Positions 1 through 64,000 of a DNA stretch of 64,000 nucleotides are shown piece by piece. Source of the DNA: an uncultured Alphaproteobacteria bacterium (GTDB lineage: Bacteria > Pseudomonadota > Alphaproteobacteria > Sphingomonadales > Sphingomonadaceae); the NCBI GenBank assembly GCA_963843855.1, contig CAWJMA010000007.1, positions 185,065 through 249,064 on the forward strand, given 5' to 3'. Every line of letters starts with the position of its first letter. The first letter of the stretch is position 1. The notes below the pieces were generated by a model. That model did not search any database, was not told where the DNA came from, and saw only the letters and a list, made by a program, of their open reading frames with translations. The translations under genes were made by a program, and so were the position numbers.

Positions 1-1017
1 GATGAGCGGGATCGAAGGCGCATCACGCATGTCGTCGGTGTTCGGTTTGAAGGTCAGACCGAGCACTGCCACCTTTTTGCCCGAAAGCTCGCCGCCCAGA
101 GCATCGGCAACTCGGTCGGCCATCGCTAACTTGCGGTCATCGTTAACGCTGACAACCGTCGAGATGATCCGTTGCTCCACCCCTACCTCTTCCGCCGTTC
201 GAAGCAGAGCAAGCGTGTCTTTCGGAAAGCAGCTTCCGCCATAACCCGGCCCGGCGTGGAGAAATTTTGCGCCAATCCGATTGTCGAGACCGATGCCGCG
301 CGCCACTTCCTGAACGTTCGCGCCGACAGCTTCGCATAGGTTCGCCATTTCATTGATGAAGCTGATCTTCATGGCAAGGAATGCATTGGCGGCATATTTG
401 GTCAGTTCGGCCGTCCGGCGACTGGTCATCAGGATCGGCGCTTCGTTGAGGAACAAGGGCCGGTAAATTTCCTTCATCACGTCACGGGCAACATCATCCT
501 CTGCGCCCACCACGATCCGGTCCGGAACCTTGAAGTCGCGAATCGCCGCGCCCTCGCGAAGGAATTCTGGGTTCGAGGCTACCGAGCATCCCTCGGGCGC
601 CCCTTCTTCGGCAAGAATTCGGGCGATTTCGTCGCCAGTGCCGACCGGAACGGTCGACTTGGTGACGATGACAACGGGACCAGTCAAGGCGCGCGCGAGT
701 TCGCGAACAGCGGCATAAACATACGAAAGATCGGCATGTCCGTCGCCGCGCCTGCTGGGTGTACCAACGGCGATGAAAATCGCCTCCGCATCCTTGATAC
801 CCGCAGCGAGATCGGTCGTGAACGACAGGCGGCCGCGCTCTACATTTGCCGCGACCAGCGCATCCAATCCGGGTTCCCAGATCGGCATTACGCCATCGCC
901 AATCTTGCCAATTTTGGCGGCGTCCTTGTCGATGCATGTCACATCATGACCGAAATCGGCGAAACAGGCGCCAGACACCAGGCCGACATAGCCGGTTCCG
1001 ATCATCGCCAGACGCAT
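1..1017 (-). CDS. ugd: UDP-glucose 6-dehydrogenase (3' end runs out of the window)
   Basis: Manual translation starts MRLAMIGTGYVGLVSGACFADFGHDVTCIDKD (Rossmann GxGxxG); the same frame reads GLTFKPNTDDMRDAPSIPLI at the window edge. Not in the ORF track because it is open-ended. Confidence 0.95.
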   Translation of the reverse strand, partial: MRLAMIGTGYVGLVSGACFADFGHDVTCIDKDAAKIGKIGDGVMPIWEPGLDALVAANVERGRLSFTTDLAAGIKDAEAIFIAVGTPSRRGDGHADLSYVYAAVRELARALTGPVVIVTKSTVPVGTGDEIARILAEEGAPEGCSVASNPEFLREGAAIRDFKVPDRIVVGAEDDVARDVMKEIYRPLFLNEAPILMTSRRTAELTKYAANAFLAMKISFINEMANLCEAVGANVQEVARGIGLDNRIGAKFLHAGPGYGGSCFPKDTLALLRTAEEVGVEQRIISTVVSVNDDRKLAMADRVADALGGELSGKKVAVLGLTFKPNTDDMRDAPSIPLI

Positions 1018-1130
1018 GACATTTTTCTCCTCAAGGCGCCGTAGTCCGGCCGGGCGGCGGTTTAGCCCCCGCTCCTTACCATGGCCAGCCCGATTGCAGC
1101 TTGGACATTGCGCCTTTAGGGTCACGCACA

Positions 1131-2183
1131 ATGCGTCGCCGTCTCCGAGTGCGTTCATCGCCCCCAGGCCTGCTTCGACGCGGAAGTTCGCTCAGCGTTT
1201 GGGCACAACTCGGCATCCGGCTCGCACTGCTGTTCGGCCTACTTGCCTTCATCCTGACCGTCCATTGGTTCGAGCGGGGATCGTTTCGCGACGATCTGGA
1301 CGGCGAAATGAGCTTTGCCGACGTCATCTATTTTACGATGATCAGCGCGACCACCACGGGATACGGCGATATCGTCCCGGTGACCGAGCGCGCTCGGTTG
1401 TTCGATGCGTTGGTCGTCACGCCGATTCGCATTTTCTTTATCATCATCCTGGCCGGAACGGCCTACACCTTCGTTATCAAACGAACCTGGAACAGGTGGC
1501 TCATGCAGCGACTTCAAAACTCCCTTTCCAATCATGTCGTCGTCGCGGGATACGGGACCAGCGGGGCGGAAGCGGTCGGCGAATTGATAGAACGCGGGGT
1601 CGACCCAGGGCGGATCGTCGTCATCGAAAAGCGGCAGGAGGGAATCGACGCGGCCGAAGCGCTCGGCTGTATCGTGATCTTGGCCGACGCGACACGCGAC
1701 GCGACACTGGAAGCGGTAAGAATTCAGGCGGCCCGTCAGATTGTCGTGTCCGCCGGCCGCGACGATACGTCGATCCTGATCACCCTGACCGCACGCCATC
1801 TGGCGCCCGACGTTCCTATCAGCGTGGTCGTTCGTGCCTGCGACAATGAATTTCCGGCGCGTGCCGCGGGTGCGACGACGGTAATCAATCCCGTCAGTTT
1901 CGCCGGTTTGCTGCTTGCCGGATCGTCGGAGGGTGCCGGGATTGCCGATTATCTGACCGACCTTGCATCTGCCGGCGGCCGCGTCCGCCTTCACGAACGC
2001 ACGATCGAGGCGTTCGAAGTCGGAAAATCCCTCGCGGAGGCTGCGGTCGGTGTTGGCCTTCGAGTCTTGCGTGGCGGCGAGGCGATCGGCTTTTGGGAAA
2101 AAGGTTCGGAAAAGCTGATCGAAGGCGACCGGATCATCGAGGTCATCCCCTCCCACGCCTTTCCCGCAACGCCGTCGGCCTGA
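1131..2183 (+). CDS. Potassium channel family protein (2TM pore plus RCK/TrkA-N domain, MthK-like)
   Basis: Selectivity filter TTTGYGD, two TM helices, then [10 protein letters not shown] Rossmann-like RCK domain. Confidence 0.9.
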
Positions 2184-2230
2184 ATCAACTCGATTTCGCT
2201 GTGACTTGTCGCTATGGGCGGCGACTTCCC

Positions 2231-3563
2231 ATGGCTACCACCCTCCCCACACCGCCGAAGGTCGGCATGGTTTCGCTTGGCTGCCCCAAGGCGCTGGTCG
2301 ATTCCGAACGCATCCTGACCAAGCTGCGCGCCGATGGCTATCAGATGTCGCCCGACTATGCCGGCGCCGACGTCGTACTGGTCAATACCTGCGGGTTCCT
2401 CGATAGCGCCAAGGAAGAAAGCCTGGAAGCGATCGGCGAGGCGATTGCCGAAAATGGCCGCGTGGTGGTGACAGGGTGCATGGGCAACGAAGCCGAGGTC
2501 ATCCGCGCCCGCTTCCCTCAGGTGCTCGCGATTACCGGGCCGCAACAATATGAGGCGGTCGTCAGTGCCGTTCACGAAGCCGCGCCGCCGATCCCCAACG
2601 CGTTCGTCGACCTGGTCCCCGAAGCGGGCTTGAAGCTGAACTCCGCGCCACTACAGCTATCTGAAGATTTCCGAGGGCTGCAACCACCGCTGCGCCTTTT
2701 GCATCATCCCGTCGATCCGCGGCGACCTGGTCAGCCGCCGCCCCGACGCCATCCTCCGCGAGGCGGAAAAACTTGTCGCAGCGGGGACCAAGGAACTATT
2801 GGTCATCAGCCAGGATACGTCGGCCTATGGCGTCGATATCCGTCACCAGCCGCGCGAATGGAAGGGCAGCGAGGTACGCGCCCACATGACCGACCTTTCC
2901 CGCGAACTGGGCAAGCTCGGCGCGTGGGTGCGGCTGCACTATGTCTATCCCTATCCGCACGTCGACCAGGTCATCCCGTTGATGGCCGAGGGGCTGGTCC
3001 TGCCCTACCTCGACATTCCGTTCCAGCATGCCAGCCCCAAGGTGTTGAAGGCAATGAAGCGCCCGGCCAACGAGGCCAAGGTGCTCGAGCGCCTGCGCAA
3101 TTGGCGCAGTATCGTTCCCGACATTGCCGTGCGCTCCAGCTTCGTGGTCGGCTTTCCCGGCGAGACCGAAGAGGATTTCCAATATCTCCTCGACTGGCTT
3201 GCCGAGGCGCAGCTCGACCGTGTCGGCGCGTTCCGGTTCGAACCGGTCGAGGGCGCGGCCGCCAATGACCTGCCCGGCGCGGTGCCCGACGAGGTCAAGG
3301 AAGAGCGTTACGCCCGGGTGATGGAACTGACCGCACGGATCAGCGCCGAAAAGCTTGCCGCCAAGGTGGGAGCGACCCTCGACGTCCTGATCGACGCCGT
3401 TGATGCAGAGACCGGTGGCGCAACGGGCCGGAGCAAGGCCGACGCACCCGAAATTGATGGCGAAGTACACCTTCGCGATGCCGGACATTTGGCGATGGGC
3501 GACATCGTGCGCGCGACGATCGAAGAAAGCGACGAGCACGACCTGTTCGGGGTGCCTGCGTAA
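2231..3563 (+). CDS. rimO: Ribosomal protein S12 methylthiotransferase RimO; +1 frameshift at about 2640 (probable sequencing error)
   Basis: N-terminal [12 protein letters not shown] and NTCGF motifs. Removing one A from GAACTC (2638-2643) gives [24 protein letters not shown] (radical SAM CxxxCxxC) and joins ORF 2799-3563, which ends in a TRAM domain. Confidence 0.93.
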
Positions 3564-3604
3564 TTGCTGGACAGGGTGGCGCGGTCTGGCCAATCTCCGC
3601 CGCC

Positions 3605-3907
3605 ATGAATCGTTCTTTCCTCGCGCCAACCGCCTTCACCGCCGCTTTCGTGCTTGCCTGCCCGCTTGCAGCCCAGCCGCTGTCCCCGGCGGAACAGGTC
3701 ATCATAGACACGCTCGTCACCGAGACACTAGCGGAAACGAATGTTCCCGCTGCTCCCACCAAAGTCGAACTGCTGCGCCCCCCACGGCTTCGCGGCGGTT
3801 TCGTCAATCGGGTTTTCCGCGTGCGCTTTGCCGACGACAAGACCATGGTCATCAGCACCTACGCCGATCCGGGCGCCAATGGCCGCTGGGAACAATTCAT
3901 CGTGTAA
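3605..3907 (+). CDS. Hypothetical exported protein
   Basis: 100-aa ORF with signal-peptide-like N-terminus (AFTAAFVLACPLAAQ), filling the gap between rimO and the peptidase. Confidence 0.55.
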   Translation: MNRSFLAPTAFTAAFVLACPLAAQPLSPAEQVIIDTLVTETLAETNVPAAPTKVELLRPPRLRGGFVNRVFRVRFADDKTMVISTYADPGANGRWEQFIV

Positions 3908-3924
3908 CCAGACTGAGCGGACCA

Positions 3925-5325
3925 ATGACCGATTTGACCAATTTGCTGAAGCCCGATCGCGGCGAAGTGGCGCGTACGATCCATGTTGTCGATTTGGACA
4001 GCTATGTTGGTTGGGCGAAGGGGCAGTCCCAAGCGCGCCGCGATATGCTTGGCGCGGTCAAATTCGACGGCAAGAGCGTATACCAATTCGCCATCCTGCA
4101 AGGGAAAGCCGGTGAGGAATTCGACGTCGTCACCTGCGTCGGCGACGCGGGGAAGCTTGGCCCTTGGTGCCTTGCAAAGCTGGGGTCTGCACTTCCGGCC
4201 GGAAATTATCGCCTTTCGGGGGCAGATGCTGGTCTGTCGCCGCTCGGATGGATGCTCTCGCAACATCGCTTCGGGCGGTACAAGTCGACCCCTCCGGAAA
4301 ACGGGGCGCCGCGTGTCCTTCTGTCGTCGAATGCGGCCGAGGTCACCCGCCTGACGCGCCTTGCCGAAGCCACGGCGTGGGTTCGCGATCTGGTCGATAC
4401 CCCCGCCGCCGATCTGGGACCCCATGAAATCGAGGATCTCGTTCAGGCGCTGGCCAAGAAACACGATGCTTCAATTGAGGTGACCAGCGGAAGCAAGCTG
4501 ACGACGGATTATCCGATGATCGCCGCCGTCGGCGCAGGCGCAGCGCGCGGTCGCGAACCGCGCTTGGTCGAGCTGACCTGGGGCAAGGAGAGTGACCCGC
4601 GCGTCGCCATCGTCGGCAAGGGCGTCTGCTTTGACAGCGGCGGTTTGAACATCAAGTCCGGCAGCGGAATGCGCCTGATGAAGAAGGACATGGGCGGTGC
4701 TGCCCATGCGGTGGCCTTGGCCCGCCTCATCATGGAGACGCGGCTGCCCGTTCGGCTGCATTTATTGATACCAGCCGTGGAAAACAGCATTTCGGGCAGC
4801 GCCTTCCGTCCGGGTGACGTACTTAACAGCCGCAAGGGCATTACGGTCGAGGTCGACAATACCGATGCCGAAGGCCGACTGGTTCTCGGCGATGCGCTCG
4901 AAAAGGCGGTCGAAAGCGATCCACAATTGCTGATCGATTTTGCGACACTGACCGGGGCTGCCCGCGTCGCATTGGGGCCGGAACTTCCGGCACTCTTCTC
5001 GAATGACGACGACCTTGCCGACGCCATACTGGCGTCCGGTCGGACCGTGAGAGACCCGGTCTGGCGGCTGCCTCTGTGGGACGGCTACGACGACATGCTG
5101 AAGAGCGATCTTGCGGACATGACCAACAGCGGCGATTCGCCGATGGCTGGCGCAATCACGGCGGCCCTGTTTCTGCGGCGGTTCGTCCCTGCCGACACGC
5201 CATGGGTACATCTCGATACTTTTGCCTGGCATCCCAGCGCCAAGCCGGGGCGGCCGAAAGGCGGCGAAGCAATCGGTCTGCGTGCGGTATTCCAATTGCT
5301 CGAGACGCGTTACCCCGTGAAGTAG
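3925..5325 (+). CDS. M17 family leucyl aminopeptidase
   Basis: GKGVCFDSGG, MKKDMGGAA and NTDAEGRL metal-binding motifs; start taken at MTDLTNLL (3925). Confidence 0.93.
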   Translation: MTDLTNLLKPDRGEVARTIHVVDLDSYVGWAKGQSQARRDMLGAVKFDGKSVYQFAILQGKAGEEFDVVTCVGDAGKLGPWCLAKLGSALPAGNYRLSGADAGLSPLGWMLSQHRFGRYKSTPPENGAPRVLLSSNAAEVTRLTRLAEATAWVRDLVDTPAADLGPHEIEDLVQALAKKHDASIEVTSGSKLTTDYPMIAAVGAGAARGREPRLVELTWGKESDPRVAIVGKGVCFDSGGLNIKSGSGMRLMKKDMGGAAHAVALARLIMETRLPVRLHLLIPAVENSISGSAFRPGDVLNSRKGITVEVDNTDAEGRLVLGDALEKAVESDPQLLIDFATLTGAARVALGPELPALFSNDDDLADAILASGRTVRDPVWRLPLWDGYDDMLKSDLADMTNSGDSPMAGAITAALFLRRFVPADTPWVHLDTFAWHPSAKPGRPKGGEAIGLRAVFQLLETRYPVK

Positions 5326-5422
5326 GTCATTCGTCGAAATATCCTCCGCTATCTTTCTGGCGTCGCAACAAAATCCACACTTTTCCGTTGTTGATGCAAA
5401 CGCGACGTTGAGGAGTGATGGA

Positions 5423-5812
5423 ATGACCGACCGGTCTCTCACCGGCTGGATGCGCACATTGATCGATTACGTCCGCTCTGGCGAACCCGATCTGACCAAT
5501 CGCCAGATGGCCTTGTTGATGCTCGTCTACCTGACCCCAGGCCCGCATACCGTGCGTGGCCTAGCTGGCTCGCTTGGCGTGTCCAAACCCGTCATCACTC
5601 GCGCCTTGAATACTCTCGGCACCCTCGGCTATCTGCGTCGCGAACGCGATCAGGACGACCGACGGAACATCTTCGTCGTCCGCACGAAGGATGGGACGGA
5701 CTTTCTTGACGGATTCAAGCGCGCGCTCCGGCGATCCGAAGACGGTGCCCGGCCTGCAAACATCAACGGCACATCAATCGGATCGCGGCGGCCAGCACTC
5801 GCCGGAAGCTGA
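5423..5812 (+). CDS. MarR family transcriptional regulator
   Basis: Winged-helix pattern LGVSKPVITRALNTLGTLGYLRRERDQDDRRN; GAGGAG SD upstream. Confidence 0.88.
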   Translation: MTDRSLTGWMRTLIDYVRSGEPDLTNRQMALLMLVYLTPGPHTVRGLAGSLGVSKPVITRALNTLGTLGYLRRERDQDDRRNIFVVRTKDGTDFLDGFKRALRRSEDGARPANINGTSIGSRRPALAGS

Positions 5813-6116
5813 CGGCGGTTATCCGCTCGCCGGTCCGTCGGATCTACCCGACCCGTCGACCCACGCCTATCGCCAGGACCTCGCAGACATTGCGCTGGCC
5901 GGACGCGTCATCGCTTCCCACTATGCGGAGCCATTGATCCGCCATTTGAAGGCTGAAGGCACTTTTCGTCGTGAAGCATCGGACGATGCAGAGGTTATCG
6001 GCGTTCTTGCGACCGGCACTGCGTTGCGGATGCTGGATAGCAGTCGAGGCTGGGCATGGGGTTACGCACCGGATGGGCGGGTAGGTTATGTCCGTTCCGG
6101 GCTGATTGGGGCTTAA
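5745..6116 (+). CDS. SH3-like domain protein (start uncertain)
   Basis: AYRQDLADIALAGRVIASHYAEP followed by GWAWGY..DGRVGYV, resembling the bacterial SH3 region of alphaproteobacterial NlpC/P60 proteins; no catalytic domain follows. Confidence 0.6.
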   Translation: MPGLQTSTAHQSDRGGQHSPEADGGYPLAGPSDLPDPSTHAYRQDLADIALAGRVIASHYAEPLIRHLKAEGTFRREASDDAEVIGVLATGTALRMLDSSRGWAWGYAPDGRVGYVRSGLIGA

Positions 6117-7087
6117 ATCCCCTTCGCCTTCCGGAAGGCCCGCCATTTCGCGACATTGGCATTATGTTCGGCGAGCGTCTCCGCGAAGACGTGGCCCCCA
6201 CTGCCGTCGGCAACAAAGTATACCGCTTTGGTTTTTTCCGGATTGAGAACGGCGGCGATGCTGGCCCGTCCCGGATTTGCGATTGGCCCCTCCGGAAGGC
6301 CCGTCATCCGATAAGTGTTGTAGCCATTTCGTGCATCGAGCTCCGACCGTAAAATCCGGCGCCCCAGCGGTTTGCCCTTGGTAATCGGATAAATGACCGT
6401 CGGATCGGCATCCAGTTTCATGCCCAGCTTCAACCGATTGCAATAAACGCCAGCAACCATTCGACGTTCGGAGGACTTGCCGGTCTCCTTTTCGACGATT
6501 GAGGCGAGGATGACGGCTTCACGCGGGGTGGAAACCGGGCAGTCGCCTTTCTTCTTCGCCCATTCTTCTTTCAACGCCTTATCCATCGCGGCTGTCATTT
6601 GCCCGATGATGGCGCTGCGCGTTTCGCCTCGTTCATAGGTGTAGCTGTCGGGCAGAACCGAACCCTCGGCGGGCAAGGGAGTGTCACCTTCGGTCTCCTC
6701 CAGCGTCGCCACCCGCTCCATCACCATGATCGATGGCCACCCCTCGGGGATGGTGACGAGGCGCTGGATCGGGCGACCCTTCTGAAGGATGCCCAGGACG
6801 TCTGCATAACTCGACCGCGCCGGGATATTGAACTCACCCGCCTGGATTCCAATGCCACCGCCGAGCAGACGAGCAAGATAATAGAATTTCCATCGTGGCC
6901 CATCGATCGCTTTGGCGTAAAACAGATGGTCTGTGGCGCTTTGCAGCGCAGCACCCTGCGGGATCGTGACGACGACGTCCTTCTTCGACGTCCCTGGCCC
7001 GTACCAGGTCCAGCCCACCAACCCCGCCCCGATCAGGACAAGCACGACGGCAAGGCGTCCGGCCCAGCCTTTGGTGAAACTTTTCAC
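6113..7087 (-). CDS. mltG: Endolytic transglycosylase MltG
   Basis: N-terminal TM, LVTIPEG, ILASIVEKET (catalytic Glu), LDADPTVIY, NTYRMTGLPEGPIANPG; GTGA overlap with the fabF stop. Confidence 0.93.
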   Translation of the reverse strand: MKSFTKGWAGRLAVVLVLIGAGLVGWTWYGPGTSKKDVVVTIPQGAALQSATDHLFYAKAIDGPRWKFYYLARLLGGGIGIQAGEFNIPARSSYADVLGILQKGRPIQRLVTIPEGWPSIMVMERVATLEETEGDTPLPAEGSVLPDSYTYERGETRSAIIGQMTAAMDKALKEEWAKKKGDCPVSTPREAVILASIVEKETGKSSERRMVAGVYCNRLKLGMKLDADPTVIYPITKGKPLGRRILRSELDARNGYNTYRMTGLPEGPIANPGRASIAAVLNPEKTKAVYFVADGSGGHVFAETLAEHNANVAKWRAFRKAKGI

Positions 7088-8340
7088 AAGGCCTTCATGA
7101 CGAGCGAGGCGTTGGTGCCGCCGAACCCGAAACTGTTATTAAGGACAGCGCGAACCTTGCGCTTCTTGGCCGTATGCGGAACCAGGTCGACCCCCTCGGT
7201 CCCCTCGTCGGGATTGTCCAGATTCAGGGTCGGCGGAACGATCTGGTCACGGATAGCCAGGATGCAGAAGATCGCTTCCACCGCCCCTGCGCCGCCCAAA
7301 AGGTGGCCGATTGCCGATTTCGTGGAACTCATCGAAACGGTCGAAATTGCGTCGCCGAACAATCGTTTCACCGCTCCCAATTCGATCGTGTCGGCCATGG
7401 TCGACGTGCCATGCGCGTTGATGTAATCGATGTCGCTCGGCTGCATCCCGGCCTTGGCCAGCGCCATTTCCATCGCGCGATAGGCCCCGAAACCTTCGGG
7501 GTGCGGTGCGGTGACATGATACGCATCGCCCGACATGCCATATCCGACTACCTCGGCATAAATTTTGGCGCCGCGTGCCTTGGCATGCTCATATTCTTCC
7601 AGCACCACAACTCCGGCCCCCTCACCCATGACGAAACCGTCGCGGTCGCGATCATAGGGACGACTGGCCTGCTCCGGACGGTCGTTGAAGCTCATGTTGA
7701 GCGCGCGCGCCTGTGCGAAACCGGCCACCCCAATCGGGCAGATCGTCGCCTCTGCGCCGCCAGCCAACATGATGTCGGCATCGTCGTCGCGGATCATCCG
7801 TGCTGCATCGCCGATCGAGTGGGCACCGGTCGAACAAGCGGTCACGACGGCGTGATTGGGACCCATCAATCCATATTTGATGCTCACCTGCCCCGAAATC
7901 AGGTTGATCAGGCGGCCATGGACGAAATGCGGACTCACCCGGCCGGGGCCCTTTTCCGCCAACAACAAGCTTTCGCTCTCGATGCCGGGCAATCCGCCGA
8001 TCCCCGACCCGATGGAGCAGCCGGCGCGCAACTTGAGCGCCTCGGGCATATCGGACAGCCCGGCATCTTCGATCGCTTGTCCGGCTGCATCGATCCCGAA
8101 GACGATGAACGGGTCGACCTGGCGCTGGACCTTATGGTCGACGCGCTTGTTCGGATCGAAGCCAAATTCATGGTCCGCCGGTTTCACTTCGCATGCGATC
8201 CGGCATTTCTGGTCGCTGGCATCGAACTTGGTGATGGGCCCAGCGCCCGACTTGCTAGCCAGGATATTCGCCCAGGTTGTCTCGACGTCCGCGCCCAGCG
8301 GAGTCACCAATCCCAATCCCGTCACCACGACACGGCGCAT
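7084..8340 (-). CDS. fabF: 3-oxoacyl-ACP synthase II
   Basis: MRRVVVTGLG, TACSTGAH (catalytic Cys), NAHGTST, KSAIGHLLG, NSFGFGGTN. Confidence 0.97.
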   Translation of the reverse strand: MRRVVVTGLGLVTPLGADVETTWANILASKSGAGPITKFDASDQKCRIACEVKPADHEFGFDPNKRVDHKVQRQVDPFIVFGIDAAGQAIEDAGLSDMPEALKLRAGCSIGSGIGGLPGIESESLLLAEKGPGRVSPHFVHGRLINLISGQVSIKYGLMGPNHAVVTACSTGAHSIGDAARMIRDDDADIMLAGGAEATICPIGVAGFAQARALNMSFNDRPEQASRPYDRDRDGFVMGEGAGVVVLEEYEHAKARGAKIYAEVVGYGMSGDAYHVTAPHPEGFGAYRAMEMALAKAGMQPSDIDYINAHGTSTMADTIELGAVKRLFGDAISTVSMSSTKSAIGHLLGGAGAVEAIFCILAIRDQIVPPTLNLDNPDEGTEGVDLVPHTAKKRKVRAVLNNSFGFGGTNASLVMKAL

Positions 8341-8387
8341 ACCTGTCCCCTTTTGCATTACTTTCAACCGCATGTCCTTCAAATGCA

Positions 8388-8418
8388 AACGGCCTCCCGT
8401 TTCTCACGGGAAGCCGTT
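8388..8418 (-). terminator. Hairpin between acpP and fabF (putative partial terminator or stabiliser)
   Basis: AACGGCCTCCCGT-ttctc-ACGGGAAGCCGTT near-perfect 13-bp stem, followed on the minus strand by TGCATTT. Confidence 0.6.
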
Positions 8419-8459
8419 CGTGCCGCCTCAGAAGGCGGGCGGCAGCCGATCGGTCCCGA

Positions 8460-8696
8460 TCAGCCCTTGTTGCTGTCGATGAAGGTAATCGCGTCCTTGA
8501 CGGTCGTGATCTTCTCGGCAGCATCGTCGGGAATCTCGACGCCGAATTCTTCCTCGAACGCCATGACCAGCTCGACGATGTCGAGGCTGTCGGCGCCCAG
8601 ATCGTCGATGAAGCTGGCTTCTTCGGTGACCTTCTCGGCATCGACGCCGAGATGCTCGACGACGATCTTTTTCACGCGATCAGCGGTCTCGCTCAT
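8460..8696 (-). CDS. acpP: Acyl carrier protein
   Basis: [20 protein letters not shown] phosphopantetheine motif. Confidence 0.98.
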
Positions 8697-8806
8697 GTGG
8701 ATTTTCCTTCCTGTCTTACTGAATTTGGCTTTGCCCTAGCGGCGTGACGGGCGGGCTGCAAGGGGCCGCTCGACGTGGCGACCAAGCCGCCTTATGGCCG
8801 CACCCC

Positions 8807-9256
8807 ATGTCCGCATCGCGTGCCCTGACATTCGGCGAGGTCGAAATGGCCCGTTCGCTCTTTGGTCAGGCGGTCGATTACGACCGAGTCCGACTTGTGC
8901 GGCGGAGATGGTGGCCGTTCCAGCCGAAGGGAATCGTGATGGCGCCGACCGGCAATATTCACTTCCATCCGGACAGTCCCAGTTGGTCCGACGATTTTGC
9001 GCGCGAAGATATCGCGGCCCAAGGCCTCTTCATGCATGAAATGACCCATGTGTGGCAGGCCCAGACCCGTGGACGATTTTATTTGCCGCTGATGCGCCAC
9101 CCATTCTGCCGCTACCGTTACGATGTTCGCGATGGATGGGCGTTCGATCGCTATGGCCTTGAACAGCAGGCCGAGATCGTCCGTCACGCCTTTTTGGCTA
9201 GCAAGGGGATGCGGTTGGCCCAGAATCCGCCAGCGGACCTGCTTCCTTTCGGCTGA
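8807..9256 (+). CDS. Conserved hypothetical protein with HExxH zinc-peptidase-like motif
   Basis: RALTFGEVEMARSLFG..DYDRVRL, FMHEMTHVWQ and downstream LEQQAEIV. Confidence 0.7.
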   Translation: MSASRALTFGEVEMARSLFGQAVDYDRVRLVRRRWWPFQPKGIVMAPTGNIHFHPDSPSWSDDFAREDIAAQGLFMHEMTHVWQAQTRGRFYLPLMRHPFCRYRYDVRDGWAFDRYGLEQQAEIVRHAFLASKGMRLAQNPPADLLPFG

Positions 9257-9390
9257 TGCACGAGGGCAACAGTGCCGTAACAAATGGCAGATTAATGCCA
9301 ATCTCGCTGGTTTAACGGAAGAGTCGGAGTCAGGCTGCGAACTTCGGCGTGCGGGGGCGTGCGTCGTGAGACAACAGGGAAGGTCGTCCG

Positions 9391-12018
9391 ATGAAATTTT
9401 CCGCTCGCTTTGCCAGCCATTTGTTGCTGGGTGCCGCATTCGCCGCCATCTCTTCGCCAACTTTTGCCCAGACCGCTGCGGAAGAAACAGCGCAGGTGGC
9501 CGCAAGCCCGAATCCGGACGTTGCAACGCCGGAAGACGAGGATGCGATCATCGTGACCGCGACCAAGCGGTCGACACGGGTCCAGGACGTTCCCTTCTCG
9601 ATCAATGCGCAGACCCAAGAAGACATCCAGCGTGCCAACGCCAGCACGGTCGAAGATCTTGCGCGCAACGTCGCTGGTCTCACTGTCCAGAATCTCGGGC
9701 CGGGTCAGAGCCAGGTGTCGATCCGAGGCGTTTCCGCCGGTCAGATTGTTCGTGACCAGCCGGGCGTGAAGGAACAGGTCGGCGTCTATCTTGACGAATC
9801 GGTGATCTCGCTTTCCTTGTTCACCCCGGATTTCGATTTTTACGATCTCAATCGCGTCGAAACGTTGCGCGGCCCGCAAGGGACGTTGTTCGGTTCGGGA
9901 AGCGTTGGCGGGACGATCCGCTACATCACCAACCAGCCGCGCCTCGGCGAGACTGAGGGCAGTGCAGAAGCCGGCCTGACATTGGTCAAGGGCGGGACGA
10001 TCGGCGGTTCGCTGAAGGGGATGGTCAACGTCCCGATCGGCGATAACGCGGCGCTCCGCGTGGTCGGTTACTACACCAAGTTTGGTGGCTTCATCGATGC
10101 GGCCGGGCCGGGTGGCGGCGACAATGTCAACGACGGTCGACGTATCGGCGTTCGCGCCTCATTGCTGTGGGAGCCGATCGAGGGCCTGAAGCTGACTCCG
10201 CGGGTCATCTGGCAGCGCGTGACCGCCGGTGGCTTCAACCGCGAGGAAATCTTCAACCTGGCCGCCAACGAAGACACCGGAACCGCGTTCCAGTTCGGCG
10301 ATCGCGAGCAATATTTGCGCCTTCCCGAGCAGTTTCGCGACAACACGTTCCTCGCCGACCTGTCGGCATCCTATGATTTCGGTTCGGTCGAACTGACCAG
10401 CGTCACCAGTTACATCAACCGCGACATCCTGGTCAGCCGAGATGCCAGTGCGCTAACTTCCTCGGTTTCGATCGCGCCATTTGTCACTGTGTTCGGCGCG
10501 GATCCGGACATCATATTCCTCAACTCGAACCTTCGGGACACGACCGACCTCAAGACCTGGACACAGGAACTGCGCCTGGGTTCGTCGGCACCGGGGCCGT
10601 TTCAGTGGGTCGCGGGCGGCTTCTACTCAAAGGTCAAACGCATCTATGCCCAGCGTCTACCGACGCCCGGTTACGACGCGTTCATTGACGATCCGGCGGT
10701 GTTCGGTCCGGGTACATCGCTTGCAGTCTCGAATGGCTTCCCGCTCAATTCGCCCTACAATGCGGATATCCCCTATGATATTCGCCAATTCGCACTGTTC
10801 GGCGAAGGAAGTTATGATTTCGGTCAGTTCAAGCTGACTGCCGGCGGCCGCTATTATTGGTTCAAGGAGACTCGCGACTTCGTTTCAGGCGGTATTTTCT
10901 CGAATAGCGATACGCGGCTTGACGACAAGACGAAGTCCAACGGCTTCAGCCCGCGCGCCATCGTCACGTGGGAGCCGACCCGGAATTTCAGCGTCAACCT
11001 GCAAGCGGCCAAGGGCTTCCGCCTCGGCGGCGTCAATGATCCGCTCAACCTTCCACTGTGCGACAACGGAGTGCCGGACGGGCCGGACGCCCGGACCTTT
11101 GGCGGCTTCCCCGGCTATGACGATGAAACGCTGTGGAATTACGAAGCCGGGATGAAATATTCGGCGGGCGGCTTCACCTTCAATGCAGCGGCTTTCTATA
11201 ATGATATCAGTAATTTGCAGGTTACAGCCGACGCCGGTTCTTGCTCTTCACGTGTCGTGTTCAACGTTCCGAAGGCCCATACGATGGGCGTCGAAGCGGA
11301 AGTCAGCGTTCGCCCGCTCGAAGGGCTCGAGCTATCGGTCGCTGGCTCGCTGATCGAAGCAGAATTCGACAGCACCCTGCGCAGCGCGGACGATCCGCTG
11401 ATCATTGGCGATCAGAGCTTCGTGATTGCCGGCATCCGCAAGGGCAACCGCCTGCCGACGGTTCCCAAGTTCCAGATTGCTGCAACCGCCACGTATGGCG
11501 CGCGTCTCAGCGACAATGCGGAATGGTATGTGTCGGGAAGCTTCCAACATGTCGGAAGCCGGTACACGCAGCCTTCGGATCAGGAACCGGGTGCAGGGAA
11601 TTTCACGGCGATCAATTTCTTCGGGCCGGCGCAAAACTTCTCGCTCGACCTGAAATTGCCGTCGTACAATCTCGTCAACCTGTCGGCCGGACTTGAGTTC
11701 GACAGCGGTTGGGACGTCGTGGTTTACGCCAACAACATCTTCGACGAATCGCCGAGGCTGTCGTTTGACCGTGAACGCGGCGGACGTGCTCGCCTAGCCT
11801 ACAATATCGGTAGCCCAAGGGTACTGGGACTGACGCTGCGCAAAGCCTTCCGCGCTGCGCCGCCACCACCGCCGCCAGCACCACCGGCACCGCCGCCGCC
11901 GCCCGCTCCGCCGCCCGCGTCGCAGACCTGCAGCGACGGTTCGGTGATCCTGGCGACCGAGGCATGCCCGTTGCCGCCTCCCCCGCCGCCGCCGGCGCCG
12001 GAACCGGAGCGCGGATAA
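9391..12018 (+). CDS. TonB-dependent receptor with Pro-rich C-terminal extension
   Basis: Signal peptide, IIVTATKR TonB-box region, plug motif RVETLRGPQGTLFGSGSVGGTIRYIT, barrel ending PRVLGLTLRKAF, then a 55-aa Pro-rich tail. Confidence 0.93.
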   Translation: MKFSARFASHLLLGAAFAAISSPTFAQTAAEETAQVAASPNPDVATPEDEDAIIVTATKRSTRVQDVPFSINAQTQEDIQRANASTVEDLARNVAGLTVQNLGPGQSQVSIRGVSAGQIVRDQPGVKEQVGVYLDESVISLSLFTPDFDFYDLNRVETLRGPQGTLFGSGSVGGTIRYITNQPRLGETEGSAEAGLTLVKGGTIGGSLKGMVNVPIGDNAALRVVGYYTKFGGFIDAAGPGGGDNVNDGRRIGVRASLLWEPIEGLKLTPRVIWQRVTAGGFNREEIFNLAANEDTGTAFQFGDREQYLRLPEQFRDNTFLADLSASYDFGSVELTSVTSYINRDILVSRDASALTSSVSIAPFVTVFGADPDIIFLNSNLRDTTDLKTWTQELRLGSSAPGPFQWVAGGFYSKVKRIYAQRLPTPGYDAFIDDPAVFGPGTSLAVSNGFPLNSPYNADIPYDIRQFALFGEGSYDFGQFKLTAGGRYYWFKETRDFVSGGIFSNSDTRLDDKTKSNGFSPRAIVTWEPTRNFSVNLQAAKGFRLGGVNDPLNLPLCDNGVPDGPDARTFGGFPGYDDETLWNYEAGMKYSAGGFTFNAAAFYNDISNLQVTADAGSCSSRVVFNVPKAHTMGVEAEVSVRPLEGLELSVAGSLIEAEFDSTLRSADDPLIIGDQSFVIAGIRKGNRLPTVPKFQIAATATYGARLSDNAEWYVSGSFQHVGSRYTQPSDQEPGAGNFTAINFFGPAQNFSLDLKLPSYNLVNLSAGLEFDSGWDVVVYANNIFDESPRLSFDRERGGRARLAYNIGSPRVLGLTLRKAFRAAPPPPPPAPPAPPPPPAPPPASQTCSDGSVILATEACPLPPPPPPPAPEPERG

Positions 12019-12063
12019 GGTTGCCATCCTGGCGTGAGGCCCCGCCTTGCGCCAAGAACGAAC

Positions 12064-12103
12064 ATGCCGCCCGGTCACATCGTTGACCGGGCGGCATTTC
12101 TTT
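12064..12103 (+). terminator. Rho-independent terminator between the convergent TBDR and dsbA-like genes
   Basis: ATGCCGCCCGGTCA-catcgt-TGACCGGGCGGCAT 14-bp perfect stem followed by TTCTTT. Confidence 0.85.
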
Positions 12104-12128
12104 GACGATTAGCAGTTTAGATGGGACG

Positions 12129-12836
12129 CTATTTCGCGATTGCAGCTTTCAGCGCCGGCTCGACCGCTTCCCAGGTGCCGCCCGACAATCTGGTGCCGTT
12201 GAGGAAGAAGGTCGGCGTTCCGGTCACGCCTTTGGCCCGTCCCGCTTCCGCAAAAGCGATCAGCCGGTCAGTCGCGGCGCGATCGGCGAGGCATTGATTG
12301 GCGCGCGCCAAGGTCAGGCCGCGACTGCCCGCAATCTTCTGCAATCCGGTGAGGTTCGCCAAGGCCGGAACCAGTTTCTCCGGCGGCGCACCCTGCAGGG
12401 CAGCCAGCTTTTCCTTGGGAATTTTTGTCGCCGCGCCCAACCATTGATCCTGTGTCGCAAACATCGTGTCGGCCAACGGGAAGAAGCCTTTCGCGCCGTT
12501 ACACCGCGCCAACAGCGTCGCCGCAACATCGTAACCATTGAGCAAATAGCTTCGGAATTCGTAGCGGACCTTGCCGGTCTTCACATAGTTCGCAACCAGC
12601 GGCTTGAGCCCGGTTTCGGCGAAATGCTTGCAATGCGAACAGGTCAGCGAGCCATATTCGACAAGCGTCAGCCTGGCCTTGGGGTTGCCCATGACGATAC
12701 CGCCCTCGGGCGTTTCGGCGACGACCTTTGACCAGTCGGTCGTGACACTTGCCTTTGCGTTCGCTTGTGCCGCGATTGCCGGCCCACTGACGCTGCCAAG
12801 AAATGCGGCGGACAAGGCCAGCGCAAACATTTTCAT
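12129..12836 (-). CDS. DsbA/thioredoxin-fold periplasmic protein
   Basis: Signal peptide, LVEYGSLTCSHC (CxxC), GTPTFFLNG cis-Pro motif. Confidence 0.88.
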   Translation of the reverse strand: MKMFALALSAAFLGSVSGPAIAAQANAKASVTTDWSKVVAETPEGGIVMGNPKARLTLVEYGSLTCSHCKHFAETGLKPLVANYVKTGKVRYEFRSYLLNGYDVAATLLARCNGAKGFFPLADTMFATQDQWLGAATKIPKEKLAALQGAPPEKLVPALANLTGLQKIAGSRGLTLARANQCLADRAATDRLIAFAEAGRAKGVTGTPTFFLNGTRLSGGTWEAVEPALKAAIAK

Positions 12837-12897
12837 GATCAAACCCCTCGTAAATCGCGTCGCTGGGTAAATTGCGGATGATGAACCGCAGATTGCC

Positions 12898-13449
12898 TCA
12901 GTCCGGGCGCCGCGCCACACCGACCAGTGCCGGACGAAGCAGCCGGTCCTTCATCTGGTAACCGGCCTGCATCTCTTCGACGACGGTTCCCGGTTCCTGA
13001 TCGCTGGGAATCTCGATCATCGCCTGATGCTTGTGCGGGTCGAGCGGCAAGCCTTTCGCCGCAACCCTTTCGACACCGTTGCGGGCGAACACCTGGTCCA
13101 GTTCGCGCGAGGTTGCCTCGATCCCGGCAAGGAAGTTGGCAGCGGTCTGGTCGGCGCGCAATTCCTCGCTAACCGCGGCTAACGCGCGATCGAGATGATC
13201 CTTGATCGCCAACATATCGCGCGCGAAGCCGGCGGCCGCATACGACCGCGCGTCGGCGGATTCCTTGTCCATCCGGCGCCGCGCATTCTGCAATTCGGCG
13301 GCAGCGTAGAGCGCCTTCTTATTGGCCTCTTCCAGCTGCGCCTCAAGCTCGGCGACGCGGTCATGCTCGGCCAGTTCGGGAGCATCCGCAGCGGTCTCGT
13401 TACGGATCTCTTCGGCTTCGTCGTGAAACTTCTCGTTATCGTCGTTCAT
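12898..13449 (-). CDS. grpE: Nucleotide exchange factor GrpE
   Basis: AELQNARRR, LDPHKHQAM, GYQMKDRLLRPALVGV; ATGA overlap with the hrcA stop. Confidence 0.95.
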   Translation of the reverse strand: MNDDNEKFHDEAEEIRNETAADAPELAEHDRVAELEAQLEEANKKALYAAAELQNARRRMDKESADARSYAAAGFARDMLAIKDHLDRALAAVSEELRADQTAANFLAGIEATSRELDQVFARNGVERVAAKGLPLDPHKHQAMIEIPSDQEPGTVVEEMQAGYQMKDRLLRPALVGVARRPD

Positions 13450-14480
13450 GGCATCCATCGTGATAGGGCCTGCGCAGTGAAATCCACCATGGGGACCACG
13501 CGGGCGTAGTTCAACCGGGTCGGGCCGATAACTCCGACCACCCCGACCACTTTGTCATCGCCGTCGCGATATGGGGCGGCAATGACGCTTGATCCAGACA
13601 AAGCGAACATTCTATTCTCGCTGCCGATGAAAATCCGGCAGCCGTCGGCCTCGCGCGCGCTCTCCAGAAGACGGGCGATTTCCTGCCGGTCCTCCAGTTC
13701 GTCGAGCAATTGCCGTACCCGGTCGAGGTCGGCGGCCGCATCGCCATCGATCAGGTTGGCCTGCCCACGAACGATCAGCACCGGCCGCTGGGCGGCGTCA
13801 TTGCTCCATTGCGCCATGCCCGATGCGACCAGCTCGGCAGCGACCCGGTCGATGGTTTCGCGGCGATCGACGATTTCCCGGCGCAAGCGCGCCTCTGCCT
13901 CGCCAAGGGTCATTCCGGACAGTCGGGCGCTCACGTAATTGCCGACCTCGACCAGCGCCATCGCATTGGTGCCCGGCGCCAGGTCGACCACCCGGTTTTC
14001 GACATTGCCGTCCATTCCGACCAGCACCGCAAGCGCGCGATTGGCGTCCAGCGGGACGAAGGATAGCTGTTTGAGCCGCATTTCCTGCTTCGGAGTCAAA
14101 ATGACCCCCGCGCAAGCCGACAATCCGCTGAGCGCTGCCGTCGCGCCTGCCAGCGCATCCTCGATCGTCCCGGTGCGCTGCATGGGATGTTCGATCGCGG
14201 CACGTTCCGCCGCGCCGGGCAGGCTTGCCTGCATCATGCCGTCGACGAACAGGCGAAGCCCGCTTTCGGTAGGCATCCGTCCGGCCGAGGTATGCGGATG
14301 GGTCAGTAGGCCGCGTTCCTCGAGTTCCTGCATGACGCCGCGGATCGATGCCGGCGAAAGGCTGATGCTGGGCGCCAGCATTTTCGACCCGACCGGAATC
14401 CCGCGCTCCAGATACGCTTCGACGACCAGTCCAAAGACCTGGCGCATCCGGTCGGTCAGCTCAGGGATCGGCGCGTTCAT
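13446..14480 (-). CDS. hrcA: Heat-inducible transcription repressor HrcA
   Basis: LSPASIRGVM..LE..GLLTHPHTSAGRMPT; VIGPTRLNYARVVPMV. Confidence 0.96.
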   Translation of the reverse strand: MNAPIPELTDRMRQVFGLVVEAYLERGIPVGSKMLAPSISLSPASIRGVMQELEERGLLTHPHTSAGRMPTESGLRLFVDGMMQASLPGAAERAAIEHPMQRTGTIEDALAGATAALSGLSACAGVILTPKQEMRLKQLSFVPLDANRALAVLVGMDGNVENRVVDLAPGTNAMALVEVGNYVSARLSGMTLGEAEARLRREIVDRRETIDRVAAELVASGMAQWSNDAAQRPVLIVRGQANLIDGDAAADLDRVRQLLDELEDRQEIARLLESAREADGCRIFIGSENRMFALSGSSVIAAPYRDGDDKVVGVVGVIGPTRLNYARVVPMVDFTAQALSRWMP

Positions 14481-14550
14481 TGCGACCCATCTAGGATTGC
14501 GGAGGCTCAGGGTCTAGGGAGCGGCAAAATCAGACCTCAAGGAGAAATTC

Positions 14551-15268
14551 ATGCGCCCTTCCGGCCGCACCCCCGATCAGATGCGTGAACTGACGTTCGA
14601 GCCCGCCTTCACCAAGCATGCCGAAGGAAGCTGTCTCGTCAGCTTCGGCGAAACCCGCGTGCTGGTCACTGCCTCGGTCGAAGACCGGATCCCGCCATGG
14701 TTGCGCGGCAAGGGCGAAGGCTGGGTGACCGCCGAATATGGCATGTTGCCGCGCGCAACCCATACTCGTGGCAATCGCGAAGCGGCCAAGGGCAAACAAT
14801 CGGGCCGGACGCAGGAAATTCAGCGCCTGATCGGCCGTTCGATGCGCGCGGTGATCGACCTGAAGGCTTTAGGCGAACGCCAGATCACGCTGGATTGCGA
14901 TGTTATCCAAGCCGATGGCGGTACTCGCACTGCGTCGATCAGCGGCGCATGGGTGGCGCTGCGAATCGCGATCGACAAGTTGATCGCCGACGGCAAGCTG
15001 GAAAAGGACCCGATCCTGACCCAGGTCGCGGCAGTATCGTGCGGCATCTACAATGGCACACCGGTCCTCGACCTCGACTATATCGAGGATTTCGAACGCG
15101 CATAGCGACGGCAATTTCGTTATGACCGGCGACGGCAACATCGTCGAGGCACAGCTGACCGCCGAGGGCGCGACCTTCGACGAGGAAGGCTTGCTTCGGC
15201 TGCTCCGTCTCGCGCGGATCGGTTGCACCGAAATCTTCAAAGGCCAGTTGAAAGCGACCGGTCGGTGA
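14551..15268 (+). CDS. rph: Ribonuclease PH; +1 frameshift at about 15090-15092 (probable sequencing error)
   Basis: [37 protein letters not shown]. Removing one T from GATTTC (15088-15093) gives [20 protein letters not shown] and joins ORF 15053-15268. Confidence 0.93.
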
Positions 15269-15882
15269 AGCCGATCGGTCCGAAGATCGTCGTTGCCAGC
15301 CATAATCCGGGCAAGGTGCGCGAGATTCGGGCCCTGCTCGCCCCATTCGGGGTAGAGACGGTGTCGGCGGGCGAACTGGGGCTCGACGAACCAGAGGAAA
15401 CCGGCACGACCTTCCGCGAAAATGCGCTGATCAAGGCCAATGCCAGCGCGGCGGCATCGGGGCTGCCCGCGCTGGCCGACGACAGCGGTCTGGAAGTGGC
15501 GGCGCTGGACGGTCGGCCCGGGGTGTACACCGCGGACTGGGCGGAGCGACAATCGTTCGAAGGCGCGCCCGGGCGCGACTGGTACCTGGCGATGGGCAAG
15601 GTCGAAGGATTGTTGGCCGCGCAGGGACCGGACGTCGATCGCAGCGCGCGCTTCGTTTGTACGTTGGCGCTGGCCTGGCCCGACGGCGCGCAAGAGGTAT
15701 TCGAAGGACAGGTCAAGGGAAGCCTGACCTGGCCACCACGCGGAGACAAGGGATTTGGCTACGACCCGGTGTTCGTTGCCGGCGGCATGGATCAGACCTT
15801 TGCCGAAATCGATCCGGCGCAAAAGCACGCGATCAGCCACCGCGCCGATGCATTCGAGAAATTGGTCGCCGCACTGACGTGA
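15265..15882 (+). CDS. rdgB: dITP/XTP pyrophosphatase (RdgB/HAM1)
   Basis: [36 protein letters not shown] motif. Confidence 0.95.
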
Positions 15883-17015
15883 CCCAGCAGAAACCGCTCG
15901 CGCTTTACGTGCACTGGCCGTTTTGCGTCAGCAAATGCCCCTATTGCGACTTTAACAGTCATGTCCGTGACAGCGTCGATCAGGATACGTGGCGCGACGC
16001 CTTGCTGAGCGATCTGGCGCATGAAGCAGCGCTACTGCCAGAGCGGCGGTTGACCAGCATTTTCTTCGGTGGCGGGACGCCATCGCTGATGGATCCGGCA
16101 ACGGCCGAGGCCGTCATCCGTGCCGCTACCGAGGCCTGGACACCCGCCGAGGACATCGAGATCACGCTGGAGGCCAACCCGAACAGTGCGGAGGCGGAGC
16201 GCTTTGCTGATCTGGCCGCGGCGGGCGTCAACCGGATCAGCCTGGGCCTGCAAAGCTTCGACGATGCCAAGCTGGCATTCCTTGGACGTGCGCACAGCGC
16301 CGAAGAAGGCCAGCGCGCGCTCGCGGCTGCCCAGGCTGCTGTCCCTCGGGTCAGCTTCGACCTTATCTATGCCTTGCCCGATGACGATGATGCCGGCTGG
16401 ACCGCCGACCTTGACCGCGCAATCTCGCTGGGGACCGAGCATCTTTCGCTCTACCAGCTGACGATCGAACCCGGGACGCGTTTTGCGACCGACGTCGCCA
16501 AACATGCCTTCGAGCCGCTCGACGCCGATCGTTCGGCGGCCCTGTTCGAATATACCCAGGAACGAACGGCGGCCGCCGGAATCCCGGCCTATGAAATCTC
16601 GAACCATTCCCGATCCGGCGCGGAAAGCCGTCATAACCTGACCTATTGGCGCTACGACGATTATGCCGGAATTGGGCCCGGCGCCCACGGCCGACGACTG
16701 GGAATGCGCACCGTTCGCCACCGCAAGCCGGAGAATTTCCTCGGCGCGGTTGGGCGCAACGGCCACGGAATGGTCGAGGAAGAGTTACTGAATGCCGAGG
16801 AAGGCGCGAATGAGGCGCTGGTCATGGGACTGAGGCTGGCCGAGGGAATTGACAGGGCAATGCTGTCCCAGCGATTTGGCCGGGCCATCGTCGACGATGT
16901 TGCCGTCGCGCGCCTTGTCGGACTTGGCCTGCTGTGGAGTGAGGGCGACCGCGTCGGAACCAGTGACCATGGTCGGTTGCTGCTTGATTCGATCCTGGGC
17001 GAGATCGCCGCTTAA
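15879..17015 (+). CDS. hemW: Radical SAM heme chaperone HemW (HemN-like)
   Basis: [39 protein letters not shown]; conserved rph-rdgB-hemW order. Confidence 0.93.
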
Positions 17016-17344
17016 GGTTGGGGCTTGGCGCCGCCCATCTTGGATTTGTATTTCTCTTTCGACATGGCGTAATAATCGTCGATCTGTGCCTGTGCATCGC
17101 TTTCGGCGGCCGCTCGCTTGATCCCATTTTTCACGTCGAACGCGGTCAGCGCCGCTTTCAGCGCCGCCGCCTGGCCCGCGCAAATGGTGTCCATGTGACC
17201 CTGATAGGCATCGATCGCGATCTTCTGGCTTTCGGCCTTGCCGCTCGCGTCCCTGAGGCACGCAACGAACGCGCTTCGCGGCGCATTGATCGTCGCCTGC
17301 AGGCCCGCGGACGCAATGACCGACGATAGAAACAGTGAGATCAT
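17012..17344 (-). CDS. Small exported hypothetical protein
   Basis: Signal-like N-terminus, two Cys, strong GAGGGAG/GGGG SD region upstream. Confidence 0.7.
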   Translation of the reverse strand: MISLFLSSVIASAGLQATINAPRSAFVACLRDASGKAESQKIAIDAYQGHMDTICAGQAAALKAALTAFDVKNGIKRAAAESDAQAQIDDYYAMSKEKYKSKMGGAKPQP

Positions 17345-17407
17345 CCCCCGACTCCCTCTTCCCTGAGAACCGGAGAATGACTCTCTTTCCTCATGAATTC
17401 AATCGTT

Positions 17408-18559
17408 TCAGTTGCGGAATGTCGACGACGCAGGAGCGACGACGGTCGTTCCGCCTGCCGTGACCTGCCGAACTTCAAGTGCGCGTTCGACCACGCCGTC
17501 ACGGCCAAAGCGGAAAATACCGTCAACCCCGGCAAAACCATCGCGATCGCCAAGCACCTTCGTTGGGAAATTGCGCCCCATCGGCCACTGCCTAGCTGCC
17601 CGCACCGTCAGCAGCGCCGCGTCGTAACCCAGACTCCCGATCCGATAGGGCGTCTTGCCATAGCGCGCACGGTACCTGGTCACGAGCTGCTGGAATCGTG
17701 CATCGGGAGCGGCGGCATATAGTGAACCGCGCAACCGCGGAATTCTGCCCATCGAGCGGTCATTCGCCCATAATTCGGTGCCAAGCAGGGTCGGTCCGGT
17801 TTCGACCGTCGGCGCGATGGCGCTGACCAGGCCGCCGCTGTCGGCGATCAGCACCGCATCATATTCGCCGCGCGCATTGAGCGACATTGCTGCCGCCCGG
17901 CCCGCGCTCGCGGTTCGGTTGAAATTTTCAATCCCGATCATTCGTCCGCCCGAGGCACGAACCGAACCGAGCATCGCCTGCGCAGCGCGCTGGCCGTAAA
18001 GCCCGGTCGGGACGAGTGCGCCGAACCGCGCCGCACCCTTGCCACGAACATGGCGAACGACGCGGTCGATCGCCGCGCCTGGCGTGATCCCCATGATGTA
18101 AACGCCGTTCCCGGCAACACTGGTGTCATTCGAGAAGGAAACCAAAGGCACATTCGCCCGCCGCGCGACCGGCGCAAGTGCGCGCACATCTTCGGCAAGC
18201 AAGGGCCCAAGGATCAGCTTTGCGCCCGAAGCGATTGCGCGCTGGCCCGCCGCCGCCGCGCCGATTCCGCTGCTGTCGTAGGTGGTCAGGCGGATGTCCT
18301 TCGCGCCACTGTCGAGCAGCGCCAGCATCGCGGCATTGGCAATCGAAGTGCCTACCGCGCCGTCTTCGCCTGTCAAAGGAAGGACAATTGCGACCTGATG
18401 GCGCGCGCTTTCCGGAATTTCGCCGGGTTCGATCGGTTGCTGGGGACCAATCGGACGGACGGGCGCACGCGTCTGACAGGCGGTCAGGGTCAGCGCAGAC
18501 GCGCCAATTGCGAGAAGGAATGCGCGGCGCGCTTGCCGGTTGTCGAAGGAAAATGCCAT
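17408..18559 (-). CDS. Penicillin-binding protein activator LpoA-like lipoprotein (periplasmic binding-protein fold)
   Basis: Lipobox LTACQ, VAIVLPLTG, LILGPLLA, SLGYDAA; divergent from rsmI, with yraN downstream of rsmI. Confidence 0.8.
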   Translation of the reverse strand: MAFSFDNRQARRAFLLAIGASALTLTACQTRAPVRPIGPQQPIEPGEIPESARHQVAIVLPLTGEDGAVGTSIANAAMLALLDSGAKDIRLTTYDSSGIGAAAAGQRAIASGAKLILGPLLAEDVRALAPVARRANVPLVSFSNDTSVAGNGVYIMGITPGAAIDRVVRHVRGKGAARFGALVPTGLYGQRAAQAMLGSVRASGGRMIGIENFNRTASAGRAAAMSLNARGEYDAVLIADSGGLVSAIAPTVETGPTLLGTELWANDRSMGRIPRLRGSLYAAAPDARFQQLVTRYRARYGKTPYRIGSLGYDAALLTVRAARQWPMGRNFPTKVLGDRDGFAGVDGIFRFGRDGVVERALEVRQVTAGGTTVVAPASSTFRN

Positions 18560-18570
18560 GACCTCGTCCT

Positions 18571-19410
18571 GTGTCCTCTCCCCTTCCCCCCGGCCTCTAT
18601 ATCGTCGCCACCCCGATCGGCAATCTTTCGGACCTGTCGCCGCGCGCCGCATCGACGTTGCGCGATGCCGATCTTGTGCTTGCCGAGGACAAAAGGGTGA
18701 GCGCAAAATTGCTGGCCCACACCGGGTCGAAGGCGCGGATGCAGGTTTACCACGATCATAGCGACGGGGCGATTCGCGACTCGATCCTGGCCCGGCTCGG
18801 CAACGAGGCCGTGGCCTTGGTCAGTGATGCAGGGACCCCTTTGATTTCCGATCCCGGCTACAAATTGGTCCGTGCCGCGCGCGAAGCCGGCCTTGCCATT
18901 CATACGATTCCCGGACCTTGCGCCGCGATTGCCGCGATGACCCTGGCTGGCTTGCCAACCGACCGTTTCTTATTCGCCGGCTTCCTTCCCGCCAAGGCGA
19001 AGGGACGCGATGACGCGATTGCCGAGATCGCGACGGTTCGGGCGAGCCTCGTTTTCTACGAAAGCGGGCCGCGACTGGCCGCTTGCCTGACGGCCCTGGC
19101 TGCGGGACTGGGCAACCGCGACGCCGCAGTCGCGCGGGAAATCAGCAAGCTTCATGAGGAATGCATTACCGGAACGCTGACCGAGCTCGCCGCGCGCTAC
19201 GAACAAAAGGCACCGAAGGGCGAGATTGTGATCGTGGTCGGCCCGCCCGCGGAAGCGGCTGAGGCAAGCGATGATGATCTGGATGCTGCGCTCCGTAGCG
19301 CAATGGCGCATCAAAGCATTTCGCGCGCTGCCGCCGAGGTTGCCGCAACGCTCGGCATCCCACGCAAACGCGCCTACGCGCGTGCGCTCGAACTTGCCGG
19401 CGACAGCTGA
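18571..19410 (+). CDS. rsmI: 16S rRNA C1402 2'-O-methyltransferase RsmI
   Basis: LYIVATPIGNLSDLSPRA, LVSDAGTPLISDPG, REISKLHEE, KGEIVIV. Confidence 0.96.
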   Translation: MSSPLPPGLYIVATPIGNLSDLSPRAASTLRDADLVLAEDKRVSAKLLAHTGSKARMQVYHDHSDGAIRDSILARLGNEAVALVSDAGTPLISDPGYKLVRAAREAGLAIHTIPGPCAAIAAMTLAGLPTDRFLFAGFLPAKAKGRDDAIAEIATVRASLVFYESGPRLAACLTALAAGLGNRDAAVAREISKLHEECITGTLTELAARYEQKAPKGEIVIVVGPPAEAAEASDDDLDAALRSAMAHQSISRAAAEVAATLGIPRKRAYARALELAGDS

Positions 19411-19757
19411 ACCGCGCCGAGACCGAACGCCGCGGTCGCCGAGCCGAGTCGATCGCTGCCTGTTGGATGCGGCGGCACGGCTGGCAGATACTCGCACGCC
19501 GCGCGAAAGTTCGTGGCAGTCAGATCGACCTGATTGCCAATCGCGGGCGAACCGTCGCCTTCATCGAGGTCAAACAGCGCGCCAGCGAAGAGGCAGCCGG
19601 CCATTCGCTCGACGAACATCGCCTTCGCCTGATGATCGCCGCCGCCCACAGCCTGGTCCCACGCTGCGCCGGGAAGGGCGAGGATGTGCGGATCGATGCG
19701 ATCTTGATTGTCCCGGGACGCCTGCCCCGTCATCTCGCCGACATTTGGCATGGGTGA
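19407..19757 (+). CDS. yraN: YraN family endonuclease-like protein (probable CTG start)
   Basis: RGRRAESIAACW, EIDL-like QIDLIA, AFIEVK, RIDAI; position after rsmI. Confidence 0.85.
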   Translation: MNRAETERRGRRAESIAACWMRRHGWQILARRAKVRGSQIDLIANRGRTVAFIEVKQRASEEAAGHSLDEHRLRLMIAAAHSLVPRCAGKGEDVRIDAILIVPGRLPRHLADIWHG

Positions 19758-19791
19758 CAAAGGCCCTTCCCTCGCCTAGGCGATCATCGTC

Positions 19792-20745
19792 ATGAGTATC
19801 ACCGTCGCCGTCCAGATGGATCCGTTGGAATCAATCGCCATCGCCGGTGATTCCACTTTTACGCTCATGCTTGGCGCGCAGGCGCGCGGGCATCGCCTAT
19901 TTCACTATCTGGCCACCGACCTGACCTATGAAGATGGCCGCGTTCGCGCCAGCGCCCGTCCTGTCACGCTGCGCCCCGAACAGGGCAGCCACTTCGCCGC
20001 TGGCGAAGCCGTTCCGCTCGACCTGGGAAGCGACGTCGACGTCGTCCTGATGCGGCAGGATCCGCCATTCGACATCGGCTACATCACCGCCACATATCTG
20101 CTCGAGCGAGTGGCGCGCGAAACCTTGGTAGTCAACGATCCGCGCAATGTGCGCGATGCGCCTGAAAAGCTGTTCGTCCTCGATTTCGCGCAATTCATGC
20201 CGCCGACCATGATCAGCCGAAGCCTCGCCGAAATTCGTGCCTTCCATGCCAAGCATGGCGAGGTCGTCGTCAAACCGCTGCATGGCAAGGCGGGCGAAGG
20301 GGTTTTCCGGATCGGCATCGACGGCACCAACCTGACGGCGCTGGCGGAGCTGTTCAGCGCCATCGCCCGCGAGCCGTTCATCGTTCAAGCGTTCCTCCCG
20401 GCGGTCAGCGACGGCGACAAGCGGATCATCCTGATCGACGGTGTTGCGGTCGGCGCCATCAATCGCCGACCCGGCAAGGGTGAATTCCGTTCGAACCTAG
20501 CCGCTGGTGGCACTGCCGAAGCAACCGGCCTGACGCCGCGCGAAAAGGAAATCTGCGACGCGCTCGGCCCCGAATTGAAGGCGCGCGGTCTTGTCTTCGT
20601 CGGGATCGACGTGATCGGCGGACACCTGACCGAGATCAATGTCACCTCACCCACCGGCATCGTCGCGCTCGACAAGTTCAACGGCAGCGATACGCCATCC
20701 CTGTTCTGGGACGCGGTCGAAGCCCGTCTCGCGACGAAGGCCTGA
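19792..20745 (+). CDS. gshB: Glutathione synthetase
   Basis: VQMDPL, LMRQDPPFD, PEKL, VVKPLHG, FRSNLAAGG, GIDVIGGHLTEINVTSPTG. Confidence 0.96.
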   Translation: MSITVAVQMDPLESIAIAGDSTFTLMLGAQARGHRLFHYLATDLTYEDGRVRASARPVTLRPEQGSHFAAGEAVPLDLGSDVDVVLMRQDPPFDIGYITATYLLERVARETLVVNDPRNVRDAPEKLFVLDFAQFMPPTMISRSLAEIRAFHAKHGEVVVKPLHGKAGEGVFRIGIDGTNLTALAELFSAIAREPFIVQAFLPAVSDGDKRIILIDGVAVGAINRRPGKGEFRSNLAAGGTAEATGLTPREKEICDALGPELKARGLVFVGIDVIGGHLTEINVTSPTGIVALDKFNGSDTPSLFWDAVEARLATKA

Positions 20746-20748
20746 GCG

Positions 20749-21351
20749 ATGGGTGAGTGGGTCGTCCGCCTGATCGAACAATCGGGTTATCTCGGCATCG
20801 GGTTTCTGATGTTCCTCGAAACCATCTTTCCGCCCATTCCGTCCGAAGTGATCATGCCGGTCGCGGGTCTGGCCGCGGCCCACGGCAAGCTCCACTTCTG
20901 GGGTGTCGTCGCGAGCGGCACAGGCGGCGCGATGCTCGGCAACATTGTCTGGTATCTTGGGGCGCGTGCGCTTGGAATCGACCGACTGCAGCCATTCATC
21001 GAGCGCTGGGGACGTTGGCTCGGCATGACCTGGCCGGAGGTGCAGCGCGCCGAGGGCTGGTTCCGCGACAATGGCACCTTCTTCGTCTTCCTGGGGCGGA
21101 TGTTACCGACGGTGCGGTCGCTGGTTTCGGTTCCGGCCGGATTGCTCCGGATGCGCTTCAAGACCTTTGTCATTGCTTCAACCATCGGAACCGCCGGATG
21201 GACAGCCTTGCTTGCACTTGCAGGCCTGAAGCTTGGCGAGAATTACAAGGACATCGACAAGGTCATCGGACCGGCATCCAACGCGATCCTGGCCCTGTTG
21301 GCAATTGCTTACCTATGGCGTCTTTGGACGCATCGGCCGCGCGAAAGCTGA
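20749..21351 (+). CDS. DedA family membrane protein
   Basis: FLETIFPPIPSE, FLGRMLPTVRSLVSVPAG. Confidence 0.92.
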   Translation: MGEWVVRLIEQSGYLGIGFLMFLETIFPPIPSEVIMPVAGLAAAHGKLHFWGVVASGTGGAMLGNIVWYLGARALGIDRLQPFIERWGRWLGMTWPEVQRAEGWFRDNGTFFVFLGRMLPTVRSLVSVPAGLLRMRFKTFVIASTIGTAGWTALLALAGLKLGENYKDIDKVIGPASNAILALLAIAYLWRLWTHRPRES

Positions 21352-21518
21352 TCGACCTCGGTCAGGATTGTCATTCTTTTCGAGTAACTTGGTCGTTTCC
21401 GGAAAGCTCCAAATCGGCGCTTTAAGAGCGCCTTTACCGCACGCAGGCCACGCCGTCCCTGCCATCGCGGGGAGGCCGATCATCCCCACAATCCCTTCCC
21501 GCTTCGGCGCCCTTGCTT

Positions 21519-22454
21519 TCAAGCTCGCGGATGCGCGTGGCGATAAATATCGAGCAACTGGGCGGCATCGACCTCGGTGTATATTTGAGTCGATGAGAGA
21601 CTGGCATGACCAAGCAGTTCCTGAAGCGATCGTAGATCGGCGCCGCCGGCCAGCAAATGGGTCGCGAAACTGTGGCGAAGTGCGTGCGGAGTAAGCGTGT
21701 CGGGCAATCCGAGCCGCTGGCGCGCTGCACGAACCGCGCGCCGAACCAGGTCCGGATTGAGCGGCCCGCCGCGCGCACCGACAAACAGCGGCAACTGACC
21801 GGACAGCGGATAGGGGCAGGCCGCAGCATAGGCCGATATCGCTTCGCGTACCGCATCAACGACCGGCACGACGCGGGTCTTGCCGCGCTTGCCGGTGACC
21901 CTGAGGGCCTTACCGATTGGAAGCGCATTGCCGGTTAGCGAAAGCGCCTCGGCCACCCGCAAGCCTGATCCGTAAAGCAACAGCAGGATCGCCATGTCGC
22001 GCGCGCCGACCCACCCTTCGGTGGCGTCGCCGGCGTCCGCCGCAAGCGCCTGAACGTCCTGCGGGCTTGCCGGTCGCGGAAGGGTGCGGGGTCGTTTCGG
22101 AGCGCGTGTGCGGGGGAGCTGCGGCAACGTGCCGCTGTCTTCCGCGACGAACGTCAGGAAGGCGCGCACAGCCGACATTTCACGGGCTGCGGATGAGGCA
22201 CCAAGTCCTTCGGCACGCCGCTGGGCCAGAAAGGCACGTAAATCCTGCGCAGCGATGTTGAGGAGGCTGTAACGGCCGACTTCTTCGCCGCGATATTCAC
22301 CGAGGAATTCGAGAAAGCGATGCGCCGTCGCGACATAAGCACGCACCGTATGAGGTGAGCGGCGGCGGTCATGGGCAAGGTGGTCCGACCAGCGGGCAGC
22401 AGTAGCCCGCGCCGGATGGCCCGTCAGACCGTCGTCGTTCCCTCGATCACGCAC
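21519..22454 (-). CDS. xerC: Tyrosine recombinase XerC (start 22454 GTG or 22427 CTG)
   Basis: LLYGSGLRVAE, TGKRGKTRVVP, TPHALRHSFATHLL, LLGHASLSSTQIY; directly downstream of DUF484. Confidence 0.9.
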   Translation of the reverse strand: MRDRGNDDGLTGHPARATAARWSDHLAHDRRRSPHTVRAYVATAHRFLEFLGEYRGEEVGRYSLLNIAAQDLRAFLAQRRAEGLGASSAAREMSAVRAFLTFVAEDSGTLPQLPRTRAPKRPRTLPRPASPQDVQALAADAGDATEGWVGARDMAILLLLYGSGLRVAEALSLTGNALPIGKALRVTGKRGKTRVVPVVDAVREAISAYAAACPYPLSGQLPLFVGARGGPLNPDLVRRAVRAARQRLGLPDTLTPHALRHSFATHLLAGGADLRSLQELLGHASLSSTQIYTEVDAAQLLDIYRHAHPRA

Positions 22455-22999
22455 CGGCGCATCATAGACGCGACTGTGGCTGCGAGGAACAGCAGAAGGT
22501 CGCCGGACTGCGCCTGCTCGATTTGCGGGGCTTCATGTTGCCCCATCGCGATCAGCCCGTACGGCATCGGCGCCCGGGATTCGAACCGGATCAGCGATTC
22601 GGCGCGGATTGCTCCGGCCCCATCTCCGAACAAGGGATGACCGCAGTCGGTCGTTCGAAACGTGATCGCCCCAAGGTTGGCGATGGTGCGATCGATCACC
22701 GGACGCGAAAATTCGCCGACGCCGGCGGCATCGGCGCGGAACGCCCGTCCACCGATGACGAACGCCAACGCGACCGTATCGACACCCAGAATGGCGGGCC
22801 AATCGCCCGTCACGACGGCAATCAGCTCATTCAGGCTGTGAGCGTCCATTGCTGCCAGTACGGCTGCGTGAATGGTGGCGACGGCGCCCGAATGGTCACG
22901 TGCAAAAGCGGCAAGATTTGCGCGCGCGCTTTCGACCGCGCCAAGCCGGTCGCGCAACCGGGCCACTGCCCGTTCTTCGAAGCCGATCACTTGCCCCAT
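22424..22999 (-). CDS. DUF484 family (GAF-like) protein
   Basis: N-terminal coiled coil, GAF-like body, typical position upstream of xerC. Confidence 0.75.
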
Positions 23000-23051
23000 C
23001 GCGCCATGAATAACGCGACAGGGTTAAAAAATTGGGTTCGTCCGGCATCGA

Positions 23052-23703
23052 TCAGATCTTCTGACCGGTGGCTTCCCAATCCTTGAGAAAGGAGGCGATT
23101 CCGGAATCGGTCAGCGGGTGTTTGAACAACTGCCAGATCACCGACGGCGGCGCCGTCATCACGTCGGCGCCAATCTTGGCACTTTCCAGGATGTGGGCCG
23201 GACTGCGCACGCTGGCGACCAGTATCTGGGTCGCGAAATCGTAATTGTCGTAGATCATCCGGATATCGCCGATCAGATCGATTCCGAGATGGCCGATGTC
23301 GTCGAGTTCGACCGACGAACGGCGAGATGAATGTCGCCCCCGCCTTGGCCGCCAGCAACGCCTGGTTGGCTGAAAAGCAGAGCGTCACGTTCACCATCGT
23401 CCCGTCGCTCGACAATTTCTTGCAAGTCCGCAGGCCATCGGGCGTCAGCGGCACCTTGATCGTGATATTATCGGCGATTTTTCGCAGTTTCTCGGCTTCT
23501 CGCATCATTCCATCATGGTCCAGGCTGACGACTTCGGCCGACACCGGGCCAGCGACGACGGCTGCGATCTCCTTGACGACCTCCATGAAATCACGCCCCG
23601 ATTTCTTGATCAGTGACGGGTTGGTCGTCACACCGTCGAGCAGGCCAGAATCGGCAAGCTTCTTGATGTCTTCGATCTCTGCGGTGTCGGCGAAGAATTT
23701 CAT
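23052..23703 (-). CDS. fsa: Fructose-6-phosphate aldolase / transaldolase (FSA/TalC type); +1 frameshift at about 23308
   Basis: [30 protein letters not shown]. Removing one base from GAGTTC (23304-23309) gives SPFVGRLDDIG and joins ORF 23052-23258. Confidence 0.92.
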
Positions 23704-23798
23704 GAGCGTGGCCTGTCCTTACGGTTCTAGGGAAATTTGCATCAGGATAGCGGCTGGGGCCAAGAAGGTCACCCGCTTTGCGGCAGGAGACAGGTGAA

Positions 23799-24569
23799 AT
23801 GAGCGAACATGTGCTGGTCAGCAAGAACGAAGCGGGGTGCCTGTCGATTACGCTTGCACGGCCCGAACGACGCAACGCGATCACAGTCGCAATGTATGCC
23901 GCAATGGCCGATGCGATCGAACGAGCCGGTGAGGATGATGACGTCCGGCTGGTAACGATCGAGGGTGCGGGCGACGATTTTACGGCCGGCAACGATTTGT
24001 CCGATTTCCTGCAGGCAATGCCGGCACCGGGGTCGGACACCGATATTCCCGTGTGGAGATTCCTGCGCGCGATAGCGAAAAACAAGGTTCCGGTCGTCGC
24101 CGCCGTTCACGGCAATGCGGTCGGAATCGGCACGACGATGCTGCTTCATTGCGACCTTGTTCTCGTTGAGCAGGGGGCGCGGCTGGTGATGCCGTTCGTC
24201 GATCTCGGCTTGGTCCCAGAGGCCGCGAGCAGCCTGATCCTGCCGAGGATCGCCGGTCGCCGAGCCGCCGCGCGCTATTTGTTGCTCGGCGAGGATATGG
24301 GGGCCGAGGAGGCATTGGACGCGGGGATCGCAAGCCATCTGGTCGAACGTGGCAAACTGGGTGAGACACTGGAAAAGGTTGTCGTCGCGCTGCTGTCCAA
24401 GCCTAAGGAGGCGTTACGCCAGACCCAGGCGTTGTTAAGGCAGGAGTTGATCGACGATGTACTCGACCGGATGAACGTCGAGAACGGCCATTTCGCGGAG
24501 CGGCTGGCGTCCGAGGAAGTCAAACAGGCAATCGCCACCTTTTTTGCGGCGCGAGCGGCAAAGACTTGA
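23799..24569 (+). CDS. Enoyl-CoA hydratase/isomerase family protein
   Basis: RPERRNAIT, FTAGNDL, GNAVGIG, GLVPEAASS crotonase motifs. Confidence 0.9.
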   Translation: MSEHVLVSKNEAGCLSITLARPERRNAITVAMYAAMADAIERAGEDDDVRLVTIEGAGDDFTAGNDLSDFLQAMPAPGSDTDIPVWRFLRAIAKNKVPVVAAVHGNAVGIGTTMLLHCDLVLVEQGARLVMPFVDLGLVPEAASSLILPRIAGRRAAARYLLLGEDMGAEEALDAGIASHLVERGKLGETLEKVVVALLSKPKEALRQTQALLRQELIDDVLDRMNVENGHFAERLASEEVKQAIATFFAARAAKT

Positions 24570-24970
24570 TCAGGTCGCGATCCACACTCGCTTCGACCGG
24601 CTCACGCTGATCAACGGACCTGGAATCAGCAGCAGACTGGTTTGCTGCGAATAGGTCACCGTCAGGTCCAGATAGTTCGCACCGTCCGCCGTGCCCTGAA
24701 CGGGGGTTGGAATGCTAAAATTGCCTGGGCCGATACCGTAAACGGCGTCCTGAATACGGTTCTGGATCACGGTGTTGGTCGGCTTGGGGAATAAAGCGTC
24801 GCCGTACGCGCCCCTTCGCCGAGCCCGTGCTGGATGCCCGACATTGCGCGAAAGACCAGTCCAAGCTGCACGATCATCCACATCAGCAGGATCAGCGCCG
24901 GAAGCGCGAACGCCATTTCGATCACGGCCGCGCCATGTTCGTCGCGGCGGAGTTTGCGAAGGTTGCGCAT
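24570..24970 (-). pseudogene. TadE/TadG-like Flp pseudopilin, frameshifted at about 24790 (pseudogene or sequencing error)
   Basis: GAAVIEMAFALP prepilin motif in ORF 24767-24970; the C-terminal half (PKPTNTVIQ...LTVTY...SRSKRVW) is in another frame (24570-24881). Confidence 0.75.
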
Positions 24971-24972
24971 GA

Positions 24973-25491
24973 TCAGTGGGTCCTCATTCCGGCCTTGGCC
25001 TCGATCCGGTATTTTCCGCCATTATCGATCCCGGTGAAGTGTAGCGGAAAGACCGGTTCGTAGTCGCTCCAGACTGTCGACTTGGATCCAGCGACGTTCA
25101 CCGGTTTGGCTGCGGAAGGCAATCCAGTTCACCATCGCCATCCAGGTCAGTGGTCGACACGACGCCGTCGCATTCCAGTCGGTGCGTGACAGTCACATTG
25201 GCCGAGGTAATCGGTGACGTACTTGCACGACGCCATTCGCGTCGGTGCCATTGACCTGGCAGACAACTTCATTGGCAATCGTGCTCTCGACACTCAGGAC
25301 GCCCGTCGTCTGCATGACCTTTTCGACGGCGCGCTGGGCGCCCTGCTCGAGCACCAGCTTGCGGCCGAACCCGTTAGACATATCGACGATGCCGATAGTC
25401 ATCAATGCCAGCACCGGCGCGACGAACGCAAGTTCAATGATTGCTGCGCCATCGATGTCGCCGCGAAAAGCGTTCGGATACGCCGGATCAT
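24973..25491 (-). pseudogene. TadE-like Flp pseudopilin needing four frame corrections (pseudogene or sequencing error)
   Basis: Reconstructed MIRRIRTL..DGAAIIELAFVAPVLALM..EQGAQRAVE..HRLECDG..RWIQVTVWSDYEPVFP..AGMRTH; shifts near 25467, 25225, 25110 and 25078. Confidence 0.7.
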
Positions 25492-26799
25492 GCGACCAAC
25501 CTCACCTTCAGCGGCGACTGGATGGGGCGAATGCCATACATGTCGCAATTCTTCGTGAAATTGTTGCTTCCCGTGTTGCCTGACCAATAGATCCGTTTCG
25601 CGACGAACTGGGTGCAGGTCGCCGAGCCGGTGCCGTCGCCATTGTAAGTGACCTGCTGGCTTGGGAAATAGACGATACCACGGATCTTGTTGGTCGAGTT
25701 ACCATTGATCTTGTTCGGAGCGGTCGCACTGATGTTGCCAGTTGGCGCCATAGTCGACGGCTCGGCTATCCTGATAAATTGCCATGCCTTTCCACTTGCC
25801 ACTTGTCGGCGCGGTAACGTTGAGCTGCGCACTTGCGTTCATGTCAAAGCTGCCGATGGGCGCATTATCGACCGGCAATCGATTTGTAAGCACGATCGTG
25901 GCGTTTTCCAGGTTCAATGAACCCTGTATATTCACGCCGCCACCATCAATGATGTAGGTGCCGTCCTTCAGCGTCAGAGACCGATTGGAGCCGATACTGA
26001 GTGACGAATAGCAGGCGCCGCCCGAAATGACTTGGCCGCTGTTGCTATTCCCGATGCTCAGCGCAGGCGGGGACACTATGCAGTCTTTGAAATCGTCGTT
26101 TTCCGGTTTTAGACTCTTATACGGATCTTCGAGCTGCGGCGAATATGGCTGATAGGATCCGACGTTCCAATTTGCCGACTGCTGAATGCCGCCGGCAGCG
26201 GCGAGAGTTGTCGCCGTGACGCTGGCGCTGCCCTGTCCAGCGGCGGCGTTGGTGGCGGTGCTGTTGGTCATCATGCCGCAATCCATGACTATGCTCGCGT
26301 TACCAGTCGCCTGAATCCCCGTCTTGCTGTTATTCTGCAGGCTGAGGACGCAGAATTCGGCGTTGGTGCCAGCAGCTGCGGCTCGCGCCGAAACGCGGAT
26401 CAGCGGTGCGGATGGCATGAACATCGAACTAAAGGACAGCTGGCGACGGACTGCCAGGGTGACATTGACTTGGTACGCCTTACCGCTCTCGTTCGCGGGA
26501 TAAGCCACATCCTTCTGCACTAGCGGGAAGTCGGTCGTATTCAGAGAGTTGTTGAGCGTAAGATCGTGATCAACGGCCGCTGCGGTCGACGTCGTCGCCC
26601 CTTCTTTCTCCACGCGATTGTACACGCCGGCAATCGCCGCAGAATCGGCGGCGCGCTGCAGCTGGCGCTTCCACAAGGCCCACTGGATCGTATCCGTCGC
26701 AAGACCCGCAGAGCCCAGCAGCAACGGAAGCGCAGCCGCTGCCAACACCAGTGCGTTCCCACGTTTGTCGTTCCAGATTTGCTGCATGAAGTTGCGCAT
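25488..26799 (-). pseudogene. TadG-like Flp pilus assembly/adhesin protein; +1 frameshift at about 25748
   Basis: RGNALVLAAAALP, QLQRAADSAAIAG Tad N-terminal motif; C-terminus continues in ORF 25488-25832 (GIVYFPSQQV...KVRLVA). Confidence 0.8.
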
Positions 26800-26868
26800 T
26801 GCCATTCCTCGTCTTTTCAAGACCAAGGACCCAATTAGGCAATCAAGGTATGCGAACCGTTCAGGGAA

Positions 26869-26887
26869 ATGGTTGACGACATTATAA
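26869..26887 (-). promoter_or_regulatory. CtrA-box-like site upstream of the tad genes
   Basis: Minus strand TTAT-N7-TCAACCAT versus consensus TTAA-N7-TTAAC (2 mismatches), about 70 bp upstream of the tadG-like start. Confidence 0.35.
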
Positions 26888-27010
26888 CCACGATGCCCGC
26901 TATCCCTTGTCGCAAATCCGTCTTATCCCTATAATACAGCGATAGACCTTGCGTGGCCGGGCTGCCGCGTTCAGGCTGGGATGTCCTTGGCCCACAGAAA
27001 GACGAACGAC

Positions 27011-28225
27011 ATGTCGAGCGAAAACGCGATCGAAACGCAGACCGCGACCAAGATCAAGCTGGAACCACCAGAGGCGCTTCAGGCAATCCCGGTTGCGGAA
27101 GCGTCGGGGCTGGTCCCCCTCAAGAACGAGGAGACCAGCGAACTCGACAGCAAGGTCGCCAAATTCGTCGACGAACTCGCCGCGCTCGACAGCAACAGCC
27201 CGGACTTCGGCAAGAAAGTCGACCAGCTGACGGCAATGGGCCGCAAGGAGATCGCCGAGGCGGCGGGCGCGTCCAACCGTTTCCTCGATCGACCCGTCAA
27301 GGCGATCGACAGTGACACCGGGATCGGCGCCGACCTGACCGAACTTCGCCGCACTGTCGAGAAGCTCGACCCCAAGGAAGCCGGACGCGGAATGACCACC
27401 CGCAAGTTCCTCGGGATCATTCCGTTCGGCAACAAGGTGAACAATTATTTCGACAAATATCGCTCGAGCCAGACCCACATCAGCGCGATCCTGAACCGCC
27501 TTGGCAACGGTAAGGACGAATTGCTGATGGACAATGCCGCGATCGACACCGAGCGGTCGCAGCTGTGGAAAACGATGCACAAGCTCGAGCAGATGATCCA
27601 CATCTCCAAAAGCCTTGATCGCCAGTTGGAAGACAAAGCGAACGAGCTTGATGCGGTCGAACCGGCAAAGGCCAAGGCGATCCGCGAGAGCGCGTTATTC
27701 TATACGCGGCAGCGCACCACCGACCTGCTCACCCAGATGGCGGTGACAGTGCAGGGCTATCTTGCGCTCGACCTGGTCAAGAAAAACAATGTCGAGCTGG
27801 TCAAGGGCGTGGACCGCGCATCGACCACAACGGTCGCCGCGCTGCGCACCGCCGTGACGGTGGCGCAGGCGCTGTCGAACCAGAAACTGGTGCTCGAACA
27901 GATTGGCGCGCTCAATACGACGACGGCCGGGATGATCGATACCACCGGCGAGATGCTCAAGAGCCAGACCGGCGCGATCCACGAGCAGGCAGCCTCATCG
28001 ACCATTCCGCTCGAAACGCTGCAGCGCGCCTTCCAGAATATCTACGACACGATGGACCAGATCGACGCGTTCAAGCTCGCCGCGCTGACCAATATGAAGC
28101 AGACCGTCGAAACGCTGGGCAGCGAAGTCGAGAAGTCGAAAGGCTATATCGCGCGTGCCGAGGGCGTTTCGCAGGGTCGCCTGGAAGGCACTGTCTCCCC
28201 CTTCACGCCGATCGAGAAAAAATGA
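27011..28225 (+). CDS. Toxic anion resistance protein (TelA/KlaA family)
   Basis: L..LR..VE.LDP, KFLGIIPF, YFDKYRSSQ.HI..I...L, LALDLVKKNNVELVKGVDRA.TTTV.ALRTAV.VAQAL. Confidence 0.9.
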   Translation: MSSENAIETQTATKIKLEPPEALQAIPVAEASGLVPLKNEETSELDSKVAKFVDELAALDSNSPDFGKKVDQLTAMGRKEIAEAAGASNRFLDRPVKAIDSDTGIGADLTELRRTVEKLDPKEAGRGMTTRKFLGIIPFGNKVNNYFDKYRSSQTHISAILNRLGNGKDELLMDNAAIDTERSQLWKTMHKLEQMIHISKSLDRQLEDKANELDAVEPAKAKAIRESALFYTRQRTTDLLTQMAVTVQGYLALDLVKKNNVELVKGVDRASTTTVAALRTAVTVAQALSNQKLVLEQIGALNTTTAGMIDTTGEMLKSQTGAIHEQAASSTIPLETLQRAFQNIYDTMDQIDAFKLAALTNMKQTVETLGSEVEKSKGYIARAEGVSQGRLEGTVSPFTPIEKK

Positions 28226-29008
28226 ACTTCAACGATCTGACCAAAACGATCGACCGTGCCCGCGACGGAATGGACAATGCTGTCCCTGTCGCCCGCAAGA
28301 CCGACCTCGTTACGCGGCGCGCGGACGATGTAATGCGCCGCCAGGACGAGCGGTCGGGCAGCGTTCGCGCGTCCGCGCGGCGCGAGCGCCAGCGGCTGAA
28401 TGCCGGACTTGCGACGACCGCCAAGCGCATCGCGATTGCGGTCGGCGTCATCAGTCTGCTGACCGTAGCCATCGGCATCATCGTCCCGATCGGAATGTTC
28501 GGATTCCTTGCCGCGGTCGGCATTGCCATTGCGGCGGCCGGTCATGCTTGCCTTTGGCGGGGCCAAGCAGGTCATTGCTCCGACCGTCTCACCTGACCTT
28601 CCCAATGGGCAGATGGTCCAGCAATTCGACAGCTACATCTATCGTACGCGCCGATTGCTGCCCGCGCCCGCGCAGGCCGAGGTTGACGCGATGTCGGCCA
28701 TGCTTCCGGCGCTTCGGCAGACGCTGGAGCGGATTCCCGATAACGACCCCAATGCGCAGGACGCACGACGGCTGATGTCGAGGCACCTGCCCGGCCTGAT
28801 CGACAGCTATCTTCACGTCCCGGGCGCTTATCGGGCCGAGAGCGATGCCGACGGCAACAGTGCGGATCAGCGATTGGTCGAAGCCTTGTCGGCAGGGCGC
28901 GAGGCGCTCAATGACATCGGCGACACCCTGGCCCGCAATGATCTCAACAAGTTCGAGACGCAGGGCCGGTTCATCGAGACCCGCTACAAAGACGAGACGC
29001 TCGACTAG
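28222..29008 (+). CDS. Membrane-anchored helical protein (XpaC-like TelA partner); +1 frameshift at about 28540
   Basis: Coupled to telA (ATGA overlap); two TM segments, then RRLMSRHLP.LIDSYL and KFETQGRFIETRY in ORF 28508-29008. Confidence 0.7.
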
Positions 29009-30198
29009 CCGACGATTCCCTTGGCGCGAAGGTTTGCCAGGGCCTGGTCATCAATCCACTCACTCAGCAAATCGCCATGCCGGCCGAGCGCAGGCGGCGG
29101 CAACGCTGCGTCCTGCCGCTGGCCGTCGATCCTTATTGGCGACCCGATCATCGGCGTTCCATCGACATCCAACCGCATACCGCGATGAACCGACTGCGGA
29201 TCGGACAGCGCTTGCGTCACGCCGTTGATCGGTCCGGCGGGGATGCCCGCTTGTTCCAAAGCCACAAGCCACTCGGCGGCGGGTCTGGTCGCAATGATCG
29301 CCTCGATCCGCGGCACCAACGTCAGCCGATTGGCGACGCGCTGTGCGTTGCTGGCGAAGGCCGGATCGTCTGACCATTCGGGATGGCCAAGGATCGCCGC
29401 CAGCTTGCGGAACTGGCCATCGTTGCCGACCGCGATGATGATCGGCTGGTCGGATGCGGCGAACGGCTGATAGGGAACGATATTGGGATGGCCGACGCCC
29501 TGCCGGCCGGGGTCGCGTCCGCTGATCATCGCGTTCGAGGCCTGGTTGGCGAGCATCGCCAACTGCGTGTCGAACAACGCCATGTCGATCACCGCGCCCT
29601 CGCCTGTTTCCGCCCGGCGATAGAGCGCCGCGAGGATGGCATTGGCGGTGTACATTCCAGTGAATAGGTCAGCTACGGCGACCCCGACGCGCATAGGCGC
29701 ACCGCCCGGAACACCATCGGGAAGGCCGGTCAGGCTCATCAACCCACCCATGCCCTGAATGATATAATCGTATCCGGCACGCTGGGCGTAGGGCCCGTCC
29801 TGACCGAAGCCGGTGATCGATGCGTAGATCAGGCGCGGATTGGACGCGCGCAGGCTATCGGCATCAAGTCCGAATTTCGTCAGCGCGCCAACCCGGAAAT
29901 TCTCGACGAGCACATCGGCATCGGCAGCCATGCGGCGGACCAGCGCAGCGCCTTCTTCAGTCGCAAAATCGATCGCGACGGATTTTTTGCCTCGGTTGGC
30001 GGCGAGGAAATAGGCCGCCACTTGTTCACCTTCCAACTCGTGCCACGGCGGGCCCCAGTGACGCGTGTCGTCACCCGCGCCGGGCTTTTCGACCTTGATC
30101 ACGTCAGCGCCCAGGTCGGCGAGCGTTTGGGTCGCCCACGGTCCCGCGAGCACACGACTGAGATCGAGCACGCGGATTCCGGCGAGCGGCTTGTTCAC
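29005..30198 (-). CDS. CaiB/BaiF class III CoA-transferase
   Basis: PLAGIRVLDLSRVLAGPWATQTLADLGADVIKVE, NRGKKS, ENFRVG, AGYD; GTGA overlap with the upstream gene. Confidence 0.93.
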   Translation of the reverse strand: MNKPLAGIRVLDLSRVLAGPWATQTLADLGADVIKVEKPGAGDDTRHWGPPWHELEGEQVAAYFLAANRGKKSVAIDFATEEGAALVRRMAADADVLVENFRVGALTKFGLDADSLRASNPRLIYASITGFGQDGPYAQRAGYDYIIQGMGGLMSLTGLPDGVPGGAPMRVGVAVADLFTGMYTANAILAALYRRAETGEGAVIDMALFDTQLAMLANQASNAMISGRDPGRQGVGHPNIVPYQPFAASDQPIIIAVGNDGQFRKLAAILGHPEWSDDPAFASNAQRVANRLTLVPRIEAIIATRPAAEWLVALEQAGIPAGPINGVTQALSDPQSVHRGMRLDVDGTPMIGSPIRIDGQRQDAALPPPALGRHGDLLSEWIDDQALANLRAKGIVG

Positions 30199-31781
30199 GA
30201 CGCGCGCCGCCATGGCTTTCGATCGGCAAGGATGGCGGCGGCGGCATTATGTCCCGGTGCGCCGGTCACGCCCCCGCCCGGGTGTGCGCCCGATCCGCAA
30301 AGGTAAAGGCCAGGGAGCGGCATTCGGTAATCCGCCGCACCAAGCATCGGCCGCGCGCTGAAGAGTTGGTCGATGCCCATCTTGCCGTGGAAAATGTCGC
30401 CGCCGATGAGGCCGAAACGCCGCTCCAAGTCGAGCGGAGAATGGATCTGCCGCGCGACGACCGACTTGGCGAAACCCGGCGCTACCGAATTGACGGTTGC
30501 AATCACCGCATCGGCCGCCTGCTCGCGTTCGTCATCCCAGTTTCGTCCATCCGGAAGCTGGTAGCGGAAATGTTGGCAGAACAGGCTTGCAACATGCTTG
30601 CCGCGCGGTGCCAGGCCGGGGTCCAGCGTTGAGGGGATCAGCATTTCGACCACCGGCTGGCGTGCCCAGCCGTGCAGTCCGGCATCGTGGAATGCGCGGT
30701 CCATATAGGCCATCGACGGCGCGATGATGATCCCCGCCGTCAAATGATCGCCGCGCCCGGGCAAGGCCGTAAAGCTAGGCAATTTGTCTAGCGCCACGTT
30801 CATCCGGAAGGTGGCGCTTTCGCACTGCCAGTGATGGAAATGGTCCGCAACGCGGGGTTCCACCGACCCTTCGGGCACCAGCCGGTCGAACAGCAATTTG
30901 GGATTGACCCCGCCTACGACAATCGGCGCGCGCCAGCTCTTGCCACCAGCGACCACACCCGCCGCACGACCGCGCTCGACGAGAATTTCCTCGACCGGCG
31001 TGTTGAGGACGATATCGACCCCGGCTTCGCGGCATGCTGCGGCCATCGCCTGGGTGATCGCGCCCATCCCGCCAATCGCATGACCCCACGCGCCCGGCAC
31101 GCCTGCGGCTTCACCGAACAGGTGGTGAAGCAGGACGTAAGCCGTCCCCGGCGAGTAAGGCGACGCGAAATTGCCGACGATGCCGTCGAAGGCGAACAAC
31201 GCCTTGGCCATGTCGCCCGCGAAAAAACGATCGAGGATGTCGGCAGCGCTGCGTGTCGCGAAATCGTGAACCGTCTGCACTTCACGGCTCTTGAGCCCGA
31301 CCAGATCCTTGCCAAGGCTGAACATGGCCGGAAGCGCGCGGAGCCCGCCGCCCGCCTCAACCGGCGATTTCAGAAGCCATTTCTTGACGAGACCGACGAC
31401 GACCGCGAGCTCCTCGTTATAACGGTCATAGGCCGGGCCGTCGGCGGCATGATGGCGCACCAGTTCGGATCGGGTCAGGCCATCGCGACCGGACAGCAAA
31501 AAACTATTGTCGGGCCCTGGCAGGAAATTGTCGGTCTTGCGTAGCACGACCCTCAGGCCGTGCCGTTCCAGGCCCATGTCGCGGATGACCTTGGGCTGCA
31601 GCAGGCTGACCGTATAGCTGGCCGCGCTATTGCGATAACCCTTGTGAAATTCGTCGGTCACCGCTGCACCGCCAACCTTGTCGGCGGCTTCGATCACGGT
31701 GACCTTCAAGCCCTTGCGGGCGAGATAATAAGCGCAGGTCAGGCCATTGTGGCCGGCGCCGATAATGACTGCATCGCTCAT
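30195..31781 (-). CDS. Phytoene desaturase-family FAD-dependent oxidoreductase
   Basis: IIGAGHNGL, VGGAA, YLCGSGAHPGGGVTGAPGHNAA. Confidence 0.88.
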   Translation of the reverse strand: MSDAVIIGAGHNGLTCAYYLARKGLKVTVIEAADKVGGAAVTDEFHKGYRNSAASYTVSLLQPKVIRDMGLERHGLRVVLRKTDNFLPGPDNSFLLSGRDGLTRSELVRHHAADGPAYDRYNEELAVVVGLVKKWLLKSPVEAGGGLRALPAMFSLGKDLVGLKSREVQTVHDFATRSAADILDRFFAGDMAKALFAFDGIVGNFASPYSPGTAYVLLHHLFGEAAGVPGAWGHAIGGMGAITQAMAAACREAGVDIVLNTPVEEILVERGRAAGVVAGGKSWRAPIVVGGVNPKLLFDRLVPEGSVEPRVADHFHHWQCESATFRMNVALDKLPSFTALPGRGDHLTAGIIIAPSMAYMDRAFHDAGLHGWARQPVVEMLIPSTLDPGLAPRGKHVASLFCQHFRYQLPDGRNWDDEREQAADAVIATVNSVAPGFAKSVVARQIHSPLDLERRFGLIGGDIFHGKMGIDQLFSARPMLGAADYRMPLPGLYLCGSGAHPGGGVTGAPGHNAAAAILADRKPWRRAS

Positions 31782-33127
31782 CAGCGCATCAACACCAATT
31801 CTTCGGACATGGTCGGGTGAAGGGCGATCGTTCGGTCGAAGTCGGCTTTCTTGAGCCTAGCCTTGACCGCGATCGCCGCCGCCTGGAGGATTTCGGGCGC
31901 GTCGGGGCCGATCATGTGGATCCCGACGACCTCGTCGGTTCCGGCATCGACGACCAATTTGTAAAGCGACCGCTCGTTGCGACCGGCCAGCACATTCTTC
32001 ATCGGCCGGAAATCGCTGGTGTAGGTCTTGACCTGGCCCAGCTTGTTCCTGGCTTCGCTCTCGGTCATTCCGACCCCGGCGATCGGCGGGTGCGAGAAGA
32101 CTGCATTGGGGATGGAATCATATTCGACCGTCCACGGAGTGCCGCCAAACTGACTGTCGGCGAAGGCATGGCCTTCCCGGATTGCAACCGGGGTCAGCTG
32201 GACACGGTCGGTGACGTCGCCAACCGCAAATATCGACGCCACATTGGTCCGGCTGTTGTCGTCGACCTTGATTTCGCCCCGGTCACCCAGCGCGACTCCA
32301 ACGTCCTCAAGACCAAGCCCCGCGGTATTGGGGACACGTCCGGTCGCGAACATCACGGCGTCGGCCTCGATCGGGTCGCAACCCTTCATGTCGAGCAAGA
32401 GCGAGCCGTCATCACGCTTCTCGATCTTCTCGAAAGTCGAATTGAAGCGATATTGAATGCCCTTGGTCATCGAGATTTGCAGCAGGCGATCACGCATCTG
32501 TTCATCATAGCCGCGCAGGATGGTGTCACTTCGGTTGACGATCGTGACTTGCGCGCCAAACGAATGGAAGATCCCGGCAAACTCGTTGGCGATATATCCC
32601 CCGCCGGCAATCACTACGCGCTTTGGCATCGTCTCGAGGTGAAAGACCTCGTTCGAGGTGATGGCGTGCTCGATCCCGTCGATTTTGGGCAGGAAAGGAT
32701 GCGCACCGGTGGCGATCAGGATTTTGCCTGCCGTCAATTTCTTCCCGCTAGCCAACGTGACTTCGTTCGGTCCGCTGACGACCGCCCGTTCGTGATAAAT
32801 CTCGACATGGTGATTGCCCAATGTCTCGCCGTATAGACCTTCCAGCCGGTCGACCTCGGCAAGCACATTGTCGCGTAGCACCGGCCAGTCGAAGCGGGGC
32901 GTTGGAACATCCCAGCCGAACATCGCCGCATCGTTCAGATCTTCGGCAAAGTGGGCGCCATAGACGAGCAATTTTTTCGGTACGCAGCCGCGAATGACAC
33001 AGGTGCCGCCAACGCGAAACTCCTCAGCTACGGCAACCTTGGCGCCATGGCTCGCCGCGATACGCGAGGCACGAACGCCGCCCGAACCGGCACCGACCAC
33101 AAACAGGTCAAGATCAAAATCGCTCAC
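31781..33127 (-). CDS. gor: Glutathione-disulfide reductase
   Basis: GAGSGG, GGTCVIRGCVPKK redox disulfide, GGGYIA, IALHPTMSEE. Confidence 0.96.
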   Translation of the reverse strand: MSDFDLDLFVVGAGSGGVRASRIAASHGAKVAVAEEFRVGGTCVIRGCVPKKLLVYGAHFAEDLNDAAMFGWDVPTPRFDWPVLRDNVLAEVDRLEGLYGETLGNHHVEIYHERAVVSGPNEVTLASGKKLTAGKILIATGAHPFLPKIDGIEHAITSNEVFHLETMPKRVVIAGGGYIANEFAGIFHSFGAQVTIVNRSDTILRGYDEQMRDRLLQISMTKGIQYRFNSTFEKIEKRDDGSLLLDMKGCDPIEADAVMFATGRVPNTAGLGLEDVGVALGDRGEIKVDDNSRTNVASIFAVGDVTDRVQLTPVAIREGHAFADSQFGGTPWTVEYDSIPNAVFSHPPIAGVGMTESEARNKLGQVKTYTSDFRPMKNVLAGRNERSLYKLVVDAGTDEVVGIHMIGPDAPEILQAAAIAVKARLKKADFDRTIALHPTMSEELVLMR

Positions 33128-34632
33128 AGGCCAGCCTTTTCGATGAGGTTGCGGGTCGATGCGTCAAACCCTTCGACTTTCTCCGGATCGCTCAGGTCGC
33201 GGGCAAGGCGCTTGCCAAGCTCAACCCCGAATTGGTCGAACGGGTTGATGCCGAGCAGAACGGCCTGGACGAAGGTGCGATGCTCGTAAAAGGCGACCAG
33301 CGCGCCAAGCGTGCGCGGATCAAGCGTTTCGAGGAGCAACGTCGTGCTTGGCCGATTTCCCGGGAACGAATGGAAGCCGTCTTCGGCAGTCTCACCTTCC
33401 ATCAACGCCGCGCCCTGGGCAAAAGCGTTGAGCAGCAAGGCGCGGTGGTGGGCCGGATCCTGCATATCCTCGGCCTCGACGACCGCGACGAATTCGACCG
33501 GGACGAGATGAGTGCCCTGATGAAGCAACTGGAAGACTGCATGCTGGGCGTCGGTCCCGATCCCGCCCCACGTGATCGGCGCGCTTGGTCGGCCAAGGGG
33601 TTTACCCTCCACCGTCACCGACTTGCCATTCGATTCCATCTCGAGCTGTTGGAGATAGGAAGGGAGCAGGCGGAGGCGCTCGTCATAGGCAAACACGGCG
33701 CGGGTCTCCGCCTTGAAGCGCTGCGTATAGGTAAGGTCGGCAAAAGCGGCGAGCACGGGCGCATTCTGGTCGAGCGGTGTCAGCCGGAAGTGGCGATCCA
33801 TTGCCGCGGCGCCTTCGAGCAGCTCCTCGAACGCTTCCCAGCCCAGCGACAATGCCGCCGAAAATCCGACCGACGACCATAAGGAATAGCGACCGCCGAC
33901 ACCTTCGTCGAACGGCAGAATTCGGGTTTCGTCGATCCCGAAGCGAAGAGCCTCTTCCGGATTGGCAGTGATCGCAATGACGCGGCCGAACGGATCGTCG
34001 ACCCCCGCATCCTCCATCCACTTCATCGCCGACTGCAGGTTCAGCAATGTTTCCGACGTCGTGAACGTCTTCGAAACCGCGCAGATCAGGGTTTCGTGCG
34101 GGTCGAGCGGATCGGTCGAATCGTCGAGTGCCTGCCCATCGATGTTCGACAGGACCGCAACGCCGACAGTGCCGAGCTCCCGGCCGAGTGCATCGAGAAG
34201 CAGTTCGGGGCCTAGCGCGGACCCACCGATCCCGATGTGAAGGATCCCGCTGATCTCTCCGAACGCGCCACCCTCGATGGCGTCCGCAAGCGATCGCATC
34301 CGTTGATGGCGGGCAGCGGCTAGTGCGACGTGGTCGGGATCGCCCTGCCCGCGCTCCGCAACATGGGTTGCGGGCCGATCCTCGGTCGGATTGACGATCC
34401 CGCCAGAAAAAAGTGCTTCGCGCTTGCCGGCCAAGTCCCGCGCCGCGCACAATTTCGTGAATTCGCCAAGCAACCCATCGTCAAGATGCGTCTTGGTCCA
34501 GTCGAAATGGATTCCCGCAACGTCGAGGCTGAGTTTGGCGAGACGATCCTTGTCGTCGAACAGCGACTTGAGCGGCCGGGTTTCGTACAACTCGATGGCG
34601 GCGAAGGCCTTGCTGGCATCTTGATCTGGCAT
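33124..34632 (-). CDS. pgi: Glucose-6-phosphate isomerase
   Basis: HIGIGGSALGP, SKTFTTSET, GGRYSLWS, QQLEMESNGK, FDQFGVELGK. Confidence 0.96.
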   Translation of the reverse strand: MPDQDASKAFAAIELYETRPLKSLFDDKDRLAKLSLDVAGIHFDWTKTHLDDGLLGEFTKLCAARDLAGKREALFSGGIVNPTEDRPATHVAERGQGDPDHVALAAARHQRMRSLADAIEGGAFGEISGILHIGIGGSALGPELLLDALGRELGTVGVAVLSNIDGQALDDSTDPLDPHETLICAVSKTFTTSETLLNLQSAMKWMEDAGVDDPFGRVIAITANPEEALRFGIDETRILPFDEGVGGRYSLWSSVGFSAALSLGWEAFEELLEGAAAMDRHFRLTPLDQNAPVLAAFADLTYTQRFKAETRAVFAYDERLRLLPSYLQQLEMESNGKSVTVEGKPLGRPSAPITWGGIGTDAQHAVFQLLHQGTHLVPVEFVAVVEAEDMQDPAHHRALLLNAFAQGAALMEGETAEDGFHSFPGNRPSTTLLLETLDPRTLGALVAFYEHRTFVQAVLLGINPFDQFGVELGKRLARDLSDPEKVEGFDASTRNLIEKAGL

Positions 34633-34737
34633 TGCCCGCTCTCTTACGCGCGGCGACGAAGATTGCCACCCCGCCAAGCGTGGCGAGCGCCCGTTTCGTC
34701 TTGACCTTCGCGCTTTGCCCTCCAAGAAGCGCCAACA

Positions 34738-35568
34738 ATGGCGTCTTCTCCCGATCTGAACTCACCAAAGTCCCCGTCAGGCAGAATCGGCCGCTCGCTG
34801 CGCTTCCTTTTCGTTCTTGCGGCGCTGGCCTGGGCGCTGCGAAGCTTCATCGTTGCGCCATTCAGCATTCCGACCGGTTCAATGGTGCCGACAATGCTTC
34901 CCGGCGACTATCTGTTCGTGACCAAGTTCAATTACGGCTTTTCGCGGTTCAGTTTCCCGGGTCGCATTCCATCGTTCGAGGGACGAATCCTCAATCGCCT
35001 GCCCAACCGCGGCGAGATCGTCATCTTCAAACGTCCGGACGCGGTCGGGGCCGACTGGGTAAAGCGGGTCATCGGTCTGCCTGGCGATACGGTCGAGGTT
35101 CGCGGCGGCACTTTGGTTCTCAACGGAAAGCCGGTGCCACGGCAACCGCGCGATGCGGTGACGATCCCGGCCAGCCCCAATGTGCCGTGCCGAACCGCGC
35201 CGGGCGCAGTTCGCGACGTGATCGAGGTGGCGGGCAAGCCCGTCTGTCGCTACCGGGCATTCGATGAGATACTCCCAAACGGCCGACGCTACACAATTCT
35301 CGATCAAATCGATTCCGGCCCCGGTGACTGGTTCGGCCCTAAAGTTGTGCCCGCCGGTCATGTCTTCCTCATGGGCGACAACCGCGATGACAGCGCGGAT
35401 GGTCGCTTTTCGATTGCCGCCGGCGGGATCGGGATCGTTCCGACCGATCGACTTGTCGGGCGGGCGGCGTTCGCCTTCTGGTCGACCGATGGGACGGCCA
35501 ATCTTGTCATGCCGTGGACCTGGTTTACGGCCCTTCGCACCGATCGCCTCGGCCAATGGTACGACTGA
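34738..35568 (+). CDS. lepB: Signal peptidase I
   Basis: IPTGSMVPT (Ser), WVKRVIGLPGD (Lys), MGDNRDDSADGR. Confidence 0.95.
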   Translation: MASSPDLNSPKSPSGRIGRSLRFLFVLAALAWALRSFIVAPFSIPTGSMVPTMLPGDYLFVTKFNYGFSRFSFPGRIPSFEGRILNRLPNRGEIVIFKRPDAVGADWVKRVIGLPGDTVEVRGGTLVLNGKPVPRQPRDAVTIPASPNVPCRTAPGAVRDVIEVAGKPVCRYRAFDEILPNGRRYTILDQIDSGPGDWFGPKVVPAGHVFLMGDNRDDSADGRFSIAAGGIGIVPTDRLVGRAAFAFWSTDGTANLVMPWTWFTALRTDRLGQWYD

Positions 35569-36230
35569 TGAGTGATGTTGCTGCTTACGTGACCGAAGCG
35601 CTGGGCGTCGAACCACGCGACATCAAGCTCTACGAACGGGCGCTGACCCATGGCAGCCATGGCCGCGAAAGCTACGAACGGCTCGAATTCCTGGGCGACC
35701 GGGTGCTTGGCCTGGTGGTTGCGCGCTGGCTGTACGAGCGCTTCCCTGACGAACCGGAGGGAAAGATGAGCCGGCGCTACAATGCGCTGGTCGCGCGCGA
35801 AACCTGCGCCGAAGTTGGCCGCGCGATTGCGGTGCCGGCCGAAATACGGCTTGGTCGCCAAGCCCGCGAAGATCGGGCCACCGGCAGCGACAATGTCGTC
35901 GGCGATGTCGTCGAATCGCTGATCGGCGCGCTCTATCTCGACCATGGCATCGACGAAGCGCAGCGGTTCATTCGCGGCGCATGGGCACCCTATCTCGACA
36001 GCCAGCGCCAGGCGCCGGTTCATCCCAAGTCGGCACTTCAGGAAATGGCCGCGGCGCGCAACTGGGGAACCCCGGTCTATGACATCACCGGCCGAAGCGG
36101 TGCCCACCATGCCCCGACCTTCAAGATCCGCGTTAGCGTCCGCGGCGGGGGTGAGGCCGAAGCCGAAGGTGCGTCCAAGCAGGATGCCGAAACCGCCGCT
36201 GCAACCGCCTTACTGGAGCAATTGAAATGA
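35568..36230 (+). CDS. rnc: Ribonuclease III
   Basis: YERLEFLGDRVLGL, DVVESLIGALYLD, C-terminal dsRBD (PKSALQE). Confidence 0.97.
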   Translation: MSDVAAYVTEALGVEPRDIKLYERALTHGSHGRESYERLEFLGDRVLGLVVARWLYERFPDEPEGKMSRRYNALVARETCAEVGRAIAVPAEIRLGRQAREDRATGSDNVVGDVVESLIGALYLDHGIDEAQRFIRGAWAPYLDSQRQAPVHPKSALQEMAAARNWGTPVYDITGRSGAHHAPTFKIRVSVRGGGEAEAEGASKQDAETAAATALLEQLK

Positions 36231-37120
36231 CCCAACGTTGCGGTTTCGTCGCCGTTCTCGGCGCGCCGAATGCGGGCAAGTCGACCCTCGTCAATGCGCT
36301 GGTCGGCCAGAAGGTCGCCATCGTGAGTCCCAAGGCGCAGACCACCCGCGCCCGTTTGATGGGAATCGCGCTGGAGGGCGAATCGCAGATGTTGCTGGTC
36401 GATACGCCCGGCATATTCTCGCCCAACCGCCGCCTCGACCGGGCGATGGTCAACGCCGCTTGGGAAGGCGCCGAGGATGCCGATCGATTGCTGCTGGTGA
36501 TCGATGCCGCGGCCAAGGTCGGGCAGCGGGTCGAAGAGGTGATCGCCGGAGTCGAATCTCGGACCGAGCCGAAAATCCTCGTCCTCAACAAGGTCGATAT
36601 CGCCAAGAAAGACGATCTGCTCGTCTTTGCCTCACGCCTCGCGGCGCGGCTGAAACCGGAGGAGATATTCATGGTCTCCGCCTCGACCGGTGACGGGGTC
36701 GACGACCTCAAGAAATATCTCGCCGCGGCGATGCCGCAAGGCGACTGGCATTTTCCCGAAGACCAGTTGACCGATGCCACCGACCGGATGGTCGCGACTG
36801 AATTGACCCGCGAGCAACTCTACCTTCAGCTTCATGCCGAAGTGCCTTATTCTGCGGCGGTCGAAACCGAGAAATGGGAAGATCGCCGCGACGGATCGAC
36901 CGCGATCCACCAGCAGATCCTGATCGAGCGCGACAGCCAGAAAGCGATCATCGTCGGCAAGGGGGGATCACGCCTGAAATCGATCGGCCAGGCCGCACGC
37001 GAAGCAATATCCGAGCATCTCGGTCGAAAGGTCCACCTGTTCCTGCACGTCAAGGTCGCGCCGCGCTGGGACGAAGACAAAGGACTTTACGAAGACATCG
37101 GGCTCGACTGGACGGAATGA
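36227..37120 (+). CDS. era: GTPase Era
   Basis: GAPNAGKS, DTPG, NKVD, KH-domain IIVGKGG. Confidence 0.97.
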   Translation: MTQRCGFVAVLGAPNAGKSTLVNALVGQKVAIVSPKAQTTRARLMGIALEGESQMLLVDTPGIFSPNRRLDRAMVNAAWEGAEDADRLLLVIDAAAKVGQRVEEVIAGVESRTEPKILVLNKVDIAKKDDLLVFASRLAARLKPEEIFMVSASTGDGVDDLKKYLAAAMPQGDWHFPEDQLTDATDRMVATELTREQLYLQLHAEVPYSAAVETEKWEDRRDGSTAIHQQILIERDSQKAIIVGKGGSRLKSIGQAAREAISEHLGRKVHLFLHVKVAPRWDEDKGLYEDIGLDWTE

Positions 37121-37130
37121 TCGCTTGGAT

Positions 37131-37847
37131 CTAGCCCGCGGCGAAACCCGACAGCATCTGGGCCACCCATTTAGGCACCTCGTCGCCGGCCATTCCATAC
37201 CGCCGTTCGTCGAAGAAGATGCTGCCCTGGCTCGGCTCCAGGTTGATCTCCAAGGTCTTGGCGCCGCGGTATTTGGCGGTCTGGACGAGACCCGCCGCCG
37301 GATAGACCGCGCCCGAGGTACCGATCGAGACGAACAGATCGGCGTCCAGCAATGCGGCATCGATGCGGTCCATCTCATACGGGATTTCGCCGAACCAGAC
37401 GATGTCGGGACGAACGCTGCCGACCTTGGCGCAGGACGGGCAATGCGCCGCCAGACCCATCCCGCCACTCCACGGCGAACGCTGGTCGCAGGCTAGGCAC
37501 CACCCGCTCGCCAGGGATCCGTGCATGTGCAGCAGGCGCCGTGCCCCTGCCCGTTCATGCAGATCATCGACATTTTGCGTTACGATCAGCAATTCGCCCG
37601 GCCAATCGGCGTCAAGCTGCGCCAGCGCTACATGAGCCGCATTGGGCATCGCGTCTGTCGCCTGCGCCCGCCGCGCATCGTAGAAGCGATGGACCAGTTC
37701 GGGATCGCGCACGAATGCCTCGGGCGTGGCGACGTCTTCGACCCGGTGATCCTCCCAGAGGCCATCGGCGGCGCGAAACGTTCGGATCCCGCTCTCCGCG
37801 CTGATTCCCGCACCGGTCAGGACGATGATATTGCGAATATCGGTCAT
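37131..37847 (-). CDS. cobB: NAD-dependent protein deacylase (sirtuin)
   Basis: TGAGISAESGIRTFR, TQNVDDLHE, HGS, two CxxC motifs, RPDIVWFGE. Confidence 0.93.
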   Translation of the reverse strand: MTDIRNIIVLTGAGISAESGIRTFRAADGLWEDHRVEDVATPEAFVRDPELVHRFYDARRAQATDAMPNAAHVALAQLDADWPGELLIVTQNVDDLHERAGARRLLHMHGSLASGWCLACDQRSPWSGGMGLAAHCPSCAKVGSVRPDIVWFGEIPYEMDRIDAALLDADLFVSIGTSGAVYPAAGLVQTAKYRGAKTLEINLEPSQGSIFFDERRYGMAGDEVPKWVAQMLSGFAAG

Positions 37848-37856
37848 GTCATGTCA

Positions 37857-37884
37857 TTGACATTGTTGTAAGTTACTCCATATT
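37857..37884 (+). promoter_or_regulatory. Sigma70-type promoter of the thioesterase gene
   Basis: TTGACA (37857-37862)-16 nt-CATATT (37879-37884); the ATG is at 37891. Confidence 0.55.
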
Positions 37885-37890
37885 GCGATC

Positions 37891-38289
37891 ATGGCCAGTC
37901 AAGCGTTCCACTACCCGATCGGCATCCGCGCCACCGACATTGACCACATGGGACATGTCAATAACAGCGTGTACCTCAACTGGGTGCAGGACGCGGTCGT
38001 GAAATTCTGGGAAACGGTTGCGCCGCCCGAAGCCGTGACGCGCCACTTGTGGATCGCGCTTAGCCACGAAATCCAGTACCGCCGCCCGACCTTTCTGGAC
38101 GACGTCGTCGTTGCCGATGTCATCGCCGAGCAGGTTGCTGGCGCAAAGGCGATGTTCACCACTGTCATCAAGCGCGGCGAGACCGTTCTTGCCGAAGTCA
38201 AATCGACTTGGTGCTGCCTGGATGCAGTGACCAAGCGTCCGGCGCGCCTTGCCCGCGACGTCGCAAAGCGGTTCCTCCCCGAGCTGTAA
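37891..38289 (+). CDS. Acyl-CoA thioesterase (4HBT/YbgC hot-dog fold)
   Basis: DIDHMGHVNNSVYLNW motif. Confidence 0.9.
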   Translation: MASQAFHYPIGIRATDIDHMGHVNNSVYLNWVQDAVVKFWETVAPPEAVTRHLWIALSHEIQYRRPTFLDDVVVADVIAEQVAGAKAMFTTVIKRGETVLAEVKSTWCCLDAVTKRPARLARDVAKRFLPEL

Positions 38290-38325
38290 GTTGCGAAGAC
38301 CGTGCTGGTGCGTCATGACACGCCC

Positions 38326-39036
38326 ATGCGCGACCACACCCAGCCAATCCGCCTTTCCCTGTTCGCCCCCAAGGGACGGATGGGCCTTGCCATCGCTGCC
38401 GCTGCACACGGCAATCCCGACTTTGCGATCGACCAGGATCACGGCGACGTACTGGTCGATTTCTCTTCCCCCGATGGACTTCGTACCAGCCTGGATCGCG
38501 CGATTACCGGCGGCATCCCGATCCTGATCGGGACCACCGGACTTCGTGAGGGTCATGACAACCTGATCGCCGACGCGGCGAGCATCGTTCCTGTCCTGAA
38601 GGCCGCCAACACTTCTCTTGGAGTTGCCTTGCTGACCGACCTGGTCGAACGCGCATCACGGGTGCTGGGCGCCGACGACTGGGATGTGGAGATCGTCGAA
38701 GCCCATCATCGCAAGAAGGCCGATTCGCCCAGTGGAACCGCGCTTCACCTCGGCACCGCTATCGAGCGTGGTCGCGACATGGATGCCAAGGAAGAACTAG
38801 GCCGCTGCGGGACCGGGCTCGTCCGTGAGACCGGCAGCATCGGCTATTCCGCAGTGCGCGGAGGGACGGTGGCCGGCGATCATGACGTGCTGTTCCTGGG
38901 CCCTGAAGAACGGCTGATCCTGTCGCATCGCGCCGAAGACCGCAGCATTTTTGCGCGCGGCGCCTTGATCGGCGCGCGGTTCCTGGTCGGGAAGCCCGCC
39001 GGACTCTATTCGATGCGGGACGTCATCGGCGCGTGA
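38326..39036 (+). CDS. dapB: 4-hydroxy-tetrahydrodipicolinate reductase
   Basis: GRMG, DFS, IGTTG, EAHHRKKADSPSGTA, VAGDHDV, IFARGA. Confidence 0.94.
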   Translation: MRDHTQPIRLSLFAPKGRMGLAIAAAAHGNPDFAIDQDHGDVLVDFSSPDGLRTSLDRAITGGIPILIGTTGLREGHDNLIADAASIVPVLKAANTSLGVALLTDLVERASRVLGADDWDVEIVEAHHRKKADSPSGTALHLGTAIERGRDMDAKEELGRCGTGLVRETGSIGYSAVRGGTVAGDHDVLFLGPEERLILSHRAEDRSIFARGALIGARFLVGKPAGLYSMRDVIGA

Positions 39037-39698
39037 CAAAGGACGAGGTGTTCGAATTTTTCCGGCGACTGGCGGAGGCCAATCCGGCACCCGAAACCGA
39101 ACTGGAATATGGCAATCCCTATCAGTTGGTCGTCGCCGTCGCCCTAAGCGCGCAGTCGACCGACGTCGGGGTCAACAAGGCGACCCGGGCGCTGTTCGCG
39201 CAGGTGAAAATGCCGCAGCAGATGCTCGATCTGGGCGAAGACGGGCTCAAAGATCACATCAAGACAATCGGCCTGTTCAACACCAAGGCCAAAAACATCA
39301 TCGCCGCCGCCCAAATCCTGGTCGACGAGTTTGGCGGCGAGGTGCCGCAGAATCGTGAGTCACTGGAGAAGCTGCCCGGAGTCGGGCGCAAAACAGCCAA
39401 CGTCGTCCTCAATTGCGCCTTCGGGCACGAGACGTTCGCGGTCGATACCCATATTTTTCGCGTCGGTAACCGGACCGGCCTTGCCAAGGGCAAGACGCCG
39501 CTAGCGGTTGAACTCAAGCTGGAAAAAAGCGTGCCCGCTCTCTTTCGTTGTGGTGCGCATCATTGGCTGATCCTGCACGGTCGTTACATCTGCAAAGCGC
39601 GGAAACCGGAATGCTGGCGATGTCCGGTCGCCGACCTTTGCGCGTTCATGCCAAAAACGCCCGAACCTACGTCCAGGACCGCGAAAACCGTCCGCTAA
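39033..39698 (+). CDS. nth: Endonuclease III
   Basis: LSAQSTD, LPGVGRKTANVV HhH motif, VDTH, CKARKPECWRC..C [4Fe-4S]. Confidence 0.96.
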   Translation: MTKDEVFEFFRRLAEANPAPETELEYGNPYQLVVAVALSAQSTDVGVNKATRALFAQVKMPQQMLDLGEDGLKDHIKTIGLFNTKAKNIIAAAQILVDEFGGEVPQNRESLEKLPGVGRKTANVVLNCAFGHETFAVDTHIFRVGNRTGLAKGKTPLAVELKLEKSVPALFRCGAHHWLILHGRYICKARKPECWRCPVADLCAFMPKTPEPTSRTAKTVR

Positions 39699-40704
39699 GG
39701 CCGGTCAGCAATTCATATTGCGACAGGCCGGTGGCTGCCGATGCCGTCGGCAGGTCGTAATCCACGGCAACCCAATCGCCCTCCGCCAGTTCCGGCGCAG
39801 TCGAACAATCGACCGCAATCAGGTCCATTGAAATACGACCGAGCAGCGCGAGTGAAGTTTCACCAAACCTTACCCCCCCCTTCCCGGCGAACGAACGCAA
39901 ATAACCGTCGGCATAGCCGATGTTGGCAATCGCGATCGGCGTGTCGCGTTCTGCTACCCAGGTTGCGCCATAGCCGACGCTTTCGCCTGCCCTGACGGTG
40001 CGTCGCTGCAAAATCTCGGCTTCCGGATAAACGACCTGCGCGATCCGCCCTTCTGCTTCGCGGCGCGGCAATCCGCCGTAGAGCGCAAGCCCCGGACGCG
40101 TAAGGTCGAAGCCATAGTCTGCGCCCAGGCAAACCCCCGCACTGTTGGCGAGCGAATAAGCACGTGCCGGCACTGCCGCCTTCACCGCCCGAAACCGCTC
40201 CAGTTGGGCGCGATTGAGTCCGCTATCCTCATCTGCCGATGCCAGATGACTCATCAAGGTCGTGATCTCTAGGTCTTCCAGAACGTCGATTTCGTCGGTC
40301 CGGATACCGAGCCGGTTCATCCCGGTATCGACCATCACGTCGCACGGCTGATCGGGGGCAATTTCCTTCCATCGCCCGACCTGTTGCGGCGTGTTGAGCA
40401 CAGGCCGCGCGAGTCCAGACAATGCGGTTTCCACGTCTTCCGGACCGACGCCGTGAAGCACGCTGAGCCGCGTTCCCTCGGGCAGTTTGCCGAGCGCCTC
40501 GGCCTCGGCCCAAGTCGAAACGAAAAAGTCGCGGCATCCCGCTTCGGCCAGCCGCTCGGTCACCCCGCGCGCGCCGAGCCCATAACCGTCGGCCTTGACC
40601 GCCGCCCCGGCCGGCACTTCCCCGCGCTGCTGCAACCAGCGCCAGTTAGACTGGAGTGCATCAGTGTCGAGCCGAAGGCGAAGTGCGTGGTGGGTCACGC
40701 CCAT
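39667..40704 (-). CDS. alr: Alanine racemase
   Basis: AVKADGYG PLP-lysine motif, VDTGMNRLG, RPGLALYG, GYADGY, GRISMD. Confidence 0.93.
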   Translation of the reverse strand: MGVTHHALRLRLDTDALQSNWRWLQQRGEVPAGAAVKADGYGLGARGVTERLAEAGCRDFFVSTWAEAEALGKLPEGTRLSVLHGVGPEDVETALSGLARPVLNTPQQVGRWKEIAPDQPCDVMVDTGMNRLGIRTDEIDVLEDLEITTLMSHLASADEDSGLNRAQLERFRAVKAAVPARAYSLANSAGVCLGADYGFDLTRPGLALYGGLPRREAEGRIAQVVYPEAEILQRRTVRAGESVGYGATWVAERDTPIAIANIGYADGYLRSFAGKGGVRFGETSLALLGRISMDLIAVDCSTAPELAEGDWVAVDYDLPTASAATGLSQYELLTGLSGRFSRSWT

Positions 40705-40707
40705 GCC

Positions 40708-41091
40708 CTAGTCACCCCCGTTATCGCCGTCGAGTGCCGCTTTGGCCTGATGCCACTCGCGCCCGTCGAAATGTTCGATGGCAAGGGCGAGCGGCTGGTC
40801 GAGGCAGTGGGCGTTGACGCTCCAAGCTCCCGGATGGCTGCGCGGCTGGTAGAAGCTCTTGATGCCGCAGGCCGAGCAGAACAGATGCTCTGCCGCGCCT
40901 GTCCCGAAGCGGTAAGAAGTGAGCGCCTCTGCCCCGCTTTCCAGAACCAGGTCCGCGTGCGGGACGATGATGTGGAGAAATCCGGTCGCCGAGCAGATCG
41001 AGCAATTGCAGTCGAGCGCTGGAACCGGCTCCGAGGGAAGCGTGCAGCGGAAACGCACCGCCTTGCAGTGACATCCGCCAGTCGCGTTCAC
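40708..41091 (-). CDS. GFA family (CENP-V) zinc-binding protein
   Basis: [22 protein letters not shown]; GTGA overlap with the true glmS stop at 41088. Confidence 0.9.
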
Positions 41092-42912
41092 TCCACCGTT
41101 ACCGACTTCGCGAGGTTGCGGGGCTGGTCGACGTCGGTGCCTTTCAGCACGGCGACATGGTAGGCGAGCAGCTGGACCGGGACGGCGTAGACCAGCGGGG
41201 CGATCAGCGGGTGGACGCTGGGCATCTCGATTGTCGCGACGCAGCCGTCGCCGGCTGAGGCAATTCCCTCCGAAATCGCTGATCAGGATGATCTTGCCGC
41301 CCCGCGCGCGGACTTCCTGCATGTTGCTGACGGTCTTTTCGAACAATGGGCCGGATGGCGCCAGGACGATCACCGGGACCAAGTCGTCGATCAACGCGAT
41401 CGGGCCGTGCTTCATCTCCCCCGCGGCATAGCCTTCGGCATGGATGTAACTAATTTCCTTCAGTTTCAACGCGCCTTCCAGCGCCATCGGATAATCCGGC
41501 CCGCGCCCGAGATAGAGCACGTCGCGCGCCGGCGCGACGAGATGGGCCATGCCCTTGATCTCGTCGTCATGGGCGAGCGCGGCAGACATTGCTTCGGGCG
41601 CTTCCTGCAAATGGCCGACGATTGCCGCTTCGGCATTGCGGTCGAGTTTTCCCTTGGCGCGCGCCAGGTTGGCGGCAAGCGCGGCAAGCACGGCGAGCTG
41701 GCAGGTAAAGGCCTTGGTCGAGGCAACCCCGATTTCCGGTCCGGCATGGGTCGGCAGGAGTAGATCCGCCTCGCGCGCCATCGAACTGGTCGGGACGTTG
41801 CAGACGACGGCGATAATCTGGCCGTGCGCCCGCGCGTGCCGCAGCGCCGCAAGCGTATCGGCGGTTTCACCGCTCTGCGAAATGAACAGCGCAAGGCCGC
41901 CTGCCTCCAGGACCGGGTCGCGGTAGCGGAACTCGCTCGCGACATCGATGTCGACGGGCACCCGGGCGAATTGCTCGAACCAATATTTGGCGACCAGCCC
42001 GGCGTAGAAAGACGTGCCGCAAGCGACGATGGTGACGCGTCTGACCGTGGCCAAGTCGAACCGGAAATCGGGGAGCGCGACCTCGCCCTCGAATGGGCGG
42101 AGGTATGAACGCAGCGTGTCGCCGACGACCACCGGCTGCTCGAAGATCTCCTTGAGCATGAAATGCGGATGGTTGCCCTTATCAATCCGGTCGGCCACCG
42201 CGCCGCTTTGCACGACCGGACGCTCGACCGGATTGTTGGCGCGGTCGAAAATCGCGATCGAATCCCGGCGAATGACAGCCCAGTCACCTTCGTCGAGATA
42301 AGCGATCTGCTGGGTCAGCGGTGCAAGCGCCAAGGCGTCGGAACCAAGGTAATTTTCGCCCGACCCGAAGCCGACGGTCAGCGGCGCTCCCATGCGCGCG
42401 CCGATGACCATATCGGGATGATCCTTGAACAGGAACGCCATCGCAAAGGCACCATGCAACCGCGGCAAGACGGCCGCGACGGCATCCTGCGGCGATTCCC
42501 CGCTCTCGATCTCTCGCGCCACCAGATGCGCGACAACTTCGCTGTCGGTCTCGCTCAGGAAGGTGCGTCCTTCGGCAATCAATTCATCGCGGAGCGGCTT
42601 GAAATTCTCGATGATTCCATTGTGCACCAAGGCAACCGGGCCGACGATGTGCGGATGGGCATTATCGACGGTCGGCGCGCCATGGGTCGCCCAGCGGGTG
42701 TGTGCGATCCCGACGTCGCCGTGAAGCGGCTTCGCGTCGAGCTCGGCACGCAAGTTTTCCAGCTTGCCCTCGGCCCGGCGCCGCGCGAACTCGCCGTCTT
42801 CGACGGTGCAGATGCCGGCGCTGTCATAGCCGCGATATTCCAACCGCTTCAGCCCATGAAACAGATCCCGTGCGGCACCATTACGACCGACAATCCCGAC
42901 AATCCCGCACAT
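41088..42912 (-). CDS. glmS: Glutamine-fructose-6-phosphate aminotransferase; +1 frameshift at about 41274
   Basis: [43 protein letters not shown]. Removing one base from GAAATC (41272-41277) restores SDSEGI...[11 protein letters not shown] stop. Confidence 0.96.
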
Positions 42913-44277
42913 TTATTTGGAGTCCTTCTTGACCTTCTGCCGTTGCCTGAACCGGTGCGCCCAGCCCTTCATGCCGCGCTGCTCGCCTCTCGCGACCGCA
43001 AGTTCATCAGCAGCAATGTCCTTGGTGATGACCGATCCGGCGCCAACAATCGCGCCGTCGCCGATCGTCACTGGGGCGACCAGAGCGCTGTTCGACCCGA
43101 TGAAGGCACCGGCCCCGATCACGGTCGGATATTTGAAGAATCCGTCGTAATTGCAGGTGATGGTGCCAGCGCCGATATTGGCCTTGGCCCCGACCTCGGC
43201 ATCGCCCAGATAAGCCAGGTGATTGGCCTTGGCGCCGGCGCCGAGACGGGCCTTTTTCATTTCGACGAAATTGCCGACCTTTGAACCCGTCTCCATGACC
43301 GCGCCTGGACGGAGCCTAGCGAACGGGCCGACTTCGCAGCCGGTAGCAATGTCCGCACCCTCAATGTGGCTGAAAGCGCGGATGACCGCGCCGTCGGCAA
43401 TGGTCACGCCTGGACCGAACACGACATGCGGTTCGATAGTGCAATCACGACCAAGTTTCGTGTCGGCGGAAAACCAGACGCTCTCCGGATCAATCAGGGT
43501 CGCGCCCTGCTCCAGCGCGGCCCAGCGGCGGCGTCCCTGCCAATCCAGTTCCAGCGCGGCGAGTTCGGCGCGGCTGTTGACGCCCGCCGTTTCGAATGGC
43601 TCGCCTTCGATTGCGACGGGATGACGTCCTTCGTCATGAGCGACGTTGACGACATCGGGCAGATAGTATTCGCCCGCAGCATTGGCATTGCCGATCGCGC
43701 CGAGCCAGCGGAACAAGTCGGCGCGGCTGGCGGCGAGCATTCCACTGTTGCACAATTTGACCGCGCGTTCTTCGGGCGTCGCGTCTTTAAACTCGACCAT
43801 CTTGGCAATCCGGTCGCCGCCATCCTCCAGGATCACCCGGCCATAGGATTTTCCGTCTTTGGGCGCGCTTGCAAGGACGACCACGCCGGGATCGTCGGGC
43901 TCCGCCAATCGCCGCAGCATAGCTTGCAGCGTCTCTGCGGTGACGAAAGGCGTATCGCCGAAGGTAACAATTACCGGCCCCTCGACATCTCCAAGTGCGT
44001 CGGACGCCATCAGCACGGCGTGGCCGGTGCCCTTCTGTTCGGACTGGAGCGCCGTTGCGACACCGCTGCGGCGGTCAAGCACGCTTTCAACCTGTTCGCG
44101 CCCCTTGCCGACGACGACGACGACGCGGCTTGCGCCCATGTCCTGCACGGTATCGAGCAGGTGGAGCAGCATCGGCTTGCCCGCGATCGGATGGAGGACC
44201 TTGTGCGTATCGGAACGCATTCGCGTACCTTGCCCGGCGGCAAGCACGACAACGGAAAATGGGGACGACGAATTCAT
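42913..44277 (-). CDS. glmU: Bifunctional GlmU (start 44277, 44289 or 44304)
   Basis: VLAAGQGTRM, QKGTGHAV, EYYLPD, GPFARLRP, NFVEMK, GAGTITCNYDG hexapeptide region. Confidence 0.96.
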   Translation of the reverse strand: MNSSSPFSVVVLAAGQGTRMRSDTHKVLHPIAGKPMLLHLLDTVQDMGASRVVVVVGKGREQVESVLDRRSGVATALQSEQKGTGHAVLMASDALGDVEGPVIVTFGDTPFVTAETLQAMLRRLAEPDDPGVVVLASAPKDGKSYGRVILEDGGDRIAKMVEFKDATPEERAVKLCNSGMLAASRADLFRWLGAIGNANAAGEYYLPDVVNVAHDEGRHPVAIEGEPFETAGVNSRAELAALELDWQGRRRWAALEQGATLIDPESVWFSADTKLGRDCTIEPHVVFGPGVTIADGAVIRAFSHIEGADIATGCEVGPFARLRPGAVMETGSKVGNFVEMKKARLGAGAKANHLAYLGDAEVGAKANIGAGTITCNYDGFFKYPTVIGAGAFIGSNSALVAPVTIGDGAIVGAGSVITKDIAADELAVARGEQRGMKGWAHRFRQRQKVKKDSK

Positions 44278-44342
44278 CGTCGTCCCCATGGCATGAGCAA
44301 TCATCTTATTCCATAGCCCCGAAGGGCTTCAGACCGACGAAA

Positions 44343-44834
44343 TCAGCTTTTCGGCGCTGCCGGCTTGCGAGCGGTGGTCCTGCGCGCGGCGGGCTTGCGC
44401 GCGGCAGGCTTCTTCGCCGATGCAGCGCGGGTCGCGCCGGTCTTTTTCGGGGCAGCCTTGCGCGCGGTAGGCTTCTTTGCGGCGGTCTTGCGGGCGGGCG
44501 ACTTCGCTGTGGCCGGCTTGGCAGCAGGGGCGTCGTCGAGCGACCATTTGCCAGACAGGACACGCTGCGCAGCGTCGGCAACTGCTTCGGCGATCAGTGT
44601 CCCGAGCTTCGACGCGCTGGTCATCATCTGCGTGGCGGCTTGGCTGGCATTGTCGGCGGCATCCATGCCGGCGTCCTTGATTGCCTTGCGCGCTTTCGGA
44701 CTGGCTGCAATCGCAGCGGCGGCGGCCGTCAGTCCGGCGGCCAGCATCTCGCGGCTCATGGCCGCTTTTGCGATCTTGTCCATCGTCGTGTCGTTCGATT
44801 TACGGCTGGTTGATTTGGTGGTGGTTTTCGCCAT
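44343..44834 (-). CDS. Hypothetical protein with Lys/Ala/Pro-rich (histone H1-like) C-terminal tail
   Basis: AAAAGGAG SD; tail AAKPATAKSPARKTAAKKPTARKAAPKK...KPAARKPAARR. Confidence 0.8.
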   Translation of the reverse strand: MAKTTTKSTSRKSNDTTMDKIAKAAMSREMLAAGLTAAAAAIAASPKARKAIKDAGMDAADNASQAATQMMTSASKLGTLIAEAVADAAQRVLSGKWSLDDAPAAKPATAKSPARKTAAKKPTARKAAPKKTGATRAASAKKPAARKPAARRTTARKPAAPKS

Positions 44835-44868
44835 GTGAAAAAACTCCTTTTGTCCTGTTCATCGGAAA

Positions 44869-44893
44869 GACGGTTCAAGGACGAGACGGTTCC
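44869..44893 (-). promoter_or_regulatory. EcfG/SigT-like promoter
   Basis: Minus strand GGAAC-N16-CGTC versus consensus GGAAC-N16/17-CGTT (1 mismatch), about 35 bp upstream of the start at 44834. Confidence 0.5.
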
Positions 44894-44914
44894 GGAATAA
44901 CCTAGGTTAGCGAC

Positions 44915-44954
44915 AAAAGTAAGGGGAGCCGCGGCACCACACCGCGACTCCCCT
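44915..44954 (-). terminator. Rho-independent terminator of the small transcript
   Basis: Minus strand AGGGGAGTCGCGG-tgtggtg-CCGCGGCTCCCCT then TACTTTT. Confidence 0.8.
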
Positions 44955-45006
44955 CAACATGGTCAGCGATCGGACGTTCAAGCCCGCGAAGGACCGAGAT
45001 GGCTGG

Positions 45007-45063
45007 TCAGGCCATCGCCCTCCAAGCGAACGGGGCCGATCTCCAAGCTGAACCATGAGACAT
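45007..45063 (-). CDS. 18-aa small ORF MSHGSAWRSAPFAWRAMA behind an extended Shine-Dalgarno (small protein or dual-function sRNA)
   Basis: GAAAGGAGGTGATCC-G-ATG; GGAGG is 7 nt from the ATG; own promoter and terminator flank it. Confidence 0.6.
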   Translation of the reverse strand: MSHGSAWRSAPFAWRAMA

Positions 45064-45099
45064 CGGATCACCTCCTTTCGCTGCATTGAAGCCAACCAC

Positions 45100-45128
45100 A
45101 AGATGTTGTGGGAACGCGCGAATGACAA
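45100..45128 (-). promoter_or_regulatory. Sigma70-type promoter of the small transcript
   Basis: TTGTCA (45128-45123)-17 nt-CATCTT (45105-45100). Confidence 0.5.
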
Positions 45129-45188
45129 GACTTGTAATGGTGTAAAATCAGAGTAATCTCTTGCGCTTCGTGCCTGGACCCCGGGCGC

Positions 45189-45725
45189 TTATTTTCCCAG
45201 CTTTTCGACCTTCGCCTGAAGCGCCGCCAACTGCGCTTTCAATTCCGCAACATCATCGTTTTCCGCTCCGACTTCGCCCTTGGTTGGTACTTCAGCAGAT
45301 CCACCGGTGAACGCACGGCCCGCCTTTTCGAACATTTCCATGTTGCGCTTGGCAAGATCGGCAAACATGGTCGGTCCGAACGCGCCGGTCATCGCCTCGC
45401 GGTTTTTCTTGAAGGCATCCATGGCGGCATCGAGATACTGGGGAACCGCAGATTGCATGTTGCCACCGTACAGACCGATCAGGTCGCGCAGGAAATTGAC
45501 CGGAAGCATGGTCGTACCGCGCGCTTCTTCTTCGACGATTATCTGCGTGAGCACCTGATGGGTAATATCTTCACCGCTCTTGGCGTCGACGACTTCGAAG
45601 TCGCGGCCGTCGCGGATCATCTGGCCCAATTTGTCCAGGGTAATGTACGATGAACTTTCCGTGTCATACAGCCGTCGGTTGGCGTACTTCTTGATCGTGA
45701 CCTTACCCGATGACGACTTGCCCAT
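45189..45725 (-). CDS. phaR: Polyhydroxyalkanoate synthesis repressor PhaR
   Basis: VTIKKYANRRLYDTESSSYITL, DAKSGEDIT..VLTQII.EEE, LP..FLR.LI. Confidence 0.95.
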   Translation of the reverse strand: MGKSSSGKVTIKKYANRRLYDTESSSYITLDKLGQMIRDGRDFEVVDAKSGEDITHQVLTQIIVEEEARGTTMLPVNFLRDLIGLYGGNMQSAVPQYLDAAMDAFKKNREAMTGAFGPTMFADLAKRNMEMFEKAGRAFTGGSAEVPTKGEVGAENDDVAELKAQLAALQAKVEKLGK

Positions 45726-46803
45726 GAACCAACCTCCCGATGAAGCGGGCAATGTAGCACCCGCTCATGCCGCATCGCAACAAAAGGTTGAAGAACATGC
45801 TGCGCCGCGTCCGCTGCCGCTGTTCCTGGCGCTGGTTCGAAACGTCGCGGAGCGTGATCCCGAACTGGCTCGCGCTGCGCTTGACGGACTACACGCCTAC
45901 ATGGGCGCACCGCGCCCCAAGCCACGGAAATCGAGATCGAAAGTGGCCGAGGTTCATGGCGCATCGCTACGCGATTATGGTGGCCTTGGACGGCCGATCA
46001 TCCTGGTTCCGTCGCTGATCAATCCGCCCCACATCCTAGATCTCGACGATGAGACATCCCTTGCTAGGACCCTCTCGGAAACGCACCGCGTGCTGCTTGT
46101 CGATTGGGGGCAAGCTGCCGATCGTGCTGCATTGGATGTTGCGCAGCATATCGAGCAGATTTTGATACCATTGATTGCGCAGCTCGATGCTCGGCCGCTG
46201 CTCACCGGCTATTGTTTAGGCGGGACGATGGCGATGGCGGCTGCGCAATTGATCCCGGTCGCGGCGGTCGCAACGCTGGCCGCGCCTTGGCGCTTCTCCG
46301 CCTACGGCGGAATGGCCCGCGACGCGCTCGCCGCGATATGGCGGGATTCGCGAGAGGCATCGTCGCAGCTCGGCGCGATGCCGATGGAAGTGTTGCAGGC
46401 CGCATTCTGGGCACTCGATCCCGACCGGACGGTCACCAAATTTGCCTCCTTCGGTAGACTCGACCTGACCAGCGACGATGCCTGCCGGTTCGTGGCGTTG
46501 GAGGATTGGGCAAACCAGGGAGAGCCATTGCCATTGCCCGCCGCGAAGGAATTGTTCGAGCGCCTGTTCGCTGCCGATGCACCGGGCAAGGGTGACTGGA
46601 CGGTCGGCGGGAAAAGGATGTCCGACGAATTGCCCTGTCCTGCCCTTCATTGCATCGCCCGTAGCGACCATATCGTTCCTGCGGCGACTGCTCCAAACGG
46701 GCAAAAAGTGAAGATCGATTCCGGCCATGTCGGGATGATCGTGGGTCGCGCTCGCCACGATCTCTATCGTCAGTTAACCGAATTTTTTGCTTTGATGGAG
46801 TAA
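45724..46803 (+). CDS. PhaC-like alpha/beta hydrolase (start uncertain)
   Basis: [19 protein letters not shown] (Cys nucleophile box), [13 protein letters not shown]; divergent from phaR. Confidence 0.8.
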
Positions 46804-46889
46804 CCAAAACGCTCTTCCCAGCGAAAGATTAGGCACCGGTCGCCAATGACCGGGCTCACCTCGCCATCGCCGAGCATTCGCCTATTTCG

Positions 46890-47054
46890 ATGCATCGGCC
46901 CGCTGGGATTTCGGCAGGAGCGATCGGTGCAGCGGCTGTCACTCTGGAATATACTCTCAACGAAATCGCACATCTCGGGCTTTGGCGCGTCGCTGTGGTC
47001 GCTGTGATGGCAATCGCGGCGCGGATCGTCTTGCCGCGGCTTTTGCGCTGGTAA
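46890..47054 (+). CDS. Possible 54-aa membrane peptide
   Basis: Manual translation [54 protein letters not shown]; hydrophobic and fills an otherwise empty gap; no clear SD. Confidence 0.35.
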
Positions 47055-47102
47055 TCCAAGCCGCTTGCGGGCGGCGGGCGGCCAAGCTAAGCGAGCGCGC
47101 AG

Positions 47103-47179
<77 letters not shown>

Positions 47180-47207
47180 TTGCTCGAAGTTAGGGCTAGG
47201 TTTCCCG

Positions 47208-48683
47208 ATGGTGCCATTCAACGAAACGCGAATGAATCGGGTTGGTCTCGCCGGCCTGATAAGCAGTTTTGGGTTGCTGATCGCGATCCTTATCTTCGTG
47301 CTTTGGGGCTTTAGCGCCAACCAGCGGGCGAGCGATCTGGTCAATCACACGTACGAAGTGAAGGACGCGGTCTCGGACCTCACCCGCGATTTTGAGCGCA
47401 TGACGGCGACACATCATGGGTTCATTCTCGACCCCGCACCGTATCGCAAAGAGACTTTCCTCGAGAGCAGCGAGCAAATTCTTCCTGGCTTGGATCGCGT
47501 TCAGCGACTTGTGGCCGACAATGAAAACCAAGTCCGTCGGGTGAACGAACTGCGTCCGTTGGTCGCCACTTATATGACAGACATGAGGGGTGCTTTCTCG
47601 CGCCCGGACCGTGCGCTGGCAAACTTCAATGCCTTGAAGAATCGGGAAACATTGGCGCGGGTACGCGCCCTCACCGAGCAAATAGATGTCGAGGAAGATG
47701 TTTTGCTGACGTCGAGGCTAGCCAGCGAGCGCCGCGCCATTTTCCGTGTGCAGGCGCTCCTCGCATTCGCCGGGCTGGGGCTGTTAATTGCGTCGCTCGG
47801 CACCATCTTCATGCTCCGGCGACAAGCCCGCGAACTTGTGGTCAGTCGGACCAAGCTCCACGTGCTGAATACCGATCTTGAAAGCGCGGTCGTCGAACGC
47901 ACTGCCGACTTGAAACGCGCGAACGAGGAAATCTCCCGCTTTGCCTATATCGTGAGCCACGATCTACGCTCTCCGCTCGTCAACGTGATGGGCTTCACTG
48001 CAGAGTTAGAGACCGCGGACAAAACCCTCGCCGCCTTCGTCGATCGCGTCGCGGAAGAACAGCCCGCGCTGGTCGACGACAAAGTCCGATTCGCGGTGAG
48101 GGAGGATTTGCCAGAAGCGATCGGCTTTATCCGCTCCTCGACGCAAAAGATGGACCGGTTGATCAATGCGATTCTTAACTTGTCGCGGCAGGGTCGACGC
48201 GAGCTGAATGCCGAGCATTTGCCGATGGAAACGGTGATTGGCGAAATCAGCGACAGCCTCGCGACACTTGCCGAGGAACGCGATGCGACGATCCGGATCG
48301 AGACCCCCCTGCCCGACCTGAAACATGACCGCGTGGCGATCGAGCAATTGTTCCAGAACCTGATCGAGAATGCGACGAAGTATCTAAAGCCCGGCCAGCC
48401 AGGAAAAATTGTCGTCCGGGGTCGCCGCAATGGCAAGCGCGCTATCTTCGAAATCGAGGATAATGGACGCGGAATTGCGAGCAACGATCATGAACGCATC
48501 TTCGAGCTTTTCCGTCGTTCCGGATCGCAGGACCAGCGCGGTGAAGGCATCGGCCTTGCCCATGTCCGTGCGCTGGCTTACCGGCTTGGCGGGAACGTTA
48601 CGGTGGCGTCAGCATTGAACGCAGGAGCGACTTTTACGGTCGACCTGCCGGTTGCATTTCAAGCGGAGGCAGAAGAGAAATGA
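47208..48683 (+). CDS. CHASE3-type sensor histidine kinase
   Basis: TM-periplasmic helical domain (LVNHTYEV)-TM, H-box VSHDLRSPL, NLIENATKY, DNGRGI, GIGLA. Confidence 0.88.
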   Translation: MVPFNETRMNRVGLAGLISSFGLLIAILIFVLWGFSANQRASDLVNHTYEVKDAVSDLTRDFERMTATHHGFILDPAPYRKETFLESSEQILPGLDRVQRLVADNENQVRRVNELRPLVATYMTDMRGAFSRPDRALANFNALKNRETLARVRALTEQIDVEEDVLLTSRLASERRAIFRVQALLAFAGLGLLIASLGTIFMLRRQARELVVSRTKLHVLNTDLESAVVERTADLKRANEEISRFAYIVSHDLRSPLVNVMGFTAELETADKTLAAFVDRVAEEQPALVDDKVRFAVREDLPEAIGFIRSSTQKMDRLINAILNLSRQGRRELNAEHLPMETVIGEISDSLATLAEERDATIRIETPLPDLKHDRVAIEQLFQNLIENATKYLKPGQPGKIVVRGRRNGKRAIFEIEDNGRGIASNDHERIFELFRRSGSQDQRGEGIGLAHVRALAYRLGGNVTVASALNAGATFTVDLPVAFQAEAEEK

Positions 48684-49123
48684 ATACCCTTCACCCGGTC
48701 AACATCATCATGGTCGAGGATGACGAAGGTCATGCCCGATTGATCGAGAAGAATATCCGGCGCGCCGGAATCTCAAACGATATCCGACACTTCCTCGATG
48801 GCACGACCGCACTCGAGTATATTTTCGACGATCCCGACGGGCCAAGCCAGAATGGTCCTTGTTTGGTGCTGCTCGATCTTAACCTGCCCGACATGAGCGG
48901 CACCGATATCCTCGCCAAAATCAAGGCGGATGAGAAAATGCACGCAATCCCGGTCGTCATCCTGACCACCACGGACGACAAACAGGAAATCCAACGGTGT
49001 TATGACCTAGGCTGCAATGTCTACATTACCAAGCCGGTGAACTATGAAAGCTTCGCCGACGCGATCCGCCAGTTAGGCTTGTTCCTGTCCGTCATACAGG
49101 TGCCCGACACGGCGGCGACCTGA
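48680..49123 (+). CDS. Single-domain response regulator (Rcp1-like)
   Basis: MVEDD, LLDLNLPDMSG, ILTTT, CYDLGCNVYITKPV. Confidence 0.92.
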   Translation: MNTLHPVNIIMVEDDEGHARLIEKNIRRAGISNDIRHFLDGTTALEYIFDDPDGPSQNGPCLVLLDLNLPDMSGTDILAKIKADEKMHAIPVVILTTTDDKQEIQRCYDLGCNVYITKPVNYESFADAIRQLGLFLSVIQVPDTAAT

Positions 49124-50154
49124 TGCACAAACCGCGTAAGATCCTGTACATCGATGACGATGCCGGCATTCGCAGGCTCGTCGAGAAGCTCCTCACACGG
49201 CGCGGCCATACTGTCGCAACCGCCGAGAGTGGCGCAGAGGGGATTGCTATAGCCGCTGCCAACGATTTCGAGTTGATCGCGGTCGACCATTATATGCCTG
49301 GCATGGACGGACTTGCGACGTTGCAGGCTCTTCGCACGAATCCGGATTGCCCGCCGGTGGTTTATGTCACCGGATCGGAAGAAAGTGCCGTTGCGGTCGC
49401 TGCACTCAAGGCGGGTGCAGCCGATTATGTCGTCAAATCGGTCGGCGACGATTTCGTCGACCTGCTCGAACAGGCGTTTGCCCACGCGCTGGACACCAAT
49501 CGCCTGATCCGAGCCAAGGAGAAAGCGGAAGAGGATTTGCGCCAGGCGAACGAGCGGCTCGAAGCCTTGCTGCGTGAGGTCAATCACCGCGTCGCCAACT
49601 CGCTGCAATTGGTAATGACGATGGTGGTGATGCAGTCGCGAATGCTCGACGATCCGTCGGCCAAGGAAGCGCTCGCCGATACCGAGCGACGGATTCAGGC
49701 GATCGCCCAGGTCCACCGCCGCTTGTACACCGCCGGCGATGTCGAAAGCGTCGCGATGGACGAATATCTCGACGCCATCGTCGAGGAACTCGAGGCGACT
49801 TGGTCGACGCCGGTCGCGCCGCGTACGATCATGCTCGAGGCACAAGCGGTCCGGGTCCACACTGACAAGGCAGTCAGCCTGGGCGTGATCGTCAATGAGC
49901 TGGTCTCCAACGCGTGCAAATATGCGTATGGTGACGGCGTCAGCGGCGAAGTCCGGGTGCGTTTTTCGCAGCAGGACGAAAAGAGCTTCCGGCTTGAGGT
50001 TGAGGATGACGGCTGCGGACTGGGCGACGGAGCGCCGCGCGGCACCGGGCTTGGATCGAAGCTGATCGCGGCAATGGCGAAGAGCCTGGCAGCATCGCTG
50101 GAGTATGACACGCAGCACAATGGTTGCCGCGCCGTTCTGGTCGCCAGCTTCTAG
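49123..50154 (+). CDS. Hybrid REC-HisKA_2 (HWE-like) histidine kinase
   Basis: YIDDD/VDHYMPG receiver, EVNHRVANSLQLV H-box, NELVSNACKYA, DDGCG, GLGSKLI. Confidence 0.9.
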   Translation: MHKPRKILYIDDDAGIRRLVEKLLTRRGHTVATAESGAEGIAIAAANDFELIAVDHYMPGMDGLATLQALRTNPDCPPVVYVTGSEESAVAVAALKAGAADYVVKSVGDDFVDLLEQAFAHALDTNRLIRAKEKAEEDLRQANERLEALLREVNHRVANSLQLVMTMVVMQSRMLDDPSAKEALADTERRIQAIAQVHRRLYTAGDVESVAMDEYLDAIVEELEATWSTPVAPRTIMLEAQAVRVHTDKAVSLGVIVNELVSNACKYAYGDGVSGEVRVRFSQQDEKSFRLEVEDDGCGLGDGAPRGTGLGSKLIAAMAKSLAASLEYDTQHNGCRAVLVASF

Positions 50155-51320
50155 TCGCCCCATCCTTCGAGGATTTCCACGAAGCGACTTAGCCAATTGT
50201 TTGTCTGATGCCCATCAACGACGCGGTGGTCGATGGTCAACGTGACGTATGCCATCGGCCGGATCAGGATCGCGTCCTGTCCGTCGATCTCGCGGACGAC
50301 AACCCTCTTTTCCAGCTTGCCGACACCAAGAATGGCGGCCTGCCCGGAATGCAGGATGATCGGACTTGCCAGAAGGCTGCCCGAAACACCGTGATTGGAG
50401 ATGGTGAAGCTGCCGCCCGAAACGTCCGCGCCGGCCAGTTTTCCGCTGCGCGCACGACCGGTCAGGTCGTCAAGCGTGCGGCCGATGTCTTGCAGGTCGA
50501 GCGACCCGGCGTCCTTGACCACGGGAACGACCAAGCCCTTTTCGCCGAGGGCGGTTCCAACGCCGATATTGATGGTTGAGGACACGGCGATGCGATTCTC
50601 TTCCCAGCGTCCGTTGATCGCCGGCGCGACCGCCATCGCTTCGGCGGCCGCCTTGACGATATAAGCGGTGTAGCTGAGCTTCACGCCGTTCGCGGCCATC
50701 GCTTTTTTGTGCGCGGCGATTGCGCTGAAATCGGCCTCGAACAGGGCGGTGACGTGCGGAGCGTCGCTGACCGCACGGACCATGTTCTCGGCGATTTTCA
50801 GTCGCATCCGATCGTGCGGAATGTCGGCGCCGCTGAACGGCACTGTTGTCTTGGCAGCTGACGCGCCACCGGAGTAGACGAAGCGGTCAACGTCGTCGCG
50901 CGTAATGCGCCCGTCGCGACCCGTTCCGGAAATCCGGGCGGGATCGACCTTGTGCTGTACCACCGCACGCTTGACCGCGGGCGACAAGCGCATGCCGCGG
51001 ATCGTATTACCGTCAAACGCCACCGTCGGCTCGGGCACCTCGGTTACCGGCGCGGCTTGGACGGCGGCGGGCCTTGCCTCACCCATTCCTTCCGGATCGA
51101 TGCGCGCCAGCAGTGCGCCCGGCTCGGCCGTATCGTCAGTGGCGAGAAAAGTCTCAACCAGCACTCCGGCCGCCGGCGACGGAACTTCCTGCGTCACCTT
51201 GTCGGTTTCCAGTTCGACCAGTGGATCGTTGATCGCGACACTTTCGCCGACCTGTTTCAGCCAGGCGCGGACGACTGCCTTAGTGCCTTCCTGTTCATCG
51301 GGAACGCGGACTTCAATCAT
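50151..51320 (-). CDS. 2-oxoacid dehydrogenase E2 (dihydrolipoamide acyltransferase)
   Basis: Lipoyl motif ELETDKV, PSBD SPAVKR...GTGRDGRITRDDV, catalytic DHRVVDG. Confidence 0.93.
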   Translation of the reverse strand: MIEVRVPDEQEGTKAVVRAWLKQVGESVAINDPLVELETDKVTQEVPSPAAGVLVETFLATDDTAEPGALLARIDPEGMGEARPAAVQAAPVTEVPEPTVAFDGNTIRGMRLSPAVKRAVVQHKVDPARISGTGRDGRITRDDVDRFVYSGGASAAKTTVPFSGADIPHDRMRLKIAENMVRAVSDAPHVTALFEADFSAIAAHKKAMAANGVKLSYTAYIVKAAAEAMAVAPAINGRWEENRIAVSSTINIGVGTALGEKGLVVPVVKDAGSLDLQDIGRTLDDLTGRARSGKLAGADVSGGSFTISNHGVSGSLLASPIILHSGQAAILGVGKLEKRVVVREIDGQDAILIRPMAYVTLTIDHRVVDGHQTNNWLSRFVEILEGWGD

Positions 51321-51322
51321 CG

Positions 51323-53377
51323 TCAGAACCCCACAAGTCGGTCGATCTCGGCACGAATGTCATCGACGCTCGGCACCGCCCATTCCAGCAGGCTGGGATG
51401 ATGCGGGCTGGGAATATCGGGCATCGTGACCCGCGCAACCGGCGCATCAAGATCGAGAAAAGCCTCGTCCGCGACCACGGCGGCGATTTCCGCGCCAAAA
51501 CCCCCGGTACGCAAATCCTCGTGAACGATCAGGCAGCGACGGGTGCGGCGGACACTGTCCAGCACCATGTCGTGATCCCACGGCATCAAAGTGCGCAGAT
51601 CGATGACGTCGGCGCTGATCCCCTCGGCAGCGGCTTCGCAGCGCGGCACCATGGCGCCCCAGGTGACGATCGTAATGTGGTCGCCGACGCGGGTCTTCTT
51701 TGCCTTGCCGAACGGCAGCGCGAAATCGTCGCCCGGCCACGGTCGCCGCGCCCAGCTGTCGTCCAGCATCGCGCGATGTTCGAAGAAGATCACCGGGTCA
51801 TGGCCGCGCAGGGATGAGCGGAGCAGGCCGACCGCGTCCTCGGCATTGGACGGGACCGCGACCTTCCAACCGGGATTGTGAACGAATTGCACCTCATTGG
51901 TCTGGCTGTGCCAGGGGTCGCCGCATTTAAAGAAGCCGCCAGGGATACGGAGAACCATCGGCGCGGCGAAGCGATTGGCGGTGCGCCAACGCATGGTGCC
52001 GCAATCGTTGATCTGCTCGGTTGCCGGTTCGGCATATTTGCGGAACTGGATTTCAGGAACCGGCAGCAATCCGGCCAACGCCATGCCGACCGCACGGCCC
52101 ACGATGCCCTCTTCGTTCAACGAGGTGTCGAATACCCGCTCGACGCCATATTTGTCCTGCAGGCCAAGAGTCACGGCATGAACGCCGCCCTTCGGACCGA
52201 CATCTTCGCCGAATACACACATTTTCGGATTGGCAGCGAGTTCCTGGTCGAGGACGCGGCGGATCGCGGTGACCATGTTGATGCGCTGGCCGTCGGGCTG
52301 CGGCTGGTCGGTGGTGCTGTCCAGGCTTAGCCCCGCCTGCCCGCCGATGCAGGCGTGCTCGCCCTCAAAAAAGACATGGTCGGTGACCCGGTCGGGGGAC
52401 GATATCCCGCGCGCCTCGGCGTCACGGCGGGCGGCCTCGACATCAGCGTCAACCGACGCGGCAAGACGCGCCCAGTCGAGGTTGTGGCTGAACGCCTTGA
52501 GCTTGGGCAGCGGGTCGCGCGCCCACTCCGCCTCGACCTCCTGTGGCGACTTGTACGTCTGCGTGTCCTGCGCGCTGTGCCCTTCCAGACGCGGAACCTT
52601 GAGGCGGACGAGTGCTGGGCCCTTGCGCGCGCGGACATGCGCGACCGCCGCGCTGATGATCTGGCTTGCTTCGGCGGGTTCGGTGCCGTCGCCGTTCCAG
52701 ATCGCAAGTCCCTTGAAACTCGCCAGATTGGCGGCAATGTCGCAGCCCGGCGTCTGGTAATCCGACGTCACCGAGATGCCGTAGCCATTATCCTCGATGT
52801 AGAACAACATCGGCAATTGTTGCGTCGTGGCAATTGTTAGCGCCGACCAAAATCCACCGGTTGCGCAACTTGCGTCACCGCCCAGAACAACGCCGATTGC
52901 CCCGGTGTCCGCGTCGCCCAGCACCTTTGTTTTGTATGAGATGGCCTGTGCCCAGCCGGCGGCCGGGGTGTATTGCGCGCCCACCCCGCCGCACATTGGG
53001 AGCGCGTGCGCGCCGCCGGGGTTGGGATAATTGAAAACCACCCCGATGTCGCGACCGTCGCTGTAACCGCCCGCTCGTCCCATGCCCGATCCCAGCGCAT
53101 CGGCAAGGTCGACACCAAGCGCAAGAAGCATGGGCCGAGAACGATAATAGCCGCACGCCGCATCGCCGTCTTTGAGGTGCAAACCAAGGATGACCTGCGC
53201 CATGTCGTGGCCGCGGGCGCTAAATTGATAGAGGACCTTTTTCTCGGGAACGAGGATGGTTTCCTCGAGATGGTCCAGCGCCCGGCTGGTCAGCACCAGG
53301 CGCGCGACCTCTTCCCAGTCGACGATAAAGTCGCTGTCGCCGTCAAATACTTCGCTTCGCTCGGCCACCAGCGTCAC
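51323..53377 (-). CDS. Fused alpha/beta E1 of a 2-oxoacid dehydrogenase (branched-chain-type)
   Basis: SARGHD, TPP motif GDA...EDNGYGIS, beta part FGEDVG.KGGV, DTSLNEEGIVG, EIQFRKY, GDPWHSQ. Confidence 0.9.
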   Translation of the reverse strand: MTLVAERSEVFDGDSDFIVDWEEVARLVLTSRALDHLEETILVPEKKVLYQFSARGHDMAQVILGLHLKDGDAACGYYRSRPMLLALGVDLADALGSGMGRAGGYSDGRDIGVVFNYPNPGGAHALPMCGGVGAQYTPAAGWAQAISYKTKVLGDADTGAIGVVLGGDASCATGGFWSALTIATTQQLPMLFYIEDNGYGISVTSDYQTPGCDIAANLASFKGLAIWNGDGTEPAEASQIISAAVAHVRARKGPALVRLKVPRLEGHSAQDTQTYKSPQEVEAEWARDPLPKLKAFSHNLDWARLAASVDADVEAARRDAEARGISSPDRVTDHVFFEGEHACIGGQAGLSLDSTTDQPQPDGQRINMVTAIRRVLDQELAANPKMCVFGEDVGPKGGVHAVTLGLQDKYGVERVFDTSLNEEGIVGRAVGMALAGLLPVPEIQFRKYAEPATEQINDCGTMRWRTANRFAAPMVLRIPGGFFKCGDPWHSQTNEVQFVHNPGWKVAVPSNAEDAVGLLRSSLRGHDPVIFFEHRAMLDDSWARRPWPGDDFALPFGKAKKTRVGDHITIVTWGAMVPRCEAAAEGISADVIDLRTLMPWDHDMVLDSVRRTRRCLIVHEDLRTGGFGAEIAAVVADEAFLDLDAPVARVTMPDIPSPHHPSLLEWAVPSVDDIRAEIDRLVGF

Positions 53378-54561
53378 CCGATCATGCCCACGATCGCCGC
53401 GACGAACCGGTCCACTGCCTCGTCCGACATGCCAAGCACATTGAATCGTCCGCTGTCGGCCATGTAAATCGCCTTTTCCGTGCGCAATGCGATGACCTGA
53501 TCGCGGGTCAGCGGAAGCATGGAGAACATCCCCTTTTGCCCTCCGATGTAGGCGAGCGAGGGGTGCGCCGCGGACAATTTGCCGCGAATGCGGTGAATAC
53601 GCGCCAGCATTTCACCCAATTCGGCAAGCCAGTCGGCACGAAGCCCGGCATCGTCGAGCACGTAACGGATGGCGGCGGCACCGTGGTCCGGCGGCATTGA
53701 CCAGCTTTCGCGTGCAAGTTGAAGGACGCGGTCCATGGCCTTGGCGCTGGTCGCCTCGCTGTCGCTCTTGATGAAGAAATTGCCGACGCGGTCACGATAG
53801 ACACCGAAATTCTTGTCACAGCTTTGCGCAACTAACACGTCGCCGCATGCCGCAATCACCCCCCGCAGGCCGGCCGCGTCCGAATCCAGCCCATCGCCAA
53901 GTCCCTGATAGGCAATGTCCACCACCGGAAGAAGTTCGCGTTCGGCGATGATCCGCGTGACCTCGGCCCATTGGTCGGCATCGAGATCGGCGCCAGTCGG
54001 ATTGTGGCAACAGCCGTGAAGAAGTACCGCATCGCCCGGCGCCGCAGCCTTGAGCGCGGCCAGCATGGTATCGAACCGCACCGACTGTGTGTCGCGGTCG
54101 TAATAAGGATATTCGACGATTTCGAGCCCGCAGCCCGCGACGATTGGCTGATGGTTGGGCCAGGTCGGCGTTCCGATCAGGACCCTCGCTTTCGGATTGA
54201 GCGCCGCAACGAGTTTGAACGCAAGGCTCAATGCGCCGCATCCGCCGGGGGTCTGGACGCCCTTGATTTCAGAGGGAAGCGGCCCGCCGAAAACGATTTC
54301 GCCGATCAATTCCGTAAAGCGAGGATCGCCCAGGCTGCCAAGGTAGGATTTGCTGTCCTGTAGTCCCCACAGTCGCTTTTCGGCGGCCTTGACCGCGCGC
54401 AGGACCGGGGTCGCCCCGCTGCCATCCTTGTAGACGCCGACGCCGACGTCGATCTTGTCGGGACGGGTGTCGGCATTGGCCATTGCGATGAGCGCAAGCA
54501 GGCTGTCGCTTTTCACCGGTTCGAGGTCGGACAGGCGTCGGGTGCGGGTCGTCGTTAACAT
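53374..54561 (-). CDS. Aromatic amino acid aminotransferase (TyrB/AspC family)
   Basis: DVGVGVYKD, QTPGGCGAL, PTWPNH, HGCCHNPTG, DIAYQG, SCDKNFGVYRDRVG. Confidence 0.92.
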   Translation of the reverse strand: MLTTTRTRRLSDLEPVKSDSLLALIAMANADTRPDKIDVGVGVYKDGSGATPVLRAVKAAEKRLWGLQDSKSYLGSLGDPRFTELIGEIVFGGPLPSEIKGVQTPGGCGALSLAFKLVAALNPKARVLIGTPTWPNHQPIVAGCGLEIVEYPYYDRDTQSVRFDTMLAALKAAAPGDAVLLHGCCHNPTGADLDADQWAEVTRIIAERELLPVVDIAYQGLGDGLDSDAAGLRGVIAACGDVLVAQSCDKNFGVYRDRVGNFFIKSDSEATSAKAMDRVLQLARESWSMPPDHGAAAIRYVLDDAGLRADWLAELGEMLARIHRIRGKLSAAHPSLAYIGGQKGMFSMLPLTRDQVIALRTEKAIYMADSGRFNVLGMSDEAVDRFVAAIVGMIG

Positions 54562-54603
54562 GGCTGGCAGGTCTAGCCGCAAACGCGGCGCGGAGCAAAA
54601 GCG

Positions 54604-55677
54604 CTAGACGTCGTAATCGAGGGCGACATCGTCCCCGCACGGCACGGATTGGCAGGTCAACACATAGCCTTCCGCCACTTCTTCTTCGGTCAAGCCATAC
54701 TGAACCGCCATTTCGACCTTGCCGCTCGTCAATTTGGCCCGGCATGTGGCGCAAACGCCTGCCTTGCAGGCAAAGGGTGCTGGCATTCCGGCCTTGCGCG
54801 CCGAATCGAGAATGTTGGTGCCATCGAAAGCAATCTTTCGTGTGCGCCCGTCCAGCGTAACTGCGATCGACACGCCGGTCGCAACTTCCTGTGCCCGGGC
54901 AAGCTGGGCCGCTTCCCCTGCGGAAGGGCGTCCGGCTGTGAAACGCTCGATGTGAATGCGGTCCTTGGCGACTCCCTTGTCCTTCAGCACGCTTTCGGCG
55001 GCGTCCATCATCGGGCCCGGGCCGCAAATGAACCATCCATCGACCACGGCGACATCGGTTACCAGTCGCTCCACCGCTTCGCCGCACGTCGCGGCGTCGA
55101 GCATTCCATTGAACAGCCCGACATCGCCGGCCTCGTCGCTCAGAAAGTGGAAAATCTCCAGCCGTCCCATGTAGCGATCCTTGAGGTCGGCAAGCGCCTC
55201 GAGAAAGATGATCGAGCGGCTGTCGCGATTGCCGTAGAACAAGGTGAACCGGCTGAGCGGCTCTTCCCGCATCGCGGTCCTGATCAGCGACATGATCGGC
55301 GTGATTCCTGATCCGCCGGCGAACGCGACGTAGCGCCGCGCCGAGCCCGGATCGAACACAGTCGTAAAGCTGCCATGCGGCGGCATCACTGCAAGCCGGT
55401 CGCCAGCCTTCAGGTTGTCGCCGGCCCAGTTCGAAAACAGGCCGCCCGCGATGCGTTTGACGGTCACCGTCAATTGTTCATCGGCGGGCGCGGTGCACAA
55501 GGAATAGTTGCGCCGCACCTCTTCGCCCTCGATGATCGCCATCAAGGTCAGGTGCTGCCCCGCCTTGAAGCGGTAGGTATCCTTCAGATCATAAGGCACA
55601 TCGAACCGGATCGAGACCGCATCGTCGGTCTCGGCAACGACCTCATCGATCGTCAACGCATGGAAATGTTCGGCCAT
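54604..55677 (-). CDS. paaE: Phenylacetyl-CoA epoxidase reductase subunit
   Basis: RRNYSLC FAD motif, GGSGITP, C-terminal ferredoxin PFACKAGVCATC...LTCQ. Confidence 0.93.
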   Translation of the reverse strand: MAEHFHALTIDEVVAETDDAVSIRFDVPYDLKDTYRFKAGQHLTLMAIIEGEEVRRNYSLCTAPADEQLTVTVKRIAGGLFSNWAGDNLKAGDRLAVMPPHGSFTTVFDPGSARRYVAFAGGSGITPIMSLIRTAMREEPLSRFTLFYGNRDSRSIIFLEALADLKDRYMGRLEIFHFLSDEAGDVGLFNGMLDAATCGEAVERLVTDVAVVDGWFICGPGPMMDAAESVLKDKGVAKDRIHIERFTAGRPSAGEAAQLARAQEVATGVSIAVTLDGRTRKIAFDGTNILDSARKAGMPAPFACKAGVCATCRAKLTSGKVEMAVQYGLTEEEVAEGYVLTCQSVPCGDDVALDYDV

Positions 55678-55686
55678 CAGGCGCTC

Positions 55687-56532
55687 TTACCAGGTCGCGT
55701 TAGGATAGGTGCGCGGCAGATATTGCATCACCGCCAGCAAATGCCCCAGATGCTCGCTGTGATGGCCGCGCCGCCCGCCAAGGATCGGTCGCTGGTCATC
55801 AGGCACCGCGAGATGCGCGTTGGCCAACACATCCGCGATGGCCGCGCGATATTCGCGTTCGAAGCTTCGCGGATCGGGGACGGTCTGGAACGAAATCAGC
55901 GCCTCCAGCACGCCATCGACTTCGAAAAGTTCGGGAACAAAGCGCCAGCACCAGTCGACCCCGTCACGCATTCGGCGCGCGCTTTCCTCGGTCCCGTCGC
56001 CCAGCCGGATGACCCAGTCGGCGGCCAATTCGCGGTGGTAGGCGACTTCCTTGACCGCCTTTTGCGCGATCGCGCACAGGAACGGATCGGGGCTTTCGCA
56101 AAGTTCGCGGTACAAGATGTGCTGGTACGTCGAAAAGAACAGCTGGCGCGCCATGGTCCGGCCAAAGTCGCCATTGGGCTGTTCGACCAGCCAGCAATTG
56201 CGGAAATCCAGAACGTCCCGCTTAAAGGCAAGCTCGTCGCCATCGCCGTTATTCGCTTTTTCGTAAATGTGGGTCGCTTGGCCGATCAGGTCGAGCGCGA
56301 TGTTTGCAAGGCTAAGATCGACCTCGACCGAGGGTGCATGGCCGCACCATTCGCTCAGCCGCTGGCCAAGGATCAACGAATCGTCACCCAGCCGGAGGAG
56401 GTAATCGTAATAGCCGTCCTCAAGCGGGTCGGCTGGCGCTTCCACGCCGACATCCTTGTCGAACGCCCCGTGATCGGGAACGCGCTCGGCCAGCTTTTCG
56501 ACATTTTTCTCGATCGGCGGAAGGGACGGCAT
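55687..56532 (-). CDS. paaC: Phenylacetyl-CoA epoxidase subunit C
   Basis: LRLGDDSLILGQRLSEWCGHAP, LVEQPNGDF, KEVAYH, HSEHLGHLLAVMQYL. Confidence 0.95.
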   Translation of the reverse strand: MPSLPPIEKNVEKLAERVPDHGAFDKDVGVEAPADPLEDGYYDYLLRLGDDSLILGQRLSEWCGHAPSVEVDLSLANIALDLIGQATHIYEKANNGDGDELAFKRDVLDFRNCWLVEQPNGDFGRTMARQLFFSTYQHILYRELCESPDPFLCAIAQKAVKEVAYHRELAADWVIRLGDGTEESARRMRDGVDWCWRFVPELFEVDGVLEALISFQTVPDPRSFEREYRAAIADVLANAHLAVPDDQRPILGGRRGHHSEHLGHLLAVMQYLPRTYPNATW

Positions 56533-56825
56533 CAGATGTGGGTTACTTCGTCGGGAATGTCATAGAAGGTCGGGTGCCGGTAGATCTTGTCTTGCGCCGG
56601 CGCGAACAACGGCCCGGCGTCCGATGGATCGCTGGCGACGATGTCGGCCGACTTGACGACCCACAGGCTCACCCCTTCCATCCGCCGCGTGTAGGTGTCG
56701 CGGGCGTGGGCGAGCGCGAGCTTCTGGTCAGGAGCATGAACGCTGCCAACATGACGGTGGCTAAGCCCGCCCTTCGAACGGACGAAGACTTCCCAAAGCG
56801 GCCAGTCATGACCGTCGCCACTCAC
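56532..56825 (-). CDS. paaB: Phenylacetyl-CoA epoxidase subunit B
   Basis: WPLWEVFVRSKGGLSHRHVGSVHA, ARDTYTRR, YRHPTFY. Confidence 0.96.
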   Translation of the reverse strand: MSGDGHDWPLWEVFVRSKGGLSHRHVGSVHAPDQKLALAHARDTYTRRMEGVSLWVVKSADIVASDPSDAGPLFAPAQDKIYRHPTFYDIPDEVTHI

Positions 56826-57806
56826 GCCACCTTCCTCTCGCGCTGCTTGGCCTCAAAGGCCGCGGCCGCGTCGCGAACCCAGGCACCATTATCCCAAGCC
56901 TCGCGGCGGGCTGTAATCCGTTCCTTAGCGACCGGGCCTTCGCCGCGCACCACCGCGTAAAATTCTTCCCAGTCGACCGCGCCGAAATCATAACCACCTT
57001 TGGCGTCATTCCATAACAGCGCTTCGTCGGGAACGGTCAGGCCGATGATATTCGGCTTGCGGAACGGTGATGTCGACGAACTTCTGGCGCAGCTCGTCAT
57101 TGGTTTCGCGCTTGATCCGCCAGCGCATCGATCGCTCGGTGTTGGGCGAATTGTCGTCGGGCGGACCGAACATCATCAGGCTTGGCCACCACCAACGGTT
57201 GAGCGCGTCCTGCGCCATGCGTTTTTGCTGCGGCGTTCCGCCGGCAAGCGCCATCATCGCCTCGTAGCCCTGCCGCTGGTGGAAGCTTTCTTCCTTGCAG
57301 ACACGCACCATCGCGCGGGCATAAGGCCCGTAGCTGGTCCGTTGCAGCGGAACCTGGTTCATGATCGCGGCGCCGTCGACCAGCCAGCCGATCGCGGCGA
57401 TGTCGGCCCAGGTCAGGGTCGGGTAATTGAAGATGGTCGAATATTTTGCCTTACCGCTGTGCAGCGCGTCGATCATTTCCTCGCGGCTCGTCCCAAGCGT
57501 CTCGGCGGCGCAATAGAGGTAGAGGCCATGGCCCGCCTCGTCCTGAACCTTGGCCAACAGGATCGCCTTGCGGCGAAGCGACGGCGCGCGGGAAATCCAG
57601 TTCCCCTCCGGCAACATCCCGACGATCTCGCTATGCGCGTGCTGCGATATCTGGCGGACCAGCGTCTTGCGATACGCCTCTGGCATCCAATCCTTGGGCT
57701 CGATGAATTCGTCAGCGGCAACGCGCGCCTCGAATGCTTCGAGCAATGCCGGATCCTCGGCACTCTCGATCGGCTGGACGTTCTTGCTGAGCTCGGTGGT
57801 GTACAT
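56822..57806 (-). CDS. paaA: Phenylacetyl-CoA epoxidase subunit A; +1 frameshift at about 57046-57052
   Basis: [44 protein letters not shown]; the C-terminus (GLTVPD...DWEEF) is in ORF 56822-57100. Confidence 0.95.
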
Positions 57807-57849
57807 GGAACAGGATGTAGCGACTTAACGCGCCCGCTTCAAACCTTCG

Positions 57850-58353
57850 TCACTGATAATCGGCCGTAATCGTGACGACGCCGCTGTATGTGCCATCGGA
57901 GGTCGCGGACGAAAGCGCTAGCGATCCGCCAACGTTGAAGTCCTTGCCGGGATTGCCGCTATTGGTCAGCGTTACCGAGGTGGGCGCAATGGGCGTGAAG
58001 CGAATTTTTCCCCCGGTCGCATTGGTCAGGTCGGTCGGCGCCGCGCTGACCAGCACGACATTTCCATTCGACCCTGCGACATTGAGGATTGCCGGGCGCG
58101 GAGCGCCGGTGCAGACCAAAGGTGCCGGGCACGTCAAGACGCCGGTCATGCTGAGGCTTACCGTCCAGCTTCCCGTACCAGCACCAAGCAAGATCTGGCC
58201 GAAGTCGAGTCCCTGCTTGGCGGTGAGCTGGAGCGGCTTGACCACCTTCACGTTTACCGTCGCATTGACCGACGCCGCGTGGGCAGCCGTACTTGCAAGC
58301 CCGATCACGGAAAACGCCATCGAATATACGATCGATTTGAGAAAGCCGGTCAT
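57850..58353 (-). CDS. DUF4402-like exported beta-rich protein
   Basis: Signal peptide AAHA, LDFG near the N-terminus, FNVGGSL...GTYSG..TITADY end. Confidence 0.75.
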   Translation of the reverse strand: MTGFLKSIVYSMAFSVIGLASTAAHAASVNATVNVKVVKPLQLTAKQGLDFGQILLGAGTGSWTVSLSMTGVLTCPAPLVCTGAPRPAILNVAGSNGNVVLVSAAPTDLTNATGGKIRFTPIAPTSVTLTNSGNPGKDFNVGGSLALSSATSDGTYSGVVTITADYQ

Positions 58354-58396
58354 TCTACCCCAACGCAATGTCCGTCGTCGGGCTAGCCAAATAAGG

Positions 58397-58415
58397 TAAA
58401 AAAGCCGTTAACCAC
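58397..58415. promoter_or_regulatory. CtrA-box-like site between the DUF4402 gene and paaG
   Basis: TAAA-N7-TTAACCAC, 1 mismatch to TTAA-N7-TTAAC. Confidence 0.45.
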
Positions 58416-58476
58416 GGTCGGCGACGGCTGACGCTGCCCTTGCATGGATCTCGTTGCGTGGCCAAAGCTTGACGTC

Positions 58477-59259
58477 ATGACCAACGAGACCATCCTCTTC
58501 GACCGCCACGACGGTATCGCCCGGATAACGCTCAATCGCCCAGACCGCTTGAATAGCTTCACCCGCGCCATGCACGCCGAACTGCGCGACGCACTTGGAG
58601 CCCTTGGCGACAGTCGCGTCGTCGTTATCACCGGTGCCGGGCGCGCCTTTTGTGCCGGCCAAGACTTGGGCGACCGTGCGGTCAGTGCCGACACGGGACC
58701 TACCGACCTTGGCGAGACGGTCGAAAAATGTTGGAATCCCCTCATTCGGACGATCGCCGCGCTGCCCCAGCCGGTCATTGCCAAAGTCAATGGCGTCGCG
58801 GCCGGCGCAGGCGCCAGCATCGCCATGGCTTGCGACCTCGTCGTCGCGGCGCAGTCGGCAAAGTTCATCCAGAGCTTTTCTGCCTTAAGCCTCGTCCCCG
58901 ACACCGGGGGCAGCTGGCACCTCACACGGCATCTCGGTCAGGCCCGCGCGATGGGGCTCGCGCTGACCGGCGAACCGCTGGAAGCCAAGCAGGCGGCGGA
59001 TTGGGGAATGATCTGGAAATGCGTCGATGACGACGCACTCGACAGTCAGGTCGATGCCTTGGCGGAGCGGCTTGCCGCGCTTCCTCCGATGGGCCTGGCC
59101 GCAATCAAGGCGATGATTCGAACCAGTTGGGATCGCAGCCTCGACGAGGAACTCGACCTCCAACGCGACGAAATGCGCCGCCTCGGATTTACCGACGATT
59201 ACCGTGAGGGGATTGCCGCTTTCCTTGCCAAGCGCCCAGCTGTTTTCACGGGACGGTAA
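58477..59259 (+). CDS. paaG: 2-(1,2-epoxy-1,2-dihydrophenyl)acetyl-CoA isomerase
   Basis: TLNRPDRLNSF, RAFCAGQDL, GVAAGAGA, LVPDTGG (catalytic Asp); paa context. Confidence 0.9.
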   Translation: MTNETILFDRHDGIARITLNRPDRLNSFTRAMHAELRDALGALGDSRVVVITGAGRAFCAGQDLGDRAVSADTGPTDLGETVEKCWNPLIRTIAALPQPVIAKVNGVAAGAGASIAMACDLVVAAQSAKFIQSFSALSLVPDTGGSWHLTRHLGQARAMGLALTGEPLEAKQAADWGMIWKCVDDDALDSQVDALAERLAALPPMGLAAIKAMIRTSWDRSLDEELDLQRDEMRRLGFTDDYREGIAAFLAKRPAVFTGR

Positions 59260-59723
59260 GCGCACTCCCGATCGCGCGCATCGGTTCGCCAAGGACTCCA
59301 TAAGCCAGTCCGGCGAGGAAGAATGTCGCGCAGATCGCGCCGAACCCGGCGAGCGCCATTTCCCATCGCCCGCCCGCAATGCCGCGCCGTGTCAGCGCGC
59401 TCCTTGATTGTTCGAGGAACTAGACGCCGTTCGACAGGAAGCAGATGCGGCCGTGCCTTTGGCTTGTCCAAGATGACGTCGGCAATCGGGATCAGCCCCT
59501 GCGCCTTTGCGCCGTAGCGCCCGTCCCTTGCCCACATGACCTGTGCGACGATGACATGGCCGCCGCGCCTAAGTTCGAGGAAATGGCCGCGTTCCATCGG
59601 GGCTGAGCAGCTGAACATCACGCCGCGGGTCGATAGGTTGAGGATCGTGGCATCCTGCCATTCGGCGGCGACCCGCAGGCGCGCCGGAACGGCAACGGGT
59701 TGGCGTGATTCGCGCTGCTTCAT
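59246..59723 (-). CDS. PilZ-like domain protein with C-terminal TM helix; +1 frameshift at about 59363
   Basis: QRESR..V (RxxxR), ILNLSTRG (N/DxSxxG). Removing one G from ATGGGAAATG gives MEMALAGFGAICATFFLAGLAYGVLGEPMRAIGSALTVP stop. Confidence 0.75.
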
Positions 59724-59855
59724 CACATTTGGCCCTCCAGAAACGCGGTGACGACAGCGATGGCTAGAGGCGATATCCTCACTGATAACTTGCGCATTCG
59801 TCCGGATTGGAGATGGTCGTAGCAGCGCGCTTCGGCGGCGAACGGGAGAGACGCG

Positions 59856-60050
59856 ATGAAGAGCGTGTTGATGATCATCGGGATTGCAGCGTTGCTGATG
59901 GGCCTGCTGTGGGTCGGCCAGGGCCTGGGCTACGTCCAATGGCCGCAATCCAGCTTCATGCTTGACCAGCGCCCTTGGGCGCTGCGCGGCGCGATCCTTG
60001 CTGTGGTTGGCTTGGCCCTCATCGCGTGGTCGAAGCGAACCGTTCACTAG
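59856..60050 (+). CDS. Small two-TM membrane protein
   Basis: GGGAGAG SD; GLLWVGQGLGYVQWPQSSFMLDQRPW between two hydrophobic helices. Confidence 0.8.
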   Translation: MKSVLMIIGIAALLMGLLWVGQGLGYVQWPQSSFMLDQRPWALRGAILAVVGLALIAWSKRTVH

Positions 60051-60090
60051 CGGTTTTGGCAATCGGGTTGCTTCGTCGTAAGGCGGCGCC

Positions 60091-62109
60091 ATGAAGACCC
60101 AGCAGCTGCTCAACTATGCCCGCAATTCCTGGATTGCCGGCAACGATCCCCGCGACTTGCCGAGTGCGATCGACGGCACCATCGTCGCAAGCACCGGCTC
60201 CGGAGGGATCGATTTTGCCGCCATGCTCGACCATGCCCGCAATGTCGGGGGGCCCGCGCTTCGCGCCCTGACATTCCACGAACGCGCGCGGATCCTCAAG
60301 GGCCTCGGGCTTGCGATCCTTGCCGCCAAGGAACCGCTGTACGAGCTGAATTACCAGACCGGCGCGACCCGCAGGGACGGCTGGATCGATATCGAGGGCG
60401 GTGCCGGGACCCTGCTTTCCTTTTCGTCGAAGGGCCGCCGCGAACTGCCCGACGCCCACGTCCTGCTCGACGGCGCGCTCGAACCCTTGTCGAAGGAAGG
60501 CAGCTTCGTCGGCCAGCATATCTACACCTCGCTGCAGGGCGCCGCGGTGCACATCAACGCGTTCAACTTCCCGGTCTGGGGAATGCTGGAAAAGCTTGCG
60601 CCAACCTTGCTTGCGGGGGTGCCGGCCATCGTCAAGCCGGCCAGCTCGACCGCTTTCCTGTGCGAAGCCGCGTTCCGCGTCATGATCGAAACCGGCCTTC
60701 TTCCCGACGGCGCGGTCCAGCTGATCGTTGGCGGCGTCGGCGACCTGTTCGATCACCTGGGCGGCCAAGATGTCGTCAGCTTTACCGGGTCGGCTGCGAC
60801 CGCGGCCAAGTTGAAAAACCATCCAATGGTCCTTCGCGAAAGCGTCCGCTTCGTTGCCGAACAGGACAGTTTGAACGCCTCCATCCTGGGCCCGGACGCG
60901 GTGCCCGGATCACCCGAATTCGACCTGTTCGTGACTGAGGTCGTCACCGAGATGACCGTCAAGGCCGGCCAGAAATGCACCGCGATCCGCCGCGCGATGG
61001 TGCCGGCGCATCATCTCGACGCGGTCGAGGAGGCGCTCCGCGACCGCCTTGGCACAATGAAGGTCGGCGATCCCCGCGACGACGGCAGCCGCGTTGGCGC
61101 GTTGGTGTCATGCAGCCAGCGCGACGATGTCCGCGCCCAGATCGCCAAACTGGTGGCCGCCGGTGCGCGGATCGTCGCGGGCGATCCCCAGGCAATTGTC
61201 GGCCCCAAGGACGGCGCCTTCATGCAGCCGACCCTGCTTCGTGCGGACGATCCCTGGCAGGCCGAGGCCGTCCACGACGTCGAAGCATTCGGCCCGGTCA
61301 GCACAATCATGCCGTATCGCGATCTCGCCGATGCCGTTTCGCTTGCCAATCGCGGCATGGGCAGCCTGGCCCTTTCCCTCTTCACCCATTCCCCCGACGT
61401 GGCGCGCGATTTCATTCAGGGCGCAGCCGCGTTCCACGGACGGATGCTGGTCATCAACCGCGACAATGCCGCCGAATCCACCGGCCACGGCAGCCCGCTG
61501 CCGGTCCTTGTCCACGGCGGTCCGGGACGCGCGGGCGGAAGCGAGGAGATGGGCGGAATTCGCGGCGTGAAACATTATATGCAACGCACGGCGATCCAGT
61601 CGACGCCTGCCATGATCGCCGCGATTTCGGGTCAATATATTCCCGGCGGCCCGAAGCATTTTCTCGATGCCCACCCCTTCCGCAAGCGGATGGGCGAACT
61701 GGAAATCGGCGACACGCTCAAGACCGCAAGCCGTACGGTCTCCATCGCGGACATCGAACATTTCGCCGACTTCACCGGCGACAATTTCTACGCCCACATG
61801 GACGATGAAGCCGCCAAGGCATCGCCGATCTTCGAAGGACGGGTAGCCCACGGATATTTGATCCTCAGCTTTGCCGCCGGACTGTTTGTCGATCCCGATC
61901 CGGGCCCCGTGCTCGCAAACACCGGCCTTGAGAATTTGCGCTTCCTGACCCCGCTCTATCCCGGCGATTCAATGCGCGTCGAACTCACCGTCCGCTCGAA
62001 ATCGCTCAAGAGCGAGGAGACCGGCGTCGTGCGCTGGGCGGTCGAGATTTTCAACCAGAAGGACGATTTGGTCGCGACCTACGACCTGCTGACGGAAAAC
62101 ACACCGTGA
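60091..62109 (+). CDS. paaZ: Bifunctional oxepin-CoA hydrolase / aldehyde dehydrogenase PaaZ
   Basis: HINAFNFPVWGMLEK, FTGS, EQDSLNA, KAGQKCTAIRR, C-terminal MaoC domain (FADFTGDNFYAH, AHGY). Confidence 0.96.
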   Translation: MKTQQLLNYARNSWIAGNDPRDLPSAIDGTIVASTGSGGIDFAAMLDHARNVGGPALRALTFHERARILKGLGLAILAAKEPLYELNYQTGATRRDGWIDIEGGAGTLLSFSSKGRRELPDAHVLLDGALEPLSKEGSFVGQHIYTSLQGAAVHINAFNFPVWGMLEKLAPTLLAGVPAIVKPASSTAFLCEAAFRVMIETGLLPDGAVQLIVGGVGDLFDHLGGQDVVSFTGSAATAAKLKNHPMVLRESVRFVAEQDSLNASILGPDAVPGSPEFDLFVTEVVTEMTVKAGQKCTAIRRAMVPAHHLDAVEEALRDRLGTMKVGDPRDDGSRVGALVSCSQRDDVRAQIAKLVAAGARIVAGDPQAIVGPKDGAFMQPTLLRADDPWQAEAVHDVEAFGPVSTIMPYRDLADAVSLANRGMGSLALSLFTHSPDVARDFIQGAAAFHGRMLVINRDNAAESTGHGSPLPVLVHGGPGRAGGSEEMGGIRGVKHYMQRTAIQSTPAMIAAISGQYIPGGPKHFLDAHPFRKRMGELEIGDTLKTASRTVSIADIEHFADFTGDNFYAHMDDEAAKASPIFEGRVAHGYLILSFAAGLFVDPDPGPVLANTGLENLRFLTPLYPGDSMRVELTVRSKSLKSEETGVVRWAVEIFNQKDDLVATYDLLTENTP

Positions 62110-62114
62110 GCAAC

Positions 62115-62140
62115 GGAACGCCAACTCTCTTCCATTCGTT
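62115..62140 (+). promoter_or_regulatory. EcfG/SigT general-stress promoter
   Basis: GGAAC (62115-62119)-17 nt-CGTT (62137-62140), perfect consensus, 30 bp upstream of the CBS gene; AAAAGGAG SD. Confidence 0.75.
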
Positions 62141-62169
62141 GGTCAGCTAACGAAAAGGAGAGAATTCCC

Positions 62170-62601
62170 ATGAACATCCGTGAATTGATGACCGCCGACA
62201 TTCAGACGGTATCGCCAACCGACAGTGTCCAGCAGGCCGCCGGTTTTATGCTCAGTGCCGATACCGGGTCGATCCCGGTGTGCGAAAACGACAAGGTCGT
62301 CGGCATGATCACCGACCGCGACATTGCGGTTCGCGGTACTGCCAAGGGTCTCGGCCCGGACTGCAAGGTGAGTGAAGTGATGAGCGGCGACATCGTGTGT
62401 GCACGTGACAGCGACGACGTTCAGGCAATCGCCAAACAGATGGCCGAAAGCCAGGTTCGCCGCATGCCGGTGGTAGATTCGAGCGAAAGACTGGTCGGCA
62501 TGGTCAGCCTCGGCGACCTGAGCCGCGAAGGAAAGCAGGAGGCCGCGTCGACCGCGCTCGAGGGCGTCAGCGCCAAAGGCAGCCAGCACCAGCAAGGCTG
62601 A
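62170..62601 (+). CDS. CBS domain pair protein
   Basis: IPVCENDKVVGMITDRDIAVR; RRMPVVD..ERLVGMVSLGDL. Confidence 0.92.
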   Translation: MNIRELMTADIQTVSPTDSVQQAAGFMLSADTGSIPVCENDKVVGMITDRDIAVRGTAKGLGPDCKVSEVMSGDIVCARDSDDVQAIAKQMAESQVRRMPVVDSSERLVGMVSLGDLSREGKQEAASTALEGVSAKGSQHQQG

Positions 62602-62619
62602 CCGCGATAACGCACAATG

Positions 62620-62652
62620 AAAAAGGCCCGGGGTCGCCCCCGGGCCTTTTTT
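62620..62652. terminator. Bidirectional rho-independent terminator
   Basis: AAAAAGGCCCGGGG-tcgc-CCCCGGGCCTTTTTT between the convergent CBS gene and atpF. Confidence 0.92.
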
Positions 62653-62669
62653 CGTTTCTGCGTGGTCGA

Positions 62670-63200
62670 TTACAGGCCGGAGATTGCGTCGTCGACCAGG
62701 GCCTTGTCGGCCTTCGCGTCATGTCCCTGAGCGATCAGGGCCGCCGCCGCCGCACTTGCCGCCTTTGCGGTAATCGCACGCAATTCGCCAACCGCCGCGC
62801 GTTCTTCGGCAGCGATCTTCGATTCGGCCATCGCCTGGCGACGCTCGACCAGCGCCTTGGCATCGACCTCGGCCTTGGCGACGATCGCTTCAGCCTCGGC
62901 CTCGGCGCGCTCAAGCATCGCCTTGGCTTCCTTGCCGGCAGCCTTGGCCTTGGCTTCATATTCCGCCTTCAGCGCCTCGGCTTCCTTGCGAAGGTCCTTG
63001 GCTTCATCAAGCTGGGCCCGGATTAGCGCAATCTTGCCGTCCAGAGCGCTGCCAATCGCGGAAGGCACTTTTTTCCACAACATCAGCGCGATGACCGCGG
63101 CCATCGCCAACGCGACCCAGACGGCACCGTCCGCCAGATAGGCAGGCTCGGCATATGGCGTTGCGTCCGTCGCCGTCGTTGCGTGCGTTTCCTCAGCCAT
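62670..63200 (-). CDS. atpF: ATP synthase F0 subunit b
   Basis: TM helix, then Ala/Lys/Glu coiled coil (LDGKIALIRAQLDEA). Confidence 0.92.
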   Translation of the reverse strand: MAEETHATTATDATPYAEPAYLADGAVWVALAMAAVIALMLWKKVPSAIGSALDGKIALIRAQLDEAKDLRKEAEALKAEYEAKAKAAGKEAKAMLERAEAEAEAIVAKAEVDAKALVERRQAMAESKIAAEERAAVGELRAITAKAASAAAAALIAQGHDAKADKALVDDAISGL

Positions 63201-63687
63201 TGACGAGTTCCTTCGAGACCGCAGCACGGGCAGTCGCGGAATCGACCTTCAACCCAGCGATCCGCGCGACAATGTCGCTCGCCGCATCGGCCGCAACCGT
63301 TTCGACTTCCTTCAGCGCTTCGGCGCGCGCCGAAGCAATCTTGGAGACTGCCTTGTCGATCTTTGCGGCAATTGCCTTGTCGGCCTTTGCCACCGCCGCT
63401 TCAGTAGACTTGCCAGCAGCGGCCTTGGCTTCCGCGGCCTTCGTCGTCGCTTCGGCTCGAGTTTGGTCGAGCTGTTCGCGATATGCCTCTTCGAGGCGGT
63501 CGGCGGTTACCCGGGCATCCTCGGCTTGCTTCAGGTCGGCCGCGATCTGGTCATCGCGTTTGTCGATCGTCGACTGGACCTTGGGCAACATGCCGTAACC
63601 CACGGTGACGAGGACGAGCGCGAACACGATCGCCAGCCAGAATAGCTGGGACGCGTAGATTTCGCCGATTTGGGCGATCTGCGGCAT
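63193..63687 (-). CDS. ATP synthase F0 subunit b'
   Basis: MPQ...ASQLFWLAIVF...LPKVQSTIDKR typical b' start. Confidence 0.92.
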   Translation of the reverse strand: MPQIAQIGEIYASQLFWLAIVFALVLVTVGYGMLPKVQSTIDKRDDQIAADLKQAEDARVTADRLEEAYREQLDQTRAEATTKAAEAKAAAGKSTEAAVAKADKAIAAKIDKAVSKIASARAEALKEVETVAADAASDIVARIAGLKVDSATARAAVSKELVNG

Positions 63688-63717
63688 GGCCGACCCTTTG
63701 GAAGCTCGAGCGGTTGG

Positions 63718-63945
63718 TTAGGCGACGAACAGCAGGATCATCGCGACGACGAACGCCAGCAGGCCGAGCAGTTCGGTCACGGCGAAGCCGATGAACAGGC
63801 GGCCCTGCTGGCCGTCGGCGGCTGCCGGGTTGCGCAGTGCGTTGGCGAGGAACGAACCCCAGATGTTACCCACGCCCAGTGCGGCCATGCCAACACCGAT
63901 TGCGGCCAGACCGGCACCGATCAGCTTTGCGGCTTCTGCGTCCAT
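63718..63945 (-). CDS. atpE: ATP synthase F0 subunit c
   Basis: IGAGLAAIG, RNP loop, FAVTELLG (proton-binding Glu). Confidence 0.98.
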   Translation of the reverse strand: MDAEAAKLIGAGLAAIGVGMAALGVGNIWGSFLANALRNPAAADGQQGRLFIGFAVTELLGLLAFVVAMILLFVA

Positions 63946-63970
63946 GTTAAAAACTCCCTTGAAAAATCGA

Positions 63971-64000
63971 TTAGTGAAGATTGATCGCGTCGTTCAGGTA
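63971..64000 (-). CDS. atpB: ATP synthase F0 subunit a, last 9 codons plus stop (partial)
   Basis: Minus strand reads YLNDAINLH stop, the typical AtpB C-terminus, just upstream of atpE. Confidence 0.9.
   Translation of the reverse strand, partial: YLNDAINLH

Follow-up and report, generated by a model that had tools for sequence, protein, structure and literature searches.

Results

The window, i.e., the whole stretch of 64,000 nucleotides that was analyzed, carries on its + strand, at positions 9391-12018, a gene that, according to the list of open reading frames, its translation and Pfam, encodes a TonB-dependent receptor (TBDR) of 875 amino acids, tail included. The protein starts with a predicted signal peptide (residues 1-26, ending in ...SSPTFA ahead of QT; 9391-9468), recognized by reading the sequence, followed by a TonB-box-like motif, DAIIVTA (residues 51-57; 9541-9561), assigned on the basis of the usual consensus just ahead of the plug. 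Residues 64-175 (9580-9915) match the Plug domain PF07715 (E = 1.7e-17, above the curated cut-off), and residues 296-783 match TonB_dep_Rec_b-barrel PF00593 (E = 3.8e-43). Based on the latter match and on tail-less orthologues, the 22-strand barrel was placed at 10276-11850, up to its last strand, VLGLTLRKAF, which closes with F820. The host protein is a TonB-dependent receptor of the iron-receptor type, and its synteny, fabF-acpP-ORF-TBDR-dsbA-like-grpE-hrcA, is kept at at least 11 orthologue loci.

The beta-signal of the receptor (...LTLRKAF) is internal: F820 ends at position 11850, and 55 more residues follow in frame. Since the beta-signal of OmpA is likewise internal, this is no bar to membership of the TonB-dependent receptors. 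Tail-less orthologues terminate at ...KAF, ...KAFGR or ...KFGQ, that is, at the same point, and therefore the barrel normally ends at the phenylalanine, to which the tail has been added. Any such tail is missing from many of the orthologous receptors (79 out of 120), and hence the tail is accessory. The initial annotation argued that the frame truly runs past the barrel and does not reflect a lost stop codon; the ends of the tail-less orthologues, together with the six copies in this genome that end in ERG-stop (see below), bear this out. The strong terminator that it placed downstream is present as well, in the form of a terminator-like hairpin at 12064-12097 (14 pairs, 10 of them GC, with a loop of 6), located between the receptor gene and the convergent dsbA-like gene. 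The hairpin was matched on both strands; on the + strand it is followed by a T-run (TTCTTT).

After F820, the tail consists, in this order, of an N-side spacer, RAAPPPPPPAPPAPPPPPAPPPA (residues 821-843; 11851-11919), probably a polyproline-II rod; a two-Cys bead, SQTCSDGSVILATEACP (residues 844-860; 11920-11970), with Cys847 and Cys859 spaced as C-x11-C; a C-side polyproline rod, LPPPPPPPAPEP (residues 861-872; 11971-12006); and a terminal Glu-Arg-Gly (residues 873-875), which together with the TAA stop codon (12016-12018) spans 12007-12018. Its pattern can be written as polyPro, SQTC-x11-CP, polyPro, EPERG-stop, and the tail of this receptor contains no lysine. The anatomy agrees with the one originally proposed, in which a polyproline spacer in the periplasm bears a small C-x11-C loop and has ERG as its terminal motif. 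We compared 280 tails, in which the last aromatic residue and the first cysteine are a median of 25 residues apart, the length of the C-x11-C loop is invariant, and the distance from the second cysteine to the C-terminus has a median of 17 residues (10th-90th percentile, 16-19). RG ends 279 of the 280 distinct tails and is preceded by E in 94%. No residue follows the G in 84% (234/279 RG tails), and the remaining ~16% extend beyond ERG, mostly by one residue, with a doubled ERGERG in six. AlphaFold2 gave the tail pLDDT values of 72-86 and predicted the bead as a hairpin, with strands SQT and VIL, even from the single sequence; the barrel of the receptor was left unfolded in the run without an alignment. 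Both proline rods would be stiff polyproline-II spacers, and Cys847 and Cys859 are expected to form a disulfide within the bead. At ~0.31 nm per residue, the fully extended tail would measure ~14 nm.

The tail alone gave no match in Pfam-A or NCBIfam at E <= 1, and no NCBIfam sorting-domain model matches it. Likewise, nothing relevant to the ERG tail was found in a search of the literature on proline-rich outer-membrane tails of sphingomonads and on the OprF hinge. Hence, the tail is undescribed, as far as Pfam and NCBIfam models and the literature searched are concerned.

Between paralogues, synonymous differences are present at 1-7 of the 17 bead codons, amino-acid changes are confined to four variable positions of the bead, and the codons for E, R and G, as well as the stop codon, differ between copies. 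At the sequence level, these comparisons confirm that the tail is real and conserved, and because purifying selection acts at the amino-acid level we infer that it is translated. Gene conversion was considered as a cause of the near-identical tails, and was ruled out because the synonymous sites differ.

The motif is not unique to this gene, and the initial annotation's suggestion of similar tails on other sphingomonad outer-membrane proteins proved correct. A six-frame scan of the 2.14-Mb genome for polyP-C-x(8-16)-C-polyP returned five matches, and a profile search added a sixth. Each of the six copies forms the C-terminal end of an ORF for an outer-membrane barrel and finishes with ERG-stop; the hosts are two TonB-dependent receptors, three OMP_b-brl barrels and one autotransporter, and one of the copies is frameshifted within its CCG tract. 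Beyond this genome the tail is found on hundreds of proteins: all 24 sampled genomes of the same genus (GTDB Sphingomicrobium) carry it, with 1-14 copies each, and worldwide it is present on 311 representative proteins. Its cultured carriers include Sphingomonas sediminicola DSM 18106, S. rhizophila KACC 19189 and S. daechungensis JCM 17887.

The tail was C-terminal at 80 out of 80 loci. Among the 55 representatives with a full-length C-terminal tail match, 31 hosts were assigned to OMP_b-brl and 7 to Autotransporter (E <= 1e-5), and all of the 25 long hosts that were read by eye end as a TBDR, an autotransporter or another barrel. The complete full-length C-terminal matches that we examined have outer-membrane barrel hosts throughout, the commonest being small eight-strand barrels and autotransporters. 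A penicillin-binding protein that appeared as a host (P0178; Pfam Transgly match) proved to be chimeric, a PBP N-terminus having been joined to a barrel in the assembly. The tail hangs at the periplasmic C-terminus of at least three unrelated classes of outer-membrane barrels, and is a portable periplasmic module of the Sphingomonadaceae that has multiplied in the soil genus Sphingomicrobium.

Of the module parts singled out initially, the ERG tip held up as specific, whereas the Cys loop did not. The C-x11-C bead is also present in OmpA hinges and in tandem arrays of unrelated secreted proteins, and some orthologous receptors have knot-less polyP-GERG tails. Conversely, an unrelated family of small exported Cys proteins has an xERG end in 119 of its 120 members. 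Judged from this distribution, the bead is a generic and dispensable linker, a widespread module without a name, and the specific, constant part of the tail is the ERG-COOH tip. RG alone was considered as a genome-wide end signal and showed no enrichment (20 out of 1421 coding-like ORFs). A neighboring gene ending in EPRG encodes the cytoplasmic helicase DnaB, and this ending is coincidental.

Close relatives have proteins with the architecture barrel-polyP-ATQTCPDGSVILATEVCPAP-OmpA_C, in which the hinge bead is identical (ATQTCxDGSVILATxxCP). This barrel-polyP-OmpA_C layout was found in 19 of the 20 other Sphingomonadaceae genera inspected, the 20th being cut by a contig end. The barrel homologue is nearly always single in 57 of 60 other genera, with a size of 370-440 aa in most. 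The small tail-type barrels, of which this genome has three paralogues, are homologous to the barrel-polyPro-OmpA_C protein, with 40-56% identity over the barrel. No protein combining a barrel with OmpA_C was found in this genome, and neither the receptor nor the tail-type barrels match PF00691; the three OmpA_C ORFs that the genome does contain (a Pal-type lipoprotein, a second lipoprotein and a small ORF) are not barrels. The rod and bead of the tail are the hinge of the OmpA-type protein of the Sphingomonadaceae, and the second rod plus ERG takes the exact place of the peptidoglycan-binding OmpA_C.

The neighborhood of the small barrels differs between the two types. An L,D-transpeptidase (LDT, YkuD) gene is located within 700 bp at 14 out of 34 tail-type OMP_b-brl loci versus 0 out of 20 OmpA_C-type loci (Fisher p = 8e-4, a value that overstates independence because the loci are phylogenetically related). 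In this genome, which has seven YkuD genes, such adjacency is seen at two of the three tail-type small-barrel loci, and the remaining LDT genes have no barrel or ERG-ended neighbor. The combination of a tail-type barrel and an adjacent LDT recurs in a further genus, and overall the barrel-adjacent LDTs represent four lineages and three gene arrangements. According to unbiased neighbor clustering, LDTs are the only recurrent envelope-enzyme neighbor. The association concerns small barrels only; no LDT gene was seen at TBDR or autotransporter loci, including that of the receptor at 9391-12018.

Discussion

The tail is probably an undescribed way of binding the outer membrane to the cell wall. 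[quoted passage not shown] This is one of the roles that the initial annotation suggested. The module joins a ~25-residue proline rod, a 13-residue C-x11-C hairpin, a ~17-residue rod and a nearly invariant Glu-Arg-Gly carboxy-terminus. According to this tether reading, the disulfide of the bead would be locked by the periplasmic Dsb system, and the ERG tip would contact the wall itself or a partner bound to it. This would pin receptors, small barrels and autotransporters to peptidoglycan, spaced from it by a fixed length, and would fasten the outer membrane to the wall without an OmpA_C domain, with an L,D-transpeptidase likely helping to make or handle the attachment. Sorting, another suggested role, lacks its hallmark. 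In LPXTG/sortase, PEP-CTERM/exosortase and GlyGly-CTERM systems, a hydrophobic helix and then a basic tail come after the motif, whereas ERG tails have no such helix or basic tail, and 234 out of 279 have nothing beyond the G. Glycosylation, the third suggested role, may occur; the genome has three Wzy_C-family genes (see below).

In known LDT attachments, an amine of the protein attacks an acyl intermediate between peptidoglycan and the enzyme (PMC12729407). This chemistry does not apply as such here, because the tail extension lacks the acceptor amine of LDT-anchored proteins, having neither a lysine side chain nor a free N-terminus. Furthermore, there is no Arg-Gly end among the known LDT attachments described (PMC12729407, PMC11841132). 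The missing acceptor amine counts against a tether, as do the ~16% of tails that extend past ERG, which would fit poorly with a strict requirement for a terminal carboxylate, the restriction of LDT adjacency to small barrels, and the many orthologous receptors that have no tail. A rather unlikely idea, which we put forward tentatively, is that an LDT uses the protein as the acyl donor, ERG being a ribosomally made mimic of the end of the peptidoglycan stem (D-iGlu, meso-DAP, D-Ala). Arginine would then be the long, charged, L-configured residue, and the achiral glycine would stand in for D-Ala. LDT-type enzymes place glycine at position 4 of the stem. The enzyme would cleave Arg-Gly, become linked to the Arg carbonyl by a thioester, and transfer the protein to the free amine of meso-DAP in the wall. 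If this donor mechanism were true, it would define a protein-peptidoglycan bond of a new class, in which the protein is the donor and not the acceptor, and ERG would be a portable three-residue wall-anchoring tag on barrels and soluble periplasmic proteins of the Sphingomonadaceae.

Several known systems resemble the ERG tail in part. The OmpA-family tethers (OmpA of E. coli, OprF of P. aeruginosa and the barrel-polyPro-OmpA_C protein of Sphingomonadaceae) also have a barrel followed by a periplasmic proline-rich hinge, which in OprF contains Cys. In contrast to these proteins, the ERG tail has no PF00691 domain, having instead a second proline rod of ~17 residues plus ERG, and the module has also moved onto TonB-dependent receptors and autotransporters. 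In Legionella pneumophila, the FadL-family barrel Lpg1810 is linked to peptidoglycan by a short Pro-containing C-terminal tail, which is joined through a lysine (KTPAPPEKDIT) to mDAP by standard LDT chemistry (PMC11841132). In both cases a transport-type barrel has a Pro-containing periplasmic C-terminal tail, but the ERG tail, which has five times the length, is free of lysine and closes with a conserved tripeptide. LDTs of the ErfK/YbiS/YcfS type attach Braun lipoprotein Lpp and OutB, whose C-termini read ...RK or ...KK (PMC12729407). These proteins share with the ERG system a conserved C-terminal motif on a rigid spacer of defined length, which fixes how far the outer membrane lies from the wall, and LDT genes that are involved or adjacent; however, Lpp is a lipoprotein whose coiled coil closes with Lys, while the ERG system has a barrel anchor, a polyproline spacer and an Arg-Gly end. 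As summarized in PMC12729407 from Godessart 2021 and Sandoz 2021, barrels of Brucella, Agrobacterium and Coxiella are tethered N-terminally. These too are outer-membrane barrels, including Omp25-like OMP_b-brl, used as covalent LDT-made wall tethers in bacteria that lack Lpp, but, going by that summary, they are linked via a free N-terminal amine (Ala-Asp or Gly-Gly), whereas the ERG extension is C-terminal. Finally, the spacer of TonB is similarly a long periplasmic rod, (X-Pro)n or polyPro, thought to be rigid polyproline-II. The TonB rod connects an anchor in the inner membrane with a folded C-terminal domain; the ERG rod, on the other hand, is suspended from the outer membrane and has a tripeptide at its end.

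There is a small but appreciable chance that the ERG tip is instead a tag read by a periplasmic protein, such as a PDZ protease or C-terminal processing peptidase, a chaperone, or a protein of the OmpA_C or Pal type. The tail would then serve quality control, regulated turnover or docking, and the rods would do nothing else than present the tip. C-terminal tripeptides are a class of signal read by PDZ domains, the ERG tip is present on soluble exported proteins and not on barrels alone, residues beyond the G are tolerated in ~16% of tails, and the Pal and OmpA_C lipoproteins kept in the genome are possible partners. However, the unbiased neighbor clustering revealed no co-localized candidate reader gene, and a tag leaves unexplained why the tip stands in the place of OmpA_C at a fixed rod length. 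The rods could also be an inert spacer or brush, possibly O-glycosylated at the Thr/Ser of the bead, that sets the width of the periplasm or fills space, with ERG as a mere cap against carboxypeptidases; we judge this improbable. Proline rods are well known as spacers, for example in TonB and in the OmpA and OprF hinges, the genome, although that of a bacterium in which LPS is expected to be absent, has three Wzy_C-family genes as candidate PglL-type protein O-glycosyltransferases, and the conserved T-Q-T and S are in a Pro-rich context. Yet the hairpin accounts equally well for the Thr/Ser conservation, an inert cap should not stay E-R-G in two unrelated families across many genera, and the adjacency of LDT genes would go unexplained.

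[quoted passage not shown] This counts against a tether, and would suit a tail that spans the whole periplasm to reach an inner-membrane machine (TonB-ExbBD or Tol) and couples barrels to the energized membrane. The host at 9391-12018 is indeed a TonB-dependent receptor, but it retains a normal N-terminal TonB box, the commonest hosts (small eight-strand barrels and autotransporters) have no energy coupling, and the tip stands in for a peptidoglycan-binding domain; such coupling therefore seems very improbable. We give hardly any credence to the view that the tail is a low-complexity extension without function, or that it arose by an error of annotation or assembly, for instance a CCG-repeat expansion past a lost stop codon. 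CCG tracts are prone to slippage, and one of the six genome copies is frameshifted inside its tract; however, the peptide is conserved while synonymous sites vary, rod length is constrained, the tail is present in hundreds of independent assemblies, and an invariant terminal RG precedes varied stop codons.

How the outer membrane is fastened to the wall in Gram-negative bacteria that do not have Braun's lipoprotein is an active question. Known fastenings are binding by OmpA_C or Pal-type domains, and LDT-made links to Lys or to the N-terminus. The outer membrane of sphingomonads is unusual in lacking LPS, as expected for bacteria that use glycosphingolipids. Within this one family, an OmpA-type wall-binding domain has been swapped for a minimal proline rod with a three-residue tip, and copies of this tip have reached receptors, autotransporters and soluble proteins, with a tendency to be found next to L,D-transpeptidase genes. 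Should the tip be an anchoring signal, it would represent a new wall-targeting tag of very small size, and if the link is covalent its chemistry would be new as well. The idea can be tested directly, since the tail is present in cultured species.

The receptor and its tail

The TonB-dependent receptor is encoded by an ORF of 875 codons on the forward strand (9391-12018; ORF calling and translation), in which Pfam assigns residues 64-175 to a Plug domain and residues 296-783 to the receptor barrel domain. The last barrel strand, ...VLGLTLRKAF, ends at F820 (base 11850), and the frame runs on for a further 55 residues, RAAPPPPPPAPPAPPPPPAPPPA / SQTCSDGSVILATEACP / LPPPPPPPAPEP / ERG, up to the TAA stop codon at 12016-12018. 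This tail consists of a polyproline rod, a two-cysteine bead (C-x11-C), a second rod and the ERG tip. A terminator-like hairpin of 14 pairs (10 GC) followed by a T-run is located at 12064-12097, between the receptor gene and a convergent DsbA-like gene. The initial annotation had described a receptor frame continuing past its barrel into a Pro-rich, two-Cys tail ending in ERG, with a terminator behind it, and each of these elements was found in its place. Both termini of even-stranded outer-membrane barrels lie on the periplasmic side; the tail should therefore be periplasmic.

Copies of the tail and their distribution

When the own genome (2.14 Mb, 7 contigs, 99.9% complete) was scanned in all six frames for polyP-C-x(8-16)-C-polyP, five matches were obtained, all being ORF C-termini ending in ...EPERG-stop, and a profile built from these five tails recovered a sixth copy. 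Of the six hosts, two are TonB-dependent receptors, three are eight-strand OMP_b-brl barrels (hereafter small barrels) and one is an autotransporter beta-domain. The profile matches 1-14 places per genome in all 24 genomes of the same genus, GTDB Sphingomicrobium, whose cultured members include Sphingomonas sediminicola, S. daechungensis, S. rhizophila, S. edaphi, S. arenae, S. caseinilyticus and S. humi; it matches 6 of the 112 sampled genera of the family and gave no match in 16 genomes of the same order but of other families. The module is C-terminal in 80/80 fetched loci, and its distribution appears to be restricted to the family. The suggestion that similar tails occur on other sphingomonad outer-membrane proteins is thus borne out by the six copies and the 24 genomes, and the genome scan and profile search show that the motif is neither unique to the receptor gene nor due to chance.

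The sixth copy, a small barrel gene outside the window (L109:327-1330, corresponding to contig C3:48726-49729, reverse strand), slips one base inside its CCG tract (CCG CCG GCG read as CCGCCGCG); due to this deletion, the barrel and the bead-ERG tail are in different frames, which could reflect an assembly error or a real pseudogene. The gene adjoins, divergently, a Scaffold+YkuD L,D-transpeptidase (LDT) gene.

The tail takes the position of a peptidoglycan-binding domain

Among 60 other genera of the family, a small-barrel homologue was found in 57, nearly always as a single copy, whose open frame spans 370-440 aa in most cases. In 19 of 20 fetched homologues the architecture is barrel-polyP(20-30)-OmpA_C (with a premature stop within the domain in one of them); the twentieth is truncated at a contig end, and one of the 20 has a bead before the second rod. 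The own genome, on the other hand, has three tail-type paralogues of ~280-300 aa, and OmpA_C is confined in it to a Pal-type lipoprotein, another lipoprotein and a small ORF. The barrel thus carries OmpA_C in other genera and the tail here, placing the second rod and ERG at the position of the peptidoglycan-binding domain.

The bead itself is a generic, unnamed and widespread linker repeat. In close relatives of the small barrels the order is barrel-polyP-ATQTCPDGSVILATEVCPAP, with OmpA_C directly after. When 1.84 billion representative proteins were searched exhaustively with an HMM, 311 matched; in the top-scoring ones, which are unrelated secreted proteins, lipoproteins and a subtilase autotransporter, 3-11 beads follow one another in tandem. 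Such arrays occur in database proteins P0122-P0134, P0138 and P0262, from many metagenomes. The 13-residue consensus is T-x-T-C-x-D/N-G-S/T-V-I-x5-C-P, for which neither Pfam nor NCBIfam has a model. Three orthologues of the receptor have Cys-free polyP-acidic-polyP-GERG tails, and the bead is dispensable. The tail as a whole is an accessory of the receptor: 41 of the 120 best relatives of its barrel have the bead tail, and the other 79 lack it, nearly all of them ending in ...KAF, ...KAFGR or ...KFGQ and three being the orthologues with Cys-free polyP-GERG tails. One database protein, P0178 (270 aa), was rejected as a 'Transgly' host: it fuses a class A PBP N-terminus bearing the glycosyltransferase motif to a mid-section of a tail-type barrel, and a chimera in the metagenome assembly is the most likely cause of this misleading match.

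The constant part of the tail is the ERG-COOH tip. A DNA pattern of at least four Pro codons, at most 15 bases and ERG-stop was matched in 29 of the 112 genera of the family (~15 in frame), including other small barrels and one small soluble protein, and a stricter version gave essentially no matches in 298 other Alphaproteobacteria. Moreover, two paralogous small exported Cys proteins ending in GERG are encoded outside the window (C3:282273-282662, forward; C7:12299-12697, reverse); they have ~125 aa, a signal peptide and 3-4 Cys, and no Pfam model exists for their family. The xERG ending is shared by 119 of their 120 best homologues, in some with one residue added, and the preceding residue varies (Q, G, P, S or E). 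This family is a second, unrelated one with the ERG tip.

Selection on the tail

The tail is under selection as a peptide. The six paralogous tails differ synonymously at 1-7 of 17 bead codons (Ser AGC/TCG, Gly GGC/GGA/GGG/GGT, Asp GAT/GAC, Cys TGT/TGC), and amino-acid changes in the bead are confined to four variable positions. Because synonymous sites differ, recent gene conversion does not explain the identity of the tails. Among 280 non-redundant tails, the loop is C-x11-C in 280/280, the last aromatic residue lies a median of 25 residues before Cys1, and Cys2 a median of 17 (10th-90th percentile, 16-19) before the C-terminus; the narrow length of the second rod is notable because its coding repeat is prone to slippage. 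All but one (279/280) end in RG, which is preceded by Glu in 94%, this Glu being preceded by Pro or Gly in 94%, and in 84% no residue follows the terminal Gly. Between copies, E, R and G are each encoded by different codons, and the stop codon differs as well.

A candidate tether, and its alternatives

Two of the seven YkuD-family LDT genes of the own genome adjoin two of its three small tail-type barrels. An HMM built from these seven genes detected a YkuD ORF in 14 of 34 tail-type OMP_b-brl loci, at 116-680 bp from the tail gene, versus none within 5 kb of 20 OmpA_C-type genes (Fisher p = 8e-4, which is optimistic, the loci being related). The pairing recurs in a second genome of the genus and in another genus, in three gene arrangements and with four LDT lineages (two Scaffold+YkuD types, a 356-aa type and a 182-aa type), and so was not inherited as a single block. 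When all neighbours were clustered without bias, no other recurrent envelope enzyme came up beside tail genes. No LDT lies beside receptor or autotransporter copies, including the window's receptor.

The best-supported reading of these sequences is that the tail is an outer-membrane-to-wall tether. The polyproline rods would act as stiff spacers, the first reaching ~8 nm at ~0.31 nm per residue, which is of the order of the E. coli outer-membrane-to-wall distance (PMC12729407); the bead would sit at the level of OmpA_C, and the ERG tip would make contact with peptidoglycan or with a partner bound to the wall. The closest precedent, the FadL-type barrel Lpg1810 of Legionella, is tethered through a Lys in its short C-terminal tail (PMC11841132). 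The published protein-wall links all depend on either a Lys or the amine of an N-terminus (PMC12729407), and the ERG tail offers LDTs neither acceptor. The boldest reading compatible with the data, in which E-R-G mimics the stem end iGlu-DAP-D-Ala and an LDT uses the protein as acyl donor, seems unlikely. The tail may be a barrel tether of the OmpA or Lpg1810 kind whose terminal anchor is undescribed; neither the tail nor its bead was found described in Pfam, NCBIfam or the searchable literature.

Several alternatives compete with a tether. ERG could be a tag read by a periplasmic protein, the tail could contact the inner membrane, or it could be a non-functional extension or artefact. The tail could also be an inert or glycosylated spacer; three Wzy_C-family genes (O-antigen ligase or PglL-like) are present outside the window (C7:16543-16965, C3:290082-290516 and C7:25896-26294). 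Sphingomonads are expected to lack LPS, and these genes could encode protein O-glycosyltransferases or exopolysaccharide enzymes. Two of the three lie within ~1.5 kb of LDT genes.

A further caveat on the LDT pairing is that alphaproteobacterial LDTs are known to link Omp25-like barrels through their N-termini, Brucella barrels being joined to peptidoglycan through an Ala-Asp N-terminal motif (studies cited in PMC12729407). The small tail-type barrels (C6:306018-306878; relatives P0004-P0116) are predicted to begin, once mature, with R-D, L-D, M-D or Q-S-D, and the Asp at position 2 recalls this motif, but only ~5 residues precede the first strand.

Bead fold and gene neighbourhood

Even without an alignment, AlphaFold2, for a small barrel and for the receptor's own tail, predicted the bead as a hairpin (strands (S/T)QT and VIL, turn at C-x-D-G-S; tail pLDDT 72-86), and we infer that its cysteines form a disulfide. 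The convergent DsbA-like thioredoxin-fold gene (12129-12920, reverse; Pfam Thioredoxin_4 and DSBA; CSHC motif), which shares the hairpin with the receptor gene, would be in keeping with a disulfide forming in the bead, but this adjacency may mean nothing, because it is part of the conserved synteny fabF-acpP-ORF-TBDR-dsbA-grpE-hrcA. The conserved 170-aa ORF between acpP and the receptor (8744-9256, forward) had no match in a Pfam scan; it carries an HExxH motif (FMHEMTHVW), and its synteny is kept in several loci of the genus.

Follow-up and report, generated by a model that had tools for sequence, protein, structure and literature searches.

A gene cluster in a soil sphingomonad with a putative phenylpyruvate dehydrogenase as a probable ligase-free entry of phenylalanine into the paa pathway

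Here we report a gene cluster of a small soil sphingomonad, represented by a Sphingomicrobium-like MAG (2.14 Mb, 99.9% complete), in which a fused E1 and an E2 probably form a phenylpyruvate dehydrogenase complex that feeds phenylacetyl-CoA to the paa pathway, making the operon a likely ligase-free entry point for phenylalanine. The route from Phe through phenylpyruvate to phenylacetyl-CoA by way of E1/E2 had been inferred in an earlier note on this DNA, and it is supported by a genome without PaaK or IOR, by the presence of E1/E2 as an extra complex, by linkage to paa genes and by the constant company of paaA. If true, the route would involve neither an ATP-to-AMP step nor free phenylacetaldehyde or phenylacetate, in contrast to the decarboxylase-aldehyde dehydrogenase-PaaK route; this contrast can be derived from the known stoichiometry of PaaK and of 2-oxoacid dehydrogenase complexes.

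The operon occupies positions 50151-57806 of the window, which is the whole 64-kb stretch of DNA that was analysed. On the minus strand it runs paaA-paaB-paaC-paaE, a TyrB/AspC-type aminotransferase, the fused E1 alpha/beta and E2, with paaG and paaZ close upstream and paaG divergent from the operon. The features are as follows.

50151..51320, minus strand: E2 dihydrolipoyl acyltransferase, putative phenylacetyl-transferring component (Pfam domains)
51323..53377, minus strand: fused E1 alpha/beta, 684 aa, putative phenylpyruvate dehydrogenase E1 (Pfam domains)
53374..54582, minus strand: aminotransferase, TyrB/AspC-family, class I alpha (NF006719, 457.7 bits, cut-off 377)
54604..55677, minus strand: paaE, reductase subunit (TIGR02160, 409 bits, slightly below the cut-off of 420.8)
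55687..56532, minus strand: paaC (TIGR02158, 266 bits, cut-off 133)
56532..56825, minus strand: paaB (TIGR02157, 144.8 bits, cut-off 85)
56822..57806, minus strand: paaA, phenylacetyl-CoA 1,2-epoxidase catalytic subunit (TIGR02156, split over two frames)
57850..58368, minus strand: DUF4402 protein (Pfam PF14352, E 3.9e-16)
58444..59259, plus strand: paaG, 1,2-epoxyphenylacetyl-CoA isomerase (TIGR02280, 361 bits, cut-off 345)
60091..62109, plus strand: paaZ, oxepin-CoA hydrolase / semialdehyde dehydrogenase (TIGR02278, 992 bits, cut-off 563)

Gene calls and junctions confirmed the earlier description of paaABCE, aminotransferase, E1 and E2 as packed on the minus strand with gaps of at most 42 bp, and the matches above cut-off did the same for paaG and paaZ nearby. 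Overlaps of 4 bp (paaA/paaB) and 1 bp (paaB/paaC) are followed by gaps of 9 bp between paaC and paaE and of 21 bp between paaE and the aminotransferase, or 42 bp if the latter starts at the alternative ATG at 54561. The GTG start of E1 lies on the aminotransferase stop in a 4-bp overlap (GTGA), E2 follows E1 after 2 bp, and E2 shares the 4 bp at its 3' end with a convergent response-regulator/HWE-kinase gene. PaaE combines the Pfam domains FAD_binding_6, NAD_binding_1 and Fer2, corresponding to FAD, NAD and 2Fe-2S.

Judged by their sequences, E1 and E2 bear the domains and motifs of a working pair. E1 consists of E1_dh (44-321), Transket_pyr (366-538) and Transketolase_C (557-674) and conserves GHS (about 266-268), FGEDVG (389) and WHSQ (489), with an atypical TPP motif, GGDAS(166)...EDNG(195), instead of the canonical GDG-X-NN. 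E2 consists of Biotin_lipoyl (3-74), E3_binding (111-144) and 2-oxoacid_dh (166-385), with the lipoyl-lysine motif ETDKV (K41) and DHRVVDG at 364. We found no report of an assay of this E1/E2 pair in the literature. The aminotransferase is the sole member of its family in the genome, and its closest solved relative is the aromatic aminotransferase of Paracoccus denitrificans (1AY4, 337 bits); wild-type E. coli AspAT scores about 295 bits, engineered AspAT variants at most 312 and E. coli TyrB 257.

In the proposed route, the TyrB/AroAT-type aminotransferase would convert Phe and 2-oxoglutarate to phenylpyruvate and Glu. The TPP-dependent fused E1 would decarboxylate phenylpyruvate, the phenylacetyl group being moved reductively to the lipoyl arm of the operon E2 and from there to CoA, giving phenylacetyl-CoA, while the lipoamide would be reoxidised, with formation of NADH, by one of two Lpd (E3) proteins coded beside the OGDH and PDH E2 genes. 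Phenylacetyl-CoA would then be epoxidised by PaaABC(D)E from the same transcription unit, and PaaG, PaaZ, PaaJ, PaaF and PaaH would complete the pathway. In this scheme we infer the substrate specificity of E1/E2, their co-transcription with paaABCE and the use of a shared E3. To our knowledge, the established chemistry of the paa pathway itself includes no 2-oxoacid intermediate, and phenylpyruvate is the only 2-oxoacid that yields the PaaABCE substrate by oxidative decarboxylation.

The genome was searched for other sources of phenylacetyl-CoA, including the search for paaK suggested in the earlier note. No PaaK was found in the whole genome, where the top profile match, at 27 bits, fell far short of the cut-off of 646 and E. 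coli PaaK gave no tblastn match, nor was any IOR-type oxidoreductase found there. Ten scanned window ORFs of 432-734 aa included no decarboxylase or aldehyde dehydrogenase. The only Lpd-like gene of the window (31781-33127), considered as an E3, is a glutathione reductase. The earlier claims that the window holds no paaK and no E3 stood, as did, for the ORFs scanned, the claim that it holds no decarboxylase or aldehyde dehydrogenase feeder. The remaining paa genes are encoded in the genome: paaD, missing from the cluster, follows paaJ on another contig (C5), and there are also genes resembling paaF and paaH. A second Phe route is also encoded, namely the homogentisate route with a PhhA-like hydroxylase, HPPD, HmgA and fumarylacetoacetase. 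An E1 mutant that still grew normally on Phe, an outcome named as a refutation in the earlier note, would therefore not refute the idea in this host.

Separate 2-oxoacid dehydrogenase complexes are encoded elsewhere: PDH E1 alpha/beta on contig C3, reaching equivalog cut-offs; a BCKDH-like E1a/E1b/E2 set on C4 with the canonical GDG...NN motif; and sucB with a PDH-type E2 on C6, where two true Lpd genes adjoin the OGDH and PDH E2 genes. Since PDH, OGDH and BCKDH-like complexes are thus accounted for, the operon pair is a fourth, extra complex, and the two E3 genes make a shared E3 plausible. It is nonetheless conceivable, if unlikely, that the pair oxidises a different 2-oxoacid or a broad range of them, being co-regulated with amino-acid catabolism and not dedicated to phenylacetyl-CoA; possible substrates are 4-hydroxyphenylpyruvate, indolepyruvate, branched-chain 2-oxoacids and aromatic 2-oxoacids as a class. 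Databases name this E1 a 2-oxoisovalerate or pyruvate dehydrogenase E1, over its beta domain it shares 44-46% identity with BCKDH-type E1 beta, and TyrB-type aminotransferases take Tyr and Trp besides Phe. However, the host already has its canonical BCKDH-like set, to whose E1 alpha the divergent operon alpha domain is only about 28% identical; neither E1 nor E2 reaches an NCBIfam equivalog cut-off; and we know of no PaaABCE that accepts 4-hydroxyphenylacetyl-CoA or indoleacetyl-CoA. The nearest solved structures include BCKDH enzymes (Pseudomonas putida 1QS0/2BP7, Thermus thermophilus 1UM9, human 1DTW; E 1e-64 to 1e-72 for the beta domain, and E 9e-29 for alpha, to Thermus E1 alpha). They share the plan of heterotetramer-type E1 alpha and beta, lipoyl-E2 and shared E3, whereas the operon E1 is one fused chain with an atypical TPP motif and has paa genes and an aromatic-type aminotransferase as its genomic partners instead of bkd or liu genes.

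The distribution of E1 also points to phenylacetyl-CoA. In 301 Sphingomonadales genomes, counted individually with kinship ignored, E1 occurred in 32, and paaA accompanied it in all 32, against 41 of 269 E1-negative genomes; this includes seven genomes with the E1-E2 pair unlinked to paa genes, which argues against another specificity. The 73 paaA-positive genomes comprised 35 with PaaK only, 23 with E1 only, nine with both and six with neither; IOR was found in four of the last six and in none of the 23 E1-only genomes. Because nine of the 32 E1-positive genomes carry PaaK as well, sometimes within one cluster with E1-E2, the two are no strict alternatives, and the idea of the route as a simple replacement for PaaK was not upheld.

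The synteny survey proposed in the earlier note was also run. Nearly all of the best 80 Sphingomonadaceae loci preserve the order aminotransferase-E1-E2, which is joined to paaABCE in Sphingomicrobium and rearranged but still near paa genes in Allosphingosinicella. The wider E1 orthogroup (61-77% identity) extends to Caulobacterales, Hyphomonadaceae, Rhizobiales, Acetobacteraceae, Chromatiales, Steroidobacteraceae, Marinobacter and one Vicinamibacterales (Acidobacteriota) MAG. Among 95 distinct loci with flanks of at least 12 kb, from several proteobacterial orders and one Acidobacteriota MAG, E2 followed E1 in all 95, 73 had a core paa gene no more than 10 kb away, at a median distance of 2.4 kb, 62 had an AspC/TyrB-family aminotransferase within 3.5 kb, and Lpd followed E2 in four. 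The 22 loci with no paa gene within 10 kb would suit a complex of other specificity; against this, the partners of the paa-linked pairs are the ring-epoxidase genes paaABCE, plus paaG and paaZ, in numerous differing gene orders across lineages. An aminotransferase has joined on either side on two or more occasions.

These surveys bear equally on a further explanation, which we regard as very improbable, that phenylacetyl-CoA stems from phenylalkanoate beta-oxidation or from an unrecognised ligase or CoA-transferase, with E1/E2 a mere passenger in the cluster. Even-chain phenylalkanoate beta-oxidation or such a ligase could also yield this thioester, at which several peripheral routes meet in the phenylacetyl-CoA 'catabolon' of pseudomonads, and the genome has a weak AMP-ligase-like match at C7:417704. 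A passenger, however, would not stay beside paa genes across orders, classes and gene orders, nor would repeated recruitment of the aminotransferase be expected of it, and E1/E2 is the only candidate source in the 23 genomes that have neither PaaK nor IOR.

Taken as a phenylpyruvate dehydrogenase, E1/E2 can be compared with known suppliers of the same thioester. The PaaK route of E. coli and Pseudomonas putida provides PaaABC(D)E with the same substrate but starts from free phenylacetate and consumes ATP, which is split to AMP + PPi. IOR, the indolepyruvate/phenylpyruvate:ferredoxin oxidoreductase, would share the net step with E1/E2, bypassing free phenylacetate, but it is unrelated, belonging to the 2-oxoacid:ferredoxin oxidoreductases with ferredoxin as acceptor. 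Ior1 of Phaeobacter inhibens converts phenylpyruvate to phenylacetyl-CoA and feeds the paa pathway (PMC7497051). By analogy, the nearest precedent is the proposed PglB/PglC of Streptomyces pristinaespiralis, a PDH-like E1 suggested for the same reaction in L-phenylglycine biosynthesis within the pristinamycin cluster, where it competes with PaaABCDE for phenylacetyl-CoA (PMC7089894). The likeness, an alpha/beta-type PDH-like E1 with the same proposed reaction, holds at family level; PglB/C differ in being two separate subunits without a dedicated E2, in an actinomycete and with a biosynthetic role in secondary metabolism.

In this genome one extra base pair near 57050 breaks paaA into two pieces, 57006-57806 and 56822-57100, so that TIGR02156 positions 1-229 (431 bits) and 228-289 match in two different frames and E. 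coli PaaA gives two HSPs; the GAATTC of aligned relatives reads GAATATC in the host. This 1-bp insertion probably arose in assembly, since a similar single-base frameshift affects glmS, another gene of the window. A true frameshift, with a dead epoxidase and an early pseudogene array whatever the ancestral function, appears improbable to us: the insertion does truncate PaaA past model position 229 of 289, it lies outside any homopolymer run, the assembly shows no systematic miscalling of GAATTC sites, and the small genome may be streamlining, yet all other cluster genes are intact and full length. Moreover, the relatives that were checked (L018, L019, L022) have paaA in a single frame, and paaA is above cut-off in the 18 other surveyed genomes of the genus. 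The frameshift in glmS, a normally essential gene, points to indels introduced when this long-read MAG was assembled, and many split genes also occur in other few-contig MAGs of the genus (G016, G021).

The DUF4402 gene, which shares the strand of paaA and precedes it by 43 bp, is possibly co-transcribed with the paa operon and takes the same position at several Sphingomicrobium loci (L023, L026-L030, L089).

The cluster at 50151-57806 carries paaABCE on the minus strand together with genes for an aminotransferase (AAT), a fused E1 alpha/beta (E1ab) and an E2 of a 2-oxoacid dehydrogenase complex. The features are, in order of position:

50151-51320, minus strand: E2, a dihydrolipoyl acyltransferase with lipoyl, E3-binding and catalytic domains (Biotin_lipoyl, E3_binding, 2-oxoacid_dh)
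51323-53377, minus strand: fused E1 alpha/beta, 684 aa (E1_dh, Transket_pyr, Transketolase_C)
53374-54582, minus strand: class-I aminotransferase, AspC/TyrB subfamily (NF006719, 457.7 bits against a cut-off of 377)
54604-55677, minus strand: paaE, 409 bits, just below the cut-off of 420.8
55687-56532, minus strand: paaC, score over the cut-off
56532-56825, minus strand: paaB, score over the cut-off
56822-57806, minus strand: paaA, 431 bits, over the cut-off, split by a 1-bp insertion
58444-59259, divergent from the operon: paaG
60091-62109, downstream of paaG: paaZ

These coordinates and the domain and family matches bear out the gene set and the tight minus-strand packing (overlaps, or gaps of at most 42 bp) described in the earlier note, as well as its placing of paaG and paaZ nearby. 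The paa genes are joined by a 4-bp overlap, a 1-bp overlap and then a 9-bp gap (paaC-paaE); 21 bp separate paaE from the aminotransferase gene, or 42 bp if the ATG at 54561 is the start of the latter; the aminotransferase stop and the E1 start overlap in GTGA, and E1 and E2 are 2 bp apart. Such packing is compatible with a single transcript but does not prove one, and searching the operon for promoters and terminators was uninformative on co-transcription: the counts were those expected by chance, and no gene boundary had a terminator. Outside the cluster, and overlooked earlier, is paaD, which follows paaJ on contig C5 of the same genome; paaF-like and paaH-like genes are also encoded elsewhere.

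Several other genes adjoin the cluster. A DUF4402 gene (57850-58368, minus strand), also missed in the earlier note, precedes paaA by 43 bp in the same orientation; it occupies the same position in several public Sphingomicrobium loci (L023, L026-L030 and L089) and has a paralog on contig C6, with no obvious tie to aromatic catabolism. Between paaG and paaZ, a 304-aa ORF (59199-60113, minus strand) with a weak PilZ-domain match takes up the 830 bp, and a gap of equal size is present in the closest relative (L023). At the other end, a response-regulator/HWE-histidine-kinase hybrid gene (49123-50154, plus strand), the last of a set of CHASE3 kinase, receiver and hybrid kinase genes (47172-50154), is convergent with E2, the two genes sharing 4 bp at the 3' end of E2.

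E1_dh, Transket_pyr and Transketolase_C were all matched on the single 684-aa chain of E1 (Pfam E-values 3.5e-30, 2e-29 and 9.3e-35, respectively), a domain content that predicts a 2-oxoacid dehydrogenase E1 of the heterotetramer (alpha/beta) type. Its TPP/Mg motif reads GGDAS(166-170)...EDNG(195-198) versus the canonical GDG-X(24-30)-NN; it keeps the Asp and one Asn and has other residues in place of the second Gly and the first Asn; the PDH and BCKDH-like E1 alpha subunits of the same genome have the canonical GDG...NN. The E1 alpha GHS loop (EGHSAQD at 265) aligns with those same subunits, and a pattern search located the E1 beta motifs FGEDVG at 389 and WHSQ at 489, whose counterparts in the BCKDH-like E1 beta of this genome, compared by eye, are GEDVG and THSQ. 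The GHS loop, the GEDV glutamate and the HSQ histidine presumably have the catalytic roles known from E1 structures. E2 has the ETDKV lipoyl-lysine motif (K41) and the catalytic DHRVVDG at 364, and with its lipoyl, peripheral subunit-binding and catalytic DHRxxDG elements it is a predicted E2 of a 2-oxoacid dehydrogenase complex.

The aminotransferase (53374-54582) is assigned by its family match to the AspC/TyrB subfamily (class I alpha) and is the only member of that subfamily in the genome. Its best solved relative is the Paracoccus denitrificans aromatic aminotransferase 1AY4 (337 bits), compared with about 295 bits for wild-type E. coli AspAT, at most 312 bits for engineered forms of the latter and 257 bits for E. 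coli TyrB. The NF006719 model spans AspC and TyrB alike, and a preference for Phe or Asp is beyond its reach.

The genome (2.14 Mb in seven contigs, 99.9% complete), in which the window is C7:185065-249064, was searched for other sources of phenylacetyl-CoA. For the phenylacetate-CoA ligase PaaK, the best TIGR02155 match scored 27 bits against a cut-off of 646 and an E. coli PaaK query gave no match, so the absence of paaK reported for the window holds genome-wide; nor did the genome search find a fused 2-oxoacid:ferredoxin oxidoreductase of the IOR type. PDH E1 alpha and beta genes, over their equivalog cut-offs, are on contig C3, a canonical BCKDH-type E1a/E1b/E2 set is on C4, and sucB and a PDH-type E2 are on C6 with a true Lpd (E3) after each. 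Because three other 2-oxoacid dehydrogenase systems are thus present, the operon E1/E2 is a fourth, additional complex. The possibility that the operon pair is the BCKDH of this genome (EC 1.2.4.4) was rejected in view of the separate canonical set at C4:60454-64008, the low identity of the window E1 to that set (about 28% for alpha, 44% for beta) and the lack of an equivalog match. Neither the operon nor the window encodes an Lpd, as had been stated before; the sole Lpd-like gene of the window (31781-33127) is a glutathione reductase. Two Lpd genes on C6 scored 540 and 551 bits against the TIGR01350 cut-off of 409, and an E3 common to the operon complex and the other complexes is plausible.

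A 2-oxoacid intermediate is absent from the paa pathway, and phenylpyruvate, the transamination product of Phe, is the sole 2-oxoacid that yields the PaaABCE substrate on oxidative decarboxylation. The mechanism leading from Phe through phenylpyruvate to phenylacetyl-CoA with a shared E3, as proposed in the earlier note, is therefore the one best supported, by genomic context. The aminotransferase would convert Phe to phenylpyruvate, E1ab and E2 with a borrowed Lpd would convert phenylpyruvate to phenylacetyl-CoA, CO2 and NADH, and phenylacetyl-CoA would then pass to the 1,2-epoxidase PaaABC(D)E. We consider it probable that the operon encodes this route, in which E1/E2 would act as a putative phenylpyruvate dehydrogenase (acyl-transferring), a function for which there is no curated family. 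Neither E1 nor E2 reached an NCBIfam equivalog cut-off and the solved structures closest to E1 are BCKDH- and PDH-type E1s; that the pair has another or a broader substrate range is an alternative we judge unlikely.

The window E1 shares 92% identity with the E1 of an uncultured MAG and 74-88% with those of Sphingomicrobium and of 'Sphingomonas' edaphi, cremea and alba; a fused E1 was found in almost every genome of the genus (40 relatives), and a word-indexed protein search returned only near-identical proteins with generic names. Among the best 80 public loci the aminotransferase-E1-E2 triplet is nearly always retained. It is joined to paaABCE in Sphingomicrobium, while Allosphingosinicella and Sphingosinicella have it in rearranged form, still within about 10 kb of paaZ, paaG, paaJ and paaABC. 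Further arrangements found in the order are paaABCDE-E1-E2, paaG-paaZ-paaK...AAT-E1-E2, and paaK-paaJ-paaH facing araC-E1-E2-paaG-paaZ. In a maximum-likelihood tree all of these E1s group together in a single clade (support 99/99), and those with an adjacent aminotransferase form a clade nested within it (support 100/99).

Co-occurrence was surveyed in 301 Sphingomonadales genomes at least 90% complete, the same set being used for E1, paaA, PaaK and IOR. An E1 ortholog is present in 32 of the 301, from 12 genera, and all 32 encode paaA, versus 41 of the 269 genomes without E1 (counts uncorrected for shared ancestry). The 73 paaA-positive genomes comprise 35 with PaaK only, 23 with E1 only, nine with both and six with neither, again uncorrected for shared ancestry; IOR is found in four of these last six and in none of the 23 E1-only genomes, which represent 18 of the 19 surveyed members of this genus and five members of four other genera. 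Judged by gene content, the E1/E2 pair is the sole recognisable candidate source of phenylacetyl-CoA in those 23 genomes, where the pathway is otherwise conserved. Phenylacetyl-CoA could in principle come from elsewhere, the pair being an unrelated passenger of the paa genes, an explanation to which we give very little credence beside this distribution.

Restriction of the system to Sphingomonadales was considered and rejected, as a second scan, which started from a homologue of 65% identity in another sphingomonad family, found orthologs (61-77% identity) in many other groups. These include Alphaproteobacteria (Caulobacteraceae, Hyphomonadaceae, Rhizomicrobium, Parvularcula, Acetobacteraceae, Rhizobium, Sinorhizobium, Shinella and Jiella), Gammaproteobacteria (Chromatiales, Steroidobacteraceae, Marinobacter and Pseudomonas massiliensis) and one Vicinamibacterales MAG. 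Context was counted in 95 loci from both scans with at least 12 kb of flank, after removal of duplicates. All 95 have E2 after E1, and 73 (77%) have a core paa gene no more than 10 kb away (median distance 2.4 kb). In 62 an AspC/TyrB-family aminotransferase gene lies within 3.5 kb; sphingomonads have it upstream, and Caulobacterales-type loci have it downstream of E2. The many different gene orders speak against one ancestral arrangement having simply been inherited. Cultured carriers include Sphingomonas edaphi DAC4, S. cremea G124, Sphingomicrobium lutaoense DSM 24194 and Sinorhizobium saheli LMG 7837. The locus includes paaK in 12 of the 95, and in four an Lpd is directly 3' of E2, giving a three-component operon (L149; L176, Jiella flava; L186, Rhizobium leucaenae; L198, Shinella lacus). 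No paa neighbours were found for the nearest non-orthologous fused E1s (34-58% identity; P0121, P0123, P0125, P0136, P0137, P0143 and P0146). Distant fused E1s also occur in longer forms in the representative search (P0136, P0189, P0191, P0199 and similar); one has an N-terminal extension of about 400 aa, and many of about 1070-1230 aa consist of an N-terminal E1 plus about 400-500 residues and are possibly E1-E2 fusions.

The aerobic paa pathway is a main bacterial route for aromatic carbon, with PaaK as its described feeder; other feeders are a decarboxylase/aldehyde-dehydrogenase route and the ferredoxin-dependent IOR. To our knowledge no EC entry exists for a 2-oxoacid dehydrogenase complex acting on phenylpyruvate. 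A full-text literature search yielded no description of a phenylpyruvate dehydrogenase complex or of a paa-linked E1 or 2-oxoacid dehydrogenase complex, and the complex is absent from the GapMind paper. The nearest functional precedent of the operon E1, likened by described function alone, is PglB/PglC of Streptomyces pristinaespiralis, a PDH-like pair proposed to convert phenylpyruvate to phenylacetyl-CoA toward L-phenylglycine (PMC7089894). A direct step from phenylpyruvate to phenylacetyl-CoA is also described in Phaeobacter (PMC7497051), whose IOR has the same net reaction as the proposed complex but is an unrelated, ferredoxin-dependent enzyme. With BCKDH and PDH complexes the operon complex shares its architecture; the pair does not qualify as the BCKDH of the genome. 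The proposed complex is a known machine, and what would be new is a physiologically coherent substrate and a wide, unrecognised distribution. With somewhat less assurance than for the operon route itself, we think it likely that a widespread NAD+/lipoamide-dependent phenylpyruvate dehydrogenase complex, made up of the fused E1 alpha/beta, an E2 of its own and an E3 that is either borrowed or encoded alongside, is a third gateway for Phe into the aerobic paa pathway, both ligase-free and ferredoxin-free, in Alpha- and Gammaproteobacteria, and the sole gateway in Sphingomicrobium and at least four other surveyed genera. If true, this would extend a textbook enzyme family to a new class of substrate, explain the intact paa pathway in genomes lacking PaaK and IOR, correct the generic names of homologues ('pyruvate' or '2-oxoisovalerate dehydrogenase E1') and close a gap in pathway-prediction tools. 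For metabolic engineering it would also open a route to phenylacetyl-CoA that needs no ATP and yields NADH, phenylacetyl-CoA being discussed as a precursor for tropone and phenylglycine products (PMC7497051, PMC7089894).

The genome further encodes a PhhA-like hydroxylase (226 bits, just below the cut-off), a 4-hydroxyphenylpyruvate dioxygenase (HPPD) whose gene immediately precedes paaJ-paaD, as well as HmgA and fumarylacetoacetase, and because of these genes it probably has a homogentisate route for Phe and Tyr. At C5:43093-50372, outside the window, the PhhA-like gene is followed after about 4 kb by the HPPD gene and then immediately by paaJ and paaD; since the HPPD gene adjoins paaJ-paaD, genes of the homogentisate and paa routes lie in one apparent operon. 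A search for an operator motif common to the upstream regions of paaA, paaG, paaZ, hpd-paaJ, phhA and hmgA returned only GC-rich chance 9-mers.

The paaA gene contains a single extra base near 57050 (57040-57060), overlooked in the earlier note, which places it in two frames and truncates PaaA. The window has ...GCCGAATATCATC... in place of the ...GCCGAATTCATC... of relatives, GAATTC having become GAATATC, and each of the relatives that were checked for it (L018, L019 and L022) has paaA in a single frame. A systematic miscall at GAATTC as a methylation motif found no support as the cause, GAATTC being undepleted with 846 sites genome-wide. A second single-base shift is present near 41265-41280 in glmS (40708-42912), where the shifted frame continues as an Arg/Pro-rich nonsense stretch and enters a GFA-domain ORF downstream, making a 734-aa apparent fusion, and the canonical GlmS C-terminus is in the +1 frame. 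True decay of the operon in this strain, which would be compatible with the phenylpyruvate route, is suggested by the truncated PaaA yet seems to us improbable. As a broken glmS is unlikely in a free-living bacterium and many split genes occur in other few-contig MAGs of the genus, we hold with moderate confidence that both shifts are assembly indels; the paaA insertion is probably an assembly error, and the glmS shift is probably another and a sign of the error rate of this MAG.
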